Shown here: positions 1 to 64,000 of the stretch, in pieces | Layout of the letters: the number at the start of each line of letters is the position of its first letter | How positions within the stretch are numbered: position 1 is the first letter of the stretch | Assembly: GCF_058153355.1 (NCBI RefSeq) | Contig: NZ_CM177019.1 | Reading direction: 5' to 3' (one strand) | Length of the DNA: 64,000 bases | Made by a program: the position numbers and the translations under genes | The notes under the pieces: generated by a model | Seen by the model: the letters and a program-made list of their open reading frames with translations, nothing else | What the model was told of the DNA's origin: nothing | Database searches by the model: none

Positions 1-114
1 TTCGCGGGTGGCAAAAAAGCGCGAAAACTTACTGGTACAGTTGTCGTTATCAATCACCGTACCGATATCAATCGCACATCCTTTAGTACTGCATTTATCT
101 ACGACATCTTTCAT
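1..114 (-). CDS. yiiS: N-terminal part of a small conserved protein (YiiS/DUF406-like); gene continues beyond the window start
   Basis: Minus-strand ATG at 114..112 reads [26 protein letters not shown]... to the window edge; position matches the gene next to yiiR in K-12 synteny. Identity is from memory. Confidence 0.5.
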
Positions 115-325
115 AGGGCACCTCTGTATATTCGCCTCTCTGTCGATTACGACTTAAGAATAATGCGCCGTTAAGGGAAGAACAAACAAGTAATGATCTT
201 ATGGATTACCATTTTTTTTGATATTGCTTAAGGTGAAGAGATCAGAAGGATTTTCCGGGCATTGTCATTTTCAACGTGGAAATAACAAACCCGGAAAAAA
301 ATAGCAGTAAGAGATATATTAAAGG

Positions 326-766
326 TTAATTACTTGATTTATTGTCGGCTTTATACTTCACATCCTCGGTATCTTTACCATATTTATTTTCGCCTTGTGT
401 GCCAACAAACGCACCAAGATCGATAAGCATCATCACCAGAATCAACGTCGGGACAAAACGCCCCACCGCCCATTGCCAGACACCAGGTAAAATCGCCCAG
501 TTACCCGCCAGCAGCATCCACGCCACAATCATCAGAAATGCCCATGCGCCGGAACGCCCGCGATCATGCAAGCGCTTAACGGTTACTGCCGCTGTTGGCC
601 AAAGCAAGCACACAAGGCAAAACGCCGCGGTCTGAATATCGAGTAAATTTTTACCCGCCAGTGAGAAAAGCACCAGCATGCCTGCGAACCACAGGCCTAT
701 CCAAATCCAGAAATCACGGCGTCCAATACGCCCTTTAAATGAAAATAACCATTGCTGTATGGTCAT
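326..766 (-). CDS. yiiR: DUF805-family inner membrane protein
   Basis: 146-aa ORF, hydrophobic multi-pass profile, position between yiiS and yiiQ. Confidence 0.8.
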   Translation of the reverse strand: MTIQQWLFSFKGRIGRRDFWIWIGLWFAGMLVLFSLAGKNLLDIQTAAFCLVCLLWPTAAVTVKRLHDRGRSGAWAFLMIVAWMLLAGNWAILPGVWQWAVGRFVPTLILVMMLIDLGAFVGTQGENKYGKDTEDVKYKADNKSSN

Positions 767-866
767 GTAAGTTCCTTGATGGTTGTCTTTTCCAGGATTC
801 TACCCTTTTGACAAGGGCGACAGATATCGTTTTAATCGGAGCCAGTCATAACAAAAGGTACTGTCA

Positions 867-1466
867 ATGAAGCCAGGGTGTACGCTGTTTTTTCTCTTAT
901 GTTCTGCATTAACCGTTACAACAGCGGCGCATGCACAAACACCAGATACGGCAACAACCGCGCCTTATCTGCTGGCTGGAGCCCCTACTTTCGATCTCTC
1001 CATCAGCCAGTTTCGAGAAGACTTTAACAGCCAGAACCCCAGCCTGCCACTGAACGAATTTCGTGCCATCGACAGCAGTCCCGACAAAGCCAATCTCACT
1101 CGTGCTGCCAGTAAAATTAATGAGAACTTGTATGCTTCTACAGCGCTGGAGCGCGGTACCTTAAAAATCAAAAGCATTCAAATGACCTGGCTACCCATCC
1201 AGGGGCCAGAGCAAAAAGCCGCGAAAGCGAAAGCTCAGGAATACATGGCAGCGGTGATCCGCACACTCACCCCATTAATGACCAAAACACAAAGCCAGAA
1301 AAAACTGCAGTCGCTACTAACGGCGGGGAAAAACAAACGTTATTACACCGAGACCGAAGGTGCACTGCGTTATGTTGTCGCGGACAACGGCGAAAAGGGG
1401 CTGACCTTCGCTGTTGAACCGATTAAGCTGGCGCTATCTGAATCGCTTGAAGGTTTGAATAAATGA
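867..1466 (+). CDS. yiiQ: DUF1454-family secreted/periplasmic protein
   Basis: 199-aa ORF with N-terminal signal peptide (MKPGCTLFFLLCSALTVTTAAHA), directly upstream of tpiA. Confidence 0.8.
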   Translation: MKPGCTLFFLLCSALTVTTAAHAQTPDTATTAPYLLAGAPTFDLSISQFREDFNSQNPSLPLNEFRAIDSSPDKANLTRAASKINENLYASTALERGTLKIKSIQMTWLPIQGPEQKAAKAKAQEYMAAVIRTLTPLMTKTQSQKKLQSLLTAGKNKRYYTETEGALRYVVADNGEKGLTFAVEPIKLALSESLEGLNK

Positions 1467-1573
1467 CAAAAAGCAAAGCCTTTGTGCCGATGAATCTCTA
1501 TACTGTTTCACAGACCTGCTGCCCTGCGGGGCGGCCATCTTCCTTTATTCGCTTATAAGCGTGGAGAATTAAA

Positions 1574-2341
1574 ATGCGACATCCTTTAGTGATGGGTAAC
1601 TGGAAACTGAACGGCAGCCGCCACATGGTTCACGAGCTGGTTTCTAACCTGCGTAAAGAGCTGGCAGGTGTTGCTGGCTGTGCGGTTGCAATCGCACCAC
1701 CGGAAATGTACATCGATATGGCGAAGCGCGAAGCTGAAGGCAGCCACATCATGCTGGGTGCGCAAAACGTGGACCTGAACCTGTCCGGCGCATTCACCGG
1801 TGAAACCTCTGCTGCTATGCTGAAAGACATCGGCGCACAGTACATCATCATCGGCCACTCTGAACGTCGTACTTACCACAAAGAGTCTGACGAACTGATC
1901 GCGAAAAAATTCGCGGTGCTGAAAGAGCAGGGGCTGACTCCGGTTCTGTGCATCGGTGAAACCGAAGCTGAAAACGAAGCGGGCAAAACTGAAGAAGTTT
2001 GTGCACGTCAGATCGACGCGGTACTGAAAACTCAGGGTGCTGCAGCATTCGAAGGTGCGGTAATCGCTTACGAACCAGTATGGGCAATCGGTACTGGCAA
2101 ATCGGCAACTCCGGCGCAGGCACAGGCTGTTCACAAATTCATCCGTGACCACATCGCTAAAGTTGACGCTAACATCGCTGAACAAGTGATCATCCAGTAC
2201 GGCGGCTCTGTAAACGCGTCTAACGCTGCAGAACTGTTTGCTCAGCCAGACATCGACGGCGCGCTGGTTGGCGGTGCTTCTCTGAAAGCTGACGCTTTCG
2301 CAGTGATCGTTAAAGCTGCAGAAGCGGCTAAACAGGCTTAA
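1574..2341 (+). CDS. tpiA: triosephosphate isomerase
   Basis: 255-aa ORF; translation contains the TIM motifs ([26 protein letters not shown]). Confidence 0.97.
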
Positions 2342-2348
2342 GTCTGAC

Positions 2349-2376
2349 AGGTGCCGGATTTCATATCCGGCACTTA
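2349..2376. terminator. rho-independent terminator hairpin after tpiA (palindromic, could act on both strands)
   Basis: Inverted repeat gtgccggat-ttcat-atccggcac followed by a T-rich run. Confidence 0.6.
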
Positions 2377-2395
2377 CTTTCCTTAACTCCTCGCC

Positions 2396-3151
2396 TTAAC
2401 GCAAAATCTCACACTGATGATCCTGGATTTCCTCGGCTGAAGCACGGTTCAGCGTCAGTAGATTTCGTTGTGTCGCCAGCAACACAAACGAATTATCACT
2501 CTGCCGCACCATCGCCAGCCCGTAGCTTCCCATATGTTCCCGCGCCTCAGGCACTTCTTCTGCAAGCATCATAAATGGACTGCGTTGTACCAGTTCGCTT
2601 TCCGTTACCCGACGCGCCAGATATTCATGCCCGCGCAAGCCACCTGGCAGCGGCAACCAGCGACTGCTGATGTTCGCCAGATTATTATCCAGCTGTTCGC
2701 GCACATCAGGGCGAATACAAGAGATATGAATATGAAAATGGTTTTGCGTACGTCCGGTGCGGGAGTTAATCGCTAAAGAAACCGCGCGATCGGGAACCGG
2801 CTGCCCATATTTTTTACTCATAAAATCACGCGCCTGCCAGGCCAACCAAAAAAAGTTAGGCGTAGAAGGATCGGTCAACAAAGGGCTTTCAGTACCGTTA
2901 ATACGATACGTTGGCATCAACAGATATTGCAGTGGACCATTGAGGTCTTTTAAAACCACATATCCGGCATTGGGTTTGACTTCCGCACATGGCGAAGGAT
3001 TTTGATTTTGCTGCTGATTGGGTAAACATTCCTCAAGGACAATCTTACGTAATGTATCCGACTCTTCGCCGGTTAATTTCCAGTAACCAATACCAGCAGC
3101 CACAACGGCGATAACTATCATCACCAAAAAAAGAAGACCCGCTTTTTTCAT
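2396..3151 (-). CDS. cdh: CDP-diacylglycerol pyrophosphatase
   Basis: The longer ORF is 2396..3343. Start is placed at the internal ATG (3151..3149) that begins a membrane-anchor N-terminus ([24 protein letters not shown]), giving 251 aa. Confidence 0.85.
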
Positions 3152-3202
3152 CTTTTTTTCCCTGTACCTCAAAGAGATGCAAGGGTAACGCAAAATCGTG
3201 AC

Positions 3203-3245
3203 AAATAAAAAACCCGGTCGCGAGAAACCACCGGGGTTGATAATT
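3203..3245 (-). terminator. likely rho-independent terminator of sbp
   Basis: Minus-strand hairpin (ccccggtggtttctcgcgaccggg) followed by TTTTTTATTT. Confidence 0.5.
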
Positions 3246-3257
3246 ATCCTGGGGAAA

Positions 3258-4247
3258 TCAGCGTTTGCTGATCTGATCGAACGTACCGCCGTTAGCAAAA
3301 TGCTCTTTTTGCGCTTTCGTCCAGCCGCCGAACTCTTCATCAATGGTGAATAACTTCAATTTTGGAAACGCATTTTCGTACTTTTTCGCTACCTCAGCGT
3401 CGCGCGGACGGTAGTAGTTTTTCGCGGCAATTTCCTGACCTTCTGGCGAGTAGAGATATTTCAGGTAGGCTTCCGCCACCTCTTTAGTACCTTTTTTCTC
3501 AACCACTTTATCGACCACCGACACGGTTGGCTCTGCGAGGATAGACTCACTCGGCGTGACGATTTCGAATTTATCTTTCCCCAGTTCATTCGCTGCCAGC
3601 AGAGCTTCGTTTTCCCAGGCAATCAGTACATCGCCAATTCCGCGCTCGACAAAAGTGTTAGTGGAGCCGCGCGCGCCAGAATCCAGAACTTCGACGTTTT
3701 TATACAGTGCCCGAACAAAATCCTGCGCTTTTGCCTGATCGTTGTTGTTGTGGTGCAGCGCGTAGCCCCAGGCAGCCAGGTAGTTCCAGCGCGCGCCACC
3801 AGAGCTTTTCGGATTAGGCGTGATCACCGAAACACCCGGTTTAATCAGATCGTTCCAGTCATGGATCTGCTTCGGATTGCCCTTACGTACCAGGAAAACA
3901 ATGGTGGAAGTGTACGGTGCGGAGTTATCCGGCAGACGTTTGATCCACTCTTTATCAATCCGCCCGCGTTCCGCAATTGCGTCCACGTCATAGGCCAGAG
4001 CCAGAGTGACAACATCAGCTTCAATACCATTGATTACCGACGTCGCTTGTTTGCCTGAACCACCGTGTGACTGACGAATCACCACGTTATCGCCAGTTTG
4101 CTGTTTCCAGTGGGCGCTGAATGCCTTGTTGTACTGTTCGTACAATTCGCGCGTTGGATCATATGAAACGTTAAGAAGCTGAATATCCTTTGCCATAACG
4201 CTGGTTGCCGCCAGCAAAAATGTTAACCCTACGCCCCACTTGTTCAT
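3258..4247 (-). CDS. sbp: periplasmic sulfate-binding protein
   Basis: 329-aa ORF with signal peptide; sequence recognised as Sbp. Confidence 0.92.
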
Positions 4248-4407
4248 CGCCCGACTCTCTTATGTTGTGTTGTGATGAGCAAAGCGTGCCAGAAGGTTAA
4301 CCAAACATTAAAGAATAAAAAAAGATTGGCTATAACTTGCGGGTATATGTTGGGGGATTAAAAAGGCGGAAGAAATCCGCCTCATATTGCTGATAAAGTG
4401 CGCTTTG

Positions 4408-4512
4408 TCCATGCCATATGCGGCGCGAACGCCTTATACGGCCTACAAAAGTTTGCAAATTCAATAAATTGCAGAATTCATGTAGGCCTGATAAGCGAAG
4501 CGCATCAGGCAT
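4408..4512. repeat. REP/BIME-type extragenic palindromes
   Basis: Motifs such as gcggcgcgaacgccttatacggcctac and gtaggcctgataagcgaagcgcatcaggc match the E. coli REP consensus. Confidence 0.75.
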
Positions 4513-4566
4513 TTTTGCTTCTGTCATCGGTTTCAGGCTAAAGGAATCTGCCTTTTTCCGAAATCA

Positions 4567-5529
4567 TTAATACAGTTTTTTCGCGCAGTCCAGCCAGTCG
4601 CCTTTGAACGGACGCTTCATGTTTTCGATAGCGTCGATGATGTCGTGGTGAACCAGCTGTTCGTTCTGGATACCTACACAACGACCGCCGTAACCTGCCA
4701 GCAGCAGTTCAATGGCGTAAGCACCCATACGGGAAGCCAGAATACGGTCGTAAGGCACCGGAGAACCACCACGCTGAATGTGGCCCAACACAGTTGCACG
4801 GGTTTCACGACCAGTTTCTTTCTCGATGAAATGCGCCAGTTCGTCAACATCACACATATGTTCGGTAATCGCCACGATCGCGTGTTTTTTACCTTTCGCG
4901 ATACCCGCTTTGATTTCGTTTACCAGGTCTTCACGGCTGAATTCAACTTCCGGAACTACAACGAATTCACAGCCACCGGCAATGGCCGCAGCCAGGGTCA
5001 GATCGCCACAATAACGACCCATCACTTCCACCACGGAAATACGCTGGTGAGAAGAAGAGGTGTCACGCAGACGGTCGATCGCTTCTACAACGGTGCTCAG
5101 CGCAGTGAAGAAACCGATAGTGTAGTCAGTGCCTTTGATGTCGTTGTCGATAGTGCCCGGCAGGCCGATGCACGGGAAGCCCATTTCGGTCAGACGCATT
5201 GCACCCATGTAGGAACCGTCACCGCCGATAACCACCAGCGCGTCGATACCACGTTTTTTCAGGTTTTCGATAGCCACGGCGCGGATGTTCTCGTCGCGGA
5301 ATTCCGGGAAACGCGCAGAACCGAGGAACGTACCGCCACGGTTGATCATGTCAGACACGCTGTAACGGTCTAGCTGTACCATACGGTCTTCATACAGACC
5401 CAGATAGCCGTCATAAATACCCATTACTTCCAGACCTTCTGTCAGCGCAGAACGAACAACCCCGCGAATTGCGGCGTTCATGCCTGGCGCATCACCGCCG
5501 CTTGTCAACACACCGATTTTCTTAATCAT
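4567..5529 (-). CDS. pfkA: 6-phosphofructokinase I
   Basis: Start at internal ATG (5529..5527) giving 320 aa beginning [23 protein letters not shown]; the longer ORF extension is not used. Confidence 0.95.
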
Positions 5530-5709
5530 GACTACCTCTGAACTTTGGAATGCAAAATGAAATCTGTTGCCGGAAGTCTTCTTGCACATCGAAGTGATCC
5601 AACGAATGTGCAAATAGTATAACAATCACTTCCTGCTGAATTGATTCAGGTCAGGCCAAATGGCGGTATTTTATACACAAAATGCGGGTCTGGCTCTCTT
5701 TTATACTGA

Positions 5710-6612
5710 TTATGAAAGCATAGACCGTTTACCCTCCCTGGGTACGACGGAACAGGGGTCCTGATGGATAATCACATCCGATCCCGGAAAACGCCGTAAA
5801 ATAGCCTGCTCTACCTGATCCGCCACCATATGTGCCTGAACCAAAGGCAGAGAGTCTTCCATTTCCAAATGAATCTGAATAAAGCGGGTCGGCCCTGACT
5901 GCCGCGTGCGAAGATCGTGAGCGCCGCTAACACCCGGCCAGGAAGTCACGATATCAATAATTTCTTGCCGTTCCTCATCAGGTAATGCGCGATCCAGTAA
6001 TGACTGTACCGCCTCATATCCCATGCGTAACGCGCTATATAAAATATAGATGCCAATTCCCAATGCAAACAGAGCATCGGCGCGATGCCAGCCGTACCAG
6101 GACAACCCCAGCGCCAGCAGAATTGCGCCGTTCATCATAACATCAGACTGGTAATGTAGCATATCAGCCCGCACCGCCTGGCTTTGCGTCCGGCGCACCA
6201 CCCACCGCTGAAACGAGACAAGGATAATCGTACAAATTAGCGCCACAATTGTCACGATAACCCCGACGCCTGGATCTGTCATCGGTGTTGGAGATACCAG
6301 ATGTTGAATACCCGTCAAAAACAGGAATAGTGCCGAACCGGAGATAAACATACTTTGCGCCAGCGCCGCGAGGGACTCAGCTTTACCGTGACCAAACGAG
6401 TGATTATCGTCGGCAGGTTGCAGGGAATATCGCACCACCAGTAAATTCGTCAACGACGCGCCGATATCCACCAGCGAATCCACCAGCGCGGCGAGAATAC
6501 TCACCGACCCGGTATACCACCATGCAAAAATTTTAATCAGCAATAGCAGCGAAGCCATCGCCGTTGCAGCAATCGCCGCCCGACTGACCAGCCGTCCATA
6601 AGATTGATTCAT
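5710..6612 (-). CDS. fieF: cation-diffusion-facilitator Zn/Fe efflux transporter
   Basis: 300 aa from internal ATG ([15 protein letters not shown]...); multi-pass membrane N-terminus plus cytoplasmic C-terminal domain. Confidence 0.9.
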
Positions 6613-6692
6613 AAATACTCCCGCTATCAACTGACGGTAGTATAACGGAAGCAAATCATCTGCAATGCATTAAGCAGTAGGCAAATTGAGGA

Positions 6693-6760
6693 TAAAAAAA
6701 AACCCCACATCATGTGGGGGAAGACAGGGATGGTGTCTATGGCAAGGAAAACAGGGTTTA
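6693..6760 (-). ncRNA. cpxQ: probable CpxQ sRNA (3' end-derived from cpxP mRNA) ending at the cpxP terminator
   Basis: Minus-strand GC hairpin (cccccacatgatgtgggg, 6703..6720) followed by a U-tract directly downstream of the cpxP stop. The sRNA assignment is established knowledge mapped by position. Confidence 0.45.
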
Positions 6761-7261
6761 CTACTGGGAACGTGAGTTGCTACTACTCAATAGCTTCAAC
6801 GATGAACTTTTTTGCCATTGCGTCACGTCGCGCAACTGCTCCATTCGTTGTTGATGTTTCTCGTTTAAAACCGCTTGCTGCTCCGGCGTTAACAGGCGAT
6901 ACATTTGGTTGCGGACTTTTGCCATCTCAACCTGACGAGCAATTTGCTCATTCGCCATTTTTTCTGCCTGTGCGCGCACAGCGTTTTCATCAAAATTTTC
7001 TGCGGTGACAAGGCGATGCATTGTCTCCAGTTCGCTAACATTAACAGGAGGCTGTTCGTGCCGGGCCTGTTGCATAAGATCTCGCATCTGCTGACGCTGA
7101 TGTTCGGTTAAACTTATGCCGTCGAACATATGGCTCTGCGTACTGCGCTGCGTAAGTTCTTCACCCGGATGCCAGTTATCGCCTGAACCGACTTCAGCAG
7201 CGTGGCTTAATGAACTGACTGCCAGCGTTGAGGCCATGACGGCAGCGGTAACTATGCGCAT
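6761..7261 (-). CDS. cpxP: periplasmic Cpx pathway inhibitor/adaptor
   Basis: 166 aa with signal peptide, divergent from cpxRA. Confidence 0.92.
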
Positions 7262-7340
7262 CATTTGCTCCCAAAATCTTTCTGTCGCGATTCAACGATA
7301 GAGAGTTTACGATTCAGGCTGCAAACATGCGTCAGGGGGT

Positions 7341-7355
7341 GTAAAACAACGTAAA
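7341..7355. promoter_or_regulatory. CpxR box in the cpxP-cpxRA divergent promoter region
   Basis: GTAAA-ACAAC-GTAAA matches the CpxR consensus GTAAA(N5)GTAAA. Confidence 0.7.
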
Positions 7356-7410
7356 GTCATGGATTAGCGACGTCTGATGACGTAATTTCTGCCTCGGAGG
7401 TATTTAAACA

Positions 7411-8109
7411 ATGAATAAAATCCTGTTAGTTGATGATGACCGAGAGCTGACTTCCCTGTTAAAGGAGCTGCTCGAGATGGAAGGCTTCAACGTGATTGTT
7501 GCCCACGATGGGGAGCAGGCGCTTGATCTTCTGGACGACAGCATTGATTTACTTTTGCTTGATGTCATGATGCCGAAGAAAAATGGTATCGACACATTAA
7601 AAGCACTTCGCCAGACACACCAGACGCCTGTCATTATGTTGACGGCGCGCGGCAGTGAACTTGATCGCGTTCTCGGCCTTGAGCTGGGCGCAGATGACTA
7701 TCTCCCGAAACCGTTTAATGATCGTGAGCTGGTGGCACGTATTCGCGCGATCCTGCGCCGTTCGCACTGGAGCGAGCAACAGCAAAACAACGACAACGGT
7801 TCACCGACACTGGAAGTTGATGCCTTAGTGCTGAATCCAGGCCGTCAGGAAGCCAGCTTCGACGGGCAAACGCTGGAGTTAACCGGCACTGAGTTTACCC
7901 TGCTCTATTTGCTGGCACAGCATCTGGGTCAGGTGGTTTCCCGTGAGCATTTAAGCCAGGAAGTGCTGGGCAAACGCCTGACGCCTTTCGACCGCGCTAT
8001 CGATATGCACATTTCCAACCTGCGTCGTAAACTGCCGGATCGTAAAGATGGTCACCCGTGGTTTAAAACCTTGCGTGGTCGCGGCTATCTGATGGTTTCT
8101 GCTTCATGA
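7411..8109 (+). CDS. cpxR: OmpR-family response regulator
   Basis: 232 aa; receiver domain and winged-helix C-terminus. Confidence 0.95.
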   Translation: MNKILLVDDDRELTSLLKELLEMEGFNVIVAHDGEQALDLLDDSIDLLLLDVMMPKKNGIDTLKALRQTHQTPVIMLTARGSELDRVLGLELGADDYLPKPFNDRELVARIRAILRRSHWSEQQQNNDNGSPTLEVDALVLNPGRQEASFDGQTLELTGTEFTLLYLLAQHLGQVVSREHLSQEVLGKRLTPFDRAIDMHISNLRRKLPDRKDGHPWFKTLRGRGYLMVSAS

Positions 8110-9479
8110 TAGGCAGCTTAACCGCGCGCATCTTCGCCATCTTCTGGCTGACGCTGGCGCTGGTGTTGATGTTGGTTTTGATGTTACCCAAGCTCGATTC
8201 ACGCCAGATGACCGAGCTTCTGGATAGCGAACAGCGTCAGGGGCTGATGATTGAGCAGCATGTCGAAGCGGAACTGGCGAACGATCCGCCCAACGATTTA
8301 ATGTGGTGGCGGCGTCTGTTCCGGGCGATTGATAAGTGGGCACCGCCAGGACAGCGTTTGTTATTGGTGACCACCGAGGGCCGCGTGATCGGCGCTGAAC
8401 GCAGCGAAATGCAGATCATTCGTAACTTTATTGGTCAGGCCGATAACGCCGATCACCCGCAAAAGAAAAAGTATGGCCGCGTGGAACTGGTCGGTCCGTT
8501 CTCCGTGCGTGATGGCGAAGATAATTACCAACTGTATCTGATTCGTCCGGCCAGCAGTTCTCAATCCGATTTCATTAACTTACTGTTTGACCGCCCGCTA
8601 TTACTGCTGATTGTGACTATGTTGGTCAGTACACCGTTGCTGTTGTGGTTGGCCTGGAGTCTGGCAAAACCGGCGCGTAAGCTGAAAAACGCTGCCGATG
8701 AAGTTGCCCAGGGGAACTTACGCCAGCATCCGGAACTGGAAGCGGGGCCACAGGAATTTCTTGCCGCTGGTGCCAGTTTTAACCAGATGGTGACCGCGCT
8801 GGAGCGCATGATGACCTCCCAGCAGCGCCTCCTTTCTGATATCTCTCACGAACTGCGCACGCCACTGACGCGCCTGCAACTGGGTACGGCGTTATTGCGC
8901 CGTCGTAGTGGTGAAAGCAAGGAACTGGAGCGTATTGAAACCGAAGCCCAGCGTCTGGACAGCATGATCAACGACCTGTTGGTGATGTCACGTAATCAGC
9001 AGAAAAACGCGCTGGTGAGCGAGACATTGAAAGCTAACCAGTTGTGGGGTGAAGTGCTGGATAACGCGGCGTTCGAAGCGGAACAAATGGGCAAGTCGTT
9101 TACGGTTAACTTCCCGCCTGGGCCGTGGCCTCTGTATGGCAACCCGAACGCTCTGGAAAGTGCGCTGGAAAACATTGTTCGTAATGCCCTGCGTTATTCC
9201 CATACGAAGATTGAGGTGGGCTTTGCGGTAGATAAAGATGGTATCACCATTACGGTGGACGACGATGGTCCTGGCGTTAGCCCGGAAGATCGCGAGCAGA
9301 TTTTCCGTCCGTTCTATCGCACCGATGAAGCGCGCGATCGTGAATCTGGCGGTACGGGCTTAGGGCTGGCGATTGTCGAAACAGCTATCCAGCAGCACCG
9401 TGGTTGGGTGAAGGCAGAAGACAGCCCGCTGGGCGGTTTGCGGCTGGTGATTTGGCTGCCGCTGTATAAGCGGAGTTAA
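8106..9479 (+). CDS. cpxA: envelope-stress sensor histidine kinase
   Basis: 457 aa; start overlaps the cpxR stop (ATGA); H-box SHELRTPLT and ATP-binding motifs. Confidence 0.95.
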   Translation: MIGSLTARIFAIFWLTLALVLMLVLMLPKLDSRQMTELLDSEQRQGLMIEQHVEAELANDPPNDLMWWRRLFRAIDKWAPPGQRLLLVTTEGRVIGAERSEMQIIRNFIGQADNADHPQKKKYGRVELVGPFSVRDGEDNYQLYLIRPASSSQSDFINLLFDRPLLLLIVTMLVSTPLLLWLAWSLAKPARKLKNAADEVAQGNLRQHPELEAGPQEFLAAGASFNQMVTALERMMTSQQRLLSDISHELRTPLTRLQLGTALLRRRSGESKELERIETEAQRLDSMINDLLVMSRNQQKNALVSETLKANQLWGEVLDNAAFEAEQMGKSFTVNFPPGPWPLYGNPNALESALENIVRNALRYSHTKIEVGFAVDKDGITITVDDDGPGVSPEDREQIFRPFYRTDEARDRESGGTGLGLAIVETAIQQHRGWVKAEDSPLGGLRLVIWLPLYKRS

Positions 9480-9486
9480 ACTCCGC

Positions 9487-9577
<91 letters not shown>

Positions 9578-9584
9578 CCGGGGG

Positions 9585-10259
9585 TTATTTTCCCCACAAC
9601 CGGCGGGAAAAATCTTCGATCTTGCCGCTCAGTCGGCGCTTCTGCATCGTTCGCGTCCAGCTTTTCGATAGTCCGGCTGCGGAAAGCAAACGGTGATACT
9701 GCTCATCATCAAACGGCATATGCCATGCGATGGCGGCAGCCTCCTGCACGGTCACATCACTGACACGGGAAACCAACTCCAGCGGCGCATCAGCAGATAC
9801 CAACCCTGGCGCAATCACGCTATACAACCACCCCACTTTACCCGTGTTTTGCATCAACTGCGCTATATCGCTGATATCAAAATGGTAATTGAGTTTATAG
9901 CAAGGGGAGCGTGGCTGGCTGACCTGAATTAATGCCTCTCCCCAGCGGAAAATATCGCCAATATAAACATTACTTTCCGTCAGACCGTCGGTTGAGAGAT
10001 TTTCGCCAAACGCAGGCGCAACAAACAACTCCGCCTGTTCCGGAAATTCCCGCGCCCAGTAGAGATAGTGCTCACGAGGATAATGACACAGCGCTCTGTC
10101 TGGCCCGCCGTGAACCTTCTTCTCCGCCTGCTCGTCACCTTCCAGCCCCAGCTCCGTCAGCATCAACTCACCATCAACCTGGATTTTGGCAATTGCGCTG
10201 GGTTTGCCTTCGGGATAAGCCTGAATCTTGCCCGTGTATACATCAACCGGATATCGCAT
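9585..10259 (-). CDS. yiiM: MOSC-domain protein (6-N-hydroxylaminopurine resistance)
   Basis: 224 aa from internal ATG (MRYPVDVYTGKIQAY...). Confidence 0.85.
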   Translation of the reverse strand: MRYPVDVYTGKIQAYPEGKPSAIAKIQVDGELMLTELGLEGDEQAEKKVHGGPDRALCHYPREHYLYWAREFPEQAELFVAPAFGENLSTDGLTESNVYIGDIFRWGEALIQVSQPRSPCYKLNYHFDISDIAQLMQNTGKVGWLYSVIAPGLVSADAPLELVSRVSDVTVQEAAAIAWHMPFDDEQYHRLLSAAGLSKSWTRTMQKRRLSGKIEDFSRRLWGK

Positions 10260-10407
10260 CTGTTCCCTCTCCACGAGAAATTTCCCCATTAGACCATATT
10301 TATTTTATGTCAGGCGTGCTGTTTTCGCGGTATGTATCCAGGCAGGAGCTCAATCGCAAACCGGACGAACGTTAGTTCATCCGGCTGTGGGGATTAAGGA
10401 AGCAGGT

Positions 10408-11391
10408 TTATTTTACCGTGCCTAAAATTTCGATTTTCGCCACTCTGGCTTTGACTTTACGTGACCAGATAGAGGTAAGAATTGGCACCAGAATCGAAGT
10501 CACAATGACCGCCGTCGCGACCAGCGAAGTTGCTGCCGGAGCCATCGGTTTAAACGCAGGCACCATTTCAGCAATCAGCACAGGTGTCGCTACCGCGGCC
10601 CCTGCCGAACTGGAAGCGGCAATTCCGGCAGTGCCATCGCCACCGCCAATCAATTTATCGGCGATAATCAACGGAATACCGGTCACGATAATTACTGCCA
10701 CACCCAACAGGATCCCCAGCAAACCTGTCTGGGCAATTACAGTCAAATCAATGGTATTGCCCAGCGCGAAGGCAAAGAATGGAATCAGCGTCTGCACCGC
10801 TTTGCTGAAAAATTCTCGTAATTCAGGGTCAAGGTTCCCAAGGGCAAAGCCCACCAGGAACGGTAATACTGCGCCGACGAAAACATGCGGTTCAAACGAG
10901 GCAATCCCGGCAGTGCCCAGAATAATCATCGTCATGAGCGGCCCGGACTCCAATGACATCAACACAAATGCCCCAGCTTCTTCTTTCGTACCGTACTGCT
11001 GCATGATGGAAGCGTAAAGTCCGCCGTTGGTCATATCCATCGCCGCCACCAGCGCCAGCGTTGAAAGTCCGGCAAAGAATCCAACTTCAACACCATGTTC
11101 CGGAATAATGCGCGAGGCAATTGCCGCAACCACCCACGCGACGGCAATTTTTGTTACCACCAGCGTACCGGATTTACGCAATACCGTTCCCGTCGCGCTT
11201 AATTTTATTGACGCCCCCATGCAAAAAAACCACACCGCCAGAATGGGCACCGTACCGGTAATCATCCCGTTGGTGAATGATCCAAAATATTTCCCCGCCC
11301 CCGGCGAGAAGGTGTGGCACAGTGCGCCAAGGAATAGCGGGACGAGCATCATCCCCCCCGGGATTTTCTCAATCGAGCGTTTTATCTGCAT
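10408..11391 (-). CDS. kdgT: 2-keto-3-deoxygluconate permease
   Basis: 327 aa polytopic membrane protein starting [13 protein letters not shown]. Confidence 0.9.
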
Positions 11392-11510
11392 TTCCATCAC
11401 CTGTCGGCATATTTTTAAGGGCTGATGCGTAATTCCTCAACGGAGCATCAGTGTTGATGAAAACGAAGATAGACATTCATTTAATCAATAAAAGTGATCA
11501 AAACCACATC

Positions 11511-11530
11511 AATTGAAACACTGTTTTATT
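11511..11530. promoter_or_regulatory. candidate KdgR operator upstream of kdgT
   Basis: aattgaaacactgttttatt resembles the KdgR palindrome (TGAAACA..TGTTTCA-like); about 120 bp upstream of the kdgT start. Confidence 0.45.
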
Positions 11531-11576
11531 TTTATCGGATCATTGTTTTTATTTTGAAATTGATCACAAAAAAACC

Positions 11577-11603
11577 ACCGCCGTTGGCGATGGTTCATTT
11601 TTT
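11577..11603 (-). terminator. sodA rho-independent terminator
   Basis: Minus-strand hairpin ccatcgccaacggcggtgg followed by TTTTTTT. Confidence 0.65.
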
Positions 11604-11650
11604 AAGCTGATATGCGGCGTAAACGCCTCATTGCAGCAGGCGGCAAATGA

Positions 11651-12271
11651 TTATTTTTTCGCCGCGAAACGTGCCGCTGCTTCGTCCCAGTTCACCACGT
11701 TCCAGAACTCTTTGATGTAGTCAGGACGGCGGTTCTGGAATTTCAGGTAGTAAGCATGTTCCCACACATCCAGGCCCAGAATCGGGAAGCCGGAAGCGCC
11801 AGAAATAGCTTCACCCATCAGCGGGGAGTCCTGGTTAGCAGTAGAAACCACCGCCAGTTTATCGCCTTTCAGCACCAGCCATGCCCAGCCGGAACCAAAG
11901 CGGGAAGCTGCCGCTTTCTCAAATTCTGCTTTGAAGTTATCAACGGAGCCGAAGTCACGTTCGATAGCCGCTTTCAGGTCACCCTGTAAGGTGGTGCCTT
12001 TTTTCAGACCTTTCCAGAACAGGCTGTGGTTAGCGTGACCGCCAGCGTTGTTGCGCAGTACGGTTTTCTTGTCTGCTGGCAGCTGGTCCAGTTTGGTGAT
12101 CAGCTCTTCAACCGGCAGGTTGGCAAATTCTGGCAGGCTTTCCAGCGCCGCGTTGGCGTTGTTGACGTAGGTCTGATGGTGTTTGGTGTGGTGGATTTCC
12201 ATGGTCTGCTTATCGAAATGCGGTTCCAGGGCATCGTAAGCATACGGCAGGGATGGCAGGGTATAGCTCAT
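11651..12271 (-). CDS. sodA: Mn superoxide dismutase
   Basis: 206 aa from [20 protein letters not shown]...; metal ligands in conserved context. Confidence 0.96.
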
Positions 12272-12555
12272 ATTCATCTCCAGTATTGTCGGGCGGCCGA
12301 TTGTTAATGCCGCGTAAGCAGTTGGTTCATTATAGTTAATTAAATGATATTGAAAATGATTATCAATGCCGTACTTTTCGTAAGGGTATGGTTTTGCAGG
12401 AAAATGCCCGAGATGTGAAGCAAATCACCCACTTAATGCCGTGATTGCCAGTAAATCGACAACGGCGGCAACAGGCGAAAGGTTAATCGACAGCACGATT
12501 TTTACACTCATCTCGTCGGAGATGTGACGCGACGAAAAATGATGAGGATAAGAAG

Positions 12556-13590
12556 ATGAGTAACGCGATTACGATGGGGATATTTTGGCATTTGATCGGC
12601 GCGGCCAGTGCAGCCTGTTTTTACGCGCCGTTCAAAAAAGTAAAAAAATGGTCATGGGAAACCATGTGGTCAGTCGGTGGGATTGTTTCGTGGATTATTC
12701 TGCCGTGGGCCATCAGCGCCCTGTTACTACCGAATTTCTGGGCGTATTACAGCTCGTTTAGTCTCTCTACGCTGCTGCCTGTTTTTCTGTTCGGCGCTAT
12801 GTGGGGGATCGGTAATATCAACTACGGCCTGACCATGCGTTATCTCGGCATGTCGATGGGAATTGGCATCGCCATTGGCATTACGTTGATTGTCGGTACG
12901 CTGATGACGCCAATTATCAACGGCAATTTCGATGTTCTGATTAATACCGAAGGCGGACGCATGACGTTGCTCGGCGTTCTGGTGGCGCTGATTGGCGTAG
13001 GGATTGTAACTCGCGCCGGGCAGTTGAAAGAGCGCAAGATGGGCATAAAAGCCGAAGAGTTCAACCTGAAAAAAGGGCTGGTGCTGGCGGTGATGTGCGG
13101 CATTTTCTCTGCCGGGATGTCCTTTGCGATGAACGCCGCAAAACCGATGCATGAAGCAGCTGCCGCACTGGGCGTCGATCCACTGTATGTCGCTCTGCCA
13201 AGCTATGTTGTCATCATGGGAGGCGGCGCGATCATCAACCTCGGTTTCTGCTTCATTCGTCTGGCAAAAGTGAAGGATTTGTCGCTAAAAGCCGACTTTT
13301 CGCTGGCAAAACCGCTGATCATTCACAACGTGTTACTCTCGGCACTGGGCGGTTTGATGTGGTATCTGCAATTCTTTTTCTATGCCTGGGGCCACGCCCG
13401 CATTCCGGCGCAGTATGACTACATCAGCTGGATGCTGCATATGAGCTTCTATGTATTGTGCGGCGGTATCGTCGGGCTGGTGCTGAAAGAGTGGAACAAT
13501 GCAGGTCGCCGTCCGGTAACGGTGTTGAGCCTCGGTTGTGTGGTGATTATTGTCGCCGCCAACATCGTCGGCATGGGCATGGCGAATTAA
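12556..13590 (+). CDS. rhaT: L-rhamnose:H+ symporter
   Basis: 344-aa membrane protein; position next to rhaR. Confidence 0.93.
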
Positions 13591-14525
13591 TCTTTCTGCG
13601 AATTGAGATGACGCCACTGGCTGGGCGTCATCCCGGTTTCCCGGGTAAACACCACCGAAAAATAGTTACTATCTTCAAAGCCACATTCGGTTGAAATATC
13701 ACTGATTAACAGGCGGCTATGCTGGAGAAGATATTGCGCATGACACACTCTGACCTGCCGCAGATATTGATTGATGGTCATTCCAGTCTGCTGGCGAAAT
13801 TGCTGACGCAAAACGCGCTCACTGCACGATGCCTCATCACAAAATTCATCCAGCGCAAAGGGACTTTTCAGGCTGGCCGCCAGCCGGGTAATCAGCTTAT
13901 CCAGCAACGTTTCGCTGGATGTTGGCGGCAACGAATCACTGGTGTAACGATGGCGATTCAGCAACATCACCAACTGCCCGAACAGCAACTCTGCCATTTC
14001 GTTAGCAAACGGCACATGCTGACTACTTTCATGCTCAAGCTGACCGATAACCTGCCGCGCCTGTGCCATCCCCATGCTACCTAAGCGCCAGTGTGGTTGC
14101 CCTGCGCTGGCGCTAAATCCCGGAATCGCCCCCTGCCAGTCAAGATTCAGCTTCAGCCGCTCCGGGCAATAAATAATATTCTGCAAAACCAGATCGTTAA
14201 CGGAAGCGTAGGAGTGTTTATCGTCAGCATGAATGTAAAAGAGATCGCCACGGGTAATGCGATAAGGGCGATCGTTGAGTACATGCAGACCATTACCGCG
14301 CCAGACAATTACCAGCTCACAAAAATCATGTGTATGTTCAGCAAAGACATCTTGCGGATAACGGTCAGCCACAGCGACTGCCTGCTGGTCGCTGGCAAAA
14401 AAATCATCTTTGAGAAGTTTTAACTGATGCGCCACCGTGGCTACCTCGGCCAGAGAACGAAGTTGATTATTCGCAATATGGCGTACAAATACGTTGAGAA
14501 GATTCGCGTTATTGCAGAAAGCCAT
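13587..14525 (-). CDS. rhaR: AraC-family rhamnose regulator RhaR; start codon uncertain
   Basis: AraC-type HTH C-terminus and cupin N-terminus. ATG at 14525 gives 312 aa; a shorter form from an internal start is possible. Converges on rhaT with a 4-bp overlap. Confidence 0.85.
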
Positions 14526-15345
14526 CCCGTCCCTGGCGAATATCACGCGGTGACCAGTTAAACTCTCGGCGAAAAAGCGTCGAAAAGTGGTTACTGTCGC
14601 TAAATCCGCAGCGATAGGCGATGTCAGTAACGCTGGCCTCGCTGTGGCGTAGCAGATGTCGGGCTTTCATCAGTCGCAGGCGGTTCAGGTAACGCTGAGG
14701 CGTCAGTCCCGTTTTCTGCTTAAGCTGCCGATGTAGCGTACGCAGCGAAAGAGAAAATTGATCCGCCACGGCATCCCAATTTACCTCATCGGCAAAATGG
14801 TCCTCCAGCCAGGCCAGAAGCAAGTTGAGACGTGATGCGCTGTTTTCCAGGTTCTCCTGCAAACTGCTTTTACGCAGCAAGAGCAGTAATTGCATAAACA
14901 AGATCTCGCGACTGGCGGTCGAGGGTAAATCATTTTCCCCTTCCTGCTGTTCCATCTGTGCAACCAGCTGTCGCACCTGCTGCAACACGCTGTGGTTAAC
15001 GCGCCAGTGAGACGGATACTGCCCATCCTGCTCTTGTGGCAGCAACTGATTCAGCCCGGCGAGAAACTGAAATCGATCCGGCGAGCGATACAGCACATTG
15101 GTCAGACACAGATTATCGGTATGTTCATACAGATGCCGATCATGATCGCGTACGAAACAGACAGTCCCACCGGTGATGGTATAGGGCTGCCCATTAAACA
15201 CATGAATACCCGTGCCATGTTCGACAATCACAATTTCATGAAAATCATGATGATGTTCAGGAAAATCCGCCTGCGGGAGCCGGGGTTCTATCGCCACGGA
15301 CGCGTTACCAGACGGAAAAAAATCCACACTATGTAATACGGTCAT
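14509..15345 (-). CDS. rhaS: AraC-family activator of rhaBAD/rhaT
   Basis: 278 aa; 3' end overlaps the rhaR start region. Confidence 0.93.
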
Positions 15346-15508
15346 ACTGGCCTCCTGATGTCGTCAACACGGCGAAATAGTAATCACGAGGTCAGGTTCT
15401 TACCTTAAATTTTCGACGGAAAACCACGTAAAAAACGTCTATTTTTCAAGATACAGCGTGAATTTTCAGGAAATGCGGTGAGCATCACATCACCACAATT
15501 CAGCAAAT

Positions 15509-15580
15509 TGTGAACATCATCACGTTCATCTTTCCCTGGTTGCCAATGGCCCATTTTCCTGTCAGTAACGAGAAGGTCGC
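15509..15580. promoter_or_regulatory. rhaBAD promoter control region: CRP site (about 15509..15524) and RhaS half-sites (about 15528..15578)
   Basis: tgtgaacatcatcacg matches TGTGA-N6-TCACA; the downstream atctttccctggttgcc and attttcctgtcagtaacgagaag are the classical RhaS sites of PrhaBAD. Confidence 0.8.
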
Positions 15581-15599
15581 GAATTCAGGCGCTTTTTAG

Positions 15600-18358
<2,759 letters not shown>

Positions 18359-18360
18359 AC

Positions 18361-18400
18361 ACTGCCGGATGCGGCGCGAGCGCCTTATCCGGCCTACGGG
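18361..18400. repeat. REP element between rhaA and rhaD
   Basis: gccggatgcggcgcgagcgccttatccggcctac. Confidence 0.8.
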
Positions 18401-18440
18401 TCGTGCATCCGACAACACCGAATTTACAGGAACACAGAAC

Positions 18441-19265
18441 ATGCAAAACATTACCCAGTCCTGGTTTGTCCAGGGAATGATCAAAGCCACCACCGACGCC
18501 TGGCTGAAAGGCTGGGACGAGCGCAATGGTGGTAACCTGACGCTGCGCCTGGATGACGCCGATATCGCACCGTATCACGACAACTTTCATGCACAACCGC
18601 GCTATATCCCGCTCAGCCAGCCCATGCCTTTACTGGCAAATACACCGTTTATTGTCACCGGCTCCGGCAAATTCTTTCGTAACGTCCAGCTTGATCCTGC
18701 GGCTAACTTAGGCGTCGTAAAAGTCGACAGCGACGGCGCGGGCTACCACATTCTCTGGGGGCTAACTCACGAAGCCGTTCCAACCTCTGAACTTCCGGCT
18801 CACTTCCTTTCCCACTGTGAGCGCATTAAAGCCACCAACGGTAAAGATCGGGTGATCATGCACTGCCACGCCACCAACCTGATCGCCCTTACCTACGTAC
18901 TGGAAAACGACACCGCGCTCTTCACTCGCCAGCTTTGGGAAGGCAGCACCGAGTGTCTGGTAGTGTTCCCGGATGGCGTCGGCATTTTGCCGTGGATGGT
19001 GCCCGGCACGGACGAAATCGGCCAGGCGACCGCACAGGAAATGCAAAAACATTCGCTGGTGTTGTGGCCCTTCCACGGCGTCTTCGGCAGCGGTCCGACA
19101 CTGGATGAAACATTCGGTTTAATCGACACCGCAGAAAAATCAGCACAAGTATTAGTGAAGGTTTATTCGATGGGCGGCATGAAACAGACCATCAGTCGTG
19201 AAGAGCTGATAGCACTCGGCCAGCGTTTCGGCGTTACACCACTAGCCAGTGCGCTGGCGCTGTAA
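18441..19265 (+). CDS. rhaD: rhamnulose-1-phosphate aldolase
   Basis: 274 aa from internal ATG ([21 protein letters not shown]...); class II aldolase. Confidence 0.93.
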
Positions 19266-19274
19266 GGAGCAAAC

Positions 19275-19589
19275 ATGATCCGCAAAGCCTTTGTCATGCA
19301 GGTTAACCCCGACGCCCACGAAGAGTATCAGCGTCGGCATAATCCAATCTGGCCGGAACTGGAAGCAGTGTTGAAATCTCACGGTGCGCATAACTACGCC
19401 ATTTACCTCGACAAAGCGCGTAATCTGCTGTTTGCCACGGTAGAGATTGAATCTGAAGAACGGTGGAATGTGGTAGCCAGTACTGATGTTTGCCAACGTT
19501 GGTGGAAGTATATGACCGACGTTATGCCAGCTAACCCGGACAACAGCCCAGTCAGTAGCGAGCTGCAAGAAGTGTTTTACCTGCCTTAA
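19275..19589 (+). CDS. rhaM: L-rhamnose mutarotase
   Basis: 104 aa directly after rhaD. Confidence 0.9.
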
Positions 19590-19629
19590 TGAGTTGCGGT
19601 GCCGGAAAATATCCAGCACCGCGCCTTCA

Positions 19630-21024
19630 TCAGAAGAAGTATTTAAAGCGAACGCGTGCGCCGTAACGGTCATCAGTATCATCACCGTGTTTTTTATCAC
19701 CGTCGCTATCCAGAATGGAGTAATAAGTACCAAGGTAAATATTAAAGTTCTCCATATCCATCACATTAGCGAACTGATAAGACGCATGAATGGTGTGAAT
19801 GGTGTACGTCCCTTCATCATCAATCCAGCAGTCGTTATCACAAACTACACCGCTGAATTCATCAATCTTATTGTGCGCGTAGATATAACCCAGCTCGAAA
19901 CGTTTCCACAGCGCGTTAATCCCGGCAGTGAAATCTTTTTCATTATTAGCATCTAAATAGGCGGTATTAAGATTAACCACGACGCCATTTTCCGGATCCG
20001 TTTTCAGGCCATTCCAGGTCATGCTCATACCATAGCCGGTACGATCGGACTGATCGACAAAATTACCCTTGCTATCGGTATAACCATAAGCATTATTTAC
20101 TACGTTCGCTTCCATCGCTGCGGAAACGGTGAATTCTTCCGTCGGCGACCAGGCAATTACCGGACGCAGATAAGCAACATTTTTCTGCTGCTTCATATCG
20201 CGTCCATGATAATTACCGTCATTATATAAAGATGTTCCGTCTTCAAGTAACGTGTTTAATTCAAAATACCAGTTATCGAGTTGTTTGCTGACGAGGAAAT
20301 TACCGCCAGCGTTAGAGCGCCCGCGGCCCTCTTTCATCATATAGATATAACCGCTGCCATCGTCATAAAGATCGTTCGCAGTATTACCGGAATGTTCAAC
20401 AAAGGTATCCTGATTCAGCGGGAACATATCGTAGGCTTCAAAACGGCCTACTTTGACCTTCCAGTCGTTTTCTTTGCCAAAGAAGAATACCGCATCATCG
20501 ATATTTACTGAACCGTGCATATCCCCCAGCGGTTGTGCGGAGAACCCGGCGAAATAACCATTATCCAGTTTTCGCATACCATCAAAACCTAACAGAATAC
20601 GACCATTGAGATTCCACTGTTCATTAGTGGGATCGCTATTCACATCAGCGTTGGTCATTGCCAGCAGGCCATGATTACTTTCCGCATCCATATTAAATTC
20701 TACGTCGCCGTAGATTTTTAAATCGCCATAACCTGAAAGCAAAAGATTAGGTGAGGTGGCATTTTTCTTTGCAGATTCCGCCGTTGTCTGTCCATTTACC
20801 GGCGTATTGCCCTGGGCAGCCTTAATTTCGCGGATCTCAGCGGCTTGTTGTGTCTGCAGCTGTTTTACCTGCCCCTCTGCTTTTGCTGCCCGCATTTCTG
20901 CCGCTTCCAGGCGTTCTTCCAGCAATGCCATGCGTTGTTCCAGCGTTAAATGCTGTGTTTTTGCCATTCCGGTACTACATGCCAATAATAAACCGATGGC
21001 TAAAGATAATGTCGATTTTTTCAT
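19630..21024 (-). CDS. outer-membrane carbohydrate-porin-like protein with N-terminal coiled-coil extension (ScrY/BglH-like architecture)
   Basis: 464 aa; signal peptide MKKSTLSLAIGLLLACSTGMA, then a heptad-like region (LEQRMALLEERLEAAEMRAAKAEGQVKQLQTQQAAEIREIKAAQ), then an aromatic-rich barrel-like region ending in C-terminal Phe (..RFKYFF). Confidence 0.7.
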   Translation of the reverse strand: MKKSTLSLAIGLLLACSTGMAKTQHLTLEQRMALLEERLEAAEMRAAKAEGQVKQLQTQQAAEIREIKAAQGNTPVNGQTTAESAKKNATSPNLLLSGYGDLKIYGDVEFNMDAESNHGLLAMTNADVNSDPTNEQWNLNGRILLGFDGMRKLDNGYFAGFSAQPLGDMHGSVNIDDAVFFFGKENDWKVKVGRFEAYDMFPLNQDTFVEHSGNTANDLYDDGSGYIYMMKEGRGRSNAGGNFLVSKQLDNWYFELNTLLEDGTSLYNDGNYHGRDMKQQKNVAYLRPVIAWSPTEEFTVSAAMEANVVNNAYGYTDSKGNFVDQSDRTGYGMSMTWNGLKTDPENGVVVNLNTAYLDANNEKDFTAGINALWKRFELGYIYAHNKIDEFSGVVCDNDCWIDDEGTYTIHTIHASYQFANVMDMENFNIYLGTYYSILDSDGDKKHGDDTDDRYGARVRFKYFF

Positions 21025-21500
21025 TATTTACGTTCCCTGAAATAAAAGATACCCTACGCTTTCCAAAAGGAATACGTATATAGAGAAATATAAGGTGTGC
21101 ACTTTCGAATTTTTAATCCAACTTCAGCAGGCCGATGGATAGTATCCCGCTGCATAATATGAGTAAATCCGCTGATTTCCTGGAACGTGAGGAATATAAC
21201 AATAGTGCCGTTTTTAACTAAATATCGTAAAAAATATTAGATATAATTCACGCTGACTCATAAGCCACAAATATAAATAACCTTGCTGCAAAATATGTGC
21301 GGCAGTTAAACATTCACAACATCATTAAATAATGATTTTTTATTCACTGCATTTATTTTTCCCATCAATATGTGCCTTACACCGCAAAATTTATCCTTCA
21401 CTCTGCCTTATATTGTCACGACTTCACGACATATCCGCGCTCATCACAAAACCGCCCCGCCGTTACAATTAACTATAATATTTTTTCATGGAGTCCAATA

Positions 21501-21947
21501 ATGGCAGCACTTACTGCAAGCTGTATTGACCTGAATATTCAGGGCAATGGCACTTATTCCGTTCTGAAGCAGTTAGCGACAATGGCGTTACAAAACGGTT
21601 TTATCACCGACTCACATCAATTCCTGCAAACCCTGCTGGTGCGCGAAAAAATGCACTCCACCGGTTTTGGTTCTGGTGTCGCCGTGCCGCACGGTAAAAG
21701 CGCCTGTGTTAAACAACCGTTCGTATTATTCGCTCGCAAAGCGCAGGCCATTGACTGGAAAGCCAGCGATGGCGAAGACGTCAATTGCTGGATCTGCCTC
21801 GGCGTGCCGCAAAGTGGCGAAGAGGATCAGGTCAAAATCATCGGCACACTGTGTCGCAAAATTATCCACCAGGATTTTATCAACCAACTGCGACAAGGCG
21901 ACGCCGTCCAGGTGCTTGCTTTGTTAAATCAAACCCTCAGCTCATAA
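21501..21947 (+). CDS. frvA: PTS fructose-like EIIA component
   Basis: 148 aa from internal ATG (MAALTASCIDLNIQG...); EIIA(Fru/Mtl)-type with the conserved His context. Confidence 0.85.
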   Translation: MAALTASCIDLNIQGNGTYSVLKQLATMALQNGFITDSHQFLQTLLVREKMHSTGFGSGVAVPHGKSACVKQPFVLFARKAQAIDWKASDGEDVNCWICLGVPQSGEEDQVKIIGTLCRKIIHQDFINQLRQGDAVQVLALLNQTLSS

Positions 21948-21957
21948 GGAAGTGGCG

Positions 21958-23409
21958 ATGGAGTCATCCTTACGTATTGTCGCGATCACCAACTGCCCCG
22001 CCGGGATCGCTCACACCTACATGGTGGCGGAAGCCCTGGAACAGAAAGCCCGTTCTCTCGGTCATACCATTAAAGTTGAAACTCAAGGATCAAGCGGCGT
22101 CGAAAACCGCTTATCCAGCGAAGAGATTGCCGCTGCCGATTACGTGATTCTCGCTACCGGGCGTGGCCTGAGCGGTGATGATCGCGCGCGATTTGCCGGG
22201 AAAAAGGTTTATGAGATTGCCATCTCCCAGGCGCTGAAAAATATCGACCAGATTTTCAGTGAATTACCGACAAACTCACAACTTTTTGCCGCAGATAGCG
22301 GCGTGAAGCTCGGCAAACAGGAAGTGCAAAGTGGCAGCGTAATGAGCCATCTGATGGCGGGCGTCTCTGCGGCGCTGCCGTTTGTCATCGGTGGCGGTAT
22401 CCTGGTGGCGCTTGCCAACATGCTGGTGCAGTTCGGTTTGCCGTATACCGATATGTCGAAAGGTGCGCCGTCGTTTACCTGGGTGGTTGAATCCATCGGT
22501 TATCTCGGTTTCACCTTTATGATCCCCATCATGGGCGCTTATATTGCCTCGTCGATTGCCGATAAACCCGCTTTCGCTCCGGCGTTTCTGGTTTGTTATC
22601 TGGCGAACGACAAAGCCCTGCTCGGCACCCAGTCTGGCGCGGGCTTCCTCGGTGCGGTGGTGCTTGGGCTGGCGATTGGCTATTTCGTCTTCTGGTTCCG
22701 TAAAGTGCGCCTTGGCAAAGCATTACAACCGCTGCTCGGTTCCATGCTGATCCCGTTCGTTACTCTGCTGGTTTTTGGCGTACTGACTTACTACGTTATC
22801 CGACCGGTGATGTCCGACCTCATGGGCGGGTTGCTGCACTTCCTGAACACCATTCCTCCGTCAATGAAGTTTGCGGCGGCGTTTCTGGTTGGTGCGATGC
22901 TGGCATTCGATATGGGCGGCCCCATCAACAAAACCGCCTGGTTCTTCTGCTTCTCTCTGCTGGAAAAACACATTTACGACTGGTACGCCATCGTCGGCGT
23001 TGTCGCGCTAATGCCGCCTGTCGCGGCGGGTCTTGCGACGTTCATTGCGCCCAAACTGTTTACTCAACAGGAAAAAGAAGCCGCCAGTAGCGCCATAGTG
23101 GTCGGTGCCACAGTCGCAACCGAACCGGCTATTCCTTACGCTCTGGCAGCCCCGTTGCCGATGATTACCGCCAATACGCTGGCGGGCGGTATTACCGGCG
23201 TGCTGGTGATCGCTTTCGGAATCAAACGTCTGGCACCTGGTTTGGGTATCTTTGACCCGCTGATCGGCCTGATGTCGCCGGTAGGTTCGTTTTATCTGGT
23301 GCTGGCGATTGGCCTCGCGCTGAACATTTCATTCATTATCGTCCTGAAAGGATTATGGTTACGCCGCAAAGCCAAAGCTGCGCAACAGGAGCTTGTCCAT
23401 GAACATTGA
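21958..23409 (+). CDS. frvB: PTS fructose-like EIIBC component
   Basis: 483 aa from ATG 21958 (SD aagga upstream); N-terminal EIIB Cys motif (ITNCPAGIAHTYM) then polytopic EIIC. Confidence 0.88.
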   Translation: MESSLRIVAITNCPAGIAHTYMVAEALEQKARSLGHTIKVETQGSSGVENRLSSEEIAAADYVILATGRGLSGDDRARFAGKKVYEIAISQALKNIDQIFSELPTNSQLFAADSGVKLGKQEVQSGSVMSHLMAGVSAALPFVIGGGILVALANMLVQFGLPYTDMSKGAPSFTWVVESIGYLGFTFMIPIMGAYIASSIADKPAFAPAFLVCYLANDKALLGTQSGAGFLGAVVLGLAIGYFVFWFRKVRLGKALQPLLGSMLIPFVTLLVFGVLTYYVIRPVMSDLMGGLLHFLNTIPPSMKFAAAFLVGAMLAFDMGGPINKTAWFFCFSLLEKHIYDWYAIVGVVALMPPVAAGLATFIAPKLFTQQEKEAASSAIVVGATVATEPAIPYALAAPLPMITANTLAGGITGVLVIAFGIKRLAPGLGIFDPLIGLMSPVGSFYLVLAIGLALNISFIIVLKGLWLRRKAKAAQQELVHEH

Positions 23410-24469
23410 GTTACTGCAACAGTTGTGCGAAGCCAGCGCCGTCAGCGGCGATGAACAGGAAGTTCGCGACATTCTGATGAACACGCTGGAACCCTGCGTG
23501 AATGAGATCACCTTCGATGGTCTGGGCAGCTTTGTTGCCCGTAAGGGGAATAAAGGGCCGAAAGTTGCCGTTGTCGGGCATATGGATGAAGTCGGCTTTA
23601 TGGTCACCCACATCGACGAGAGCGGTTTTCTGCGTTTTACCACCATTGGCGGCTGGTGGAATCAGTCGATGCTCAACCACCGGGTAACCATACGCACACA
23701 CAAGGGAGTGAAAATCCCTGGTGTAATTGGCTCCGTCGCGCCACATGCGTTAACCGAAAAGCAAAAGCAACAACCGCTGTCATTTGATGAGATGTTCATT
23801 GATATTGGCGCGAACAGTCGCGAAGAAGCGGAAAAACGTGGCGTGGAAATTGGCGATTTTATTAGCCCGGAAGCCAATTTTGCCTGCTGGGGCGAAGATA
23901 AAGTGGTCGGCAAGGCGTTGGATAACCGCATCGGCTGCGCAATGATGGCTGAACTATTGCAGACGGTGAATAACCCCGAAATTACGCTTTATGGCGTTGG
24001 CAGTGTGGAAGAAGAAGTTGGGCTACGCGGGGCACAAACCTCGGCTGAACACATTAAACCGGATGTGGTGATCGTGCTGGATACCGCCGTCGCGGGCGAT
24101 GTTCCGGGCATTGATAACATTAAATACCCGCTGAAACTGAGCAACGGGCCGGGGCTGATGTTGTTTGACAAGCGCTACTTCCCCAACCAGAAACTGGTAG
24201 CAGCGTTAAAAAACTGTGCCGTACATAACGATTTACCACTGCAATTTTGCACCATGAAAACCGGAGCGACGGATGGCGGGCGCTACAACGTGATGGGCGG
24301 CGGGCGTCCGGTTGTCGCGCTGTGCCTGCCAACGCGTTATCTGCACGCTAACAGCGGCATGATTTCAAAAGCCGATTACGATGCTCTGCTCACGTTGATA
24401 AGGGATTTTCTGACCACCTTAACCGCGGAGAAAGTCAACGCGTTTAGCCAGTTCCGTCAGGTGGATTAA
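23399..24469 (+). CDS. frvX: M42-family aminopeptidase/endoglucanase-like protein
   Basis: 356 aa; start overlaps the frvB 3' end. Confidence 0.85.
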   Translation: MNIELLQQLCEASAVSGDEQEVRDILMNTLEPCVNEITFDGLGSFVARKGNKGPKVAVVGHMDEVGFMVTHIDESGFLRFTTIGGWWNQSMLNHRVTIRTHKGVKIPGVIGSVAPHALTEKQKQQPLSFDEMFIDIGANSREEAEKRGVEIGDFISPEANFACWGEDKVVGKALDNRIGCAMMAELLQTVNNPEITLYGVGSVEEEVGLRGAQTSAEHIKPDVVIVLDTAVAGDVPGIDNIKYPLKLSNGPGLMLFDKRYFPNQKLVAALKNCAVHNDLPLQFCTMKTGATDGGRYNVMGGGRPVVALCLPTRYLHANSGMISKADYDALLTLIRDFLTTLTAEKVNAFSQFRQVD

Positions 24470-25782
24470 TGCTAAACGAACGCCAGTTAAAGATTGTCGA
24501 TCTGCTGGAGCAACAGCCACGCACGCCTGGCGAGCTGGCGCAACAGACTGGCGTTTCTGGCAGGACCATCCTGCGTGATATTGACTATCTCAACTTTACC
24601 CTTAACGGCAAAGCCCGCATTTCCGCCAGTGGCAACGCGGGCTATCAGCTGGAAATCTTCGAGCGCCGCAGCTTTTTTCAGTTGCTGCAAAAGCACGATA
24701 ACGACGATCGGCTGCTGGCGCTGTTATTACTGAATACCTTCACTCCCCGTGCGCAACTCGCCTCGGCGCTTAATTTGCCAGAAACGTGGGTCGCAGAGCG
24801 TCTGCCCCGCCTGAAACAGCGCTATGAACGCGGTTTTTGTCTCGCTAGTCGCCCTGGTTTGGGCCATTTCATTGATGAGACAGAAGAGAAACGCATTATT
24901 TTGCTGGCGAATCTTTTACGCAAAGATCCGTTTTTAATTCCGCTGTCGGGAGTAACACGAGACAATTTTCAACAATTAACCACCGCCTGCGAAAAGCAAC
25001 GTCGCTGGCCGCTGATGCAAGGCGACTATCTCTCAAGCCTGATTCTGGCTATTTACGCGTTGCGTAATCAGCTTACTGACACATGGCCTGAATATCCCGG
25101 TAGCGAGATAAAACAGATTGTTGAATATAGCGGCCTGTTTCTTGGTGATAACGCTGTAAGAACGCTGACGGGGTTGATAGAAAAACAGTATCAGCAAGCA
25201 CAGGTAATTTCTGCCGATCATGTGCTGGCATTGCTGCAAAGGGTGCCGGGCATTGCGTCATTGAATATTATTGATACGCAGCTGGTTGAGAATATTACCG
25301 GGCATTTATTACGTTGCCTTGCCGCGCCGGTGTGGATTGGTGAGCACCGCCAAAGCAGCATGAATAACCTGAAAGCCGCCTGGCCTGCGGCCTTTGATAT
25401 GAGTCTGCACTTTATTACGCTACTGCGTGAACAGCTCGATATTCCCCTTTTCGACAGCGATCTGATTGGTTTGTATTTTGCCTGTGCGCTGGAACGGCAT
25501 CAAAACGAACGCCAGCCGATCATTTTGCTCTCTGATCAGAACGCGATTGCCACTATTAATCAGCTCGCCATTGAGCGCGATGTCCTGAATTGTCGGGTGA
25601 TTATTGCCCGCAGCGTAAGCGAACTGGTTGCCATTCGCGAAGAGATTGAGCCGTTATTGATCATTAATAACAGCCATTATTTACTGGATGACGCGGTCAA
25701 TAATTGCATCATCGTAAAAAATATCATTACGGCTGCCGGTATCGAACAAATAAAACATTTTCTGGCGACGGCATTTATTCGC

Positions 25783-25794
25783 CAGCAACCGGAG
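25783..25794. repeat. IS4 target-site duplication, left copy (CAGCAACCGGAG)
   Basis: 12-bp direct repeat flanking the element; identical copy at 27221..27232. Confidence 0.85.
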
Positions 25795-27220
25795 TAATGC
25801 CGATCAGTTAAGGATCAGTTGACCGATCCAGTGGCTGTGTAAGAATCCGGAAACGCTCACTTGTTTCCGGATTTTTTTATGCACATTGGACAGGCTCTTG
25901 ATCTGGTATCCCGTTACGATTCTCTGCGTAACCCACTGACTTCTCTGGGGGATTACCTCGACCCCGAACTCATCTCTCGTTGCCTTGCCGAATCAGGTAC
26001 TGTAACGCTACGCAAGCGCCGTCTTCCCCTCGAAATGATGGTCTGGTGTATTGTTGGCATGGCGCTTGAGCGTAAAGAACCTCTTCACCAGATTGTGAAT
26101 CGCCTGGACATCATGCTGCCGGGCAATCGCCCCTTCGTTGCCCCCAGTGCCGTTATTCAGGCCCGCCAGCGCCTGGGAAGTGAGGCTGTCCGCCGCGTGT
26201 TCACGAAAACAGCGCAGCTCTGGCATAACGCCACGCCGCATCCGCACTGGTGCGGCCTGACCCTGCTGGCCATCGATGGTGTGTTCTGGCGCACACCGGA
26301 TACACCAGAGAACGATGCAGCCTTCCCCCGCCAGACACATGCCGGGAACCCGGCGCTCTACCCGCAGGTCAAAATGGTCTGCCAGATGGAACTGACCAGC
26401 CATCTGCTGACGGCTGCAGCCTTCGGCACGATGAAGAACAGCGAAAATGAGCTTGCTGAGCAACTTATAGAACAAACCGGCGATAACACTCTGACGTTAA
26501 TGGATAAAGGTTATTACTCACTGGGACTGTTAAATGCCTGGAGCCTGGCGGGAGAACACCGCCACTGGATGATACCTCTCAGAAAGGGAGCGCAATATGA
26601 AGAGATCAGAAAACTGGGTAAAGGCGATCATCTGGTGAAGCTGAAAACCAGCCCGCAGGCACGAAAAAAGTGGCCGGGACTGGGAAATGAAGTGACAGCC
26701 CGCCTGCTGACCGTGACGCGCAAAGGAAAAGTCTGCCATCTGCTGACGTCGATGACGGACGCCATGCGCTTCCCCGGAGGAGAAATGGCGGATCTGTACA
26801 GTCATCGCTGGGAAATCGAACTGGGATACAGGGAGATAAAACAGACGATGCAACTGAGCAGGCTGACGCTGAGAAGTAAAAAGCCGGAGCTTGTGGAGCA
26901 AGAGCTGTGGGGTGTCTTACTGGCTTATAATCTGGTGAGATATCAGATGATTAAAATGGCGGAACATCTGAAAGGTTACTGGCCGAATCAACTGAGTTTC
27001 TCAGAATCATGCGGAATGGTGATGAGAATGCTGATGACATTGCAGGGCGCTTCACCGGGACGTATACCGGAGCTGATGCGCGATCTTGCAAGTATGGGAC
27101 AACTTGTGAAATTACCGACAAGAAGGGAAAGGGCCTTCCCGAGAGTGGTAAAGGAGAGGCCCTGGAAATACCCCACAGCCCCGAAAAAGAGCCAGTCAGT
27201 TGCTTAACTGACTGGCATTA
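25795..27220 (+). mobile_element. IS4 insertion sequence, complete (1426 bp)
   Basis: Imperfect 18-bp terminal inverted repeats (taatgccgatcagttaag / cttaactgactggcatta), one transposase ORF, length exactly 1426 bp, flanked by a 12-bp duplication. Confidence 0.93.
25879..27207 (+). CDS. insG: IS4 transposase (DDE)
   Basis: 442 aa from [27 protein letters not shown]...; recognised as the IS4 transposase. Confidence 0.92.
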
Positions 27221-27232
27221 CAGCAACCGGAG
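27221..27232. repeat. IS4 target-site duplication, right copy (CAGCAACCGGAG)
   Basis: Identical to 25783..25794. Confidence 0.85.
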
Positions 27233-27710
27233 CGTTTTTTTTCTGCCCCCGGAAGTTTTCATTATTCGAATGTACGTGGTGAAAGCTGGCAACATATTAC
27301 CCGGCAAATATGTGCTCAATTAGTGACGCAACACCACATTACCGCCGATGAAGCACAACGGATCATCGCCCGCGAAAGCGAAGGCGAAAACCTGATTGTT
27401 AATCGTCTCGCCATCCCACATTGCTGGAGCGAACAGGAACGACGTTTTCGTGGATTTTTTATTACCCTCGCCCAACCGGTTGAGGTGAATAACGAAGTAG
27501 TTAACCATGTGCTGATCGCCTGTGCCGCCGCCGATGCGCGTCATGAGCTAAAAATATTTAGCTATCTTGCCAGCGTATTGTGTCAGCATCCGGCAGAGGT
27601 TATTGCCGGGTTAACAGGATATGAGGCATTTATGGAGTTACTTCACAAGGGGTGAACTGTGTCGGATGCGCCGCATCCGACACTGCATTTATCACCAAAA
27701 TCAAAAACAT

Positions 27711-28766
27711 TTAACGCAGGCGATTATAGTCATCGACCATTTCGTTGTACTCGCGTAACGCTCGCGGAAATGAGTCGTCGACCATCCAGCTGGTGTTTGC
27801 ATCCTGAAGTTGCTCTTTATCCCAGTCAGAGTACGGAACTTTATCTCTGACGCGGCGAACATATTTTTTAGCCTCGAGTTGATACTGGTCTGCCGAATTA
27901 ATGAACGAGAAATTCATACCGCCTTTATCCGCTTCTTTGGCCTGCGCCACCAGCGTTTCCAGTTCAGAGACTTTCTTCATTGCCGCATCAACATCAAACT
28001 TCTCTTGCGAAATCAGGTTATTAATTTGTTTCGCTGAAATCATGACTGCCAGGGAGTAGTAGTGGAATGTTTTTCCTTCTGTTTCTTCAATATTTTTCAG
28101 TTCCGCAAGCTGACGCTTATCGTTAATTTCCTGAATCGCCGCATGATAAGATTCTGCTACAGGTTCAAAGGCTTCAAGATTTTTTAAGAATGTCTGGTGC
28201 AGCGTTTTCCCTTTCGCAAACGCATCGTCTTTATAATTTTCCTGGGTGTAATATTTATCCATTTCGTTAATGGTATTACCCAACGCCACGGCAGCATCAA
28301 TATAACTCACCGCCACGCCATCAATAGGTTGCAGCGCAGGCGTTAACGCCACAGCACTTTTTACGCCTTTTTCACACTCAGCGAGGTTGGATTCACTAAT
28401 ACCGTAGATACCATAAACAGTACGCTCTTCACCGGTAGGGCCCTGTTTAAAATCTTTCAGCCAGTCAGCATAACGCGCCAGACTGCTCTGTACAGGGATC
28501 TGTAACTTGTTGTAGCACTTGATATAGACATCCATTTTTTCGTCGAAAACCGCTTGTTCATCGACCACCGGTTGAGCAGGCGTTTCAGGTTTAACTTCTG
28601 CTTTTGTAACGGGAGCTTCAGCAGGTTTCGCTTCAGGAGCTGGTGCGGCAGGTTGACTATTGGCAGGCGGGGGCGTTTCTGTTTCGGTTTTTTTATCATC
28701 ACAACCCGTGATACCGAGAGCCATGATGGCGGCTATAATAGCGGAAGATAATAAATTCCTTTTCAT
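27711..28766 (-). CDS. yiiG: DUF3829-family lipoprotein
   Basis: 351 aa; lipobox (LGITGC) then Pro/Ala-rich linker. Confidence 0.85.
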   Translation of the reverse strand: MKRNLLSSAIIAAIMALGITGCDDKKTETETPPPANSQPAAPAPEAKPAEAPVTKAEVKPETPAQPVVDEQAVFDEKMDVYIKCYNKLQIPVQSSLARYADWLKDFKQGPTGEERTVYGIYGISESNLAECEKGVKSAVALTPALQPIDGVAVSYIDAAVALGNTINEMDKYYTQENYKDDAFAKGKTLHQTFLKNLEAFEPVAESYHAAIQEINDKRQLAELKNIEETEGKTFHYYSLAVMISAKQINNLISQEKFDVDAAMKKVSELETLVAQAKEADKGGMNFSFINSADQYQLEAKKYVRRVRDKVPYSDWDKEQLQDANTSWMVDDSFPRALREYNEMVDDYNRLR

Positions 28767-28883
28767 TTAATTGCCTTATAAATATATAGATAAGAGAGTA
28801 AACATAATAAAGGAAAAAAGAAAATGCCACTACACGCGTTTTGTTTATAAATAAAACGATAAAATTCACGAAATGAATAAGTC

Positions 28884-28916
28884 CTGCAATTTAATATATA
28901 TCGCAGGACTTATTTT
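28884..28916 (-). terminator. hairpin downstream of fdhD (probable terminator)
   Basis: Inverted repeat aagtcctgc...gcaggactt within AT-rich sequence. Confidence 0.45.
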
Positions 28917-28918
28917 AA

Positions 28919-29752
28919 TTAATTACTCAAACGCTGCGGATGGGTATAAACCGTTGCCCGACCCGGCTTACAAAAGCCCACCAGCGTCAAATTACAGCGC
29001 TCAGCCACTTCTACGGCAAGCGTGGTCGCGGCAGACACCGCAAACAAAATTTCTACGCCGCACATCGCTGACTTTTGCACCATTTCATAACTGGCACGAC
29101 TGGAAACCAGCACCGCACCTTGCTGCCAGCTTTCCCCTTCTTGTGACCGGCGGCCTAACAGTTTATCCAGCGCCACATGGCGACCCACGTCTTCATGCCC
29201 GCCTACCAGTTCGCCAGATGGCAACATCCAGGCAGCGGCGTGAGTACAACCAGTCAGTTGCCCCACTGGCTGGAAATCATTGAGATGGCGTAATGCATCA
29301 TCCAGTTTGTTGAGATCAAATGTCTGAGTGAACGGCAGCGGCTGCACCGGTTTACCGATGTCATTAAGTTGCTCCACGCCGCACACGCCACATCCCGTAC
29401 GTCCCGCCAGTGCCCGACGACGCTCCTTCAACCCCATAAAGCGGCGGCTGGAAAGCTCAATTTGCACTTCCAGACCATTACAGGAAGGAACGACATCCAT
29501 ACCGAAGATATCGCGCGGACTTTCGATAATCCCCTCGGAAAGCGAAAAACCGAGCGCAAAGTATTCAAGGTCTTTGGGCGACGCCATCATCACCACATGC
29601 GAAATGCCGTTGTAGACCAGCGCAACGGGAACCTCTTCCGCCACCTCATCTAACCGTGGGTGTTGTAAATCGTCACGCCGCCATAACTCAATTTGACGAA
29701 CACCTGTGACATTTATCACATTTTTGATTTCTTTTTGCTGTGTTTTTTTCAC
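28919..29752 (-). CDS. fdhD: formate dehydrogenase sulfurtransferase/maturation protein
   Basis: 277 aa; divergent from fdoG. Confidence 0.92.
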
Positions 29753-29945
29753 TTTCTATTAACCGGATAAGAACACACACACCAACATTATGGTATTCTG
29801 TTACAAACCCTTCCTGGATGGAGGGAAATTGAGCCAATTCTGGACCTTTGCGGCCCCTTCCGCAAAGAAAAATAACTCCCACTCCCTGCACACGCAGCAA
29901 GCGAATGTAAATGGGACGTGACAATGTCGAAACAAGGAGCAATCC

Positions 29946-32900
29946 ATGCAGGTCAGCAGAAGGCAGTTCTTTAAGATCTGCGCTGGCGGTATGGCAGGCA
30001 CCACGGCAGCGGCACTGGGTTTTGCACCCAGCGTAGCACTCGCGGAAACCCGGCAGTATAAACTGCTGCGCACCCGCGAAACCCGTAATACCTGCACCTA
30101 TTGTTCCGTAGGCTGTGGGCTGTTGATGTACAGCCTCGGTGACGGAGCAAAAAACGCCAAAGCATCTATCTTCCATATCGAAGGTGACCCGGATCACCCG
30201 GTCAACCGCGGTGCACTTTGTCCCAAAGGCGCTGGCCTGGTGGATTTCATCCACTCCGAAAGCCGTCTGAAGTTTCCGGAATACCGTGCCCCTGGTTCTG
30301 ATAAATGGCAGCAAATCAGTTGGGAAGAGGCGTTTGATCGCATTGCCAAACTGATGAAAGAAGACCGCGATGCTAACTACATTGCGCAAAACGCCGAAGG
30401 CGTGACTGTTAACCGCTGGCTCTCCACCGGGATGCTGTGTGCTTCCGCGTCGAGTAACGAAACCGGCTATTTAACGCAAAAATTCTCCCGCGCGCTGGGT
30501 ATGCTCGCGGTCGACAACCAGGCGCGTGTCTGACACGGACCAACGGTAGCAAGTCTTGCTCCAACATTTGGTCGCGGTGCGATGACCAACCACTGGGTCG
30601 ACATCAAGAACGCCAACCTCGTCGTGGTGATGGGCGGTAACGCCGCTGAAGCTCACCCGGTCGGGTTCCGCTGGGCGATGGAAGCCAAAATTCACAACGG
30701 CGCGAAGCTGATTGTGATCGATCCTCGCTTTACGCGTACGGCGGCGGTGGCTGACTACTATGCCCCTATTCGTTCCGGTACTGACATTGCTTTCCTGTCA
30801 GGCGTATTGCTGTACCTGCTGAACAATGAAAAATTCAACCGCGAATACACCGAAGCCTATACCAACGCCAGCCTGATCGTGCGTGAGGATTACGGCTTTG
30901 AAGATGGCCTGTTCACCGGCTACGACGCGGAAAAACGCAAGTACGATAAATCCTCCTGGACCTACGAGCTGGACGAAAACGGCTTCGCCAAACGCGATAC
31001 CACGCTGCAACATCCGCGCTGCGTGTGGAACTTGCTGAAACAGCACGTTTCCCGTTATACGCCAGATGTGGTTGAAAACATCTGTGGCACGCCGAAAGAC
31101 GCGTTCCTGAAAGTCTGCGAATACATCGCAGAGACCAGTGCTCACGATAAAACTGCCTCGTTCCTTTACGCGCTCGGCTGGACGCAACACTCCGTTGGTG
31201 CGCAGAACATTCGTACGATGGCGATGATCCAGCTACTGCTCGGCAATATGGGGATGGCAGGCGGCGGCGTTAACGCCCTGCGCGGTCACTCCAACATTCA
31301 GGGGCTGACGGACCTGGGGCTGCTGTCGCAGAGCCTGCCAGGTTACATGACGCTGCCAAGCGAGAAGCAGACCGATCTGCAAACCTACCTTGCCGCCAAC
31401 ACGCCAAAACCACTGCTGGAAGGCCAGGTTAACTACTGGGGCAATTACCCGAAATTCTTCGTCTCCATGATGAAGGCCTTCTTTGGTGATAAAGCGACGG
31501 CAGAAAACAGCTGGGGCTTTGACTGGTTGCCGAAGTGGGATAAAGGCTACGACGTCCTGCAATACTTCGAGATGATGAAAGAGGGCAAGGTCAATGGCTA
31601 TATCTGCCAGGGCTTTAACCCTGTTGCCTCATTCCCGAACAAAAACAAAGTGATCGGTTGTCTGTCGAAACTGAAGTTCCTCGTCACTATCGACCCGCTG
31701 AACACTGAAACCTCTAACTTCTGGCAGAACCACGGTGAGCTGAACGAAGTGGACTCGTCGAAGATCCAGACCGAAGTGTTCCGTCTGCCATCGACCTGCT
31801 TCGCGGAAGAGAACGGTTCAATCGTTAACTCCGGTCGCTGGTTGCAGTGGCACTGGAAAGGTGCGGACGCCCCAGGGATTGCGCTGACTGATGGCGAGAT
31901 CCTCTCCGGTATCTTCCTGCGCTTGCGCAAGATGTACGCCGAACAGGGTGGCGCGAACCCGGACCAGGTGCTGAACATGACCTGGAACTACGCCATCCCG
32001 CATGAGCCGAAGTCGGAAGAAGTGGCGATGGAGAGCAACGGTAAGGCGCTGGCCGATATTACCGATCCGGCAACCGGGGCGGTTATCGTCAAGAAAGGCC
32101 AACAACTTAGCTCGTTCGCCCAACTGCGCGATGACGGTACCACCTCCTGTGGCTGCTGGATTTTCGCCGGTAGCTGGACGCCAGAGGGCAACCAGATGGC
32201 ACGCCGTGATAACGCCGATCCGTCTGGCCTCGGTAACACGCTGGGCTGGGCATGGGCATGGCCGCTTAACCGCCGCATTCTGTATAACCGCGCCTCCGCA
32301 GATCCGCAGGGTAACCCGTGGGATCCGAAGCGTCAGTTGCTGAAATGGGACGGCACTAAGTGGACCGGCTGGGATATTCCGGACTACAGCGCAGCGCCTC
32401 CGGGCAGTGGCGTCGGGCCGTTTATCATGCAGCAGGAAGGCATGGGGCGTCTGTTTGCTCTCGATAAGATGGCGGAAGGTCCGTTCCCGGAACACTACGA
32501 GCCGTTTGAAACGCCGCTGGGAACTAACCCACTGCATCCAAACGTTATCTCGAACCCGGCTGCGCGAATCTTTAAAGACGATGCCGAAGCATTGGGTAAA
32601 GCCGATAAGTTCCCGTATGTCGGAACCACCTATCGTCTGACCGAGCACTTCCACTACTGGACCAAACACGCGCTGTTGAATGCGATTTTGCAGCCAGAGC
32701 AGTTTGTGGAAATCGGGGAGTCGCTGGCGAATAAACTTGGCATTGCTCAGGGCGATACCGTGAAAGTCTCCTCCAACCGTGGCTATATCAAAGCCAAAGC
32801 GGTGGTGACCAAACGTATTCGTACGCTAAAAGCGAACGGCAAAGATATCGATACCATCGGTATTCCGATTCACTGGGGCTATGAAGGTGTTGCGAAAAAA

Positions 32901-32996
32901 GGCTTTATTGCCAATACGTTAACGCCATTCGTTGGTGATGCGAACACGCAGACGCCGGAGTTTAAGTCCTTCCTTGTGAATGTGGAAAAGGTGTAA
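29946..32996 (+). CDS. fdoG: formate dehydrogenase-O catalytic subunit (selenoprotein; in-frame UGA at 30531..30533 read as selenocysteine)
   Basis: Tat signal (RRQFFKICAGGMAGTTAAALGFA); the 195-codon ORF ends at TGA and the same frame continues as the 804-aa ORF at 30582, because (30582-29946) is divisible by 3. Molybdopterin oxidoreductase motifs throughout. Confidence 0.93.
30534..30580 (+). promoter_or_regulatory. probable SECIS stem-loop directing Sec insertion at the fdoG UGA
   Basis: Hairpin-capable sequence (..ggtagcaagtcttgctcc..) directly 3' of the UGA. Fold not computed. Confidence 0.5.
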
Positions 32997-33008
32997 CGGA
33001 GACGACAT

Positions 33009-33911
33009 ATGGCTTATCAATCTCAAGATATCATTCGTCGTTCCGCGACTAACGGTCTGACCCCCGCGCCTCAGGCGCGGGACTTCCAGGAAGAAGTGGC
33101 GAAACTCATCGACGTCACCACCTGTATCGGCTGTAAAGCCTGTCAGGTGGCGTGTTCAGAGTGGAACGACATTCGCGATACCGTCGGCAATAACATTGGG
33201 GTGTACGACAACCCCAATGATTTAAGCGCCAAATCGTGGACAGTGATGCGCTTCTCGGAAGTGGAGCAGAACGACAAACTGGAATGGCTAATCCGTAAAG
33301 ACGGCTGTATGCACTGTTCCGATCCAGGCTGCCTGAAAGCGTGTCCGGCGGAAGGGGCAATTATTCAGTATGCCAACGGTATCGTCGACTTCCAGTCCGA
33401 GCAGTGCATTGGTTGCGGTTATTGCATTGCGGGCTGTCCGTTCGACATTCCGCGCCTCAACCCGGAAGACAACCGCGTTTATAAATGTACGCTGTGCGTT
33501 GACCGCGTGGTGGTTGGGCAAGAACCGGCCTGCGTGAAGACCTGCCCAACGGGCGCGATTCACTTCGGTACGAAAGAGTCGATGAAAACGCTGGCGAGCG
33601 AGCGCGTGGCGGAGCTGAAAACTCGCGGTTACGACAATGCGGGTCTGTACGATCCGGCAGGCGTGGGTGGTACACACGTTATGTACGTGCTGCACCATGC
33701 TGACAAGCCAAATCTGTATCATGGCTTGCCGGAGAACCCGGAAATCAGCGAAACCGTGAAATTCTGGAAAGGCATCTGGAAACCGCTCGCAGCTGTTGGC
33801 TTTGCGGCTACCTTCGCAGCCAGTATCTTCCACTACGTGGGTGTCGGTCCGAACCGTGCGGATGAGGAAGAGAATAATCTGCACGAAGAGAAAGACGAGG
33901 AGCGCAAATGA
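33009..33911 (+). CDS. fdoH: formate dehydrogenase-O iron-sulfur subunit
   Basis: 300 aa; four Cys-cluster ferredoxin motifs and a C-terminal TM anchor. Confidence 0.95.
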
Positions 33912-34543
33912 AACGACGTGACACCATCGTGCGCTACACCGCGCCGGAACGTATCAACCACTGGATCACCGCCTTCTGCTTCATCCTGGCGGCGGTGAGC
34001 GGGCTGGGCTTTTTGTTCCCTTCCTTTAACTGGTTGATGCAAATCATGGGCACACCGCAGCTGGCGCGCATTCTGCACCCGTTTGTCGGCGTGGTTATGT
34101 TTGCCTCGTTCATCATCATGTTTTTCCGTTACTGGCATCACAACCTAATCAATCGGGATGATATCTTTTGGGCGAAGAATATTCGTAAGATCGTCGTCAA
34201 CGAGGAAGTAGGTGACACCGGGCGTTATAACTTCGGTCAGAAATGCGTTTTCTGGGCGGCGATTATTTTCCTGGTCCTGCTGTTGGTGAGCGGCGTGATT
34301 ATCTGGCGTCCTTATTTTGCGCCTGCTTTCTCAATCCCGGTGATCCGATTCGCGTTAATGCTGCATTCATTTGCCGCAGTGGCGTTAATTGTGGTTATCA
34401 TGGTGCATATCTACGCCGCCCTTTGGGTGAAAGGCACAATTACCGCCATGGTGGAAGGATGGGTTACCAGCGCCTGGGCGAAGAAACATCACCCGCGCTG
34501 GTACCGTGAGGTCCGCAAGACAACGGAAAAGAAAGCTGAATGA
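33908..34543 (+). CDS. fdoI: formate dehydrogenase-O cytochrome b556 subunit
   Basis: 211 aa, four TM helices; overlaps fdoH stop. Confidence 0.93.
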
Positions 34544-35469
34544 GTATTCGCATAATCCCGCAAGATGAGCTGGGTTCGAGCGAGAAACGTACGGCGGATA
34601 TGATTCCGCCGTTATTGTTCCCTCGGCTCAAGAATTTATACAACCGCCGCGCCGAACGTCTGCGCGAGCTGGCAGAAAATAATCCGCTGGGTGATTATCT
34701 GCGCTTTGCTGCGCTTATCGCCCACGCCCAGGAAGTGGTGCTGTACGACCATCCGCTGGAAATGGATCTGACTGCACGCATTAAAGAAGCCAGCGCACAG
34801 GGCAAGCCACCGCTGGATATTCACGTTTTGCCGCGTGATAAGCACTGGCAAAAGCTGCTGATGGCAATGATTGCTGAGCTGAAACCTGAAATGAGCGGCC
34901 CGGCGCTGGCAGTGATTGAGAATCTGGAGAAGGCATCAAGCCAGGAGCTGGAAGATATGGCCAGCGCGCTGTTCGCCTCTGATTTCTCGTCCGTCAGCAG
35001 CGATAAAGCGCCGTTTATCTGGGCTGCACTGTCACTCTACTGGGCGCAGATGGCCAATCTGATCCCGGGCAAAGCCCGCGCTGAATACGGCGAGCAACGT
35101 CAATATTGCCCGGTTTGTGGTTCTATGCCGGTGTCCAGTATGGTGCAAATTGGCACCACTCAGGGTCTGCGTTACCTGCACTGCAACCTGTGTGAAACTG
35201 AATGGCACGTAGTGCGCGTAAAATGCAGCAACTGTGAACAGAGCGGCAAACTGCATTACTGGTCGCTGGATGACGAACAGGCCGCGATTAAAGCCGAAAG
35301 CTGCGATGACTGTGGCACTTACCTGAAGATTCTTTATCAGGAAAAAGAACCGAAAGTTGAAGCCGTGGCAGATGACCTCGCCTCTCTGGTACTGGATGCG
35401 CGAATGGAGCAAGAAGGCTACGCCCGCAGTTCCATTAACCCGTTCCTGTTTCCGGGTGAAGGGGAGTAA
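34540..35469 (+). CDS. fdhE: formate dehydrogenase formation protein
   Basis: 309 aa; CxxC pairs ([30 protein letters not shown]). Confidence 0.93.
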
Positions 35470-35547
35470 TCTCTGACGTTTTCCGGGTGACGCTGGTCGC
35501 CCGGATTACAGTTGATAGGGTGTGACGACACCTGCTATTCCCGCAAA

Positions 35548-35593
35548 ATCTCTCGTATTTTGCGAGGCGTTTTCCAGATATGATGTAACAGTT
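35548..35593. repeat. copy A of a ~45-bp imperfect direct repeat (ttttgcgagGcgttttccaga...gttgcaAtt)
   Basis: About 80% identical to 35998..36043; the two copies flank the small RHH gene. Confidence 0.6.
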
Positions 35594-35683
35594 GCAATTA
35601 TTATAAGTTCAAGTAAAACAACCTTGTATTAATACCAGAATAAGGGGATCTGGTTTTTATATTCAAGAATAAAAAATTTTTTG

Positions 35684-35902
35684 TCATTCCTTATGCTCCT
35701 TACACTGATCATCGACACCCACTGTCTCCCCCTTTTGCCTGCCTCCCTTTGCTTTACGCACAGGGAATTGCTGACGTTCCAGATATTGCTCTACCGCTTC
35801 GCGTAAAATTGCAGATCGTGAAACCTTACGCCAGCCCCTAAGCTTGTTCAGCCGTTTAATTGTCTCTTCTGATAAATGAAGAAAAACCGTATTCATCGTC
35901 AT
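35684..35902 (-). CDS. small ribbon-helix-helix (CopG-like) putative regulator of the YiiE/YiiF family
   Basis: 72 aa from ATG at 35902 (MTMNTVFLHLSEETIKRLNKLRGWRKVSRSAILREAVEQYLE...). Which K-12 paralog this is was not resolved. Confidence 0.7.
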   Translation of the reverse strand: MTMNTVFLHLSEETIKRLNKLRGWRKVSRSAILREAVEQYLERQQFPVRKAKGGRQKGETVGVDDQCKEHKE

Positions 35903-35997
35903 TGCCACCACCTAACATATATTACTCATTAATGTATGTGCGAAAATTACGCCGAAAAATCATTTAAAAAAAGCGGATTTTTGCATGCTGTTTTGTT

Positions 35998-36043
35998 TTT
36001 GCGAGACGTTTTCCAGAAATAATAAGAACGTTGCAGTTGTTTC
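35998..36043. repeat. copy B of the ~45-bp imperfect direct repeat
   Basis: ttttgcgagAcgttttccagaaataataagaacgttgcagtt, about 100 bp upstream of the RHH gene start. Confidence 0.6.
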
Positions 36044-36596
36044 ATTTGTTAATCAAAAATGGTTTGGTTATCGCCCAGGATGAGATATGGGTGCTATAAA
36101 TATATTATATTCAGGGATATTTATTTTTTGATTGGGTCTTCATTTGCATAATCTGAATGGTGTACCCGAAAAACGTCAGCATCCTAACAGCACCAGGATT
36201 TAAGGTGAAATTTAACATCCATCACAGACCGGTCAATGCTGCCGCCAACCGGTCTTTACTTGCTCGTCGTTATAATTTTGTGGGTAACAGTTCGGGAAAC
36301 AAGGAATTCCTTCCGGAACACCCCGGTATCATCCGATAGCATTGACGTCAATCATCAGCGCGACGGTGAGTTTTTTTAATCGAATCATAGGATGGTAACG
36401 TTAAGCACGATTACGGGTCATAGTAAAACTCCTGAGCAGGCGGCACTATGCCGCTTTCACAGGAGTTCTGAATGCTGGTGCTTTCTGTATGGCATAACCA
36501 TGCCCCTCGCGGCTAAGTGCCTGCACACTTCTCTCTTTGTATGTCATTTTTGCAATGCATTGGCCGAATTCTGGTAATTCTAATGAGTTTTACTCT

Positions 36597-48412: not shown

Positions 48413-48466
48413 GCTGAATCTCCCGTCCAAAAGCGCAAATCATGCCATGCAGGCCGGAAACGGCCA

Positions 48467-48494
48467 TTATCTAAAACCTCGGTTTACAGGAAAC
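48467..48494. repeat. gix recombination site (gin-proximal)
   Basis: ttatctaaaacctcggtttacaggaaac; inverted relative to the copy at 51540..51566. Confidence 0.8.
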
Positions 48495-48537
48495 GGTAAA
48501 CAAGGCTGGTAACGCTGTTCAAAAGACAGGTGATACC

Positions 48538-49503
48538 TTGTCCGGTGGACTTACTTTTGAAAACGACTCAATCCTTGCCTGGATTCGAAATACTGACTGG
48601 GCAAAGATTGGGTTTAAAAATAATTCGGATGCAGACACCGATTCCTACATGTGGTTTGAAACAGGCGACAACGGCAATGAATATTTCAAATGGAGACACC
48701 ACCTCACTGGCGGCCGGGTTAAAGACCTGATGAATCTTAAATGGGATGCTCTGTATGTTCTTGTGAAAGCCCTTTTCAGCAGTGAAGTGAAAATATCGAC
48801 AGTCAATGCACTGAGGATATTTAATTCATCTTTTGGTGCCATTTTTCGTCGTTCTGAAGAATGCCTGCATATCATCCCTACACGAGAGAATGAGGGGGAA
48901 AATGGTGATATAGGGCCACTACGCCCCTTTACGCTTAATCTCAGAACTGGCCGGATAAGCATGGGGCATGGTCTTGATGTTACAGGGGATATATTTGCAA
49001 ACCGTTTTGCAATTAACAGTAGTACCGGCATGTGGATTCATATGCGTGACCAGAATGTTATTCTGGGCCGTAATGCGGTATCCAACGATGGTGCGCAGGC
49101 ATTGCTTCGCCAGGACCATACCGACCGTAAATTCGTAATTGGTGGGCTGGGGAATAAGCAATTTGGCATCTACATGATTAATAACTCAAGGACAGCCAAT
49201 GGCACCGATGGTCAGGCGTACATGGATAATAACGGTAACTGGCTTTGTGGTGCGCAAGTTATTCCCGGCAATTATGGCAATTTTGACTCCAGATATGTGA
49301 AAGATGTCCGGCTTGGCTCACAGCAATATTATGGTGTGAATAACTGGCAAACATGGAATTTCCAGTGCCCGTCAGGCTATGTACTGACGGGGATTAACGT
49401 ACAGGATACCGGAAAAAACTCTGCCGATAATATTGCAGGCGTTCATTACAGGCCAGTGCAAAAGTATATAAATGGCACCTGGTATAATGTGGCGAGTATT
49501 TAA
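48538..49503 (+). CDS. alternative tail-fibre variable segment (Sv'), silent in this orientation
   Basis: C-terminus (..[19 protein letters not shown]) parallels that of S; lies inside the invertible segment on the opposite strand. True 5' boundary is the gix site. Confidence 0.7.
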
Positions 49504-49504
49504 T

Positions 49505-50032
49505 ATGATGCACTTAAAGAACATAAAAGCGGGTAATGCTAAAACACCAGAACAGTATGAGTTAACAAAGAAACACGGAGTTATCTGGCTTTACTCTGAG
49601 GACGGAAAAAACTGGTATGAGGAAGTGAAGAACTTTCAGCCGGATACAATAAAGATTGTTTACGACGAAAATAATATTATTGTCGCCGTCACTAAAGATG
49701 CCTCCACGCTTAATCCTGAAGGTTTTAGCGTCGTTGAAATCCCCGATATAACAGCTAACCGTCGTGCCGATGATTCAGGGAAGTGGATGTTTAAGGACGG
49801 AGCGGTGGTCAGGAGGACTTATACAGCAGACGAACAGCAGCAACAGGCCGAATCACAAAAGGCCGAGTTACTTTCCGAAGCTGAATCAGTCATCCAGCCG
49901 CTGGAACGCGCTGTCAGGCTGAATATGGCAACAGACGAGGAACGCACACGACTGGAAGCATGGGAACGCTACAGTGTTCTGATCAGCCGTGTGGATACGG
50001 CAAAGCCCGAATGGCCACAAAAACCTGAGTAA
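49505..50032 (+). CDS. alternative tail-fibre assembly protein U'
   Basis: About 175 aa, paralogous to U (both begin MMHLKNI.AGN...[19 protein letters not shown]). Confidence 0.75.
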
Positions 50033-50060
50033 AAATTAAGGCCCGATATCGGGCCTTCTC

Positions 50061-50594
50061 TCATTCTGGTTGTTCGGGAAACGTTACTGGCAGGCTGGAG
50101 GTGTCTGTGGATTCGACCTTCTGCGCATAGAGCATCCACTCGGTTAATTTTTGTTTATTCTCGTCGGAAATAATGCCCAGCCGTAGCTGTGAGTCCCACA
50201 GCTGGGTTTTATCCCTGACGAGCTGTAGCAGGCTTTGCTTTTCATTTTCCGCTTGTTGCCTCTGCTCTTCCCCGGTATAAGTTCGCTTTATCACTACGCC
50301 ATCTTTGAACATCCATTTACCTGAAATATCAGCCCGGCGATTTGCTGTAATATCAGGAACCTCAACGACGCTTGCGCCTTCCGGATTAATTGCTGAAACA
50401 TCCTTTTCAATACAAATAATAACGCCGTTGTGGTCATAGACCATTTTCAACGTATCAGGCTGAAAGTTCTTTTGTTCCTCATACCAGTTTTTCCCATCCT
50501 CTGTATAAAGCCATTTGATGTTAAATTGCTTTGTTAGCTGGTATTGCTCTTTTGTTTCAGGATTACCAGCAGAAATGTTTTTTAAGTGCATCAT
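50061..50594 (-). CDS. U: tail-fibre assembly protein U
   Basis: 177 aa directly after S on the same strand. Confidence 0.78.
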   Translation of the reverse strand: MMHLKNISAGNPETKEQYQLTKQFNIKWLYTEDGKNWYEEQKNFQPDTLKMVYDHNGVIICIEKDVSAINPEGASVVEVPDITANRRADISGKWMFKDGVVIKRTYTGEEQRQQAENEKQSLLQLVRDKTQLWDSQLRLGIISDENKQKLTEWMLYAQKVESTDTSSLPVTFPEQPE

Positions 50595-50596
50595 CG

Positions 50597-52063
50597 TTAA
50601 ATACTCCCCGCGTTATACCACGTCCCATTAATGCAATACTGAACTGGCCTTGCCTGAGTTGTATCAATTAGTTCATCTCTGTTTGAGTTAACGGAACCGG
50701 TAACAACATAACCTGACCTGTCAGACCAGCCGGGACCATTCCATGTCTGAACAGATGACAGACCACCAAGGCGAATACCTGTAATAAACCTTGAGTTACA
50801 TTCTGCCTGCGTATATGCGCCAACATCTCTCGCTGATGGCTTGCGTGTTGTGGTGTAAAACTCTGACCAGCCAGCCTCAAATCCATAACCATCACGCGCT
50901 GAACGATAAAAAATACCGCCGTTCCTGTAATTCACACGGAACTGTACGGCAGGGCAACTCCCCGTATTCATATTGAAGTGGAGGATTAATGTTGTTGCGC
51001 CACCAATATTTGCGTTATAGACCCCGCTATTCCAGTTCCAGCCAACGGCTTTGTCGTTTCCGACGGTATTTCCTGTTTGCCCTAAAGCAAATGCAGGCTG
51101 CTGGTTTTTCGTGTTGTAGTCTCGTCGCCAGCCAGGAGCGTAAGCATCACCATGATTAATATAAGTGAATTGAGCGTTAGTGATTCCGCCGCCGCTGGAC
51201 GTGCCCGGCGTGGTAACGCGTATGGTCATTGCGCCGCGGGTGCCAATAACTTCCACCACAGCACCTGCAAGACAAATATTTCCGCAACCTGTATCTGTAA
51301 TGACCTTATTATTTGCATAAGCCCATGAGCCTTTGCACATCCAGTAAGGATGGTTAAATGCTCCCTGACTCTCCAGCCACGAAATAAATTGCGCAGTTGT
51401 CCAGACCTGACTATCGCCACCAATATCCACCCATGCGCTATATGCGCGACAGGCACCAATATTTTTGGTGAAGGTATCTTTTCCTGGAATATCTGCGCCG
51501 TTCTGGTTTTTCTGTAATGCGCCAGAAGCCTGATTTACCGTTTCCTGCAAACCGAGGTTTTGGATAAACAGCGGCTTATTGGGAATATCTGCTCCGTTCC
51601 GGTCTTTTGCCAGACGGGCATTGGCATTATCCATCGCAATTTTCACCGCTTTTGCGGTGGCTGCCAGCGTTTCACTGGGGCTGTCAGTGGCACTGGTTAG
51701 CTGAACGAGTCCTTTTTTGTTCAGGCTGGCATCATAGATATCCAGATTTTCACGTGCTGTACGCTGTGCTGATGCCCCGGCAGTTTTAATTTCGCTGAGG
51801 TTATTTTTTATCAGCAGCGCGTTCTTGTTCATGATGGCTTTAATGGACAGTGCAAGCTGGTTTAATTTTGTTTTATCCGGTTGAATACCGGCTTCTTCCA
51901 GCGTGTTTAATAACTCCGCCTGCACAATATTAAACCAGTCCATGCCGGGCCATGTGATAACATTATTCCCGTCACCTTCTGAAAACCAGCGAACGATAGC
52001 ACTACGCTTGGCGGATACGGGCGGCATGACGGTTACGCCGCTGTCGTTATCAATATAAAACAT
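50597..52063 (-). CDS. S: tail fibre protein S (constant part outside, variable part inside the G segment)
   Basis: 488 aa; the ORF crosses the gix site at about 51540..51566, so the G segment is in the S-U expressing orientation. Confidence 0.78.
   Translation of the reverse strand: MFYIDNDSGVTVMPPVSAKRSAIVRWFSEGDGNNVITWPGMDWFNIVQAELLNTLEEAGIQPDKTKLNQLALSIKAIMNKNALLIKNNLSEIKTAGASAQRTARENLDIYDASLNKKGLVQLTSATDSPSETLAATAKAVKIAMDNANARLAKDRNGADIPNKPLFIQNLGLQETVNQASGALQKNQNGADIPGKDTFTKNIGACRAYSAWVDIGGDSQVWTTAQFISWLESQGAFNHPYWMCKGSWAYANNKVITDTGCGNICLAGAVVEVIGTRGAMTIRVTTPGTSSGGGITNAQFTYINHGDAYAPGWRRDYNTKNQQPAFALGQTGNTVGNDKAVGWNWNSGVYNANIGGATTLILHFNMNTGSCPAVQFRVNYRNGGIFYRSARDGYGFEAGWSEFYTTTRKPSARDVGAYTQAECNSRFITGIRLGGLSSVQTWNGPGWSDRSGYVVTGSVNSNRDELIDTTQARPVQYCINGTWYNAGSI
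51540..51566. repeat. gix recombination site (distal), inside the S gene
   Basis: gttcctgcaaaccgaggttttggataa, inverted copy of 48467..48494 with a few mismatches. Confidence 0.8.
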
Positions 52064-52605
52064 TAGTTATCTCCGTCATGGTAAACAAATTTATAAATCT
52101 GATGTGCGGGTTTATATTTCTCCAGTAAACATTCCAGTGCACCCGATTCATAAACACGTAACGGCGTCAGAACATTATCCAGCACCGTTGCGTTGCGATA
52201 ATTTTTAATACCGTAAATATTGACCTGCGTAACCCACTGGCCTTCTGTGGAATCCGTCAGTCTGACGGTAAAACCGTACTGCGCAGCCAGCCATTCATAA
52301 AAGCGCCGACTCAGATTGCCGGTCATACGCATTTTATTTGCGGCAGCCCGCTGGCGTTCGGACAGGGTGCCGTTTTCGCTTGTACAGTCCGGCAACCCCA
52401 GAAATGATTCCCACTCCCTCAGATACCAGCGGGATGTGGACGGGAAACGCTCCCGCAGCATTTGCCGCGCATCATCCGCCGCAGTGGCAATCACATCGCT
52501 GATGGCCTGCGCCAGCGCAGATAATTTGCTGTCGGGGCTTTTATTCCAGGCAAGCCCTGACGGCAGTAATTGCAGAAAGGCAGCCTGATACGGTGTTACA
52601 GCCAT
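52063..52605 (-). CDS. Mu-type baseplate/tail protein (gp48-like)
   Basis: 180-aa ORF in the late tail block, by position. Confidence 0.6.
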   Translation of the reverse strand: MAVTPYQAAFLQLLPSGLAWNKSPDSKLSALAQAISDVIATAADDARQMLRERFPSTSRWYLREWESFLGLPDCTSENGTLSERQRAAANKMRMTGNLSRRFYEWLAAQYGFTVRLTDSTEGQWVTQVNIYGIKNYRNATVLDNVLTPLRVYESGALECLLEKYKPAHQIYKFVYHDGDN

Positions 52606-53678
52606 TCAATTGTCCCCGGTGTTAACAGTTCCGTATTCTCCGAACGCCGGATCTCTGTCGGGAAACGCACTTCAAAATCATCCAGACCGGTAACACCTGC
52701 CACCGCACGGATAATACGGGAGGGGGCAAGTGTGCCGCCCGGCGTCACTTCATTAAAAAACATGGTATTAATGGCGTGGGTAATAGCCTGTTTCAGTTCG
52801 ACAGTCTTCGGTGATATATAAATCCGTGGATTTACCGGCTTTGCCTTTGGCGCAAATACCGTGACATTTACACCGTCAGGCTGTCCGACAATCAGGCCGG
52901 TTATCGGGTCAGTATGACCGGCGATATAATCCGCCACGCGTTCCACATCTGCCGGTTGTGGAAAAATATTGCTCCGGTTATCCATAACAAACGTCACCCC
53001 GACTGTGCCACCGCCTTTCCATGCCGGAAAACACCAGGCACGGGTAACGCCGCTGACTTCACGCGCCCAGCGAACATAATCAAACTGATTACCGCCGAAC
53101 GGAGGATACTGGACACGATATTCCAGCCGTGACAGCAGCTCCGCTGCACTCTCAATATCAGCCCCACCGGAAAACCCTTTTACAGTGATGGCATCGGAAA
53201 CAACACAGGCAACCGGGGTGATCAACGTTAAAAGGGTATTCTCACCGGTATTTCCTGCCTCACCGGCAGCCAGTGCGGTAACGGTAATTTCCGTCGTTCC
53301 TGCACGGCCAATCACAATGGCATCAGCCAGACTGTAAACCACACCATCAGCACGCTGCCAGCGTGTACCGGCAGGAATGGTGGTCGCTGCCGATGTGGTG
53401 ACAGTCAGCGGGCCGCTGGCGGCTGTCGCCTGTTTGCGGCGCACGCCCCAGAACCGGCAGTGCTCCAGCAACTCATCTTCATCTGCTGTCGACGGGATAA
53501 TCTGCCGTCCAACCCATGAAATATGCTCGTGACAACCGGCAGCAAGGCCCGCCTGAGCATAAGCAATGGCACTCAGCGTTTTTTCACGGGCCTGAGGCCA
53601 GCTACCCGGCAGGCGCTGTTCAATATTCTGTTCTGTACGGGCAATCAGCGATGATAATGTCGGTGGTGAATAAGCCAT
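52596..53678 (-). CDS. baseplate J-like wedge protein (Mu gp47-like)
   Basis: 360-aa ORF, position in tail module. Confidence 0.6.
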   Translation of the reverse strand: MAYSPPTLSSLIARTEQNIEQRLPGSWPQAREKTLSAIAYAQAGLAAGCHEHISWVGRQIIPSTADEDELLEHCRFWGVRRKQATAASGPLTVTTSAATTIPAGTRWQRADGVVYSLADAIVIGRAGTTEITVTALAAGEAGNTGENTLLTLITPVACVVSDAITVKGFSGGADIESAAELLSRLEYRVQYPPFGGNQFDYVRWAREVSGVTRAWCFPAWKGGGTVGVTFVMDNRSNIFPQPADVERVADYIAGHTDPITGLIVGQPDGVNVTVFAPKAKPVNPRIYISPKTVELKQAITHAINTMFFNEVTPGGTLAPSRIIRAVAGVTGLDDFEVRFPTEIRRSENTELLTPGTIEWL

Positions 53679-54116
53679 TTAAACCCCGTTAAATACTGTT
53701 TTAAACTCATAAGGAATAACGGAACCATCCGGTAATGTCAGTGCAATGTAGAGGTATAACCAGCCCTGATGTAACTGTTCCGCTCTGACGTTAACCGCAC
53801 TTACCCGGCCCGCTGTTTTCAGCCATTCCAGCGCCTCTTCGGCATACTCTCTGGCACGTTCCGGCGTATCCTGTGTGGTTTTTTCACGTGATAACAGCCA
53901 CAACCGCGAACCGATGGGACGGTCGCGGTAACTGTCACCCCACCATCCACGGCGATCATCTGAACCATCCGGCAGCGTGTCAGAATCCAGCGTGCGCCGG
54001 TCGGTAAACAGGGAGATTGTCACATCGGTTGTCAGGCTGTCGTCGGTCAGCATATCAATGCCATCCTGTGCAATATCGCCGCGTCCGTTCGTCCAGATAA
54101 TGGCTAAATCGGTCAT
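53679..54116 (-). CDS. baseplate protein (Mu gp46-like)
   Basis: 145-aa ORF, position. Confidence 0.55.
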   Translation of the reverse strand: MTDLAIIWTNGRGDIAQDGIDMLTDDSLTTDVTISLFTDRRTLDSDTLPDGSDDRRGWWGDSYRDRPIGSRLWLLSREKTTQDTPERAREYAEEALEWLKTAGRVSAVNVRAEQLHQGWLYLYIALTLPDGSVIPYEFKTVFNGV

Positions 54117-54706
54117 TGCATCGGCCCTGTGGTTCCGCCGCTGTCGCCACGGTGGATATGCTTATCCGTCGATTTGCCATTGATGATGGCATCCGGGGCA
54201 GTAATATTGCTGTCGAACTGGCTTTTACCTTTAACGCCCAGACCTTTCTGGATCTCAACGTCGCCGGTAAACGTGGTTCTGGGTGTATCAACGGTCATAC
54301 TTTCATCAGCGTAAATCTCAACCGTTTTACAGGTAATGACGCAGCGCCCGTCCTTTGTCAGCCTGATACGATGCCCCTCGTGGTGGTAAATGCCTGCATC
54401 ACCCGGTTCAAGATTTGTCGGGCGGTAGCGGCGATCTTCCACCACAACGGCAATCCCCTGATCACGTTGTGCACCCACACAGGCAATCAGCGCCTCTGCG
54501 CCCGGCAGGGGAACGCTGAAATGCCCGTAATTTTGCAGGCGCTCCACTTCATCAGATTCCTCATCATCCAGCAGACCGACCTGCAGGTTCTGAACCTTTC
54601 GCCCGTCGTGAATCACGTTAACAACGGCACGCGCAAGCATCAGACGCACACGACGCATCAGCGGTGTCAGCAGGCGGTTCATGGCGGAATCATTTACTCT
54701 TTCCAC
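54113..54706 (-). CDS. baseplate spike/assembly protein (Mu gp45-like)
   Basis: 197-aa ORF, position. Confidence 0.55.
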   Translation of the reverse strand: MERVNDSAMNRLLTPLMRRVRLMLARAVVNVIHDGRKVQNLQVGLLDDEESDEVERLQNYGHFSVPLPGAEALIACVGAQRDQGIAVVVEDRRYRPTNLEPGDAGIYHHEGHRIRLTKDGRCVITCKTVEIYADESMTVDTPRTTFTGDVEIQKGLGVKGKSQFDSNITAPDAIINGKSTDKHIHRGDSGGTTGPMQ

Positions 54707-55833
54707 GGCGGCGTTTTCTCCGGGTGTCTGCGATAATAATCTTCAACCAGCGCATCAATACCGCCGTTACTGTCGCCGCCTTTCCTGTTTTTACGGTCGC
54801 TTTCAACCGGCACCAGAAAGCCTTCGCGTGGTGCAAGGCTGACGCGGGTTTTCAGCCCGTCCTGGTCATTCAGTATCAGGGTGACTTTGCTGACCAGTAA
54901 TTCCGTGGTTTTGATGGCATATTTCGAGGCATCAATAGTGACCAGCAGGTTCGGCATCCAGAGTTGCCCGTCCCTGCGTTTCCATCCGTCAATTTCTGCC
55001 TCAAAAGTGATGGATTTTGCCAGTCTGCGGCGTTGCTCACGCAGGGCGCGGGCCTGTGCATCCTTCGCCGTAATTTTGCTGTCAGCAATGATGATCATCG
55101 GTCTGTAACGGGTCACATCACTGTCAGTGGCGGTCCCTTTCCGGGAAACGATACTTTTCGCATCAATATCATCACCCTCAGCACCGTTCGCGCGGGCATA
55201 CCCCTTGACGATGTATTCGCTGAACCGGTCGCGGAAGTTTTCCTCAAAATCCAGTGTCAGCAGATTTTCTCCGAGAACCAGCTCATCAGTGGCTGTGCTG
55301 GCAGCCCGGCTGAATACCAGCTCTCCGGCGGCATTGCTGGTCATCAGTACACCGCGTGCGCGGGAGGCGCGCACCAGCGCCTCATAAACGGTTTCTGAAT
55401 GGTCCAGCGTGAAGCCGGGAAAAGCTGCCGAACTTTCCTTATCGGAAAGCTCCCAGCGAACGGTAACGCCATAAGGGGCGCACAGGTCACGCGCGATCTG
55501 CTCCAGTGTGCGGTTTTTCCACTGTCCACCACTGTAAACGGCAGCACAGTCAATCAGGTCAGCCGTTTTGTCACGTCCGGCGACAGTGATTTTCATACTG
55601 TCAGCGGTCATCTGGCGTCGCCGTGAATCGATATAACCGGTGCAGACAATCTGCCCCCCGATTTCCAGCGTGAACGCCTTCCCCGGTGCCAGCCCGGATA
55701 AATCCGTACCCGGTGGCACGTTCACCCCCAGCTCAAAATATCCGGCTACGGATTCAATCGAGCGGGTGACAGAGACTGACGTCCAGCCGGTAAAAAGCCT
55801 GCCATCCGTTCGCAGTGTGACGGTATTACTCAT
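54694..55833 (-). CDS. tail/baseplate hub protein (Mu gp44/P-like)
   Basis: 379-aa ORF, position. Confidence 0.55.
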
Positions 55834-57313
55834 TAATCACCTCAATACTGACGCCACCGGGAACAAACAACGGGTTGCTGATACCATTCCTGCGGGCCAG
55901 CCGTTGCCAGTTCCGGCTGTTTCCTGTGTAACGGTACAGGGCCACCATTGCAGGCATCGTCTCCGGCAGGCGGTGCGTTTCACTTCCCGCCAGTTGCAGC
56001 CCACGTTTTTCCAGGTCGGCAACAACCAGCAGACGCAGTTGCGTAAGCTGAACGCTGTCTGTCGAAAAGCCCTGCTCAGATGCCGTCAGAATGACGGTAT
56101 CCAGTGCAGCCCCCAGCATGGCGGCTGTTTTTCCGATATCGGACACACTTTCAAATACCGGGGGCGTGGCTGTACCACTGTCTGAAAAGGATACCTGTGA
56201 AAAGCCGCCGTCCGGGGTTATGGTAGTTAACTGTAACTGTCCCTGTGTGACGGTAGCAGATGTGCTGCTGGCCCCGCTGGCTGTGCCGGTTGTGGTGGAC
56301 GGGGCATCCAGTACAGGTGTACGGGCGGCATTATCCATCCGGCGACTGAAATCCAGTGCCGCAGTCAGTGCCTGGCTGGCAGCTTCTGCCCGGTATGTCT
56401 GCGCCGCTGCCAGCATGACGTAGTTCAGTGTGGCAATATTTTTTTCTGCAACCGGACTGTTGTACGAGGTTGTGATTGCCCCCTGTCTGCCTGCGGTGGC
56501 GGCATGGCGACGTTCGAATCGCTGCGCCAGACGGTTCCATGTGGAAAATGCTGTCCGGGTATCGCATAACGATGAAACGCCGGACAGCGCCCCCATCAGC
56601 GAGGAGGCCAGCATGGCAGGCTGGTTAATCAGGCTGGTCACAGAGCCTTTCATCGCAGAAAGCGATCCCATCAGACCGCTGACAGTCTGCGTAACCCCCA
56701 GATTGTCCACCGCATCACTGATATCATCGATGACACCGGTTACAGCTTCCATCACGGCGGTTGCCGCCGCAGTGCCATCTTTTACGGTCTGCCAGACAGA
56801 GGACAGCGTATCCCCCAGAGAACCGGTTACAGCAACAGCCTGTGCCGGTACGGCTGCACTGGTGTCTGTTTCTGCGTCCGGGGCAGTATCCTGCAACGAC
56901 GGATAAACGGTAACGGTGAACGCGTAATAATTCAGTTCATCCGCTTTAGTGCGGCATTCCCATGAATCCACCATGACGTCCACAGTGCCGAAATCAGGAT
57001 GTACCAGCTCACCGCTGCCCGGAGCATCAAGAGCATCCATCAGCGCATCCGCTTCATCTCTGGCTGTTTCTGCGTTACTGTTCAGAATGCAGGCGCTGAA
57101 TGTACGGGAGCGAAGCTTTTTCCCCAGGTCATTGACGCCGCCGGTATCACGTAACGGGTACTCGCGTTTAACCAAGCGACGTCCGCCAGCCTGTTTTTGC
57201 TCCTCGATGACGAGAAACGGCACGTTACGGAACGTGCCTTTGCCGGTTGTTTTCCTGCCTCCACCGGTTTTATCCCGGACAGCATTAACGGCATTTAAAG
57301 CATCTTCAAACAT
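55826..57313 (-). CDS. tail protein (Mu gp43/N-like DNA circularisation protein)
   Basis: 495-aa ORF, position. Confidence 0.55.
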
Positions 57314-57317
57314 GGTT

Positions 57318-59483
57318 TTACCAGCCCGTAATGTAGTTATCGCCCGCGTAAATATTCAGCCCCATACCATCCCCGGTGACGCGGGAACTGGTCAGACGTA
57401 ACCCCTCGCCAAGTTCGACGCGCAGCGAGGCTTCCGCATTGACTTTTTGTTCCTGCGGTTCCTTATCCGTGGCCGTCCATTTCTGATACAGGTCGGTTAC
57501 AAAACCGCCCAGATACTCCCCGGCGACACTGCCCAGCGTGGCACCGGCAACCGTACCCAGCGGTCCGGCAAGGCTGCCAACGGCACCGCCGAGCCATGCA
57601 CCGGCTGTACTGCCAATTGCTCCTGCTTTTTCATGGGCTGACGCCTGCTCATCCATCAGGACGGGGGCAAGCTGGAGTGCCCCCATTACCGGGCCACCCA
57701 GACGTGACAACGCACGACAGGCACCTTTGCCCATCCAGCCCAGCGCCCCGGCACCTTTTGCCACAACCCGACCGATCGCACTGCCTGCAAGTTTGTTTCC
57801 GATACCGGAAAACCACCCGCCAGCGGCACGCCCGGCATCAGCCAGCTTTCCGACCGTTCCCGTAACCAGTTGCCCGGCAGCACTGCCTGCAAGTCTGCTC
57901 AGAAGACCGGATTTACCGGGTAAAGGTAATGGTGCAGGCCGTGCTGTTACCGGTACGCCGGGTGGGGGTAATGCCAGTACAGGGCGTGGTGCAGGTAATG
58001 CCAGCGGCTGTGGCCCGGACAGCAATAACGGCTGGCGGGGTAACAGCGGGGCCATTCTTCCGCCGCTCCGTCCGCGACGACCGCCGCCACTCCCGTAGCC
58101 ACCAAATCCACGGGGCCAGTTGATGACAAACACACGCTGAATGCCGGTGCCCTGCAACAGCGTCTCAGACGTCATGGCATCCGGCACCGGCAGACCTGCC
58201 CGCCCACGTTTGCGGTTCCGCATCCAGCGCCACATACGACGCCCGGTTTTAAACGGATAACTGGCAACCTGCCATGAGGGTTTTGCCACGGCCCAGCCTG
58301 CTCTCAGGGCTTTATTGGCAAGCCAGACAGACACCAGAACAGCAGCCAGTTTTTTCAGGCTGACAATATTCTGGTCAACCCATGCCAGCGCATCTTTACC
58401 CGGTTTCAGCCAGCGCCATAATTCCTGCGCCGCGATTTTCACCGTTCTGAATGTGGTCAGAAACTTCTGACCAATGTTTTGCGCCAGTGCGTCAAGTTCC
58501 CCGGATTTATCCGCCATGTCGTGCCAGTCAAGCACCCGGCGCATCTCGTTCTTGATTTCTTCAAAGGGGCCGCTGTTGGCCACCTTTGTGCGAAACTCAA
58601 GCAGGTTGCCCTCCATCTGGGCCATCATCCCGTCCCAGGAGTTCATGGCAGCCGCCTGTGCGCCTTTTGACTGTTCCAGTAAGATTCTGAACACCGTCAG
58701 GATGGATTTCAGGCCCAGCTTGCCCTTTGTACCCAGATCACGGATTTTTTTCTCATCCTCACCCGTTGCATCTGCCAGCACCTTGTAGACGTTGATACCG
58801 TAGCCGGTCAGCAGGTTGGCGTCCGCCGCTGTGATTTGCTGACGGGCAAACATCTGTTTGAACTGTAACGAAGCCCCCTGTGCAGTGGGTAAATCCCAGC
58901 CGTGCATCGCCCCCTGGTTCTGTAGCATGGTGATGAACTGTTTTACCTGGGCATCAGTCATGCCAAACGCAGTTGATGTGCGGATCTCCTGCAGAACACC
59001 ACCCAGCCCCCAGGTGGTTTCTTTTGCGTTCTGCTTCGCCCACGCCATCATGGCCTGTGCTCTGGCCTTATCGCCGTGATAGAGCGAGTTCATGGCGATA
59101 ATCTGCTGCTCACGCTGGGCGGCTGCACCAATAAACAGTTTATTGGCGGTGTAACCCACGCCAGCGATACCCAGCGCCCCGGCTGACAGCATTCGGAATG
59201 TACGGGTTGACAGAGAACCCATTCTGTCAATGGCACCAGAAACGCGCACAACCTCCATACGCAGGGCACGCAGGGAACTTTGTCCGCTACGGGACAGGGC
59301 GTTTATCTGGTTCGAATACTGGCGGGAACGCCGGGAAAGATTGCCATTAAGATCAATAATGACAGACGCTTTTAAGCGTTTCCCGGTCACAGAAATCTCC
59401 TGATTTAACGGTGATATTGAGAGAGGGTTTTCGCCTGCTGGCAGTGCCGGAAAAAGCGGGACAGCGGGAGGGACAAGGCCCAT
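57318..59483 (-). CDS. tail tape-measure protein
   Basis: 721 aa, largest tail-module ORF, with an internal Gly/Pro/Arg-rich low-complexity stretch. Confidence 0.7.
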
Positions 59484-59534
59484 TCCGGGCCACTTTTCAG
59501 AATAACGCCAATCGCTGTCGCCGCTTTCTCAATA

Positions 59535-59969
59535 TCATTCCGGCACCGCAGCCACTCGCCCCCGTTCTTGCGTCAGCGATGCTGCCACGGCCATGTCGTA
59601 CATTTCTGTGGCCAGCGACAGACGCTGGAAGTCATCGACGGACAGTTTACGCATCAGCGCCATCGACAACGGGCCTTTGATGCAGCCCACGCTGGCAATC
59701 TGTCGGCGCAGCATTTCCAGCCCCATCAGGGACGGGGAACTGACCAGCACCGGACCTTCCTTGCTCATTACCAGCTTTTCAGCAGCCACCTGGGCATCAA
59801 TCAGATCGCCTGCGGTCAGTTCACGCAGCGTCACGTCATACTGCATTTCAGTCTCGTCGCCGGTGCCGAACGGCAGGCCGTCTTTCAGTTTCAGCACGCC
59901 GGACTGAAGCTCTGCCACAATGCTGTCATGCAGTTCCTGTGCTTCCTCACTTAAATTCATTTCGTCCAT
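59535..59969 (-). CDS. tail assembly chaperone-like protein
   Basis: 144-aa acidic ORF between tube and tape-measure genes. Confidence 0.5.
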   Translation of the reverse strand: MDEMNLSEEAQELHDSIVAELQSGVLKLKDGLPFGTGDETEMQYDVTLRELTAGDLIDAQVAAEKLVMSKEGPVLVSSPSLMGLEMLRRQIASVGCIKGPLSMALMRKLSVDDFQRLSLATEMYDMAVAASLTQERGRVAAVPE

Positions 59970-59978
59970 TGGTTCCCC

Positions 59979-60335
59979 TTATGCAATGCGTTTGCTTTGT
60001 TTTGCCATCAGTACCAGCGAAATTTCGCCGCCGTCGTTTTTCGGTTCATCTGCCTGCCAGGCATTCGCCATCATCCAGGTTTCACCGGTGTCTGCCTGAA
60101 ACTCTGCCGTGATGTTTTCCCAGCCGATGATTTCATCCAGACCGATATCACCACCGCCCGGAATTTTGCATTCCAGCTTTGCGGCACGTGGTTTACCTTT
60201 CCAGCCATAAACCCGCGAGCCGGTCACTTCTTCACGGGTGATGCCGGAAGGTGTGAAGGAGGCACCTTCCATCGTTTCAAGCTCCATGCCATTGACACGG
60301 ATGAACGCCACCCCCTGACGCTGATTTCCAGCCAT
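59979..60335 (-). CDS. contractile tail tube protein
   Basis: 118-aa ORF directly after the sheath gene. Confidence 0.65.
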   Translation of the reverse strand: MAGNQRQGVAFIRVNGMELETMEGASFTPSGITREEVTGSRVYGWKGKPRAAKLECKIPGGGDIGLDEIIGWENITAEFQADTGETWMMANAWQADEPKNDGGEISLVLMAKQSKRIA

Positions 60336-60344
60336 AAATGCTCC

Positions 60345-64000: not shown

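Follow-up and report, generated by a model that had tools for sequence, protein, structure and literature searches.

The cpx locus and its genomic setting

The DNA analysed here, a single stretch of 64,000 nucleotides referred to below as the window, carries what its sequence identifies as part of the core E. coli chromosome, with the gene neighbourhood tpiA-pfkA-fieF-cpxP-cpxR-cpxA. Read from left to right on the plus strand, the list of open reading frames gives pfkA (minus strand), fieF (5710..6612, minus), cpxP (6761..7261, minus), cpxR (7411..8109, plus) and cpxA (8106..9479, plus). The cpxP gene encodes 166 amino acids and ends in a TAG codon at 6763..6761; its coordinates agree with the RefSeq annotation of NZ_CP074749.1, where the stretch is identical. 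Between cpxP and cpxR lies a divergent regulatory region of 149 bp (7262..7410), which is 100% identical to that of K-12 MG1655. The proteins follow the same line, since CpxP (166/166 residues) and the response regulator CpxR (232/232) are identical to those of K-12, and the sensor kinase CpxA, of 457 residues, is full length and identical at 454 of them, the substitutions being I308L, S315G and L332F. The preliminary description of this DNA, made from its letters, had held the Cpx module to be intact, and this proved correct. It had delimited the region as 6693-7410, where the right end is exact, 7410 being the last base before the cpxR ATG, while the left end falls one base past the end of the U-tract (6702..6694).

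An 851-bp probe (6600..7450) matched 5,425 of 5,426 complete E. coli genomes, with at least 99% identity in 5,418 records, and the features lying under these matches were always annotated as cpxP, cpxR and fieF. The order of the locus, fieF, cpxP, cpxR and cpxA, is that of annotated E. coli chromosomes.

The 3' two-thirds of cpxA (about 8600..9480) diverge from K-12 by about 5% at the DNA level, with cpxP and cpxR being about 100% identical. A 121-bp cpxA probe (9000..9120) found 90-95% identity in 5,145 of 5,422 E. coli genomes and 95% or more in only 260, so that the 3' part of the gene is probably a rare, recombinant allele beside an otherwise typical cpxP-cpxR pair.

The preliminary description had also mentioned nearby mobile-element activity. 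Such elements do exist in the window, but the word nearby was loose, and both lie too far away to bear on cpx. The nearest is an IS4 of 1,426 bp (25795..27220), with terminal inverted repeats of 18-19 bp and a 12-bp target duplication, CAGCAACCGGAG; together with its duplication it spans 25783..27232, about 18 kb from the CpxR boxes, splits frvR and is absent from the otherwise collinear NZ_CP074749.1. The other is a Mu-like prophage, which begins at about 46.8 kb, some 37 kb past cpxA and immediately behind yihS of the sulfoquinovose (yih) cluster, and reaches the window end (64000); its genes include Mom (46902..47627), a tail fibre, baseplate J, a gp44/GpP hub, a DNA circularisation protein, a tape measure and a sheath. 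In addition, the variable yiiE-fabY region holds a reading frame of 637 amino acids (36597..38510, minus) without a Pfam match, in place of which NZ_CP074749.1 carries a transposase and a truncated gene.

CpxR sites in the divergent region

Two CpxR boxes are found in the divergent region, both written here on the plus strand. Box 1, GTAAAACAACGTAAA (7341..7355), is a perfect tandem GTAAA-N5-GTAAA whose end lies 56 bp upstream of the cpxR ATG, and box 2, GCAAACATGCGTCAG (7321..7335), is a degenerate site whose start lies 20 bp from that of box 1. In a compilation of known CpxR sites the same sequences are listed as 'cpxR/cpxP1 GTAAAACAACGTAAA' and 'cpxR/cpxP2 GCAAACATGCGTCAG' (PMC9600279 Table S1). 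By this identity, the boxes can be taken to be the documented CpxR sites of cpxP/cpxR. The CpxR box that the preliminary description had placed between the two genes was thus recovered as an exact match, identical to a compiled site. Moreover, both sites for CpxR~P at cpxP/cpxRA (consensus GTAAA-N5-GTAAA) are unchanged with respect to K-12, as are the rest of the promoter region and the CpxR protein. The orthologous box of Yersinia pseudotuberculosis, situated about 55 nt before cpxR, has been footprinted with DNase I and assayed by EMSA, and its mutation reduces the binding of CpxR~P (PMC3158067).

A motif of this kind could arise by chance and have no regulatory meaning, and in its relaxed form it is indeed no commoner than chance, as four occurrences with one mismatch were found in the window and 3.3 were expected. 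Nevertheless, the exact motif occurs only once in the 64 kb, where 0.06 would be expected, and it does so in the cpxP-cpxR intergenic region, as a copy of a compiled CpxR site and in surroundings 100% identical to K-12, so that a chance match is scarcely conceivable.

A generic promoter scan of 6500..7600 returned no sigma-70-like site for cpxP or cpxR, an outcome which is compatible with weak, activator-dependent promoters but uninformative. We infer that the -10 element of cpxP may be TATCGT (7300..7295), which would set box 2 at about -40 and box 1 at about -60 relative to cpxP; this placement is constrained only by the native cpxP transcription start, which lies within 44 bp of the ATG (PMC4817254).

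CpxQ and its terminator

On the minus strand, the terminator scan found the stem-loop CCCCACATGATGTGGGG (6719..6703), with seven pairs, five of them G-C, and a 3-nt loop (UGA), followed by TTTTTTTTTA, that is, a tract of nine U (6702..6694). The hairpin starts 42 nt past the cpxP stop codon. Folding of the RNA from 6765 to 6690 gave the same hairpin together with a small upstream stem, at -14.4 kcal/mol. The GC hairpin with a U-tract that had been described after the cpxP stop is therefore present. Calling it strong was slightly generous, since it is a terminator of 7 bp with a predicted energy of -11.4 kcal/mol, the weakest among the 50 variants listed below.

In the annotation of K-12 MG1655, the ncRNA cpxQ (b4716, 58 nt) begins 10 nt after cpxP. 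Its gapless alignment with the window, identical at 56 of 58 positions, assigns CpxQ to positions 6751..6694 of the minus strand, the strand of cpxP, with its 5' end likewise 10 nt past the stop codon, which bears out the CpxQ position given in the preliminary description. Nucleotides 1-41 are those of K-12, including the 5' seed for nhaB and cfa, and C11 is present; the processing site likewise lies in sequence identical to K-12. The closest known RNA is thus CpxQ itself (b4716 of K-12, and the Salmonella CpxQ reportedly described by Chao & Vogel 2016; also Grabowicz et al. 2016). The window has the same locus, strand and distance from the cpxP stop, and shares with K-12 CpxQ the 5' seed, the internal stem (a 5-bp stem-loop, AGACA / UGUCU, at 6722..6738 in the predicted minimum-free-energy fold), the architecture of two hairpins and a U-tailed Rho-independent terminator.

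Taken as bare patterns, neither the hairpin nor the fold energy stands out statistically: two terminator-like sites were found and 1.5 were expected in shuffled sequences, and the z-score of the 6765..6690 fold was only -1.42. That the hairpin is real follows instead from the identity to K-12 cpxQ at 56 of 58 positions, from its occurrence in 5,425 of the 5,426 complete E. coli genomes and from compensatory changes of the stem in Enterobacterales. On comparative grounds, it is taken to be the Rho-independent terminator which would form the 3' end of CpxQ.

Conservation of CpxQ across genera

Species-representative genomes were scanned with the pattern CTGTTTNCCTTGCCAN{7,10}TCCCTG, which gave at least 120 matches. 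Four of these, in metagenome-assembled genomes labelled Lachnospiraceae, Bacteroidales and Planctomycetota, had neither the hairpin nor an upstream CpxP and were discarded as chance. Among the matches listed there were 116 CpxQ loci, 112 of them with enough upstream sequence to be tested, and a CpxP homologue (48-98% amino acid identity) was encoded upstream on the same strand in 111 of these 112; in 89 of the loci among the matches listed, FieF followed directly downstream, also on the same strand. These listed matches comprise 50 distinct CpxQ sequences, in which the first 30 nt, nine pattern-free positions included, are invariant, except that a few Pantoea-type variants lack one nucleotide. 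The arms of the terminator do vary, as in CCCCCACA/UGUGGGGG, CCCCCUCA/UGAGGGGG, CCCCGCCA/UGGCGGGG, GCCCUCCA/UGGAGGGC and others, and all the variants among those listed fold, with energies between -11.4 and -17.7 kcal/mol.

Covariation was assessed on a MAFFT alignment of 42 variants from Enterobacterales, in which the hairpins with longer loops are one column out of register, so that the counts are conservative. The terminator stem showed two-sided changes at three pairs, in 28 cells, a figure reached by none of 500 shuffles, and 87% of the cells were paired in the terminator structure, compared with at most 58% in slid registers. Taken together, covariation and the register test indicate that the hairpin is a selected structure. 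The internal stem AGACA / UGUCU is invariant in 42 of the 42 aligned variants, which makes covariation uninformative there, either way.

It could be argued that the hairpin serves only to end cpxP transcription and that the window strain makes no functional small RNA from it, since the pattern, at two sites for 1.5 expected in shuffles, is that of an ordinary intrinsic terminator. Against this, the 41 nt preceding the polymorphic positions of the terminator, the experimentally defined seed among them, are those of K-12 CpxQ, and the 5' 30 nt hold, apart from the 1-nt deletion of a few Pantoea-type variants, across genera in which CpxP itself is only about 50% identical. Such conservation of the 5' part is insufficiently explained by termination alone, and a hairpin without a functional small RNA is very improbable.

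The G50 to U terminator allele

Only two substitutions separate CpxQ of the window from that of K-12, and both fall within the terminator. At nt 42 (6710, in the loop) the window has A and K-12 has C; at nt 50 (6702) it has U where K-12 has G, by which the closing C-G pair is lost, the stem being of 7 bp as compared with 8 and the U-tract of nine as compared with eight. The predicted energy is -11.4 kcal/mol for the window hairpin and -13.7 for that of K-12, and -14.4 and -17.4 kcal/mol, respectively, for the whole CpxQ. As for mutations that would destroy hairpin or box relative to reference sequences, a concern of the preliminary description, the box is unchanged, and the hairpin, although altered by these two substitutions, keeps a 7-bp stem followed by nine U.

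The exact 76-nt sequence of the window (6763..6688) is found in 253 of 5,426 E. coli records (about 4.7%), which makes G50 to U a minority allele, carried by about 5% of the complete records of the species. From the window 76-mer, most of the remaining records deviate at a single base, and K-12-like strains at two. Strain SF-166, with one mismatch, has the loop A and five G's; the loop C of K-12 is therefore itself a variant, and the A at nt 42 is the allele of SF-166 and of most genera sampled. Furthermore, the terminator version of the window is shared with Citrobacter werkmanii, and equivalent 7-bp stems exist in Pantoea stewartii and Pluralibacter gergoviae.

With the closing pair lost, the predicted energies suggest that the terminator could be somewhat less efficient or CpxQ somewhat less stable. 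A stronger form of this idea is that the substitution weakens the terminator to the point of yielding less CpxQ, or of allowing read-through from the strongly induced cpxP promoter into fieF, which follows on the same strand, 82 bp after the U-tract. The change from -13.7 to -11.4 kcal/mol, the shortening of the stem from 8 to 7 bp and the rank of this hairpin as the weakest among the 50 variants listed speak in its favour. Nevertheless, the same substitution lengthens the U-tract from eight to nine, which favours termination, and a 7-bp stem with five G-C pairs and nine U is still a canonical terminator. Moreover, the allele is found in 253 of 5,426 records and again in Citrobacter werkmanii, and Pantoea stewartii and Pluralibacter gergoviae possess stems equivalent to it, which argues that it is tolerated in nature. 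Hence, an appreciable weakening of the terminator seems unlikely, and a working terminator is the reading retained here.

A phage attachment core within cpxQ

The 3' part of cpxQ coincides with a 47-nt core (6691..6737, minus strand) common with the attP of WPhi-type P2-like phages, which would make it the corresponding attB. This core, GACACCATCCCTGTCTTCCCCCACATGATGTGGGGGTTTTTTTTATC, corresponds to CpxQ nt 15-58, that is, the 3' 44 nt, plus 3 nt downstream, and differs between the WPhi-type phages and the window by a single mismatch, the G50 to U position at 6702. Since the phage cores have G there, acquisition of the U from a phage core was considered and rejected. A search of phage records yielded 62 with this core, among them Peduovirus Wphi, fiAA91-ss and P2-like phages of Salmonella and Yersinia.

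A short probe (6763..6688) matched 6,098 places in the 5,426 E. coli records. One extra match belonged to a circular P2-like element of 32 kb, in which it stood 108 bp away from the integrase gene, and in another genome cpxP was followed directly by int and a P2-type prophage (a cpxP|int junction); outside the window, core coordinates are 3001..3045 in locus L004 and about 20001..20190 in L006. In the window the site is empty, fieF following directly. The genome paper of E. coli W gives cpxP-fieF as the location of prophage Wphi1 (PMC3032704); our literature search found no paper linking CpxQ with prophage integration. The attR was sought in one region of NZ_CP019944.1 and was not found there, the region holding an IS26/ISCR1/CTX-M-14 resistance island.

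Among the matches listed, a P2-type integrase or a remnant of one stood directly after CpxQ in 3 of about 82 species genomes whose downstream sequence was long enough (loci L092, L094 and L124), two of them with a CpxQ like that of the Pantoea group and one a Yersinia-type locus, which suggests that use of the attachment site extends beyond Escherichia and Salmonella. By the overlap of the two sequences, the CpxQ terminator appears to double as the attachment core of P2-like phages.

Rfam models and the CpxQ strand

The Rfam search gave no match of a CpxQ family to the window on the correct strand. What it did give was a match of RF02628, Hrs1, to 6695..6766 on the plus strand, opposite to cpxP and CpxQ, with 41.6 bits, below the gathering score of 56.4; on the transcribed strand the window likewise stays below the Hrs1 threshold. 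Above-threshold matches, with 68-69 bits, were obtained in Erwinia and Pantoea loci, again opposite to the cpxP strand. In fact, in every locus tested the Hrs1 match (1373..1446 in L052, 3606..3679 in L061 and 2800..2873 in L083) ran on the strand opposite to cpxP/CpxQ, and the opposite-strand matches in Erwinia and Pantoea indicate that the strand problem belongs to the model and not to the window. The Hrs1 consensus starts with seven A followed by a hairpin, which is a terminator in reverse complement.

Hrs1, the Hfq-regulated sRNA 1 of Erwinia amylovora, lies between cpxP and fieF, in the orientation of both (PMC4070566). With this position and orientation it would be the Erwinia counterpart of CpxQ: the stretch and the gene setting are the same as those of CpxQ, and only the Rfam model is on the opposite strand. 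The model thus seems to represent the CpxQ orthologue in reverse complement.

At the gathering threshold, the search of the whole window returned only naRNA4 (9494..9571, plus, just after cpxA), ES036 (4448..4489, plus, upstream of pfkA) and SECIS_3 (30528..30586, plus, in the gene of the formate dehydrogenase alpha subunit); the first two we take to be putative REP-type repeats.

Discussion

The sequence identity, the position and strand, the foldability, the conservation across genera, the covariation and the intact proteins are established for this locus, and we regard it, with a confidence close to certainty, as the canonical Cpx envelope-stress effector unit of E. coli. No promoter is induced by Cpx more strongly than that of cpxP, and the 3' UTR of the cpxP transcript yields CpxQ (PMC4817254), which is produced through RNase E and Hfq (PMC9438474; PMC4817254) and represses nhaB, skp, agp, ydjN, fimA and cfa (PMC9438474). 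The 5' end of the molecule acts as its seed, and the exchange C11G abolishes most of the repression of cfa (PMC6755755). These sequence determinants of biogenesis and targeting, as far as the literature defines them, read as unchanged in the window.

By analogy with the published work on K-12 and Salmonella, which is what CpxR binding, RNase E processing, Hfq dependence and target regulation would rest on in the window strain, the unit can be pictured as follows. CpxR~P would bind the tandem boxes of the divergent region (7341..7355 and 7321..7335), activating the cpxP promoter leftward and autoregulating cpxRA rightward. The cpxP transcript would end at the intrinsic terminator, made up of the stem-loop 6719..6703 and the nine U, and RNase E, together with Hfq, would cut the mRNA about 10 nt past the stop codon, releasing the 58-nt CpxQ (6751..6694). 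Its single-stranded 5' seed would then pair with target mRNAs such as nhaB, skp, cfa and others, the terminator hairpin and the U tail serving as a standard Hfq-binding 3' module.

The G50 to U allele is the point at which this lineage may depart from the general picture. Since nt 50 lies inside the 47-nt WPhi-type att core, the substitution may alter, besides the formation of the CpxQ 3' end or the binding of Hfq, the susceptibility of the lineage to WPhi-type lysogeny, and it may let Cpx-induced transcription into the metal exporter gene fieF; as a whole, this set of consequences is improbable.

CpxQ with its terminator, and the CpxR sites, make up what is to all appearances a well-characterised envelope-stress locus of E. 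coli, already known and essentially identical to the reference, and the significance of the present description beyond annotation is small. It does make CpxQ annotatable at 6751..6694, which Rfam-based pipelines will miss. For curators, three points may be useful, namely the orientation of the Hrs1 model, the overlap between terminator and attachment core, and the existence of a natural terminator allele, one pair shorter, in about 5% of complete E. coli genomes. As for the strain itself, its sequence points to a complete Cpx effector unit, with the CpxR boxes, cpxP, CpxQ, cpxR and cpxA all in place.

Follow-up and report, generated by a model that had tools for sequence, protein, structure and literature searches.

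The sodA-kdgT Spacer of Escherichia coli Probably Combines an Intrinsic Terminator of sodA with a KdgR Operator of kdgT

Introduction

Two genes, sodA and kdgT, follow each other on the minus strand of the DNA analysed here, a stretch of 64,000 nucleotides that we call the window. Because sodA lies upstream of kdgT on the same strand, one transcription unit must end and another begin within the 260 bp between the two coding sequences. Which elements of this spacer stop the transcription of sodA, and which ones start and control the transcription of kdgT?

The gene kdgT is part of the classical kdg regulon, together with kdgK and eda, and both the box before kdgT and the terminator of sodA were already known in substance. 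According to later papers that cite the work, among them PMC6958661 and PMC5559549, comparative genomics led to the prediction of a KdgR box upstream of kdgT some twenty years ago. We consider it very probable that the spacer holds two conventional elements, the intrinsic terminator of sodA and the KdgR operator of kdgT, along with a promoter whose layout is the inferred part of this description.

Results and Discussion

The Locus

The sodA-kdgT region was readily placed on the E. coli chromosome. The 321 bases around the palindrome described below are 100% identical to several E. coli strains, and the same region was found in 5,425 of the 5,426 complete E. coli genomes, annotated as sodA and kdgT. 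The gene order in K-12 is rhaT, sodA, kdgT, yiiM, cpxA, and the window shows this region reversed. The positions of the genes and of the elements discussed in this study are collected in Table 1.

No Rfam family reached its gathering score in the sodA-kdgT spacer. The best sub-threshold match was rnk_leader, with 23 bits against a cut-off of 50; this is the level of chance and the identity was rejected. Elsewhere in the window, Rfam matches above the gathering score were naRNA4/CssrE at 9494..9571 (plus strand, between cpxA and yiiM), ES036/CssrF at 4448..4489 (plus strand) and the selenocysteine insertion element SECIS_3 at 30528..30586 (plus strand).

Table 1: Genes, observed elements and putative promoter elements of the sodA-kdgT region (window coordinates).
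Feature	Position	Strand	Evidence or description
sodA CDS (Mn superoxide dismutase)	11651..12271	-	ORF; Pfam Sod_Fe_N and Sod_Fe_C; RefSeq annotation of identical DNA
sodA stop codon TAA	11653..11651	-	
Extra hairpin in the sodA 3' UTR, directly past the stop codon	11606..11637	-	Fold of 11660..11555
sodA intrinsic (Rho-independent) terminator	11568..11596	-	Terminator scan, fold, conservation
CRP-like site 1	11553..11568	-	TGTGA-TCAATT-TCAAA; centre 11560.5, about -101.5 from the inferred start
Candidate auxiliary KdgR-like box, degenerate	11533..11553	-	AATAAAAACAATGATCCGATA; its centre lies 22 bp upstream of that of the main box
KdgR operator, main box	11511..11531	.	AATTGAAACACTGTTTTATTT; on the kdgT strand AAATAAAACAGTGTTTCAATT
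CRP-like site 2	11490..11511	-	Core TGTGG-TTTTGA-TCACT at 11508..11493; centre 11500.5, -41.5 from the inferred start
Inferred kdgT -10 hexamer TATCTT	11466..11471	-	22 nt past TCAC; TAnnnT in 74/75 loci
Inferred kdgT leader, about 68 nt	11392..11459	-	Shine-Dalgarno AGGTGA at 11402..11397
kdgT CDS (2-keto-3-deoxygluconate:H+ symporter)	10408..11391	-	ORF; Pfam KdgT, E 8e-115; RefSeq annotation

The Terminator of sodA

Hairpin terminators after genes of the sodA type are routine. The terminator scan placed one on the minus strand, with a stem-loop at 11596..11572 (GAACCAUCGCC-AAC-GGCGGUGGUUU) that has 11 pairs and the loop AAC and is followed by TTTT in the scan; the U7 tract occupies 11574..11568 of the minus strand. 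The element lies about 55-85 nt past the sodA stop codon. Its 40 nt fold at -15.8 kcal/mol, and the whole 3' region of sodA (fold of 11660..11555) folds better than all 200 shuffles.

The original prediction had a hairpin plus T-tract at 11577..11603 terminating sodA. The hairpin and its assignment to sodA as a terminator held up, but the T-tract had been taken from the wrong strand. The proposed range ends in the plus-strand T-run 11598..11603 and omits the A-run 11568..11574 along with the last two bases of the stem. Because sodA is on the minus strand, the T-run reads as an A-tract in the sodA mRNA, 5' of the hairpin, and we rejected it as the tail of the terminator.

In most respects the element agrees with the canonical intrinsic terminators of E. 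coli, with which it shares the GC-rich stem (8-11 pairs), the loop of 3 nt, the U7 tract and the location soon after a stop codon on the coding strand. It differs from them in that an A-tract precedes the stem, and for this reason it looks bidirectional. On the plus strand a G-U pair of the stem becomes a C-A mismatch; the scan made no call on that strand, where no gene needs a terminator.

A GC hairpin with a T-run was found 44-92 nt past the sodA stop codon in every one of the 29 loci in which sodA lies directly upstream of kdgT. These 29 terminators fold at -12.5 to -26 kcal/mol, and their stem sequences are unrelated between genera. Hairpins that keep their place while their stems diverge are the signature that one would expect of a conserved function. 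We found no entry for the 3' end of sodA in the 3'-end datasets examined (eLife 2021 supplements). The extra hairpin directly past the stop codon (Table 1) is confined to the Escherichia clade, being absent in Citrobacter and others, and its inner stem and loop contain two base differences between the window and K-12.

A KdgR Box Upstream of kdgT

The palindrome aattgaaacactgttttatt, which the original prediction had placed at 11511..11530 and likened to the KdgR operator, is present exactly there. When extended by one base (11511..11531), it shows 2 mismatches to the 21-bp KdgR consensus AAATGAAACAnTGTTTCATTT of Rodionov et al. (2000/2004) as quoted in PMC5559549, and 18 of the 20 positions specified in the quoted form agree. 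Its two 10-bp arms are alike at 8 of 10 positions. No other site on the two strands of the 64-kb window comes within 3 mismatches of the consensus, where shuffled sequences gave an expectation of 0.01; the next-best match has 6 mismatches.

The box was also scored with position weight matrices. The first matrix was built from four K-12 boxes of genes other than kdgT (a pair upstream of kduI and single boxes upstream of tabA/yjgK and kdgK) and was symmetrised. Each of these training boxes is the best consensus match in its own 7-8 kb K-12 locus, and the genes are reported targets of KdgR. With this matrix, which rests on four training sites picked by similarity to the same consensus, the kdgT site scored 31.0 bits and ranked first among 63,980 positions of the window, the runner-up reaching 16.4 bits (14.7 bits lower). 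The poor score that would speak against a KdgR operator was not obtained. The value lies above the leave-one-out scores of the training sites (21.5-29.5 bits). Of 595,759 positions in the other loci scored, among them the training boxes and the kdgT boxes of orthologous loci, only 5 reach it.

A reciprocal matrix was then made from 51 distinct kdgT boxes of genera other than Escherichia. The boxes of kdgK, kduI (two), tabA, ygjV and yeeO were the top hits of their K-12 loci by wide margins. Since the forward scan and the reverse test agree, the kdgT site is, as far as its sequence tells, a full member of the KdgR regulon motif. No convincing box was found before eda, where the best candidate has 8 mismatches and 8.6 bits, though eda is a reported target. 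The box before K-12 ygjV is TTATGAAACGCCGTTTTTTAT (22.9 bits, L087 5789..5809), and that of yeeO, AAGTGAAACCACATTTCAAAT (16.6 bits, L086 5678..5698), lies inside the annotated 5' end of the K-12 gene. In the window itself, a weak KdgR-like match, AAGTAAAACAACCTTGTATTA at 35611..35631, obtained 16.4 and 10.6 bits with the two matrices; it sits in the intergenic gap between the ORFs 34540..35469 (plus strand) and 35684..35911 (minus strand) and is probably due to chance.

Conservation was followed in 80 kdgT loci from different Enterobacterales species, which are related by descent, so that fixed spacings among them partly reflect common ancestry. A box with at most 4 mismatches was detected within 400 bp upstream of kdgT in 55 of the 80 loci, in most cases at a distance of 96-148 bp from the ATG. 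In the window the box is centred at 11521, 130 bp upstream of the kdgT ATG, in agreement with the proposal that it stands at a plausible distance from the gene. In the remaining 6.5 kb or so of each locus, the best consensus match nearly always has at least 5 mismatches. Counting all KdgR-like boxes in the common layout, 75 of the 80 loci carry one upstream of kdgT. The box is retained with or without sodA as the upstream neighbour, and the flanking spacer diverges.

The operator is polymorphic in E. coli at position 11520, where the plus strand reads A in the window and G in K-12. On the kdgT strand, the window box AACAGTGTTTC has a T next to its centre and the K-12 box a C, the T being one step nearer the consensus. 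Among the 5,426 E. coli genomes, 2,088 contain the exact 45-mer with the T allele and 1,894 the one with the C allele; at the same position, the orthologues of other genera have 25 C versus 21 T. By these counts, the position next to the centre of the box is one that tolerates variation.

Control of kdgT by KdgR and, Probably, PlaR

Published expression data are in agreement with an operator at this site. The kdgT mRNA rises in a kdgR deletion on Northern blots (PMC6958661), and kdgT, kdgK and kduID appear as an overexpressed RNA-seq module in an evolved strain without kdgR (PMC6892915), the authors of the latter study calling KdgR a known repressor of kdgT and kdgK. The kdgR gene itself lies beyond the window; 5,424 of the 5,426 complete E. 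coli genomes have it, as almost certainly does the source strain, and the K-12 protein contains the HTH_IclR and IclR_C domains of an IclR-type regulator. Our literature search, which missed the original KdgR operator papers, turned up neither a footprint nor a gel shift that shows E. coli KdgR binding directly to the kdgT site.

Could the palindrome serve another protein? PlaR (YiaJ), a paralogue of KdgR in the IclR family, may bind it as its main or as an equal partner, kdgT being then co-repressed by two proteins that compete for the site or share it. The reported PlaR box, ATnTGAAACnnnGTTCAnTT, is nearly identical to the kdgT palindrome, genomic SELEX gave a PlaR peak at kdgT, and a kdgT probe pair is listed in the gel-shift primer table of the same study, in which all twelve target probes were shifted by purified PlaR (PMC6958661). 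This probe maps to window 11382..11756 and includes the box. The PlaR targets (kdgK, kduI, eda, tabA, ygjV, yeeO and kdgT) are moreover the loci that carry the same motif. However, the gel shifts required 1-5 micromolar protein (PMC6958661), and the loss of kdgR alone clearly derepresses kdgT (PMC6958661, PMC6892915). The box is also conserved in genera that may or may not encode PlaR.

PlaR and KdgR thus have in common a near-identical palindrome and the same target loci, and PlaR binds a fragment containing the kdgT box in vitro (PMC6958661). The two differ in that the primary target of PlaR is the yiaK operon (PMC6958661). Because of the SELEX peak, the shifted probe that spans the box and the near-identity of the PlaR box, it is likely that both proteins use the kdgT site. 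That PlaR should be the main or an equal ligand is a serious possibility to which we give distinctly less weight, and even then PlaR would add to the control by KdgR and not replace it.

A Candidate CRP-Dependent Promoter

Seventy-five loci were aligned on the KdgR box. Downstream of the box, the alignment shows a nearly invariant GATCAC(T)(T/G)TT, with (A/G)TCAC at +20..+23 in 75 of the 80 loci. The hexamer that begins exactly 22 nt past TCAC reads TAnnnT in all but one of the 75 aligned loci. In the -10 element of sigma-70 promoters, conservation is strongest at position 2 (A) and position 6 (T), and the corresponding hexamer of the window, TATCTT, is our candidate for the -10 element of kdgT. 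The matching -35 position is poor (CTTTTA), which is why a generic sigma-70 promoter scan of 11300..11750 found no promoter. Counting 7 nt past the hexamer, we infer a transcription start near 11459; kdgT has no start-site entry in the tables of PLoS Genet 2012, and the eLife 2021 supplements contain nothing on it.

With a start near 11459, TCAC falls at -38..-35, where a CRP site with its centre at -41.5 would have its right half. A CRP-like site is indeed found there (site 2, Table 1). Its right half, GATCACTTTT, is nearly invariant across Enterobacterales and matches the CRP consensus at 9 of 10 positions; its left half is weak, with 2-5 mismatches to the core in orthologues. Another CRP-like site (site 1) has 1 mismatch to the TGTGA-N6-TCACA core, and its GTGA-N6-TCA(A/C) recurs, behind a spacer that varies, in genera that include Escherichia, Citrobacter, Yokenella and Trabulsiella. 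Its offset from the box is not fixed in more distant genera. In the window the two sites flank the operator, 60 bp apart from centre to centre. The CRP core pattern is not enriched in the 64-kb window (22 hits versus 27 expected), so that a hit proves nothing alone. A genomic SELEX study of CRP lists kdgT as a new target (PMC3105977). The layout suggests that kdgT is transcribed from a class II CRP-dependent promoter with its -10 element at 11471..11466, and that the KdgR box, near -62, lies right against the CRP site.

In the putative leader of kdgT, a hairpin CUGAUGC-N-GCAUCAG could form at 11424..11451 (minus strand), but it is not significant, the z-score of the fold being only -1.7. The corresponding stretch of Citrobacter, Kosakonia and Phytobacter differs in sequence but could likewise fold into a hairpin.

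Upstream of the main box, a degenerate KdgR-like sequence (Table 1) coincides with a direct repeat, D1, and obtains 14 bits, the third-best score of the four-box matrix in the window. When offsets from -26 to -18 relative to the main box were compared in the orthologous loci, the best-scoring position was exactly -22 in 64 of 76. A conserved block aAAAc...tCC occupies this offset in most of the loci.

Proposed Mechanism

According to the scheme that we favor, transcription of sodA would stop at the minus-strand terminator, with the stem-loop 11596..11572 and then the U7 tract. In the absence of KDG, a dimer of the IclR-family repressor KdgR would occupy the 11511..11531 box and keep the KDG permease gene kdgT silent. 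KDG derived from galacturonate, glucuronate or pectin breakdown products would free KdgR, and kdgT would be transcribed. The promoter would be of class II, with a poor -35 element, the CRP half-site GATCAC at -40..-35 and a start near 11459.

Simple steric repression does not usually work from a box whose centre is near -62. At kdgT the box would extend from about -72 to -52, with its last base pair in common with the 22-bp CRP site (11511..11490), and since the two sites would share this pair, KdgR may repress mainly by excluding CRP or the alpha C-terminal domain of RNA polymerase rather than by covering the -10 element. The auxiliary box at 11533..11553 may help a second KdgR dimer to bind. 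We therefore propose, tentatively and at a little under even chances, that KdgR acts as an anti-activator from about -62, at the edge of a class II CRP site, and that the second box (about -84, two helical turns upstream) would enable a dimer of dimers. The module formed by the box, GATCAC, 22 nt and TAnnnT seems to be kept across Enterobacterales irrespective of the gene that precedes kdgT.

Repressor boxes usually overlap the -10 element or the start site, and a different promoter would give such an arrangement at kdgT. In this alternative the -10 element would be AAAAAT (11533..11528), the start would lie near 11521 and the leader would be about 130 nt long; CRP-like site 1 would then be centred at about -40, and the box would span -10 to +10, so that KdgR simply occludes the promoter. 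The single mismatch of site 1 to the CRP core and its conservation in the group of E. coli, Citrobacter and Yokenella argue for this arrangement, as do the A/T-rich, -10-like hexamers that precede the box in all orthologues. However, A/T-rich bases before the box belong to the KdgR consensus, and their conservation needs no promoter. The spacing between site 1 and the box varies (+2 in Yokenella, about +23 in Rahnella), and Kosakonia and Phytobacter lack the site altogether; by contrast, 74 of 75 loci keep the TCAC-22 nt-TAnnnT module downstream of the box unchanged. Because the spacing of site 1 is not conserved, we rate occlusion below the class II promoter and regard it as unlikely.

Short A/T palindromes occur often in A/T-rich DNA such as this spacer, but a chance repeat without regulatory role is scarcely credible in view of the one consensus match found against 0.01 expected per window, the gap of about 15 bits to the next-best matrix score, the conservation of the box in 75 of 80 orthologous loci amid a diverging spacer, and the response of kdgT to the kdgR deletion (PMC6958661, PMC6892915); on the conservation and the expression data, we rejected it for practical purposes.

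Comparison with Known Systems

With respect to the preferred reading, a KdgR operator, nothing essential distinguishes the kdgT site from the KdgR operators of Dickeya dadantii (pel, ogl, kduI, kdgT) and E. coli (kdgK, kduI-kduD, eda, tabA/yjgK). Like them, it is an imperfect palindrome of 21 bp in which A/T-rich flanks enclose GAAAC-N5-GTTTC cores, it stands upstream of a gene of the KDG pathway, the cognate IclR-type repressor is encoded in E. coli genomes, and kdgT is derepressed without kdgR. In the kdgT copy, one half-site has A in place of G and one flank has A in place of T, and the box seems to stand near -62, ahead of the core promoter and not over it.

A parallel for the proposed layout exists in Dickeya. 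Antagonism between CRP and KdgR at the pectinolysis promoters of this genus was reportedly described by Nasser, Robert-Baudouy and Reverchon in 1997, as cited in PMC8688573. There, as proposed here, a CRP site and a KdgR box reportedly lie side by side or overlap, and kdgT belongs to the predicted CRP and KdgR regulons of Dickeya solani. The difference is that at E. coli kdgT the arrangement, with CRP at -41.5 and KdgR at about -62, is deduced from conservation, as are the position of the promoter, its CRP class and the mechanism of repression.

Conclusions

The finding has little importance beyond annotation, the operator and the terminator being ordinary elements that are already catalogued. 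It can be seen as a positive control, in which a reading of the DNA from its letters alone found a true operator and a true terminator and made one strand error. The one modest addition is the conserved promoter layout, which suggests competition between KdgR and CRP at kdgT and gives the exact bases to mutate. A possible use lies in the engineering of E. coli for the utilization of sugar acids from pectin or alginate, for which the control of KDG uptake by KdgR is a known bottleneck.

Follow-up and report, generated by a model that had tools for sequence, protein, structure and literature searches.

The gene that lies between rhaM and frvA in the 64,000-nt stretch of E. coli DNA analysed here (the window) is probably a chromosomal paralogue or orthologue of the plasmid-borne raffinose porin RafY, an orphan that would form a wide pore for oligosaccharides and would have no dedicated part in the frv system. 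The gene is already annotated, belongs to a curated family and has been named in the literature. RefSeq gives it the product name 'carbohydrate porin' in near-identical and in sampled genomes, and a comparative study of O157:H7 calls it rafY2 and notes the absence of accompanying rafRABD genes (PMC4809568). Our literature search on frvA, rhaM and the porin, and on the O157 loci by guessed O157 locus tags, found nothing relevant.

Architecture and family of the porin

The original prediction described a 464-aa minus-strand gene with a signal peptide, a heptad-repeat segment and a terminal phenylalanine, and each of these was recovered: an open reading frame at 19630-21024, a six-heptad helix at residues 28-70 and a C-terminus that reads ...RVRFKYFF (Table 1). 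The N-terminus, MKKSTLSLAIGLLLACSTGMA followed by KTQ, is a typical Sec signal, and its G-x-A cleavage motif is kept among the orthologues as TG[FMI]A before K. Cys16, part of a lipobox-like LLAC, is peculiar to the E. coli allele. We considered a lipoprotein and rejected it, since the Cys is missing in all orthologues and the signal-peptidase I motif is kept; the precursor is therefore read as a signal-peptidase I substrate.

Table 1. Features of the porin locus and its flanks, in window coordinates
Feature	Position	Strand	Basis
RafY-family glycoporin CDS ('rafY2', 'carbohydrate porin')	19630..21024	-	ATG start, 464 aa plus stop; ORF list, PF16966, RefSeq annotation
Signal peptide, residues 1-21 (MKKSTLSLAIGLLLACSTGMA)	20962..21024	-	Sequence; predicted signal-peptidase I cut before Lys22
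Predicted periplasmic coiled-coil extension, residues 28-70, about six heptads	20815..20943	-	AlphaFold2 helix, hydrophobic 3/4 spacing
Flexible low-complexity linker, residues 71-100	20725..20814	-	pLDDT 37-43, secondary structure absent
Modelled beta-barrel domain, residues 101-464, 16 main strands, C-terminal Phe	19633..20724	-	
Porin-specific upstream region, 34% GC, occurring solely alongside the porin	21025..21365	-	K-12-like genomes without 19591-21365
frvA-proximal upstream region, belonging to frv and not to the porin segment	21366..21500	+	Common to porin-less K-12-like genomes
Spacer between the convergent rhaM and porin stops, 40 bp, with hairpin	19590..19629	.	Sequence

The protein was modelled with AlphaFold2 from an alignment of 52 family members (25-85% identity), giving a mean pLDDT of 81 and a pTM of 0.71. 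Along the chain the model places a signal helix, a single helix at residues 28-70 (pLDDT 81-88), an unstructured linker (71-100) and a barrel (101-464). In the translation, hydrophobic residues follow a 3/4 spacing at positions 28, 32, 35, 39, 42, 46, 49, 53, 56, 60, 64 and 67. The linker differs between orthologues, and the coiled-coil extension is missing from distant family members of 350-390 aa. A beta-barrel topology, proposed as a check on the original prediction, is present in the model, with 16 main strands and a long loop (residues 195-240) joining strands 5 and 6; both strand count and loop placement are derived from the model, as no member of the family has a solved structure. No stretch of the family is better conserved than this loop (FEAYDMFPL...YIYMMKEGRGRS), which in the model takes the place held in general porins by the constriction loop L3. 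A structure comparison showed that the modelled barrel fits 16-stranded porins better than ScrY/LamB. Sixteen strands and a loop at the L3 position, as modelled, point to the general-porin class and not to LamB/ScrY; the ScrY-like part of the porin would be limited to the predicted coiled coil.

Against Pfam the porin matched PF16966 (Porin_8, 'Porin-like glycoporin RafY') with E=2.8e-154 and 514.1 bits (cut-off 25), residues 104-464 aligning with profile positions 1-372 of 372, and the same profile is found in all 52 aligned relatives. Membership of the LamB/ScrY or OprB families, for which an HMM search had been suggested, did not hold up: neither LamB (PF02264) nor OprB (PF04966) matched at E<=1. 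NCBIfam gave no meaningful match. Searches of PDB sequences, with the porin itself (phmmer) and with a profile of the 52-sequence family, returned no porin match, so that a solved relative is undetectable by sequence. The ScrY-type Sugarporin_N profile (PF11471) aligned with residues 27-52 at 15.0 bits and E=0.031, below its cut-off of 25.7, and is found at E<=0.01 in 20 of the 52 RafY-family members. On these profile matches the correct family is RafY (PF16966), not LamB/ScrY or OprB. TCDB-based work assigns 16 strands to the RafY family (TCDB 1.B.15) and sets it apart from the neighbouring LamB/ScrY sugar porins (PMC4827864). A secreted 16-strand barrel with an aromatic C-terminus, the trait of the family, is seen in the porin through its signal peptide, its AlphaFold2 model and its C-terminal FF. 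A position at the end of a sugar-utilisation cluster, which is the typical context of the family and not a strict criterion, is not that of the E. coli gene. What stands of the earlier description as a ScrY/BglH-type sugar porin is an outer-membrane porin of carbohydrate type with a predicted coiled coil and a beta-barrel; the type itself is RafY (PF16966), with 16 modelled strands.

The closest known likeness is plasmid RafY. As a stand-in for the pRSD2 type we used the porin encoded after LacI-type, GH36, MFS and GH32 genes on the E. coli IncF plasmid NZ_CP091039.1, which has the classical rafR-rafA-rafB-rafD-rafY arrangement. Both proteins are 464 aa long and belong to the same Pfam family; they are 78% identical with 0 gaps, rising to 97% across residues 226-380, and they share the order of signal peptide, coiled coil, linker and barrel. 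However, divergence is strong in the signal peptide, the coiled coil and the barrel's first third (47-78% at the amino acid level, with third codon positions saturated). Since the N-terminal 220 residues are far more diverged from RafY than the remainder, the pore properties could differ. The plasmid gene is clustered with raf genes, whereas the E. coli porin is a chromosomal orphan with rafR, rafA, rafB and rafD not nearby, and no homology was found between its upstream region and the plasmid rafD-rafY spacer. The chromosomal porin and plasmid rafY show a mosaic pattern of similarity, and the regional identities between them give no direction for gene conversion between plasmid and chromosome. 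A rhaD-rhaM-porin segment was also seen captured on a plasmid. In the 1998 work, as far as it is cited in PMC4827864, plasmid RafY is a wide general-diffusion channel that raises the uptake of raffinose, sucrose and maltodextrins.

Other systems are alike in part. ScrY, LamB and BglH (PF02264, TCDB 1.B.3) also serve oligosaccharide uptake across the outer membrane, and ScrY bears an N-terminal periplasmic coiled coil, the one described by the PF11471 model; their barrel, however, has 18 strands, against 16 in the model of the porin. Trimeric porins of 16 strands that have an N-terminal extension or are sugar-specific include DcaP of A. baumannii, VhChiP of Vibrio harveyi and OprB of Pseudomonas, yet these are just 8-14% identical to the porin and belong to other Pfam families; neither an OprB nor a general-porin HMM matched the porin. 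GlyP of Klebsiella pneumoniae is, like the porin, a member of the RafY family, and is described as an alternative porin with a larger channel, normally low-expressed or repressed, whose derepression alters nutrient competition once the major porins are lost (bioRxiv 10.64898/2026.03.29.715108). The glyP gene is preceded by genes for a LacI-type repressor, a permease and a hydrolase, whereas the E. coli porin is without adjacent regulator or catabolic genes.

Position at rhaM and distribution

In the window, rhaM (19275-19589, plus strand) converges on the porin gene at a distance of 40 bp. The spacer holds a hairpin with stems at 19596-19605 and 19613-19622, which a promoter/terminator scan did not call as an intrinsic terminator. 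On the other side, the start of frvA lies at 21501 (transferred from the RefSeq annotation of a 99.7%-identical genome, NZ_ABACVG020000001.1), which sets the divergent porin-frvA spacer at 21025-21500, or 476 bp; with a GC content of 0.34 it is the AT-rich divergent region that had been predicted. The porin gene itself has 42-47% GC and the flanking genes 0.52-0.56. An Rfam scan of 19000-22000 gave a single match at chance level, and a repeat search of the region gave nothing meaningful. Further along the window, frvR is broken by an IS4 element.

Presence was scored at no less than 80% query coverage in a sample of 5426 complete E. coli genomes. The porin gene was found in 2556 of them, in agreement with the expectation that it is strain-variable, frvAB in 4191 and the porin-to-frvAB junction in 1376. 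By subtraction, about 1376 genomes carry both porin and frv, about 1180 the porin only, about 2815 frv only and about 55 neither. The porin is inherited independently of frv, and the raw association between the two is negative. Three locus types were distinguished. The order rhaM-porin-frvABXR-yiiG is that of the window and of O157:H7. In U12A and Seattle 1946 the porin is followed by fdhD, frvABXR and part of yiiG being deleted (approximately window 21484-27729, with 21385-21483 kept in the deleted genomes). K-12-like genomes, from whose gene list the porin had been suspected to be absent, match the window as far as 19590 and resume at 21366; between rhaM and frvA they have 164 unrelated bp in place of 19591-21365. 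The 135 bp beside frvA are common to the porin-less genomes, so frv keeps a proximal region of its own; the porin segment (19591-21365) was lost in the K-12-like lineages.

Orthologues with 81-85% identity are present in several Citrobacter species, in C. rodentium and in Kluyvera, where they lie tail-to-tail with rhaM. Their other flank holds a gene for an HTH_3/cupin regulator and azlCD, and frv is absent. The tight tail-to-tail junction of rhaM and porin is kept in Citrobacter, Kluyvera and Klebsiella. As this synteny exists without frv, the conserved partner of the porin is its position at rhaM: we read the porin as an old enterobacterial gene with a positional tie to the rhamnose operon's end, standing as an orphan behind an upstream region of its own in E. 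coli, Citrobacter and Kluyvera. At the rhaM site of Klebsiella sp. B345 we found genes for an HTH/cupin protein, a LacI-type regulator, a GH36 alpha-galactosidase, a LacY-type permease and Porin_8, followed by rhaM; this site is a chromosomal rafR-rafA-rafB-porin cluster with the porin last. Searched with tblastn, the whole window held no remnants of rafR, rafA or rafB, nor of the HTH/cupin gene of the Citrobacter type. From these gene orders, rafRAB may have been lost in E. coli, Citrobacter and Kluyvera, or may have been gained in Klebsiella beside a pre-existing porin; a history as the remnant of a raf cluster rests on one Klebsiella locus. More distant members of the family keep similar company. 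A member in Buttiauxella closes an operon with an ABC transporter, GH13, GH130 and DUF1861, and one in Budvicia comes after an AraC-type regulator, an MFS transporter and a GH78 alpha-L-rhamnosidase. These operons indicate that the recurring functional partners of the RafY family are glycoside-utilisation genes.

Selection and competing explanations

Among E. coli alleles of the porin, including those of frv-less genomes, dN/dS is 0.04-0.09 (dS up to 0.26), and it is 0.04-0.07 between the E. coli porin and those of other genera, which shows that the protein has long been under strong purifying selection, with frv or without it. In all five RefSeq genomes whose annotation was read the gene is intact and unflagged as a pseudogene; the original prediction would have been weakened by a pseudogene in most strains, and this is not what the sampled genomes show. 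A widespread frameshift allele (the 342-aa cluster P0059) was considered and rejected, its 1-bp deletion coming from one draft assembly and occurring in 0 of the 2543 region-carrying complete genomes. In HS30-1 the porin is reduced to a 75-bp remnant flanked by IS1. Real disruptions exist and look rare.

These data bear on the idea that an ancestral chromosomal raffinose operon left the porin behind without a function, as a gene that now decays or is silent in E. coli. Such an origin would agree with the presence of the whole rafR-rafA-rafB-porin set at the rhaM site of Klebsiella sp. B345 where E. coli has the porin alone, with the absence of the gene from about half of the strains, and with occasional disruptions such as the remnant in HS30-1 and the frameshift in the draft assembly. 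However, we consider it unlikely, given the low dN/dS within E. coli and the similar values against other genera, the full-length reading frame in all sampled complete genomes, the confinement of the frameshift to a draft, and the conservation of the gene in Citrobacter and Kluyvera, where it is an orphan too.

The upstream region offers some information on regulation. A block at approximately 21186-21248 is conserved with Citrobacter, and alignment with the upstream regions of Citrobacter, Kluyvera and Klebsiella brought out the shared motifs TTTTTACGAT(A/T)TTT and TGTTAT(A/C)T..CTCACG, the latter also present in Kluyvera and in the rafB-porin spacer of Klebsiella. The promoter/terminator scan gave no more sites than shuffled sequence, and no porin promoter is therefore claimed. 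Under laboratory conditions the porin gene might not be expressed. In a crude test against the part of the rhaBAD promoter that is bound by RhaS and CRP, the best 17-mer upstream of the porin agreed at 12/17 positions, not above shuffles.

This last result weighs on a second alternative, in which the porin would belong functionally to the rhamnose regulon, for instance by admitting rhamnose-containing oligosaccharides or rhamnosides. K-12-like strains use rhamnose without the porin gene. We regard this alternative as improbable, to about the same degree as a functionless leftover: the rhaM-porin junction kept in Escherichia, Citrobacter, Kluyvera and Klebsiella and the alpha-L-rhamnosidase context of the Budvicia family member speak in its favour, but rhaM and the porin gene are convergent and thus not co-transcribed, no similarity to the rhaBAD RhaS/CRP region rose above shuffles, K-12-like strains use rhamnose although they lack the gene, and the Klebsiella porin stands in line with raf genes, not with rha genes.

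Finally, the original proposal, in which the porin would serve the frvABXR PTS as a dedicated outer-membrane channel for its substrate and share a regulatory region with it, is very improbable: the divergent arrangement across the 476-bp AT-rich spacer in the window and about 1376 complete genomes, and a PTS for which no substrate is known, made it attractive, yet 2815 frv-positive genomes are without the porin, about 1180 genomes with frvABXR deleted keep it intact and under purifying selection, the orthologues of Citrobacter and Kluyvera have HTH/cupin and azlCD on that side in place of frv, the 135 bp beside frvA occur in porin-less genomes too, and in the window itself frvR is interrupted by IS4.

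Proposed role and significance

We favour an orphan glycoporin of the RafY type, which could work as follows. The precursor would be exported by Sec and cut after Ala21. Residues 101-464 would insert in the outer membrane as a 16-stranded, trimeric barrel of the general-porin type, with the loop between strands 5 and 6 folded inward, as modelled. By analogy with ScrY, residues 28-70 might form a periplasmic coiled coil bundling the three subunits. Homology to RafY suggests a wide, non-saturable diffusion pore for di- to oligosaccharides (raffinose, sucrose, maltose, maltodextrins), and the sugars would then feed whichever inner-membrane transporters the strain carries.

A more far-reaching proposal can be made only tentatively, and we hold it to be possible but on balance doubtful. 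The porin might be a conditionally expressed, large-channel 'reserve' porin, retained through purifying selection by roughly half of all E. coli strains (O157:H7 and the ATCC 25922 type among them) and measurably altering the scavenging of oligosaccharides in the gut; it might have a GlyP-like effect on permeability and fitness after loss of OmpF/OmpC, and repeated gene conversion with plasmid rafY might have shaped its barrel.

The analysis removes a tempting functional link to the frv PTS, and presents the RafY family as a modelled general-porin-like barrel of 16 strands combined with a predicted ScrY-like coiled coil. Half of E. coli would carry a constrained, predicted wide-channel porin, which could matter for the use of raffinose-family oligosaccharides in animal guts and, given what has been described for GlyP, for the permeability of the outer membrane.

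Gene order around rhaM and the porin upstream region

In Citrobacter, Kluyvera and Klebsiella (comparison loci L006-L012), rhaD and rhaM are separated by a gene for an Fe-dependent alcohol dehydrogenase, and the Kluyvera and Klebsiella loci have a four-gene ABC sugar transporter inserted there as well, whereas the E. coli rhaBADM operon of the window has neither. The chromosome of Klebsiella sp. B345 (L012, CP180443.1) carries at 2123-8389 a LacI-type regulator, a GH36 alpha-galactosidase, a LacY-type permease and a Porin_8 gene, flanked by an HTH-cupin gene and rhaM. This four-gene cluster differs from the arrangement in E. coli, Citrobacter and Kluyvera, where the porin stands alone at the same site.

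Upstream of the porin, the block TTTTTTACGATATTTAGTT...TTGTTATATTCCTCACG is common to the window and Citrobacter (L006, ~7727-7790), and its core, TGTTAT(A/C)T..CTCACG(AT), is also found 5' of the Kluyvera porin gene and in the rafB-porin spacer of Klebsiella. The block might serve as an operator or as an extended -10 promoter.

Features of the window discussed here (nt)
Feature	Coordinates	Size	Remarks
Porin segment similar to plasmid rafY	about 19750-20349		codons ~226-425
Conserved upstream block	~21186-21248		minus-strand reading
Interval deleted in other E. coli genomes	~21484-27729		frvABXR and 5' part of yiiG
Remaining N-terminal frvR ORF	24469-25797	442 aa	
IS4-family element	25795-27220	1426 bp	flanking 12-bp direct repeats (25783-25794, 27221-27232)
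Transposase ORF of the element	25861-27207	448 aa	Pfam Nterm_IS4 and DDE_Tnp_1

Interruption and loss of frv and variant porin alleles

In the window frvR is interrupted by an IS4-family element, which leaves an N-terminal ORF of 442 aa where the closest genome has a 582-aa regulator, so this strain probably has no active frv regulator. Elsewhere, a deletion has removed frvABXR together with the 5' portion of yiiG from ~1180 of the 5426 complete genomes of E. coli (U12A, Seattle 1946 and AHB3 among them; L002, L017 and L018), so that the porin upstream region adjoins a yiiG/DUF3829 pseudogene. The porin allele of Seattle 1946 (L017, 1501-2874) is annotated as intact; at 1374 bp and 457 aa it is in-frame and 21 bp (7 codons) shorter than other alleles. 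In HS30-1 (L020, 2501-3290) 75 bp from the 3' end of the porin gene survive directly beside an IS1A element, and all sequence from there as far as fdhD is absent; this is a separate, IS-associated loss of porin, frv and yiiG.

Probable exchange between chromosomal and plasmid porins

The conjugative plasmid CP057400.1 (L004, IncI-gamma/K1) carries a porin gene 99% identical to the chromosomal one, in a segment (7780-10584) that also holds ~220 bp of the porin upstream region, rhaM and rhaD, immediately preceded by MFS transporter and GH32 hydrolase genes. This segment looks like chromosomal DNA captured via recombination at rafY. The same porin is also found, at 99.1% identity, on six more plasmids (NZ_OQ534115.1-NZ_OQ534119.1 and similar).

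The chromosomal porin (19630-21024) and rafY of the E. coli raf plasmid (L005:8001-9395) are mosaic with respect to each other. Third-codon-position identity is 83-93% for codons 226-375 and about 73-89% onward to codon 425, as against just 27-57%, which is saturated, in the rest of the gene. Such patchy identity points to gene conversion in the past, in one direction or the other, between the chromosomal and plasmid copies.

Follow-up and report, generated by a model that had tools for sequence, protein, structure and literature searches.

An IS4 insertion within frvR splits off the EIIA-like domain of a predicted regulator in Escherichia coli

The frv locus and the interrupted frvR gene

The window analysed here is a stretch of 64,000 nucleotides from contig NZ_CM177019.1 (NCBI RefSeq assembly GCF_058153355.1). 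It contains an frv locus, a sugar-transport operon that has been little studied, in which the final gene, frvR, is divided by a complete copy of the insertion sequence IS4. Gene calls for the locus were obtained by mapping a near-identical Logan contig (1 mismatch) to the window and from the annotation of an intact locus. The main features, in window coordinates, are as follows.

21501-21947, + strand: frvA, PTS EIIA, 148 aa, intact
21958-23409, + strand: frvB, PTS EIIBC, 483 aa, intact
23399-24469, + strand: frvX, M42 peptidase family, 356 aa, intact
24469-25797, + strand: frvR N-terminal fragment, 442 codons and TAA
25783-25794: target-site duplication, left copy, CAGCAACCGGAG, 12 bp
25795-27220, + strand: IS4, 1426 bp, transposase gene co-oriented with frvR
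27221-27232: target-site duplication, right copy, CAGCAACCGGAG, 12 bp
27233-27655, + strand: frvR C-terminal remnant, 140 codons and stop, EIIA-type domain

IS4 entered frvR after codon 442, and the TAA that closes the N-terminal fragment consists of IS4 nucleotides 1-3. On the other side of the element, the frame is open from 27221 to 27655 (144 codons and a stop), of which four codons are duplicated and 140 are new. The remnant is predicted to have no usable translation start since it contains no in-frame ATG before codon 138 and its GTG at codon 35 has no Shine-Dalgarno sequence. In silico excision of IS4 and one copy of the repeat produced an open frame of 1749 nt encoding 582 aa, with five amino acid differences from the intact protein WP_000931328.1. 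This reconstruction matches NCBIfam NF007366 over its full length: residues 1-582 align with profile positions 1-586, and the score of 1025 bits is well above the cut-off of 426. Neither fragment as encoded is full length.

The original prediction had taken the first bases of IS4 as the stop codon of a 442-codon fragment and had described the 140 codons downstream as an EIIA-like part lacking its own start. Both readings are borne out, the first by translation of 24469-25797 and the second by a Pfam match to PTS_EIIA_2 together with the start-codon check.

The order frvA-frvB-frvX-frvR is also found in K-12, Enterobacter and Trabulsiella, and is kept around a 49%-identical homolog in a different genomic context. 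In the window, frvABXR ends with frvR, and the gene downstream, yiiG, is convergent. The role of FrvR as the frv regulator is only a prediction, made from the name of its family, the conservation of the frvABXR gene order and the protein fold; a literature search on frvR and the frv operon returned table listings alone and no functional study.

The IS4 element and its transposase

IS4 is the founding member of the IS4 family and encodes a DDE-type transposase. The ends and coding region of the window copy are listed below.

25795-25812: left 18-bp terminal inverted repeat, TAATGCCGATCAGTTAAG
27203-27220: right 18-bp terminal inverted repeat, TAATGCCAGTCAGTTAAG
25879 (ATG)-27207, + strand: IS4 transposase ORF, 442 aa, uninterrupted by stops

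The two inverted repeats pair at 16 of 18 positions, begin with TAATG at both ends of the element and are the same as those of the K-12 IS4. The K-12 element, which carries insG (b4278), shares with the window copy its 1426-bp length, its terminal repeats and a 12-bp target duplication, and differs by three mismatches (1423/1426 nucleotides identical). In K-12 a single IS4 is located between yjgZ and nanX, whereas the window copy is within frvR. Copies in many other E. coli genomes are 99.9% identical to that of the window.

According to De Palmenaer et al. (2008; PMC2266710), members of the IS4 subgroup are 1400-1650 bp long with terminal inverted repeats and -AATR- ends, and encode a transposase in a single ORF, with no frameshift, that contains a DDE triad and a Y-(2)-R-(3)-E-(6)-K motif. 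The window element has the size and the -AATR- ends of this subgroup and is near-identical in nucleotide sequence to the archetype, the K-12 IS4. Its transposase is encoded by one ORF with the catalytic residues D133, D209 and E314 and an intact YREK motif at 307-321 (Y307-R310-E314-K321). Pfam identified Nterm_IS4 (3e-33) and DDE_Tnp_1 (9e-32), and the NCBIfam model transpos_IS4_1 scored 304 bits (cut-off, 115). The protein is identical to WP_000483766.1, a common allele, and differs from the K-12 transposase only by A304G and L326R, both of which are common across E. coli copies. The PGAP annotation places the start at a TTG codon at 25861, which gives 448 aa. From its intact ends and the widespread transposase allele WP_000483766.1, the window element is predicted to be competent for transposition.

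The original prediction of a complete 1426-bp IS4 inside frvR, with imperfect 18-bp terminal repeats, an intact 442-aa transposase and a perfect 12-bp direct repeat, was thus reproduced in each of its parts.

Target site and duplication

The repeat CAGCAACCGGAG is perfect over 12 bp and abuts IS4 at each end, which falls within the 10-13 bp reported for the IS4 subgroup (PMC2266710). Among the other IS4 copies examined, 13 of 14 have flanking duplications of 11-13 bp, and it follows that the duplication at frvR is not a product of chance. The exception, in strain SCU-172, is an IS4 beside a truncated GntR-family gene and has no duplication. Other insertions adjoin adhE, typA, aroA, crr/pdxK and cueR or are found within ygeA, pgaB, a phage tail gene and Tn3; like the frvR insertion, they are 1426 bp long with duplications of 11-13 bp.

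A target consensus for IS4 from older work, AAA-N20-TTT, was used as a lead only and the target pattern was re-derived from genomic copies. A general statement in PMC2266710 was the only literature found on IS4 target specificity. The sample consisted of seven distinct sites picked regardless of their flanks. Each has a duplication of 11-13 bp. In six of the seven, three or more consecutive T occur in the six bases past the duplication, and most have an A-run approximately 3 nt before it. The corresponding feature in frvR is the following.

27235-27242, + strand: T8 run, the sole T8 in frvR, 2 nt past the duplication

The T8 run takes the position of the right arm in the IS4 target preference. 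The T-runs at the other insertions listed above are likewise 2-4 nt past the duplication. In addition, a CAGC..GGAG duplicated core is common to the frvR site and several others. The frvR site was also examined for the A-run of the left arm, which is absent. Many of the other IS4 sites are intergenic and terminator-like, with a GC-rich palindrome between an A-run and a T-run, whereas the site in frvR is intragenic with the T-run arm alone. The collected sites again point to terminator-like targets for IS4, with frvR as a half-site example.

The possibility of an IS4 hot spot in frvR was raised by other draft contigs that stop 15-18 nt downstream of this position and yield partial products of 447 and 448 aa. 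The ends of these contigs were checked for IS sequence and none was found.

Distribution of the junction and authenticity of the assembly

A search of 5,426 complete E. coli genomes found no copy of the junction between IS4 and frvR; the closest of these genomes are approximately 99% identical to the window. An exact scan of GTDB representative genomes with the left junction gave no matches, nor did an exact scan of JGI metagenome contigs with the right junction. Contigs of two separate sequencing runs, SRR28786219 and SRR31441161, contain the left junction with 0-1 mismatch over 4.3-6.4 kb, and the truncated FrvR product was found only in two Logan assemblies of sequencing runs. No independent occurrence of the right junction was found.

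In principle, an IS4 copy at another locus could have supplied reads that were misjoined into frvR during assembly. Genomes contain 1-24 copies of IS4, often more than one, and contigs assembled from short reads of this lineage end 26 nt inside the element, a hint that it has more than one copy. However, a misjoin would not yield a perfect duplication of typical length at both ends, nor would removal of IS4 be expected to restore an intact frvR frame, and the site conforms to the IS4 target preference. Since contigs of two independent runs contain the identical left junction, the insertion is not considered an artefact, and a misassembly can be given almost no weight.

The original description of the element as recent and possibly still active is reasonable on sequence grounds because the duplication is perfect, the ends are those of the K-12 element, the transposase is WP_000483766.1, and the junction is absent from the 5,426 complete genomes.

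Domain architecture of FrvR

Sequence searches with FrvR were informative only at its two ends. Pfam identified HTH_11 at residues 5-60 and PTS_EIIA_2 in the C-terminal domain (E = 2.9e-15). With a threshold of E <= 10, weak HTH matches alone were found at residues 60-442 and the PRD family had no match at residues 181-345, while a sequence search of the PDB gave only a marginal match to PtsN. As a result, the architecture described here rests on an AlphaFold model (mean pLDDT 84) and on Foldseek comparisons. The N-terminal fragment is modeled as a pair of winged HTH domains together with a helical PRD-like region and an EIIB-like domain. Foldseek matched this part to MgaSpn, AtxA and MafR over approximately 490 columns (5way, E = 5e-10; 4r6i, E = 1e-9; 3sqn, E = 1e-8), and matched residues ~450-582 to PtsN/EIIA-Mtl. 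Sequence identity between FrvR and these solved PRD-containing virulence regulators (PCVRs) is a mere 13-15%.

The last helix of the EIIB-like domain spans residues 422-439 in the model and the first EIIA strand spans 451-453. The insertion point at residue 442 is therefore in the modeled linker between the two domains. Within the severed domain, an AIPH motif aligns with GIAIPH of PtsN and its histidine is His505 of intact FrvR. His505 is invariant across 36 homologs with identities down to 48%, as are 22 further residues of this domain. A further invariant histidine, H279 in the helical region, was identified from the conservation among these homologs only.

At the level of the fold, the predicted order of HTH, HTH, helical PRD-like, EIIB-like and EIIA-like domains in intact FrvR is that of activators of the MtlR/LicR/ManR type. 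In Mga, AtxA, MgaSpn and MafR, the order stops after the EIIB-like domain, as would be the case for truncated FrvR. FrvR thus has an EIIA-like domain with its active-site histidine, and this domain is what IS4 has split off.

The truncation raises the question of a changed function. FrvR(1-442) might fold, dimerize through its EIIB-like domain and bind DNA, yet no longer respond to the frv PTS proteins, which would otherwise phosphorylate His505. The frvABX genes would then be locked on or off, and the insertion may even have been selected. The modeled position of residue 442 between domains is favorable to such a product, as is the match of the N-terminal fold to MgaSpn, AtxA and MafR, which end at the same domain. 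PCVRs resemble MtlR yet are always without an EIIA-like domain, and their EIIB-like domain mediates dimerization (PMC8560693). On the other hand, strong conservation of the lost domain suggests that it is needed for normal activity, and the EII-like domains of MtlR are reported to be required for activity via tethering to the permease (PMC8560693). Moreover, the insertion is carried by a very narrow lineage with no sign of selection, and the IS4 target preference accounts for the site by itself. A gain or change of function is accordingly regarded as unlikely. A more specific proposal is that of a natural domain deletion, in which a regulator of the MtlR type would have become one of the Mga/AtxA type, active and blind to PTS signals, with the cryptic frvABX genes locked on. 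This is considerably less probable still.

Transcription into and out of IS4

Two features at the left end of IS4 bear on transcription.

25819-25846, + strand: promoter-like site, TTGACC-16-AAGAAT, extended TG
25841-25876, + strand: strong hairpin followed by a U-run, touching the transposase ATG from upstream

The first is a candidate transposase promoter, identified by consensus match only. The second has a centroid folding energy of -18.8 kcal/mol (z = -3.8) and is terminator-like; it would halt read-through from frvR. Because this hairpin covers the transposase start, expression of the transposase is expected to be low.

It was also considered whether the main effect of the insertion might be transcription out of the element, from an outward or read-through promoter, into the EIIA remnant or antisense to the convergent yiiG. 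At the right end of IS4 there is a hairpin (27191-27216) that lacks a T-run on the + strand, which could let transposase transcripts run out of the element. However, no promoter-like site facing outward was found at the right end, a further hairpin directly 3' of the frvR stop codon stands before yiiG, and the transposase is itself expected to be weakly expressed. The 140-codon remnant would in any case be silent because it has neither a start codon nor a ribosome-binding site. Outward transcription as the main effect is very improbable.

Consequences of the insertion

Taken together, a copy of IS4 very probably inserted by transposition into chromosomal frvR in an uncommon lineage of E. coli and cut off the EIIA-like domain. 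Transposition made a 12-bp staggered-cut duplication, typical of the element, and the TAA at the start of IS4 would leave FrvR(1-442) as the sole possible FrvR product. This product is predicted to keep both HTH domains, the helical PRD-like region and the EIIB-like domain and to lose the EIIA-like domain with the invariant His505, the probable phosphorylation site. Transcripts that enter IS4 from frvR would probably terminate at 25841-25876. No polarity on other genes is expected given the terminal position of frvR in its operon and the convergent orientation of yiiG.

The most likely outcome, judged from the sequence, is that normal FrvR function is lost, or at least any control that the phosphotransferase system (PTS) for sugar uptake exerts via the EIIA-like domain. 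Loss of function is not assured because regulators of the Mga/AtxA type work without an EIIA domain (PMC8560693). The original prediction had named two outcomes, loss of the regulator or a truncated DNA-binding fragment, and the sequence is compatible with both. With FrvR either lost or deregulated, regulation of the frv genes may be altered. The effect on fitness is probably small since the frv locus is dispensable: frvR is present in 4,206 of the 5,426 complete E. coli genomes and approximately a fifth are without it.

Significance

The insertion is real and strain-specific, yet it is an ordinary insertion mutation in which both the element and the type of event are already known, and it has little significance beyond annotation of the strain. 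In this lineage, frvR should be annotated as a pseudogene or truncated allele and IS4 listed among the probably mobile elements of the genome. The strain provides a clean natural deletion of the EIIA-like domain of FrvR that may be used to probe the role of this domain. If the domain deletion outlined above were true, it would show how EIIA-less PRD-containing regulators could originate in one step from activators of sugar operons. As a useful by-product, FrvR, an uncharacterized E. coli regulator, is found to have an MtlR-like domain order at the level of the fold.

Anatomy and identity of the insertion

An IS4 element interrupts frvR, the predicted regulator gene of the frv operon (frvABXR). 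The original prediction, made from the sequence alone, was borne out in full at 24300-27900, where repeat searches identified the following:

25794-25812 and 27203-27221, inverted-repeat arms (inverted-repeat search)
25783-25794 and 27221-27232, target duplication, a perfect 12-mer, CAGCAACCGGAG (direct-repeat search)

Exactly 1426 bp (25795-27220) separate the two 12-mers. Translation confirmed a 442-residue reading frame from 24469 that ends at a TAA stop (25795-25797) formed by the first three bases of IS4. The frvR frame is picked up again at 27221 for 144 codons with a stop at 27655. In-silico deletion of IS4 and one repeat copy restored a continuous reading frame of 1749 nt (582 codons). 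It equals K-12 frvR in length; compared with the uninterrupted allele of strain MFDS1022581 (WP_000931328.1), it has 19 nt and 5 aa differences.

The inserted element is IS4 itself. The K-12 copy (NC_000913.3, 4502090-4503515) differs at 3 of 1426 positions, has the same 18-bp terminal repeats (16/18 matching) and is likewise flanked by a 12-bp duplication. The transposase contains the Pfam domains Nterm_IS4 and DDE_Tnp_1 and matches NCBIfam transpos_IS4_1. The catalytic triad is D133, D209 and E314, and positions 307-321 carry an intact Y-2-R-3-E-6-K motif; these residues and this motif are hallmarks of the IS4 family (De Palmenaer et al. 2008, PMC2266710). Only two amino acids, A304 and L326, distinguish it from K-12 InsG (G304/R326), and this is a common polymorphism. 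The identical protein, WP_000483766.1, is annotated at many other insertion sites. Among 5,426 complete E. coli genomes, 2,686 carry IS4, with between 1 and 24 locations in each (median 1).

Target site

Nine IS4 copies from other genomes, picked solely by identity to the window element, yielded seven distinct sites with a duplication of 11-13 bp, while one copy had no duplication. In the typical site of this set, the duplication is preceded at about 3 nt by an A-run and followed at 2-4 nt by a T-run. The sole T8 run of frvR begins 2 nt past the duplication; with IS4 set aside, the remaining 62.6 kb of the window contain just four A8 or T8 runs, this one included. Thus, the site fits the right arm of the IS4 preference without the left arm. 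Five further sites share a CAGC..GGAG core and a following T-run with the frvR site, in a set that is biased since it surfaced through flank resemblance to frvR.

Many natural IS4 sites resemble intrinsic terminators just 3' of genes: between an A-run and a T-run lies a GC-rich palindrome, and it is this palindrome that IS4 insertion turns into the 11-13-bp duplication. Comparison loci of this kind from other E. coli genomes (L010, L016, L017 and L020) adjoin crr/pdxK, adhE, typA and aroA.

Authenticity of the insertion

The exact 442-aa truncated product is also encoded on contigs of SRR28786219 and SRR31441161, which are identical to the window or one base different over 4.3-6.4 kb. Both contigs stop 26 nt into IS4, as short-read assemblies are expected to do at a repeated element. 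The IS4-frvR junction was absent from complete E. coli genomes and had no match in GTDB representative genomes or JGI metagenome contigs. From the duplications, the target fit, the two independent runs and the absence of the junction from these collections, the insertion is real and probably recent, and it is confined to a narrow lineage.

Several draft contigs of other E. coli lineages (L006-L008) end in frvR 15-18 nt downstream of the IS4 site and encode partial FrvR products (447 and 448 aa); four samples have one of these contigs in common. These contig ends may reflect another repeat insertion nearby, but they contain no IS sequence.

Other features of the window

9494-9571, naRNA4, REP-derived (Rfam match)
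19630-21024 (- strand), RafY-type glycoporin, 464 aa (Pfam Porin_8, E = 3e-154)
30528-30586, SECIS element in an fdoG-type formate dehydrogenase gene (Rfam match)
36597-38510 (- strand), ORF of 637 aa, downstream of the ORF at 34540-35469
46780-64000 (- strand), Mu-like prophage, right end; the prophage extends past the window edge
46905-47627, Mom, in the prophage
47822-48430, Gin-type invertase, in the prophage
48538-50594, probable invertible tail-fibre segment (ORFs), in the prophage
50600-52063, tail fibre gene, in the prophage
57321-59483, tape measure gene, in the prophage
60348-61832, tail sheath gene, in the prophage

The glycoporin gene sits between rhaM and frvA; the closest relatives of the strain also have a gene there, and K-12 has none. 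Because of its selenocysteine UGA, the fdoG-type gene is listed as separate ORFs broken near 30533/30582. The 637-aa ORF has no Pfam match. For the prophage, the best E. coli matches reach ~96% identity and occupy different chromosomal positions.

Predicted fold of FrvR

Over its full length, reconstructed FrvR belongs to NF007366, the family named "putative frv operon regulatory protein". Homologues were gathered and aligned down to 48% identity. The AlphaFold model (mean pLDDT = 84) is composed of:

residues about 1-63 and 78-135, two winged-helix domains
residues 139-343, all-helical region
residues 351-439, alpha/beta domain
between the alpha/beta and EIIA-fold domains, short linker
residues 451-582, EIIA-fold domain

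In a Foldseek search, the N-terminal part hit MgaSpn (5way, E = 5e-10), AtxA (4r6i) and MafR (3sqn), and the C-terminal domain hit PtsN and EIIA-Mtl. MtlR has the same domain order as the FrvR model, including the terminal EIIA-like domain, while the Mga/AtxA group "always appear truncated" without it (PMC8560693). Since IS4 is positioned after Glu442, in the linker, the remaining N-terminal product, FrvR(1-442), keeps the complete domain set of the Mga/AtxA group at the level of the fold. A product of this composition might stay active as a deregulated DNA-binding protein, which we consider unlikely. The part lost is the EIIA-like domain with the AIPH histidine, His505, which lines up with the region around the phosphorylated histidine in PtsN; His505 and 22 other residues of the lost segment are invariant among 36 homologues.

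With IS4 removed, the frvR allele (24469-27655) is unusually divergent from K-12 (119 nt, 31 aa, 93% identity). Only four complete genomes carry a frvR at least 99% identical, while many genomes match the flanking genes at 98-99% identity. Relative to the nearest allele there are five amino acid changes, four of them grouped within residues 241-251.

Probable consequences for the frv locus

The upstream genes frvA, frvB and frvX are all intact. The gene order, with frvR last, is kept in Enterobacter and Trabulsiella, and also around a more distant homologue that lies in a different neighborhood. With frvR at the end of the cluster and yiiG beyond it in convergent orientation, the insertion is not expected to be polar on other genes. 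Transcripts arriving from frvR should terminate within IS4 at 25841-25876, where a stable hairpin (centroid -18.8 kcal/mol, z = -3.8) and the U-run after it lie immediately ahead of the transposase ATG. Up to codon 138, the 140-codon remnant lacks an in-frame ATG, and its GTG (codon 35) has no Shine-Dalgarno sequence; no outward promoter was seen at the right end of IS4. The allele is most likely null, or at least blind to any signal that the EIIA-like domain receives.

The frv locus seems dispensable: 1,220 of 5,426 complete genomes lack frvR, and Shigella flexneri has fragments of it. A literature search found no functional study of FrvR. The analysis supports the interpretation that IS4 splits frvR into a 442-codon fragment and an EIIA-type remnant, a textbook insertional truncation whose biology is already known. 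Its interest is local: it bears on how this strain is annotated and may offer a natural EIIA-deletion allele of the uncharacterised regulator FrvR.

Follow-up and report, generated by a model that had tools for sequence, protein, structure and literature searches.

The fdoG gene of the window, the 64,000-nt stretch of DNA analysed here, carries an in-frame UGA at codon 196 (nt 30531–30533, plus strand) that is almost certainly decoded as selenocysteine, with a SECIS hairpin on the 3′ side of the UGA that would direct SelB. Nothing was found that contradicts selenocysteine recoding at this codon. Sec196 of FdoG and its SECIS are already known; they are textbook material, are curated in Rfam and are correctly annotated in RefSeq, and the recoding site adds nothing new to biology. 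The locus shows cleanly how selection for RNA structure acts on synonymous sites inside a coding sequence, and is useful as an annotation check, seeing that gene callers unaware of selenocysteine still split fdoG.

Gene fdoG encodes the catalytic alpha subunit of formate dehydrogenase-O and occupies nt 29946–32996 of the plus strand, with 1016 codons and a stop. The frame runs from the ATG at nt 29946 to the TGA at codon 196 and on to the TAA at nt 32994–32996. Translation bears out the preliminary description in placing the TGA after 195 sense codons. The sense codons 3′ of the TGA number 820, not 804 as it had counted; the smaller figure belongs to the mechanical open reading frame that begins from the first ATG, at nt 30582. 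This count is its sole error, and its interpretation is otherwise supported. The product differs from K-12 FdoG (b3894) by two residues, T483 being A and S689 being K in the window. The gene is 97.9% identical to K-12 fdoG, with 65 nucleotides changed and zero differences in nt 30400–30700, and only 74.9% identical to fdnG. The differences from K-12 fdoG are only strain-level polymorphism. The K-12 gene likewise has a CDS of 3051 nt, a TGA at codon 196, and fdhD, fdoH, fdoI and fdhE as neighbours. FdoG scores 1573.8 bits over residues 2–1015 on the FdnG/FdoG equivalog model TIGR01553 of NCBIfam (cut-off 814.2), and its translation, with Cys placed at residue 196 for the PDB search, matches FdnG (1kqf_A) over the full length with 1902 bits.

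The whole locus is collinear with K-12 4,080,299–4,086,849 at 97% identity, in the order fdhD-fdoGHI-fdhE. [quoted passage not shown] Downstream, on the plus strand, fdoH encodes the iron-sulfur beta subunit (nt 33009–33911; NCBIfam TIGR01582, 478.7 bits, cut-off 334.7, in agreement with RefSeq), fdoI the cytochrome b556 gamma subunit (nt 33908–34543), and fdhE the formate dehydrogenase accessory protein (nt 34540–35469; NF002925, 603.3 bits, cut-off 426). The fdoI product scores 453.3 bits on the FdoI-type model NF007924 (cut-off 341) and 243.6 bits on the FdnI model NF007558, under the cut-off of 339. The locus order, the FdoI-type gamma subunit and the nucleotide identities together assign the gene to the fdo rather than the fdn paralogue, and on these sequence grounds its identity as E. 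coli fdoG is settled.

A Tat signal peptide is recognized in the translation at residues 1–33 (nt 29946–30044, plus strand), with the motif S-R-R-Q-F-F-K at residues 4–10, and the N-termini of FdoG and FdnG align in the comparison with 1kqf. Cleavage presumably follows Ala33, as taken over from FdnG. The N-terminal [4Fe-4S] cysteine motif, C50-x2-C53-x3-C57...C92, is also present and is kept in the alignment with FdnG; we take the roles of both motifs to be those assigned in FdnG.

The UGA stands at the selenocysteine position of the enzyme. In the alignment with 1kqf, query position 196 falls on the selenocysteine (X196) of FdnG in the context ...VDNQARV-U-HGPTVASLAPTFGRGAMTNHW..., and H197 is conserved. 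FdnG (1KQF) and FdoG share 77% protein identity with Sec196 on Sec196, and their genes are about 75% identical outside the SECIS. The window, the closest genome and the K-12 genes fdoG and fdnG all have this TGA in frame as codon 196. Of the 121 loci, from many phyla, that match a pattern anchored 5′ of the UGA, all keep the frame open past it, and those 121 likewise have the UGA at the active-site position with the conserved His after it. Part of the active site (HGPTVASLAPTFGRGA) is encoded by the 16 codons that separate the TGA from the first ATG, and these show perfect conservation. Placing the codon on the active-site selenocysteine of 1kqf, in a protein two residues removed from K-12 FdoG, agrees with the preliminary description, which had taken the gene for the Sec-containing subunit of formate dehydrogenase-O.

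Older literature reportedly describes a selenium-containing, full-length FdoG of about 110 kDa for E. coli formate dehydrogenase-O. The tRNA-Sec gene selC occurs in 5424 of 5426 complete E. coli genomes, which serves as a proxy for the selenocysteine machinery of the source genome; no tRNA lies within the 64-kb window. All three E. coli formate dehydrogenases have been described as selenocysteine enzymes (PMC6239281). The fdnG paralogue belongs to the nitrate-inducible formate dehydrogenase-N, and formate dehydrogenase-O is made aerobically too (PMC6239281).

A full-length match to the Rfam SECIS_3 family (RF01989, model positions 1–59 of 59) covers nt 30528–30586 of the plus strand with 84.3 bits (E 8.9e-20), against a curated gathering score of 63 bits for this covariance model. 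The UGA is at model positions 4–6, and the hairpin begins at nt 30534, inside the frame and directly 3′ of the UGA. The predicted SelB-binding core is the apical stem-loop GGU-AGCAA-GUC-UUGCU-CC (nt 30545–30562, plus strand), which folds and keeps the register of fdhF. Numbered from the U of the UGA as position 1, the bulged U17 is nt 30547 and the loop G23 and U24 are nt 30553 and 30554. U17, G23 and U24 of the apical stem-loop are SelB-binding determinants (PMC8659212). Across 30 sequences U17 and U24 never vary and G23 hardly does (U20, U27 and G26 in SECIS_3 model positions); model positions G18 and G19 are invariant as well. The lower stem (nt 30534–30576, plus strand) pairs nt 30534–30543 with nt 30568–30576 in the Rfam register, which is ambiguous; in that register the E. 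coli stem includes two non-standard pairs, A8-C48 and A12-G44.

The K-12 fdnG element gives the same 84.3 bits and is identical to that of the window over a stretch that begins 3 nt ahead of the UGA and ends 68 nt past it. From this identity, the fdoG SECIS would bind SelB and support selenium-dependent read-through of the UGA. The SECIS of fdhF is the experimentally dissected model element. The GUCUGACACGG context, the bulged U17 and the loop G23/U24 keep an identical register in fdoG, fdnG and fdhF, and fdhF shares the apical GGU-stem-loop-stem-CC arrangement. The fdhF loop is GGUC, whereas the predicted loop in the window is GUC with an extra A-U pair, and the apical pairs and the lower stem also differ. 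The fdhF element is a member of a sister family, SECIS_2 (RF01988), scoring 87.1 bits there and only 36 bits on SECIS_3, while the window element reaches only 28 bits on SECIS_2. The enzymes differ as well, that of fdhF being a cytoplasmic protein of 715 residues with selenocysteine at codon 140. The comparison proposed in the preliminary description comes out as sequence identity with fdnG and a shared U17 and G23/U24 register with fdhF.

Its expectation of a stem-loop at the SECIS position after the UGA also holds: the UGA with the following 42 nt folds at −11.9 kcal/mol (z −1.2), and with 50 nt at −14.6 kcal/mol (z −1.0), relative to dinucleotide shuffles. Folding as a check was borne out in that the hairpin forms, with a stability that does not significantly exceed that of the shuffles. 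Between 21 and 25 of 200 shuffles fold equally well, the z range being −0.8 to −1.2, and the validated fdhF SECIS itself reaches only z −1.6. With z only about −1, stability alone does not separate the hairpin from chance. Thermodynamic stability was dropped as evidence, as 10–20% of shuffles do as well, and the hairpin is supported instead by the SECIS_3 covariance match together with the conservation and covariation tests.

No identical stretch shared by fdoG and fdnG is longer than the one of 71 nt at nt 30528–30598, which contains the SECIS; the next longest is 37 nt. All 19 codons from 197 to 215 are identical between the two genes, and codon identity elsewhere is 57%. In Yersinia, Providencia, Photorhabdus and Citrobacter the tract matches at 100%, third codon positions too; their flanking 300 nt are 71–92% identical, with 43–80% identity at third positions. 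Pairing in the apical helix reaches 97.1% among 30 distinct proteobacterial sequences, with both sides changed at three of seven pairs; controls slid along the sequence are 29–50% paired. Its percentage paired, its doubly changed cells and its covariation score were each reached by none of 500 shuffles, whereas the number of pairs changed on both sides and the number of extra pair types were no higher than in those shuffles. The covarying pairs 21-33 and 24-30 each join synonymous third codon positions. The SECIS region of fdoG is under RNA-structure selection at synonymous coding sites.

The lower stem gives weaker covariation in the same 30 sequences. Its pairing stands at 84.1% under the Rfam register, with zero pairs changed on both sides, and at 84.9% under the ViennaRNA register, with two doubly changed pairs, one of them unpaired in 21 of the 30. 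The two registers are about equally supported, and the choice of a single one was given up.

A TGA that truly ended translation would make the locus either a pseudogene or a pair of genes with products of 195 and 804 residues. The mechanical list of open reading frames does give two frames, and both fragments are deposited separately in public protein collections; these deposits are explained by gene callers working without knowledge of selenocysteine. A stop at this codon would leave the perfectly conserved active-site codons stranded after the TGA and ahead of the first ATG, and would be at odds with the same TGA in K-12 fdoG and fdnG, with the frame that stays open across phyla, and with a SECIS at the required distance from the UGA. 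An open run of 820 codons would moreover arise by chance with a probability of about 1e-16, given the base composition of the window. This explanation is scarcely credible. Hardly more probable is read-through of the UGA without SelB or selenocysteine, for instance by a near-cognate tRNA-Trp or tRNA-Cys, with the hairpin as a by-product of a conserved peptide. The peptide HGPTVASLAPTFGRGAMTN is indeed strongly conserved in itself, and the hairpin does not surpass shuffles in stability. Peptide conservation, however, can not explain synonymous sites that are frozen across genera and covary at paired third positions; in addition, the element scores above threshold on a structure-aware model, and tRNA-Sec is near-universal in E. 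coli.

A further alternative concerns one line of evidence and not the recoding itself, namely that gene conversion between the paralogues, rather than RNA-level selection, is the main source of the 71 nt shared by fdoG and fdnG. The exact tract is shared by both paralogues of one genome and extends 12 nt past the Rfam model, and the two paralogues of Citrobacter werkmanii show the same pattern. Yet Yersinia, Providencia and Photorhabdus keep all 71 nt unchanged although their flanks have fallen to 71–77% identity, and pairing is kept through compensatory changes in more distant Proteobacteria. Conversion within a genome can yield neither pattern, and the identity between genera therefore argues for selection. 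Conversion may account for part of the fdoG/fdnG identity; as its main source it is unlikely, although it deserves more weight than either of the two preceding explanations.

Under selenocysteine recoding, the proposed course of events is as follows. The mRNA just 3′ of the UGA would fold into the SECIS hairpin, and its apical stem-loop, starting 11 nt past the UGA, would be bound by SelB carrying GTP and Sec-tRNA(Sec). When the UGA enters the ribosomal A site, the tethered SelB would deliver selenocysteine in competition with release factor 2, after which translation would run on for 820 codons. In FdoGHI, a periplasmic enzyme exported through Tat, Sec196 would then serve as ligand to the molybdenum of the bis-MGD cofactor. 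The binding of SelB, the insertion of selenium and the catalytic role of Sec196 are expected from established knowledge of such systems, and FdoG would likewise be predicted to incorporate selenium and to act as a formate:quinone oxidoreductase.

At 71 nt, the tract exceeds the minimal SelB-binding stem-loop of 17 nt. The tract is constrained, but not all of the constraint is attributed to known mechanism. It could carry constraint beyond SelB binding, a doubtful idea that we hold a little less probable than the gene-conversion account of the tract. If true, the tract might keep both respiratory formate dehydrogenases equally matched for limiting SelB and Sec-tRNA; alternatively, it might set a ribosome pause relevant to Tat-coupled cofactor insertion.

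In RefSeq/PGAP and in the K-12 reference annotation, fdoG is a single CDS of 3051 nt; the RefSeq name for the product is 'formate dehydrogenase-N subunit alpha'. The six-frame list gives two frames, nt 29946–30533 and nt 30582–32996, as the preliminary description had read it, and the split annotation against which it had warned does occur. The 195-residue fragment is deposited verbatim on at least 1000 contigs and the 804-residue fragment on 196 contigs. Some related N-terminal fragments are misnamed, for example as 'sulfate ABC transporter substrate-binding protein'.

The divergent region between fdhD and fdoG, which includes the fdoG 5′ leader, spans nt 29753–29945 (plus strand, from the sequence), with a Shine-Dalgarno AAGGAG at nt 29934–29939. 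The Rfam FdoG1_thermometer model matches nt 29777–29975 with 32 bits, below its gathering score of 50. The ribosome-binding site and the first codons contribute most of that score, the leader folds unremarkably (z −0.4), and no thermometer is claimed. A scan of the operon for promoters and terminators returned fewer matches than shuffles.

The surroundings of the locus differ from K-12 in an IS4 within frvR, an extra porin gene, an extra gene for a protein of 604 residues and the lack of yiiF, while the operon is unchanged. The 604-residue reading frame (nt 36600–38411, minus strand) is unannotated. Sequence searches of Pfam, NCBIfam, PADLOC and PDB gave zero matches to it, and the contig of a distant homologue is only 1.9 kb long, offering little genomic context. 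An exhaustive HMMER search, a family alignment and a structure comparison provide a lead, namely that the protein resembles phosphoinositide phosphatases of the SopB/INPP4 type.

fdoG, the gene for the catalytic alpha subunit of formate dehydrogenase-O, was re-read by translation. The frame starts with the ATG at nt 29946 of the plus strand, has TGA at nt 30531–30533 as codon 196, and ends with TAA at nt 32994–32996, in agreement with the coordinates of the preliminary description. Its count of 804 codons after the TGA was wrong. There are 820 sense codons, and 804 is the length of the ORF counted from the first ATG at nt 30582. The probability of 820 stop-free codons by chance is about 1e-16 at the base composition of the window. 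A full-length match to the fdoG stretch is found in 5425 of 5426 complete E. coli genomes. The gene has 65 nt differences from K-12 fdoG (b3894; 97.9% DNA identity), none of them between nt 30400 and 30700, and the protein differs in two residues (K-12 T483 to A and S689 to K). The TGA is codon 196 in this gene, in K-12 fdoG and fdnG, and in the closest genome.

As in K-12, fdoG is followed by fdoH, fdoI and fdhE, and fdhD is its neighbor on the minus strand. The gamma subunit scores 453 bits with the FdoI-type NCBIfam model, above the cut-off of 341, and 244 bits with the FdnI model, below its cut-off of 339. Because the gamma subunit fits the FdoI and not the FdnI model, and the DNA identity is 97.9% to K-12 fdoG versus 74.9% to K-12 fdnG, the locus is the fdo paralogue. 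RefSeq/PGAP nevertheless labels the gene "fdnG: formate dehydrogenase-N subunit alpha", since the sole equivalog model, TIGR01553 (1574 bits, cut-off 814), bears the name "formate dehydrogenase-N subunit alpha".

The warning that automated annotation could split the gene was justified: although RefSeq/PGAP and the K-12 reference each carry one CDS of 3051 nt, as do 40 of 40 records sampled evenly along a ranking of 5433, both split products have been deposited verbatim. The exact 195-residue N-terminal product is found on at least 1000 contigs (cluster of 3382 members), and the exact 804-residue product on 196 contigs (cluster of 6687 members), GenBank accessions being present. Certain related N-terminal fragments of Cronobacter and Hafnia bear the label "sulfate ABC transporter substrate-binding protein".

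For a PDB search, the translation was given Cys at the stop (residue 196). FdoG and the FdnG chain of 1kqf align from end to end (1902 bits), and residue 196 of FdoG coincides with X196, the selenocysteine (Sec) of FdnG, in the context VDNQARV-U-HGPTVASLAPTFGRGAMTNHW. The next matches are Desulfovibrio selenocysteine-containing formate dehydrogenases. The TGA therefore occupies the active-site Sec position, as had been proposed, and does not fall outside it.

A SECIS, the RNA hairpin directing Sec insertion, was expected 3′ of the UGA. The predicted fold of the 45–50 nt from the UGA is a stem-loop with a free energy of −11.9 to −14.6 kcal/mol. Its stability is not exceptional; dinucleotide shuffles fold almost equally well (z −1.0 to −1.2), so that stability gives no evidence for the hairpin. 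The validated fdhF SECIS reaches just z −1.6 by the same measure. The evidence comes from nt 30528–30586, which match Rfam SECIS_3 (RF01989) over the full length of the model (84.3 bits, gathering score 63, E 9e-20); this is one of only three Rfam matches above threshold in the 64-kb window. K-12 fdnG scores equally with this model, whereas fdhF falls in SECIS_2, the sister family (87.1 bits), with cross-scores between the two families of 28–36 bits. The sequence GUCUGACACGG is common to fdoG, fdnG and fdhF. With the U of UGA counted as 1, the bulged U +17, G +23 and U +24 (nt 30547, 30553 and 30554) are in one register in the three genes. Precisely these bases are the SelB contacts of the bacterial SECIS, within an upper stem-loop of 17 nt at a distance of 11 nt from the UGA (PMC8659212). 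The stem-loop proposed from the sequence is thus a SECIS at the canonical distance.

The longest identical run between this fdoG and K-12 fdnG is 71 nt, nt 30528–30598 (−3 to +68), followed by a run of 37 nt. Codons 197–215 are identical at 19 of 19 positions, compared with 57% elsewhere among codons whose amino acid is conserved (nominal P 4e-5). Gene conversion may contribute to this identity between paralogues; it is unable to account for identity between genera. The tract is 100% identical, third codon positions included, in Yersinia, Providencia, Photorhabdus and one Citrobacter paralogue, while the flanking 300 nt in the first three genera are 71–77% identical, and their third positions 43–52%.

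Relatives were sampled without bias by scanning 100,044 species genomes with a pattern upstream of the UGA, D/E-N/H-Q-A-R-V/I-UGA-H. At least 121 matches were obtained, from Proteobacteria, Actinobacteria, Firmicutes, Chloroflexi and others, and the frame stays open past the TGA in 121 of 121 among the matches listed. The UGA is conserved, as are the 16 codons from it to the first ATG, which excludes a true stop or a pseudogene.

Covariation was computed from 30 distinct sequences of the HGP type only, among the matches listed. The apical helix (nt 30545–30562) is 97.1% paired, with both sides changed in three of seven pairs; partners slid by 1–3 columns are 29–50% paired. None of 500 shuffles attained the observed percentage paired, doubly changed cells or covariation score, and the doubly changed pair count and extra pair type count were not above these shuffles. 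Pairs 21–33 (Val with Ala/Gly codons) and 24–30 (Ala/Ser with Leu codons) connect third positions, and in most sequences neither partner's change alters the amino acid. Conservation of the peptide cannot account for covariation at these pairs; selection acts on the SECIS structure. The lower helix (region of nt 30534–30576) is weaker, 84–85% paired, with the Rfam and ViennaRNA registers equally supported and double changes in the ViennaRNA register only. This agrees with the published view of the upper stem-loop as the essential part of the bacterial SECIS (PMC8659212). Read-through without SelB, with an incidental hairpin, is very unlikely given synonymous sites that are both frozen and covarying. 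The Sec-position alignment, SECIS_3 match, conservation and covariation all support Sec recoding. The Sec codon and SECIS of fdoG are already known and curated.

The peptides right after the UGA fall into distinct classes among the 121 listed loci of Sec-type formate dehydrogenases; Proteobacteria have, for example, HGPTVA(S/G)LAPTFGRGAMTN, Actinobacteria HS(A/S)TVPGLGTSFGRGGAT and Desulfobacterota HSATVAALAESFGRGAMTN. These classes suggest co-evolution of each with a SECIS shape of its own; the covariation given above is that of the HGP class.

By the established E. coli system, SelB with GTP and Sec-tRNA(Sec) would bind the apical loop and, with the UGA in the A site, deliver Sec in competition with RF2. 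Sec196 would be a ligand of Mo in the bis-MGD cofactor, and the twin-arginine leader SRRQFFK (residues 4–10) would export the folded enzyme. FdhD and FdhE would mature the enzyme (PMC6239281). The window lacks the sel genes, and a tRNA search of its 64 kb found none; selC, a proxy for the Sec machinery of the source, is present in 5424 of 5426 complete E. coli genomes.

The fdoG 5′ leader (nt 29777–29975, plus strand) matches Rfam RF02778, "FdoG-1 5′ UTR thermometer", below threshold (32 bits versus a gathering score of 50), with the score mostly over the Shine-Dalgarno sequence and first codons. Its fold is not distinctive (z −0.4).

Relative to K-12, frvR is interrupted by an IS4 element of 1426 bp (nt 25795–27220, plus strand). 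Its 448-residue ORF contains the domains Nterm_IS4 and DDE_Tnp_1. The element has inverted repeats of about 19 nt at its termini and lies between the two copies of a perfect 12-bp target-site duplication, CAGCAACCGGAG, at nt 25783–25794 and 27221–27232. About 1.8 kb in the rhaM-frvA interval (nt 19590–21369) has no equivalent in the K-12 stretch used for comparison; the minus-strand ORF at nt 19630–21024 encodes a RafY-type glycoporin of 464 residues (Pfam Porin_8, 514 bits). At nt 35532–35558, about 600 bp of K-12 including yiiF is without a megablast counterpart. yiiE is present (nt 35684–35911, minus strand), and yiiF appears to be absent from the window, as in the 98.6%-identical genome. 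Rfam also detects naRNA4/CssrE (nt 9494–9571, 87.4 bits) and ES036/CssrF (nt 4448–4489, 48.2 bits) above threshold, both on the plus strand; we take these to be REP-derived repeat elements of E. coli.

The most interesting item of the neighborhood, unrelated to fdoG recoding, is an intact accessory ORF between yiiE and fabY (nt 36597–38510, minus strand). It is largely absent from K-12, and 974 of 5426 E. coli genomes contain its region. The product is probably 604 residues from M34 (nt 36600–38411, minus strand). Its close homologues are all named "hypothetical protein", and one 98.6%-identical RefSeq record splits the ORF into a "transposase" and a pseudogene. Pfam, NCBIfam, PADLOC and PDB-sequence searches gave no match. 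An exhaustive HMMER search found 53 relatives, and none of ten distant ones scanned had a Pfam domain. In an alignment with 17 distant relatives (585–858 residues), L459, C499, D504, R505 and N575 are invariant and G498 and K500 nearly so, the sole conserved block being GCKSAKDRT. Inositol polyphosphate 4-phosphatases have CKSAKDRT as their catalytic C(X)5R motif (PMC3248162). The closest structural match of an AlphaFold2 model (pLDDT 85, pTM 0.87) is the Salmonella effector phosphatase SopB (8jzl, E 3.5e-7), followed by the Legionella phosphoinositide phosphatases 4jza and 4fyf, with modest TM-scores of 0.3–0.45. Motif and model make the protein a candidate for an uncharacterised family of phosphoinositide or inositol-phosphate phosphatases.

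Follow-up and report, generated by a model that had tools for sequence, protein, structure and literature searches.

At CRP-S sites, which carry the asymmetric motif TGCGA-N6-TTCCA, cAMP-CRP activates transcription solely together with the competence co-activator Sxy (TfoX). PMC6728893 cites the E. coli CRP-S motif from Sinha et al. 2009 as T4G5C6G7A8-6N-T15T16C17C18A19, and experiments on the sxy promoter showed that the site requires its two unlike half-sites and that its orientation makes no difference (PMC6728893). CRP-S sites share with CRP-N sites (TGTGA-N6-TCACA) a length of 22 bp, two 5-bp half-sites set 6 bp apart and the protein that binds them, CRP. They differ in two ways: position 6 is a C where CRP-N sites have T, and the second half-site, TTCCA, does not complete a palindrome; such deviations lower the affinity of CRP and create the need for Sxy (PMC6728893). 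Two toxin–antitoxin operons, hicAB of E. coli (promoter P1) and toxTA of H. influenzae, have CRP-S promoters (PMC6957337).

Here we analyse a pair of imperfect 45-nt direct repeats, copies A and B, that flank the small gene yiiE. We consider it likely, with a probability of about 0.78, that these repeats are the Sxy-dependent CRP sites of two paralogous units, yiiE and yiiF-vapC, and that a deletion has stranded the site in copy A. A puzzling repeat would then be explained by ordinary, known regulation together with a common strain-specific deletion. The poorly characterised K-12 genes yiiE and yiiF would be assigned, on sequence grounds, to the Sxy/CRP-S competence regulon.

The window (the whole stretch of DNA that was analysed, 64 kb) belongs to E. 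coli, as its fdoHI genes are 98.3–99.4% identical to those of complete E. coli genomes. The repeats lie between fdoH-fdoI-fdhE on the plus strand, to their left, and a 637-aa ORF on the minus strand, with fabY/yiiD further to the right (Table 1). They formed the sole two-copy family returned by a repeat search, which matched 35 of 45 positions (78%) between copies. The first-pass annotation had described two copies about 80% identical and 450 bp apart; the copies are real, and their starts are 439 bp apart. It had also placed a single 72-aa CopG-like RHH gene between them, and this is yiiE, the sole credible gene in the interval, whose ORF has 72 aa from its ATG or 75 aa from a GTG start at 35911. 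An Rfam scan of positions 35300–36700 returned zero RNA families, and a literature search with the raw repeat sequence gave no matches.

Table 1. Features of the yiiE locus, numbered from the first base of the window.
Feature	Position	Strand	Remarks
fdhE	34540-35469	+	context; followed by a terminator hairpin at ~35486-35510
vapC 3' remnant	35509-35560	-	last 17 codons, NTRDFAGIAGVVTPYQL*; contiguous 96% match to ECOD1 vapC (tblastn)
Deletion junction	35558-35560	.	3-nt microhomology TTT within an imperfect TATTT(C/T)GCG match
Repeat copy A	35558-35602	+	45 nt; CRP-S site and a further 23 nt of paralogous sequence, promoter-distal
Predicted CRP-S site A	35558-35579	.	TTTTGCGAGGCGTTTTCCAGAT; orphaned here
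yiiE, RHH (CopG-family) protein, 72 aa	35684-35902	-	ORF; Pfam RHH_1 E=6.5e-12; DNA identity and RefSeq annotation
Candidate -10 hexamer TAATTT, yiiE promoter	35944-35949	-	weak; begins 48 nt past the end of site B
Repeat copy B	35997-36041	+	45 nt
Predicted CRP-S site B	35997-36018	.	TTTTGCGAGACGTTTTCCAGAA; exact TGCGA-N6-TTCCA, before yiiE
637-aa uncharacterised ORF ('islet' of the first-pass annotation)	36597-38510	-	context; the repeats do not bound the ORF

In K-12, the gene order in the orientation of the window is fdhE, yiiF (minus strand), copy A, yiiE (minus strand), copy B, and the window has the same order without yiiF. It follows from the K-12 order that yiiE has copy B as its upstream element and yiiF has copy A. 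The annotation had stated that K-12 carries the two paralogs yiiE and yiiF at this locus, which is correct, and had expected the second gene between the repeats; yiiF lies beyond copy A instead. Both copies are present in K-12 with a perfect 21-mer core, and O157:H7 also has both, at the same positions relative to yiiE. Site A lies upstream of yiiF in K-12, O157 and ECOD1.

The similarity between the two copies is concentrated at one end. Their first 21 nt, TTTTGCGAG(G/A)CGTTTTCCAGA, are identical at 20 of 21 positions, with one variable position, and with up to three mismatches this core occurs in just two places in the window, against 0.00 expected from 100 shuffles. On the plus strand, copy A reads TTT-TGCGA-GGCGTT-TTCCA-GA, and the half-sites and spacer of copy B read TGCGA-GACGTT-TTCCA. 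The exact motif TGCGA-N6-TTCCA is found twice in the window, in copies A and B, against 0.21 matches expected.

For a scoring matrix (PWM), K-12 promoter regions were searched with a TG[CG]GA-N6 pattern, which gave seven candidate sites: sxy (attTGCGAggctctTTCCGaaa), ppdD (attTGCGAggcgttACGAAgaa), radC (cttTGCGAggcgctTTCCAgga), comM (tttTGCGAgcatcaTTCCAccg), gntX (aaaTGCGAgctaagTTCCTcgt), sbmC (gagTGCGAgtctgcTCGCAtaa) and smf (cttTGCGAttggtcAGTGAtgc). The sxy site alone among the seven has half-sites, TGCGA and TTCCG, that are confirmed in the literature consulted. All seven were used for training, and yiiE and yiiF were left out. With this matrix, built from just seven sites that the same analysis had found through the TGCGA pattern, copies A and B rank 1 and 2 of the 127,958 22-mers in the window (21.3 and 20.1 bits), the next best 22-mer reaching 13.0 bits (background mean −12.4, sd 5.9). 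Leave-one-out scores of the training sites range from −1.8 to 19.8. Three of the seven sites have the GGC spacer of the repeats, which inflates the full-length score; scored on the half-sites plus three 5' flank bases, the copies tie for rank 1, with 16.5 versus 13.0 bits. The upstream regions of hicA, hofM and ssb in K-12 gave no candidate by the TGCGA pattern, so that any sites there deviate from TG[CG]GA.

Compared with the E. coli CRP-S sites of sxy, ppdD, yicR/radC and yifB/comM, the repeats have the same asymmetric 22-bp TGCGA-N6-TTCCA architecture, and the GGC start of the spacer is common to the repeats and the sxy, ppdD and radC sites. The centre of the 22-bp core lies about 105 nt before the start codon in both the yiiE and the yiiF unit, within the 44–145 nt range of the competence genes. 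There are also two differences. The yiiE and yiiF sites would serve small RHH/antitoxin-type regulators rather than DNA-uptake machinery, and one of the two sites in the window has lost its gene. In Nissle 1917 and some other strains the second half-site varies, copy B there reading TGCGA-GACGGC-ATCCA. CRP-S sites as such are of a known kind. The 2009 microarray study of Sinha and colleagues reportedly lists 34 CRP-S transcription units in K-12. None of the papers searched links yiiE or yiiF with Sxy. The odds are better than even that the two sites already stand in the list of the 2009 study.

Conservation sets the core apart from its surroundings. When the K-12 yiiE and yiiF units are compared in 21-nt windows, identity peaks at 0.90–0.95 on the site and is 0.3–0.7 around it. 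When the regions upstream of YiiF-like genes are aligned for three genera, Escherichia, Superficieibacter and Enterobacter, the site hardly varies and its flanks have diverged; a GCAAG.GTA.TTT block 48 nt downstream of the site is kept in the same alignment. Consensus match, matrix score and conservation together identify the core of the repeats as a predicted CRP-S site.

The repeats might instead have no function and be mere traces, now decaying, of an old event in which an RHH gene and the region upstream of it were duplicated in tandem. Indeed, the two units align over their full length, upstream and coding: YiiE and YiiF are 44% identical (E=3e-15), and the upstream region of yiiE in the window is 73–77% identical over 84–125 nt to that of yiiF in two-gene strains. 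Homology in both the coding and the upstream regions marks yiiE and yiiF as tandemly duplicated paralogous units. The left edge of copy A was set by the deletion; in two-gene strains the similarity runs on for 84–125 nt. Outside the core, the remaining 23 nt of the repeat are 58% identical between copies and are not conserved across genera. The 21–22-nt core, however, is 95–100% identical, against 30–70% in the surrounding paralogous sequence. It is kept in other genera, recurs at non-homologous loci and is an exact regulatory consensus. Neutral decay would not spare this block alone, and we consider a functionless relic distinctly unlikely.

Under the preferred reading, the repeats as Sxy-dependent CRP sites, the distance to the promoter can be estimated. 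The yiiF promoters have a TA(C/T)TTT hexamer at the same 48-nt spacing as the candidate hexamer of yiiE. Measured from these weak −10-like hexamers, the centre of the site would lie near −70.5 to −72.5, a class I-like spacing, which agrees with a proposal that CRP-S promoters work by a class I-like mechanism (PMC6728893). For yiiE, the predicted start lies near 35937 on the minus strand, with the centre of the site near −71. A generic scan for sigma-70 promoters and terminators found no good promoter at yiiE and gave no useful information. In cells that make Sxy and have high cAMP, CRP-Sxy at copy B would work in a class I-like fashion, recruiting RNA polymerase and switching on yiiE. In two-gene strains, copy A would act likewise for yiiF(-vapC). 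Induction of both genes would thus be Sxy-dependent. In the window, where the cognate core promoter was deleted, copy A would be a stranded activator site with no obvious target.

Alternatively, the repeats could be operators for YiiE and YiiF themselves, serving auto- or cross-regulation. RHH antitoxin-like proteins usually autoregulate, and one copy lies upstream of each RHH gene. The proposal of paired operator-containing regions in the first-pass annotation holds to the extent that these are the paired regulatory regions of two paralogs. Their core, however, is an exact CRP-S consensus and occurs without RHH genes: the identical 19–22-mer is found at radC and at sxy-like positions, and it also occurs in many species at many loci that have no RHH gene nearby. 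It contains no tandem or palindromic sub-repeats, the structure usual for RHH operators. It also lies upstream of the likely −10 hexamer, some 50 nt away, whereas operators for autorepression usually overlap the core promoter. Finally, the predicted DNA-reading beta-strands of the two paralogs differ (TVFLHLS in YiiE, RILLDLS in YiiF), yet the two have the core in common. These observations make an RHH operator in the core very unlikely. A better operator candidate is a small palindrome, CATTAATG, within ACATA...TATGT at ~35915–35941, nearer the start of yiiE.

Read in the direction of the genes, the core (CTGGAAAACGCCTCGCA) could also be taken for a sigma-54 promoter with −24 GG and −12 GC elements. 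The copies do have the GG-N10-GC spacing, and even the variant copy B (TTGGATGCCGTCTCGCA) retains it. We scored the window with a sigma-54 matrix built from 50 ChIP-seq sites (PMC4591121), and the known intragenic fdoI site at 34061, which served as a positive control, was found with 16.8 bits. The copies score only 3.7–5.3 bits, against 7.9 for the lowest real site and a median of 16.1, and 190–359 other 17-mers of the window score as well. Position 5 of the matrix (TGGCAC-N5-TTGCA) is an A in the copies, a base absent from all 50 sites. In addition, the main text of the ChIP-seq study (PMC4591121) and that of a gSELEX study (PMC8743547) make no mention of yiiE or yiiF. A sigma-54 promoter is therefore barely conceivable here. 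Resemblances to the MetJ metbox and to the marbox were also considered and were dropped as poor fits.

The history of the locus can be traced with ECOD1. Here copy A precedes an 80-aa RHH gene orthologous to yiiF (positions 3366–3608 of the extracted locus, L086; RHH_1 E=5.6e-6). Its stop codon overlaps the start of a 124-aa PIN-domain gene (2992–3366, E=4.4e-19) annotated as VapC. Since it overlaps an intact PIN-domain vapC there, yiiF is the antitoxin gene of a vapBC-type operon, and its C-terminus presumably resembles the tails of VapB proteins. This identification, with yiiF as the antitoxin gene in a vapBC operon that has mostly decayed, may be new. Like hicAB and toxTA, the yiiF-vapC operon, intact in ECOD1, is a type II toxin–antitoxin system behind a CRP-S site; it differs in having the antitoxin gene first and in its RHH/PIN composition, whereas hicAB and toxTA have the toxin gene first and belong to other families. 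No toxin partner of yiiE was found in any strain examined.

The ancestral locus consisted of two adjacent minus-strand units, yiiE and yiiF-vapC, each having a CRP-S site to itself. Relative to ECOD1, the window lacks 657 bp that comprise the yiiF core promoter, yiiF and all of vapC except its last 17 codons, and that end at the edge of site A. In contrast to the overlapping RHH and PIN genes of ECOD1, there is thus no vapBC module in the window, where yiiF is gone and the 17-codon remnant of vapC is fused directly to copy A. Because a gene fragment was left behind, the single-gene state is derived. The deletion did not arise by recombination between the repeat copies, a possibility ruled out by the junction, which is a microhomology event. 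A duplication followed by loss of one paralog had been suggested as the origin of the repeats. Both the paralogy and the loss of yiiF are borne out, while the repeats are not a product of that loss, since K-12 and O157:H7 have both. An apparent degenerate third copy of the repeat 3' of yiiF in K-12, with the shared flank AATACGAGAGAT, is actually the 3' coding end of vapC.

We then looked at the locus in 5,426 complete E. coli genomes. An intact vapC is present in 57 of them and yiiF in 4,745. The junction of the window, with yiiF absent, was found in 678 (12.5%). Other strains thus do show the single-gene arrangement with both repeats, one of the two observations that the annotation had named as speaking against its reading. 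These 678 are nearly all of the 681 genomes without yiiF; they include Nissle 1917, E2348/69, 536, S88 and NC101 and are mostly B2-type strains. K-12, O157 and TUM20902 have decayed vapC fragments only, with REP elements inserted. About 1% of E. coli thus have an intact vapBC module and about 86% a decayed one, while in 12.5% it is cleanly deleted; this population picture of the yiiF-vapC deletion may also be new. Two alleles occur at the junction. In 541 of the 678 genomes, the junction base is a C derived from vapC (TTTCGCGA allele), which yields CGCGA, an impaired half-site; in 136 it is a T (TTTTGCGA allele), as in the window, which leaves site A perfect.

Copy B had been proposed to mark the junction of a rearrangement, with the islet starting immediately beyond it. 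This did not hold: homology between the window and K-12 continues for 258 bp beyond copy B, to 36299, and resumes at 38347. The gap in homology at 36300–38346 means that K-12 has lost 2,047 bp, and with them the greater part of the 637-aa gene, rather than that the window has gained an islet; the K-12 stump of this gene is an incomplete CDS in RefSeq. FDAARGOS_1257, another single-gene strain, is colinear with the window to 36525 and then carries other cargo, nadS and an alpha/beta hydrolase gene. Neither of these two boundaries is at copy B, and copy A alone abuts a rearrangement junction, that of the yiiF-vapC deletion.

The variable content of this region raises the question of whether mobile, integron-like gene cassettes in a fdhE–fabY hotspot are bounded by the motif, acting as a site of recombination or attachment. 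Each of the small units yiiF-vapC, yiiE and relE-like/nadS starts with one copy, and a third copy, beside the alpha/beta-hydrolase gene, carries cargo that differs between genera. However, no recombinase gene is associated with the motif, which also occurs in promoters of fixed core genes such as radC. Homology between strains runs unbroken through it, save for the one microhomology deletion, and its nature as a CRP-S site accounts for it in full. We regard a cassette boundary as highly improbable.

Beyond this locus, a 19-mer of the core (CTGGAAARCGYCTCGCAAA) was found at 70 loci in a set with one genome per prokaryotic species, about 50 of which belong to Enterobacteriaceae and represent at least a dozen unrelated contexts. 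In E. coli, the spacer between radC (yicR) and coaBC contains it in 5,424 of 5,426 genomes; radC counts among the classical genes of the Sxy/CRP competence regulon (PMC1635313). In Enterobacteriaceae, the 19-mer adjoins a RelE-like/NadS-HTH pair at three loci (L003, L008 and L059) and Gp49/HigB-like toxin genes at four (L012, L053, L021 and L047). It adjoins relBE beside cybC at one further locus (L080), yiiF-like genes at two (L033 and L071) and SymE-like/RhuM genes in eleven species. An Enterobacter context that resembled a LexA box was initially taken for the sbmC or uvrB promoter, which was wrong; it lies between aat and clpA, next to a 150-aa uncharacterised gene.

A broader reading is tentative, and we hold it to be somewhat less probable than its opposite: Sxy/CRP-S control could be a recurrent wiring of toxin–antitoxin and orphan-antitoxin modules across Enterobacteriaceae, with Sxy commanding a growth-arrest battery in which YiiE and YiiF act as RHH regulators. 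Candidates for such wiring may include yiiF-vapC, yiiE, relE-like/nadS, the gp49/higB-like pairs, relBE at cybC and symE/rhuM. The placement of the motif suggests Sxy control of toxin–antitoxin modules beyond the two published cases, which is possibly new. If the wider pattern is true, it would link the enigmatic competence regulator of E. coli to toxin–antitoxin biology and provide testable targets for the natural conditions of Sxy action.

A corollary of this broader reading concerns the stranded site. A TGTAAT hexamer is found at the same 48-nt spacing from orphan site A, and the perfect form of the orphan site, carried by about 2.5% of E. coli, might, from a start near 35503, drive Sxy-dependent antisense transcription into fdhE.

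In the fdhE–fabY gap, the alpha/beta-hydrolase gene that adjoins fabY has a third CRP-S-like site 82–91 nt from its start codon. The far side of this site varies by genus and is occupied by a yiiF-like gene, relE-like/nadS, a PTS EIIBC gene or, in Phytobacter, directly by fdhE. Since these neighbours differ between genera, the gap looks like an old variable region with many CRP-S sites. Several different Enterobacteriaceae toxin–antitoxin operons carry the consensus CRP-S 19-mer 65–130 nt from the operon start, namely a RelE-like/NadS pair, Gp49/HigB-like pairs between ilvY and ilvA, relBE adjoining cybC, and SymE-like/RhuM. The 19-mer was also found 220–310 nt from members of a ~150-aa uncharacterised protein family, in three different genomic contexts (L044, L016 and L066, from Enterobacter, Leclercia and Lelliottia). 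Comparison of this family with Pfam retrieved no credible match and one sub-threshold hit.

Positions of the features discussed (window coordinates, except for L-numbers, which denote loci fetched from other genomes)
Feature	Position	Strand	Score
Sigma-54 site CTGGCGCGCATTCTGCA within fdoI	34061-34077	+	16.8 bits (sigma-54 matrix)
16-nt inverted repeat, arms CTGACGTTTTCCGGGT / ACCCGAAAAACGTCAG	35473-35488 and 36164-36179		
TGTAAT hexamer, vapC stop-codon region	35498-35503	-	
637-aa ORF	36597-38510	-	
CRP-S 19-mer at toxin–antitoxin operons	L003 6831-6851, L008 4982-5002, L012, L053, L021, L047, L059, L080 2200-2218, L051 group		
Third CRP-S-like site, fdhE–fabY gap	L003 6831-6851; other genera: L033, L058, L059, L063		

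The TGTAAT hexamer is placed exactly 48 nt past the end of orphan site A, a spacing it shares with the candidate -10 hexamers at the yiiE and yiiF promoters. Should it be active, it might drive Sxy-dependent transcription antisense to fdhE. Copy B, upstream of yiiE, contains in some strains (Nissle 1917, L007 and L006) a ~25-nt patch, GACGGCATCCAAAGATAATGTAACAGTT, through which its second half-site changes from TTCCA to ATCCA. The distal half of the patch resembles copy A, suggesting that gene conversion has acted between the yiiE and yiiF upstream regions.

The entire yiiE unit and both CRP-S copies are enclosed by the 16-nt inverted repeat, whose arms are 94% complementary, with ~0.1 expected by chance (a rough estimate). 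The repeat is also present in K-12, and the beginning of the fdhE terminator falls within one of its arms.

Beyond copy B, the first-pass annotation had placed a phosphatase-like islet. The 637-aa ORF in question contains a C-x5-R-like motif (GCKSAKDRT), and comparisons with Pfam, NCBIfam and PDB sequences gave no match. It is not an insertion, because the ORF is split or pseudogenised in O157:H7 and in ECOD1, a strain with intact yiiF-vapC, while a deletion in K-12 (window 36300–38346) leaves just its first ~164 nt. Judged from these sequences, it is an ancestral gene that is decaying widely.

The top sigma-54 matrix score of the window was obtained within fdoI, at a site corresponding to IS47 (fdoI), an intragenic sigma-54 binding site of Bonocora et al. 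2015.

Follow-up and report, generated by a model that had tools for sequence, protein, structure and literature searches.

The window, a 64,000-nucleotide (64 kb) stretch of an E. coli chromosome, covers 17 kb of a ~37-kb prophage. Its Muvirus features comprise the right end, com-mom, gin, a G segment, and tail and baseplate genes in Mu order, and Pfam matches were obtained for Mom, Com and Gp48. The right end of the prophage lies between yihS and yihR of the E. coli chromosome: the terminal sequence TGAAGCGGCGCACG at 46787, which is identical in Mu and SfMu, abuts the yihS-yihR spacer. The host flank, aligned over 4.3 kb, matches three of four E. coli chromosomes at 98.3–99.0% and the fourth at 94.9%. 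The query for the junction gave 90–95% identity in most E. coli genomes, which at first pointed to a host of another species; the flank alignment led us to reject this, the lower values being due to a variable yihS-yihR spacer and to allelic variation. YihS occurs in thousands of blocks of the gene-position collection, and this served only to identify the host as E. coli. None of the complete E. coli genomes searched carries a prophage at this junction. Rfam and tRNA scans returned nothing within the prophage part of the window.

Gene content of the segment

The segment has a size of 3.07 kb, is flanked by gix repeats, contains two convergent tail-fibre cassettes and is adjoined by an intact gin gene. 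It starts at 48467, as proposed in a preliminary description of this DNA, while the end given there, 51566, is one base short and should be 51567. The boundaries lie in an inverted repeat of 58 nt (48467–48524 and 51510–51567) that is 79% complementary, and the first 34 bp of this repeat are the gix sites. The ORF map indicates a split tail-fibre gene: the constant part lies beyond the segment boundary, the two alternative variable parts lie within the segment, and each variable part has a separate assembly gene downstream.

The constant N-terminal fibre part, Sc, occupies 51556–52063 on the minus strand and overlaps at its start with the stop codon of gp48 (52063–52605, minus strand), which was identified by its Pfam Phage_Mu_Gp48 domain. 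The ~169 first residues of Sc differ from Mu at three positions only (K19, N79 and K80). In line with the preliminary description, the S ORF of 488 amino acids (50597–52063, minus strand) reads continuously across the distal gix. Its residues 113–153 match a Phage_fiber_2 repeat, and its variable part extends from 50597 to 51553. An assembly gene of 177 amino acids (50061–50594, minus strand; Pfam Caudo_TAP, E = 7e-37) follows. The second cassette runs on the plus strand and consists of a variable fibre part (48481–49503), which, read in the fusion frame, has no separate start codon, and an assembly gene of 175 amino acids (49505–50032; Caudo_TAP, E = 3e-36). This cassette is silent because it has neither a promoter nor the N-terminal coding part.

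A G+C-rich palindromic hairpin (50038–50057) separates the convergent cassettes in the middle of the segment; its fold energy is −17.6 kcal/mol (z = −4.6), and it is conserved in Mu, SfMu and a prophage of E. coli W. It coincides with a terminator-like match, AAGGCCCGATATCGGGCCTT followed by AATTTTT on the minus strand, and probably serves as a terminator.

The gin gene (47819–48412, minus strand), assigned by Pfam and by comparison with Mu Gin, encodes a serine DNA invertase of 197 amino acids and has a GTG start as in Mu. The protein is 97% identical to Mu Gin, from which it differs by K39R, T184A and a C-terminal extension of four residues, and a single residue separates it from SfMu Gin. 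Residues 1–193 match the Gin crystal structures 3uj3 and 4m6f, the catalytic Ser9 is present and the YVRVS motif is intact. Inactivation of gin, which the preliminary description had named as an objection to its own reading, was not seen, as the gene is full length and encodes both the Resolvase (E = 2e-50) and HTH_7 (E = 2e-17) domains. The G segment and gin appear intact.

Type of the expressed and silent cassettes

The preliminary description placed the segment in the S/U-expressing orientation. The generic layout alone, in which the S ORF spans the distal gix and an assembly gene comes next, would suit such a G(+) state, with orthologues of Mu S and U being expressed to form an E. coli K-12-type fibre. 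Comparison of the proteins themselves, however, overturns this assignment. The complete expressed S protein matches Mu S′ at 97.1% and SfMu ORF49 at 97.1%, compared to only 48.2% for Mu S. The corresponding values for the assembly protein are 97.7% for Mu U′, 100% for SfMu ORF50 and 56.5% for Mu U, so that the gene that had been noted after S on the same strand is indeed there, but is of the U′ and not the U type. The lengths of the two ORFs, 488 and 177 amino acids, are those of Mu S′ and U′, whereas Mu S and U have 504 and 175. When compared to known structures, the expressed fibre matched the chain of PDB entry 8ju3 (‘Tail fiber protein S′’) from end to end with 1089 bits, while the match to 5yvq (‘Tail fiber protein S’) was restricted to residues 1–248. 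The window must moreover be inverted to become colinear with the Mu G(+) record, and we give a G(+) state practically no credence.

The silent cassette belongs to the other type. It had been described as an Sv′/U′ cassette on the opposite strand and adjoining gin; its place and strand are correct, but its type is Sv/U, with values of 76.4% and 89.1% to Mu S and Mu U, respectively. The silent U matches Mu U′ at 55.9%. The C-terminal 166 amino acids of the silent fibre match SfMu at 95.8%, a P2-like record at 88.6% and Mu S at ~70%. Judged from these sequence comparisons, the state is G(−), with S′/U′-type genes forming the expressed cassette and a diverged S/U type the silent one, because the expressed fibre and its chaperone match Mu S′/U′ and colinearity with Mu G(+) needs inversion. 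The locus is thus very probably an invertible G segment belonging to a prophage of the Mu family that resembles SfMu, and the orientation in which it now lies is the one named G(−) in Mu.

In silico inversion of 48479–51555 produces an uninterrupted S ORF of 510 amino acids, with the 175-amino acid gene following 1 nt later. The resulting fibre matches its SfMu equivalent at 95.7% and, over the full length, Mu S at the 76.4% given above; it also matches PDB entry 5yvq from end to end. The earlier proposal that Gin would join constant S to Sv′ holds insofar as the fusion is open, but the part joined is of the Sv type. A frameshift at the Sc-Sv or Sc-Sv′ junction, likewise named as an objection, is absent, and both fusions are uninterrupted.

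Recombination sites and the capacity to invert

The gin-proximal gix is oriented on the plus strand (34-bp repeat 48467–48500; 26-bp site 48467–48492), with the crossover dinucleotide TC at 48479–48480. The distal gix, located within the S ORF, is oriented on the minus strand (34-bp repeat 51534–51567; 26-bp site 51542–51567), with its crossover dinucleotide at 51554–51555. The two 34-bp sequences, TTATCTAAAACCTCGGTTTACAGGAAACGGTAAA and TTATCCAAAACCTCGGTTTGCAGGAAACGGTAAA, match at 32 of 34 positions and share the TC dinucleotide; the mismatches at positions 6 and 20 bear out the remark that the copies differ at a few positions. A search with the 26-bp Mu gix, allowing ≤3 mismatches, returned only these two sites in the 64 kb and none in 100 shuffles. 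Each 26-bp site is one mismatch away from the Mu gix, and the two lie in inverted orientation with a TC core in both. Compared to Mu, the gin-proximal copy carries the single substitution C6T in the outer half-site, which is common to SfMu, and the distal copy the single substitution A20G in the inner half-site, which is linked to the Sv′ flank. The gix copies of Mu, unlike those of the window, are identical to each other.

The first 110 nt of gin (48303–48412, minus strand) are 100% identical to Mu, and we infer that this candidate region contains the Fis-dependent recombinational enhancer. Three 15-mers resembling the Fis consensus are located at 48377–48391, 48365–48379 and 48305–48319, all of them identical in Mu, and the homologous stretch of cin (nt 19–86) is annotated as an enhancer in the P7 record AF503408. 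The first candidate Fis site lies ~96 bp from the gix centre; the corresponding enhancer distance in the Hin system is ~100 bp (PMC3798978). The 60-bp spacer that separates gix from the start codon of gin carries 12 substitutions relative to Mu. A σ70 promoter scan of 46700–52700 gave fewer matches than shuffles and nothing that could be used as a gin promoter.

The gix mismatches at positions 6 and 20 and the 12 substitutions in the spacer, which includes the gin promoter and ribosome-binding region, could also be read as signs that the prophage retains the Mu architecture but has lost inversion, or inverts very rarely, and is locked in the S′/U′ state. The proposed cause would be the substitution in each gix copy or poor expression of gin. 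A precedent comes from SfMu, for which equal host ranges of induced and infection-grown lysates led the authors to propose impaired inversion, possibly reduced or absent (PMC4406740). That suspicion, however, hinged on C12G beside the crossover in the distal gix, a substitution that the window does not have. Positions 6 and 20 correspond to core positions 8 and 7, at which every base is fully tolerated in the Gin specificity profile, a profile obtained with an activated catalytic domain fused to zinc fingers and hence with the native helix-turn-helix recognition outside the assay (PMC3616721). Natural gix sites have C, T or A at position 6. The crossover dinucleotides are identical, gin is intact with the 5′ end of Mu, and both ORFs of the silent cassette are still open, which argues against long-term disuse. 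A recombinant gix that combines T6 and G20 exists, furthermore, in IMG/VR contigs. We consider a switch locked in this way quite unlikely. By their sequences, the window’s own gix variants appear compatible with inversion. A smaller possibility is that the asymmetric pair might favour one of the two states at equilibrium, given that one substitution travels with the segment while the other stays put.

In the two IMG/VR contigs, L005 and L008, T6 and G20 occur together in the gin-proximal gix, and the Sv′ flank adjoins gin. The Sc-side gix of L005 is perfect as well, and on sequence L005 has precisely the arrangement of gix sites that inversion of the window should yield. The contents of the cassettes in both contigs partly differ from those of the window. 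We rejected L005 as the same prophage in flipped form, since its match is confined to the gix sites and 20–60 bp of inner flank and the interiors of the cassettes are different. In the E. coli W assemblies NC_017635 and NC_017664, by comparison, a related prophage is 100% identical over 11,593 bp once the region between the gix centres is inverted. At a coverage threshold of ≥80%, 11 of 5,426 complete E. coli genomes have the Sc-Sv′ junction as it stands in the window, and 23 have the inverted-type junction. The E. coli W pair and these counts are evidence that segments of this kind do flip in nature, and for the window itself they bear on inversion only indirectly.

The window is a single consensus sequence and hence shows one orientation. 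It could be that the sequenced culture was a mixture of the two orientations, of which only one entered the assembly, in which case the orientation in the window would be biologically uninformative. This view is favoured by the E. coli W assemblies, which give opposite orientations for a prophage that is identical in all else, and by the knowledge that Mu lysogens carry both states (PMC4406740); we put its chances at about even. It is, however, compatible with the assignment to G(−), and merely limits what is meant by the current orientation. At this locus, two assemblies of one strain can legitimately disagree, E. coli W being an example.

Expression and switching of the segment may be envisaged as follows. 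Late transcription of the tail operon would proceed on the minus strand from gp47 through gp48 into S, where the distal gix lies at the junction of Sc with the Sv′-type part, and on into the U′-type chaperone gene, probably ending at the central hairpin (50038–50057). According to the Gin and Hin literature, from which the next steps are taken, Gin dimers would bind the two inverted gix sites and assemble into an invertasome on negatively supercoiled DNA, with host Fis occupying the enhancer at the 5′ end of gin. Ser9 would then cut all four strands at the central TC/GA dinucleotide, one pair of subunits would rotate by 180°, and religation of the ends would leave 48479–51555 flipped. After the switch, Sc would be in frame with the Sv-type part, giving the 510-amino acid fibre, with the U-type chaperone encoded downstream. 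The receptor-binding tip would be swapped in this way, and the host range altered. Inversion in this strain, its rate and the hosts recognised by each fibre are matters that we infer.

Relatives and host range

The G-segment/Gin switch of Mu has since 1980 been a textbook example of programmed DNA inversion. Mu G(+) particles have E. coli K-12 as host, and G(−) particles have E. coli C, Citrobacter, Enterobacter, Serratia, Erwinia and Shigella sonnei. The choice of orientation label is of consequence, since different hosts are predicted for the two states. In annotation, S′/U′ type, G(−), is the appropriate label for the expressed fibre instead of S/U, and this changes the predicted target bacteria.

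The closest described relative is phage SfMu (NC_027382/KP010268). Its G region, orf49–52 and gin, is colinear with the window as it stands, with 97.2% nucleotide identity over 7,414 bp, and the remaining prophage within the window is 96.8–99.2% identical, with colinearity reaching the window’s end. C6T in the gin-proximal gix, the diverged Sv type (95.7%) and an arrangement of the G(−) type are common to both, and their U′-type proteins are identical; SfMu is likewise described as G(−)-equivalent in its paper (PMC4406740). They differ in host, SfMu residing in S. flexneri 4a and the window prophage in E. coli between yihS and yihR, in the distal gix (C12G in SfMu, A20G here) and at 14 residues of the expressed fibre. 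A stretch of the window, 62444–62989, has no SfMu alignment. The locus is an already known system, and it is mechanistically nothing new because the copy is 97% identical to that of a published phage.

Eighteen residues separate SfMu ORF49 from Mu S′. At nine of these the expressed fibre has the SfMu state and at nine the Mu state, and beyond them it has five residues of its own. An exact-sequence look-up in the gene-position collection found neither the expressed S (488 amino acids) nor the inverted S (510 amino acids) nor the silent U (175 amino acids). We tentatively raise the rather improbable idea that the S′-type fibre now expressed is a naturally occurring intermediate of Mu S′ and SfMu ORF49, and that the host-range pair of this prophage is absent from both Mu and SfMu. 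The S′-type fibre of SfMu uses the O-antigen of S. flexneri (PMC4406740). If the idea is true, the fibre could be of help in locating, among the 18 residues, those that change recognition from an LPS-core glucose to the O-antigen of Shigella flexneri.

Mu itself (AF083977) gives one alignment of 7,435 bp at 92.8%, obtained only after in silico inversion of the window. Both have the gene order gp48, Sc/gix/Sv-U/U′-Sv′/gix/gin, com, mom, and they have in common the 34-bp gix with TC core, the 5′ end of gin, the central hairpin and the length of Sc up to the crossover. The Mu reference record is in the G(+) state, in contrast to the G(−) of the window, and the Sv-type part of the window matches Mu Sv at only ~65–70% in the variable region and tip.

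Two further inversion systems are more distant. The C segment of P1 and P7 contains homologous Sv/U cassettes (~87–90% at the nucleotide level over parts of the segment), and its invertase Cin is homologous, with an enhancer in the 5′ end of the gene. However, the cix sites are distinct, cin is transcribed toward the segment, Sc is much longer, the segment is larger (~4.0 kb in the P7 record), and P1 and P7 are plasmid prophages rather than transposable phages. The H segment of Salmonella, with Hin and hix, employs the same mechanism, an invertasome with Fis and an enhancer, and a recombinase of the same subfamily (PMC3798978). Hin, however, flips a promoter and thereby switches flagellin genes, whereas the segment described here is coding and swaps an exon-like C-terminal part of the fibre.

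Organization of the inversion locus

On the − strand, gp47 (52596–53678) is followed by gp48 (52063–52605; Pfam Phage_Mu_Gp48), by the tail-fibre gene S (50597–52063; 488 aa), which spans the distal gix, and by the assembly gene of the expressed cassette (50061–50594; 177 aa; Caudo_TAP). The + strand carries an alternative variable part (48481–49503), whose fusion frame has no stops, and the assembly gene of the silent cassette (49505–50032; 175 aa; Caudo_TAP), and gin (47819–48412; Resolvase and HTH_7 domains), com (47548–47736) and mom (46902–47627) lie beyond on the − strand. The ORF map bears out the preliminary description, in which S crosses the distal gix and precedes an assembly gene on its own strand, and a second variable cassette (48481–50032) adjoins gin on the opposite strand. 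A palindromic G+C-rich hairpin between the convergent cassettes (50038–50057; fold energy −17.6 kcal/mol, z = −4.6) is kept in Mu, SfMu and the E. coli W prophage. Because the T-run, on the − strand, follows the hairpin on the S′/U′ side alone, the two cassettes may differ in how strongly they are terminated.

The segment is bounded by the arms (48467–48524 and 51510–51567) of a 58-nt inverted repeat, which extends one base beyond the end first assigned to the segment (51566); the initial 34 bp of each arm form gix. A search of the whole window with the 26-bp Mu gix, allowing up to three mismatches, returned exactly these two sites, and no match in 100 shuffles of the window. The gin-proximal copy, TTATCTAAAACCTCGGTTTACAGGAAACGGTAAA, adjoins the recombinase gene, while the distal copy, TTATCCAAAACCTCGGTTTGCAGGAAACGGTAAA (− strand reading), lies within the tail-fibre ORF. 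They share the central TC dinucleotide and are identical at 32 of 34 positions, in keeping with the few differences already remarked upon. Both Mu copies are perfect, whereas each copy in the window departs from Mu at one position: the gin-proximal gix has C6T in its outer half, as does that of SfMu, and the distal gix has A20G in its inner half. The distal gix of SfMu (L001, 4748–4781), in contrast, has C12G beside the crossover, which the window lacks.

Two defects named in advance as arguing against a working switch, a frameshift at the Sc-Sv or Sc-Sv′ junction and a mutated gin, were not found. When 48479–51555, between the crossover dinucleotides, was inverted in silico, S remained uninterrupted (510 aa, against 488 aa as is) and the 175-aa assembly gene started 1 nt past its stop; both junctions are therefore in frame. 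Gin is full length and matches Gin crystal-structure chains over residues 1–193. One residue sets it apart from SfMu Gin, and K39R, T184A and four additional C-terminal aa from Mu Gin; its GTG start codon is that of the Mu annotation. The first 110 nt of gin, 100% identical to Mu, correspond to the annotated enhancer of P7 cin (nt 19–86) and contain Fis-consensus-like 15-mers, with the same sequence in Mu. From the gix centre to the first 15-mer is ~96 bp, comparable to the ~100 bp of the Hin system (PMC3798978). Between the proximal gix and the gin start codon (48413–48466), ~55 bp differ from Mu by 12 substitutions, and the adjacent 110 nt of gin by none; the putative promoter and ribosome-binding region has thus diverged far more than the start of the coding sequence, with its putative enhancer.

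Expressed cassette and host range

The Mu reference (AF083977) is G(+): its S has 504 aa and its U 175 aa, and of its silent parts Sv′ would give an S′ of 488 aa and U′ has 177 aa. The expressed proteins of the window have 488 and 177 aa. The former is 97.1% identical to Mu S′, 48.2% to Mu S and 97.1% to SfMu ORF49, and the latter 97.7% to Mu U′, 56.5% to Mu U and 100% to SfMu ORF50. Expressed S matches PDB 8ju3 (‘Tail fiber protein S′’) end to end (1089 bits), and its match to 5yvq (‘Tail fiber protein S’) is limited to residues 1–248; S inverted in silico gives the reverse pattern, end to end on 5yvq but not on 8ju3. The unmodified window forms a single 7,414-bp colinear alignment with SfMu (97.2%), the G segment of which corresponds to Mu in the G(−) orientation (PMC4406740). 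Mu G(+) aligns with the unmodified window with its G segment in reverse, and with the inverted window as a single 7,435-bp alignment (92.8%). Lengths, identities, PDB chains and colinearity all indicate that S′/U′ is expressed, and cassette comparison places the segment in the G(−)-equivalent state. The preliminary description thus holds for architecture and mechanism; its label ‘S/U-expressing’ does not.

The silent cassette adjoining gin is of a diverged S/U type. Inverted S is 47.8% identical to Mu S′, 76.4% to Mu S and 95.7% to SfMu, and the silent assembly protein 55.9% to Mu U′, 89.1% to Mu U and 95.4% to SfMu. For the C-terminal 166 aa of the silent variable part the values are 95.8% with SfMu, 88.6% with a P2-like record and about 70% with Mu S.

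The sequence features of the inversion system are present in the window, and its chemistry is taken from the family literature (PMC3575834; PMC3798978). Gin dimers would bind the two gix sites and, with a Fis-bound enhancer in the gin 5′ end and negative supercoiling, would form an invertasome; Ser9 of each subunit would cleave at the central dinucleotide, and a 180° subunit rotation with religation would invert the segment, so that Sc and the late promoter would be followed by the other Sv and U pair. E. coli K-12 is infected by Mu G(+) particles, and the S′-type fibre of SfMu makes use of the O-antigen of S. flexneri Y/3b (PMC4406740). At the 18 sites where SfMu ORF49 and Mu S′ differ, the expressed fibre has the SfMu state at nine and the Mu state at nine, and a further 5 residues are unique to it. 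The fibre is thus a mixture whose hosts are not predictable from sequence. The system is a known one, in a close relative (about 97% at the nucleotide level) of a described phage.

Evidence for inversion

C6T and A20G fall at positions 8 and 7 of the 20-bp Gin core numbering, where the activated Gin catalytic domain accepts every base; its constraints lie only at positions 6-4 (A/T), 3-2 (CC, CG, GG, TG) and some crossover dinucleotides (PMC3616721). For SfMu, impaired inversion was suspected from C12G (PMC4406740). That substitution makes positions 3-2 CG, one of the four tolerated combinations (PMC3616721), and the SfMu segment may therefore be invertible after all. The assay used zinc-finger fusions and leaves native helix-turn-helix recognition aside, a gap that natural gix variation helps to fill.

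An exact IMG/VR search for the G20 inner half-site with its Sv′ flank found four contigs. In two (L005 and L008), a T6 gin-side half-site and the G20 half-site make up one gix, with Sv′ adjoining gin, the configuration predicted for the inverted window; the Sc-side gix of L005 is perfect. As exact twins of the window both were rejected, their cassette interiors being partly different.

E. coli W shows inversion of such a prophage directly: in two assemblies of this strain (NC_017635 and NC_017664), one Mu-like prophage occupies the same place with its G segment (at about 294.4–297.5 kb) in opposite orientations, and once this segment is inverted in silico at the gix centres, all 11,593 compared bases are identical. 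One of these assemblies annotates the silent variable part as a pseudogene (‘phage tail protein, incomplete’). Among 5,426 complete E. coli genomes, at a coverage of at least 80%, the window's Sc-Sv′ junction occurs in 11 and the inverted-type junction in 23.

Prophage and chromosomal surroundings

The Mu right end (TGAAGCGGCGCACG…) starts at 46787, in the short yihS-yihR spacer (junction region 46748–46800) and 39 bp past the stop of yihS. The insertion splits yihU-yihT-yihS from the downstream genes yihR and yihQ of the sulfoquinovose catabolism cluster. The flank matches three of four E. coli chromosomes at 98.3–99.0% and the fourth at 94.9%; this junction is free of a prophage in all complete E. 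coli genomes of the collection, and the exact S (as is or inverted) and silent U proteins have no record in the gene-position collection. About 17 kb of the roughly 37 kb prophage is visible, colinear with SfMu to the window end (96.8%, then 99.2%) except at 62444–62989. This stretch (~545 bp) does not align with SfMu and corresponds to SfMu 20953–21495, in the orf36/37 head-tail region, already noted as unlike Mu (PMC4406740).

In the host part, a large gene was split by the ORF finder at an in-frame TGA (29946–30533, then 30582–32996), exactly where Rfam places a SECIS_3 element (30528–30586). The gene (29946–32996) encodes a selenocysteine-containing formate dehydrogenase α subunit and is probably fdoG; the ORFs that follow (300 and 211 aa) fit fdoH and fdoI. 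Rfam gathering-level matches were also obtained for naRNA4, a nucleoid-associated, REP-derived RNA (9494–9571), and for the sRNA ES036 (4448–4489).

Follow-up and report, generated by a model that had tools for sequence, protein, structure and literature searches.

Do short DNA repeats within the tape-measure gene of a Mu-like phage slip and thereby change the length of the tail, or do they reflect the composition of the protein that they encode? The question was raised by a first-pass annotation of the 64,000-nt stretch of DNA analyzed here (the window), which described short imperfect repeats encoding a Gly/Pro/Arg-rich segment at positions 57880-58110, proposed that they can expand or contract by slippage, and held that they create a long spurious open reading frame on the plus strand. 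Our analysis indicates that the segment is very probably an ordinary low-complexity linker, Gly/Arg-rich and then Pro-rich, of the known protein gp42, that the window carries its canonical allele, and that rare in-frame indels accumulate at this place.

The chromosome around the prophage is that of Escherichia coli, with a 99.4% match in the frv operon region. BLAST located the right end of Mu at window position 46787, and therefore the window holds the right-hand 17 kb of the prophage, which continues past position 64000. A search with a presumed Mu end sequence gave no match. The flagged segment is covered by a minus-strand open reading frame whose longest form spans 57318-59483 (721 codons). 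This form overshoots the gene by 93 nt upstream, because GAA here replaces the in-frame TAA that precedes the gene in Mu. The homologous start is the GTG at 59390, preceded by AGGAG and the counterpart of the annotated ATG of Mu_42, and hence the gene encodes 690 aa (Table 1). Its product matches the Pfam profile TMP_3 (PF20155; 52.4 bits for a cut-off of 41) and PHROG 973, 'tail length tape measure protein' (1e-224), and it aligns from residue 1 to 690 with residues 1-690 of PDB 9ki1 chain g ('Probable tape measure protein', 690 aa; E=0). At the nucleotide level, the gene aligns ungapped over its full length with those of SfMu (98.2% identity), PhiR68_1 (97.4%), Mu (94.9%), and D108 (94.4%), and with those of several Yersinia Mu-like phages (94-95%). 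The genes for sheath, tube, gp41, tape measure, N, and P follow each other on the minus strand in the order known from Mu. The initial assignment to the tape-measure gene of a Mu-like phage is thus upheld by TMP_3, PHROG 973, 9ki1 chain g, and synteny: an E. coli Mu-like prophage carries here a tape-measure gene of the Mu gp42 type. Mu gp42 itself (AAF01120; PDB 9ki1 chain g) has the same 690 aa, the same neighbors, and 95% nucleotide identity, and two substitutions set it apart in the flagged segment (G431D and G439V in Mu).

Table 1. Position in the window of the tape-measure gene, its tail gene neighbors, and the features in and around the flagged segment.
Feature	Position	Strand	Remarks
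Sheath, 495 aa	60345-61832	-	Tail gene neighbor
Tube, 118 aa	59979-60335	-	Tail gene neighbor
gp41 chaperone (frameshifting tail-assembly chaperone), 144 aa	59535-59969	-	Tail gene neighbor
Tape-measure protein (Mu gp42 homologue), 690 aa	57318-59390	-	Start GTG 59390, stop codon 57318-57320
Long predicted helix (residues 344-376), hydrophobic stretch, then basic stretch	58263-58361	-	AlphaFold2 helix 344-376, low pLDDT
Conserved motif VFVINWP (residues 420-426)	58113-58133	-	Directly upstream of the flagged segment
Gly/Arg-rich patch (residues 428-445)	58056-58109	-	From the translation
Pro-rich tract (residues 447-491), LALPxP units	57918-58052	-	Holds most of the 16 Pro of residues 427-504
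Direct repeat pair D7, 17 nt, 27-nt spacing	57961-57977 and 57988-58004		Includes both exact GGTAATGCCAG copies
Direct repeat pair D6, 19 nt, 57-nt spacing	57920-57938 and 57977-57995		Encodes PAP(R/L)P
Direct repeat pair D1, 32 nt, 78% identical, 102-nt spacing	57778-57809 and 57880-57911		Encodes (R/K)LAGSA
Counterpart of the 186-nt (62-aa) module, single copy here (residues 484-533)	57792-57941	-	Module present 2-3 times in some relatives
Antisense open reading frame, 186 aa, GTG start	57538-58098	+	From the list of open reading frames
Gly-zipper-like helices (residues 585-639)	57474-57638	-	Downstream of the linker; AlphaFold2 helices 585-608 and 610-639; conserved in homologues
C-terminal 17 residues (674-690)	57321-57371	-	Homology to Mu gp42 (9ki1 chain g)
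N, 495 aa	55826-57313	-	Baseplate hub side, directly after the tape-measure gene
P, 379 aa	54694-55833	-	Baseplate hub side, after N

The 231 nt of the flagged segment encode residues 427-504 of gp42, which hold 16 of the 28 Pro of the protein together with 15 Gly and 9 Arg. This composition agrees with the low-complexity stretch described initially, and both peptide strings quoted for it are present exactly in the translation of the minus-strand frame. An AlphaFold2 monomer model was computed from 30 homologues. As its mean pLDDT is 47, with confident prediction only at residues ~85-280, we used it for secondary structure alone. It gives helices at residues 18-414, no regular structure at 415-513, helices at 514-639, and strands at 657-677. 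In this model, where pLDDT in the linker is ~26-35, the flagged segment is predicted at low confidence to be the core of the sole long non-helical stretch of the protein. In the Mu virion, gp42 is a trimer that fills the lumen of the tube, which is strongly negative, and the sole modelled part comprises residues 674-690, which contact the hub gp44 and the spike gp45, residues 1-673 being unresolved in the cryo-EM map (PMC11915804). The linker would connect two parts of the tape: the long helical one at the N-terminus, and the one at the C-terminus that consists of the Gly-zipper helices and the tail that binds the hub.

Homologues down to ~23% identity share this organization. Their order is a hydrophobic helix, in which LAKxLxxxYxANKALR is conserved, a basic stretch, V(F/Y)VxNWP (kept in the form V(F/Y)V(T/V)N(W/M)P), and a patch that is first Gly-rich and then Lys/Arg-rich. 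After this patch comes a P/K/A-rich spacer, variable in both length and sequence, followed by the conserved Gly-zipper-like helices. The position of the Gly-rich and Lys/Arg-rich stretch is shared by these distant homologues, but its sequence is not conserved.

How repetitive is the DNA? The 11-mer GGTAATGCCAG is present in two exact copies, at 57967-57977 and 57994-58004, which are 27 nt apart and are the only exact ones in the 64-kb window; a single degenerate copy, GGTAATGG, is found at 57926. Shuffling reaches an exact repeat of 11 nt in the region in 1.25% of the cases when bases are permuted and in 2.1% when the order of codons is. Tandem Repeats Finder (TRF), run on the gene, returned no tandem array in 57880-58110, and instead of at least three head-to-tail near-identical short units we found only imperfect pairs there. 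A direct-repeat search revealed three such pairs, nested in each other: 17 nt at a spacing of 27 nt (D7), 19 nt at 57 nt (D6), and 32 nt at 102 nt (D1). Each has two copies, 78-88% identical beyond cores of 11-15 nt. As there is no TRF array, the label 'tandem repeat' was dropped for 'nested repeat pairs'. Read on the coding strand, the pairs correspond to three repeated peptides, LALP(A/P)P, PAP(R/L)P, and (R/K)LAGSA, and the short DNA repeats are the nucleotide imprint of peptide repeats of the LALPxP type. They cover only the Pro-rich half of the segment; the Gly/Arg-rich half is of low complexity but is not made of such units. In other words, the GGTAATGCCAG-type units reported by the first-pass annotation hold as two exact copies and a degenerate one, and do not hold as an array or for the segment as a whole. 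The DNA repeats are real but slight. A scan for promoters and terminators gave no enrichment, and the flagged region and its surroundings contained no promoter-like site; we therefore rejected a regulatory reading.

Comparison of the tape-measure length with that of relatives, the check proposed initially, showed that lengths differ exactly in this segment. Beside the 690-aa form there are alleles of 671, 703, 750, 752, 766, and 814 aa, and repeat number is thus not identical in all relatives. Among full-length phage records, 13/13 have the length of the window allele, and this canonical length persists across Mu, D108, SfMu, and Yersinia phages despite a nucleotide divergence of 2-6%. The gene was found in 43 complete E. 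coli genomes; in 36 its length is again the canonical one, and two carry frameshifted pseudogenes with indels outside the segment; our tally of 38/43 canonical genomes counts these two. Net gains of 372 nt were found in 2/43 (S6, CP107134, and 1290, CP184007; 814 aa) and of 39 nt in 3/43 (SE11, PEC422, and TUM9757, 703 aa). A first protein search gave only near-identical proteins of 690 aa, and the variants surfaced when the S6 allele was used as the query, which revealed alleles of 671, 750, 752, and 766 aa beside those of 690 and 814. The canonical length was found in 217 of the 240 protein clusters retrieved, a frequency that is rough because the choice of queries biased the lists of proteins. 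The flanking tail genes are unchanged in length at the variant loci. Substitutions show a different picture from indels in part: among 217 distinct proteins of 690 aa, mean pi is 0.010 in the segment vs 0.025 elsewhere, and since it is not raised, diversifying selection on the segment was rejected; rare polymorphic sites are denser in the segment than in the rest of the protein among these alleles.

The in-frame length differences all lie between residue ~437 and the LAGSAA motif at ~500, and the Pro-rich tract is the site of indels of +17, +14, and -19 aa. The 703-aa allele has four LALPxP-type units vs two (+17 aa), and its Gly/Arg patch lacks 4 aa; D7 encodes LALPAPRPV-type units, of which PEC422-type alleles carry four. 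In the 671-aa allele (P0144/L007), 19 aa are missing between two PAPRP motifs, a deletion that equals exactly the 57-nt spacing of D6. The longer alleles carry additional copies of the 62-aa module, AGSAAAQQVTGAAGTLA.AGRTVSRLLSGAGNRQ.APSPVVPVTPRPAPRPLPAKSGLPGRL, the 17-residue core of which starts at D1. The module is present once in the window and in Mu, twice in the alleles of 750, 752, and 766 aa, and three times in the 814-aa allele (S6, 1290). The alleles of 750, 752, and 766 aa have one extra module each, and that of 766 aa gains a further 14 Pro-rich residues. Hence, the segment is the indel hot spot of the gene family.

Some of these events are recent. In a sister lineage, ~92% identical to the window protein, the alleles of P0122/P0125 (752 aa), P0142 (690 aa), and P0144 (671 aa) are identical over 423 N-terminal and 164 C-terminal residues, and blocks of 62 and 19 aa are all that distinguishes them; the form of 814 aa departs from these alleles at 7 positions. 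Since the alleles of 671, 690, and 752 aa are identical outside the segment, the indel events appear to be recent and recurrent in this lineage. The copy number of the 57-nt and 186-nt units thus differs between identical flanks, rarely and in part in draft assemblies. The alleles of 671, 750, 752, and 766 aa come from draft or automated assemblies, in which repeats may be collapsed or mis-assembled, and complete genomes show only the variants of 814 and 703 aa. For the ~27-nt units, no difference in copy number was seen within the Mu clade. Their number differs, as 2 vs 4, between lineages that are only ~85% identical, and since the extra units of the SE11-type alleles are themselves diverged, this difference is old. 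The proposal that the GGTAATGCCAG repeats slip is not borne out by this pattern, and we rejected the 11-mer as the unit of change: recent events use the 57-nt spacing (-19 aa) and the 186-nt/62-aa module.

Rare in-frame deletions and duplications accumulate in the segment, probably because nested imperfect direct repeats occur where changes in length are tolerated. Replication slippage or unequal recombination between the direct repeats, at spacings of 27, 57, and 102 nt, is the likely source of the indels, which we infer from the equality of repeat spacing and indel size. The tape measure of the lactococcal phage TP901-1 is comparable in that an internally repetitive part is the site of length change; deletions in it are tolerated and shorten tails in proportion, and its repeats have been put forward as natural aids to duplication and deletion (PMC5099701). 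The repeats of TP901-1 are helical, 11 and 18 residues long, and marked by Trp/Phe (PMC5099701), whereas those of gp42 are Pro-rich, spaced by 9, 19, and 62 aa, lack periodic aromatics, and are predicted to be non-helical. No Trp/Phe periodicity of 11 or 18 residues was observed in residues 427-504, the only aromatics noted being F429 and Y432.

What would these alleles do to the tail? In Mu, 30 rings make up the tail tube, each adding ~35 Å (PMC11915804). For Mu itself the fit is good: 690 aa at 1.5 Å give 103.5 nm, vs 105 nm for 30 rings of ~35 Å, i.e., about 23 residues per ring. Under a ruler model the length alleles should change the length of the tail. At 23 aa per ring, the predicted changes are -2.9 nm (-0.8 rings) for the 671-aa allele, +2.0 nm (+0.6 rings) for 703 aa, +9.1 nm (+2.6 rings) for 750 aa, +9.4 nm (+2.7 rings) for 752 aa, +11.6 nm (+3.3 rings) for 766 aa, and +18.9 nm (+5.4 rings) for 814 aa. 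The changes would be larger if the Pro-rich parts were extended rather than helical. In other phages, tape length reportedly sets tail length, and in-frame deletions and duplications are said to change tails accordingly, as described for lambda gpH by Katsura and Hendrix in 1984 and for T4 gp29 by Abuladze et al. in 1994. The evidence in lambda and T4 is experimental, whereas the Mu-type alleles are documented as sequences. The relatives may form a natural series of alleles, from 671 to 814 aa, made by gain and loss of 62-aa modules and Pro-rich units in the linker, some of them identical elsewhere, which would imply recent steps in tail length. We take this idea seriously while leaning slightly against it. 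If true, how thick the envelope or capsule of the host is could exert selection on such changes in tail length.

The extra modules might have been acquired from a diverged Mu-like phage by recombination rather than duplicated in situ. At the protein level, the added module (AAAQQVTGAAGTLA..) has clearly diverged from the resident core, which suggests either an old duplication or a foreign origin of the first extra copy. However, the gain of a third copy in S6, on top of two, involves added 186-nt units that are 97.8% identical to each other in nucleotides, indicating tandem duplication in situ, and the alleles of 690 and 752 aa have identical flanks. Hence, we consider import unlikely as the origin of the extra modules, though it deserves some weight.

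Another reading concerns what the Pro-rich tract might do after ejection. It could act as a rigid, extended spacer that bridges the periplasm between the tip of the tube and a Gly-zipper channel in the inner membrane, with the length alleles tuning its reach and not the length of the tail. The tape-measure protein of Mu is ejected upon contraction (PMC11915804). The tract lies between the hydrophobic helix with its basic stretch and the Gly-zipper-like helices, and a spacer of variable length and composition occupies the same position in distant homologues. However, the match to the Pfam profile Gly-zipper_Omp lies below the cut-off (18.2 bits vs 25). TonB has a Pro-rich, extended, and length-tolerant spacer between the membrane-associated parts of an envelope-spanning protein. 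The two proteins are not homologous, the analogy is one of function, and the role in gp42 is hypothetical. We judge such a role rather improbable, a little more so than import. It would be compatible with the low-complexity linker that we favor.

Could the segment be a contingency locus, hypermutable by high-frequency slippage, so that a lysate would be mixed in tape-measure and tail lengths? Nested direct repeats are indeed present, and one lineage has length alleles that are otherwise identical in protein sequence. Yet the repeats have two copies each, which are imperfect outside their short cores, they form no TRF array, and the ~27-nt units that differ in number are diverged, which makes these events old. 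Moreover, the canonical length is kept in most genomes (38/43 complete E. coli genomes, 13/13 phage records, and 217/240 clusters) and across Mu, D108, SfMu, and the Yersinia phages despite their nucleotide divergence. With so few copies, all of them imperfect, and a canonical length that prevails in most genomes, the locus does not appear to slip rapidly; we saw no sign of frequent slippage, and the contingency reading is very improbable.

The last point is the plus-strand open reading frame at 57538-58098. Its third codon positions are the wobble positions of the sense frame, and a stop in the antisense frame requires a sense Tyr, or Gln/His after a codon ending in T. Sense codons 431-432 (GGC TAC, Tyr432) give rise to the stop downstream of the frame, and codons 635-636 to the closest in-frame stop upstream of it (57484-57486). 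Because the two frames share wobble positions, dN/dS is unable to separate them, and we used synonymous-codon resampling: when the protein was kept the same, the antisense strand was open over 203 codons or more in 42.5% of the trials. The antisense product has no match in Pfam or PHROG. A real overlapping gene is scarcely credible here, in spite of the 186 codons, the GTG start, and an open stretch kept in all seven relatives examined: this retention follows from a sense protein without Tyr and without T-ending codons before Gln/His, the stretch lengthens and shortens along with in-frame sense indels, the product is a mirror-image low-complexity P/A/G/R sequence, the scan shows no sigma-70-type promoter-like site for it, and it is the sense product that cryo-EM locates in Mu virions. 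The antisense frame is a non-coding, compositional by-product of the sense protein, spurious as had been supposed from the start, and it should stay unannotated.

The feature in the window is therefore already known and ordinary: a standard linker of standard length in a well-known phage gene. Our literature search returned nothing specific to Mu on proline-rich tape-measure segments or on tandem duplications in tape measures. A side result of modest value is that the analysis locates where tape-measure proteins of the Mu type tolerate and accumulate changes in length. It also points to sequenced strains with non-canonical alleles, namely S6 and 1290 (814 aa) and SE11, PEC422, and TUM9757 (703 aa). 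Through counts of sheath rings, such natural, near-isogenic length variants could put the ruler model to the test for a phage with a contractile tail.

The right end of Mu lies at window position 46787, which aligned to bp 36717 of Mu and bp 37146 of SfMu, another Mu-like phage. Sequence to the left of this position belongs to the E. coli chromosome, with the frv operon region at 20000-24000, and the prophage extends beyond the right edge of the window. Hence, only around 17 kb of its approximately 37 kb are present. The alignment at 46787-48500 takes in the genes annotated in Mu and SfMu as Mom, Com, and the DNA invertase (Gin), and reaches into the first part of the tail-fibre (S') segment. 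Open reading frames (ORFs) are found on both strands up to around 50600, which is consistent with the invertible G segment.

Features of the prophage in the window
Feature	Coordinates	Strand	Remark
ORF	48538-49503	+	right-end region 46902-50600
ORF	49472-50032	+	right-end region 46902-50600
ORF	50061-50594	-	right-end region 46902-50600
Basic cluster	58056-58240		gp42 residues ~384-445
VFVINWP motif	58113-58133		gp42 residues 420-426
Upstream ORF extension	59391-59483		93 nt
gp41 region	59405-59969	-	tail assembly chaperone

Across homologues with identities as low as around 23%, VFVINWP ranks among the most strongly conserved short motifs of the C-terminal half of gp42, the tape-measure protein; it directly precedes the Gly/Arg patch. 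The Mu cryo-EM map does not resolve the part of gp42 in which the motif lies. The cluster listed in the table is strongly basic, and the lumen of the Mu tube is reported to be strongly negative (PMC11915804). It is conceivable that the cluster would provide an electrostatic contact between the tape and the tube lumen.

Frameshifted tape-measure pseudogenes were identified in two complete genomes of E. coli, elppa5 (locus L005) and A21 (locus L006). In the alignment, their single-base indels fall close to 57668, 57632, and 57426 of the window, all of them outside the low-complexity segment at 57880-58110, and in A21 the adjoining tail gene N is frameshifted as well. These frameshifts could reflect decaying prophages or sequencing errors.

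Upstream of the tape-measure gene, the gp41 region is 98% identical to that of Mu, whose record annotates for this region a verified product of -2 translational frameshifting (Mu_56) ending immediately before the tape-measure start. A G-rich run, CGGGGGCGAG, located around 20 nt ahead of the gp41 stop, is the same in the window and in Mu and is a candidate slip site. The longest tape-measure ORF begins 93 nt upstream of the position homologous to the start in Mu, and an in-frame codon in this extension is TAA in Mu but GAA in the window. The true start in the window is likely the GTG at 59390, which has AGGAG ahead of it; the start codon in Mu is ATG. Naive calling of the longest ORF gives a tape measure of 721 aa, instead of 690 aa.
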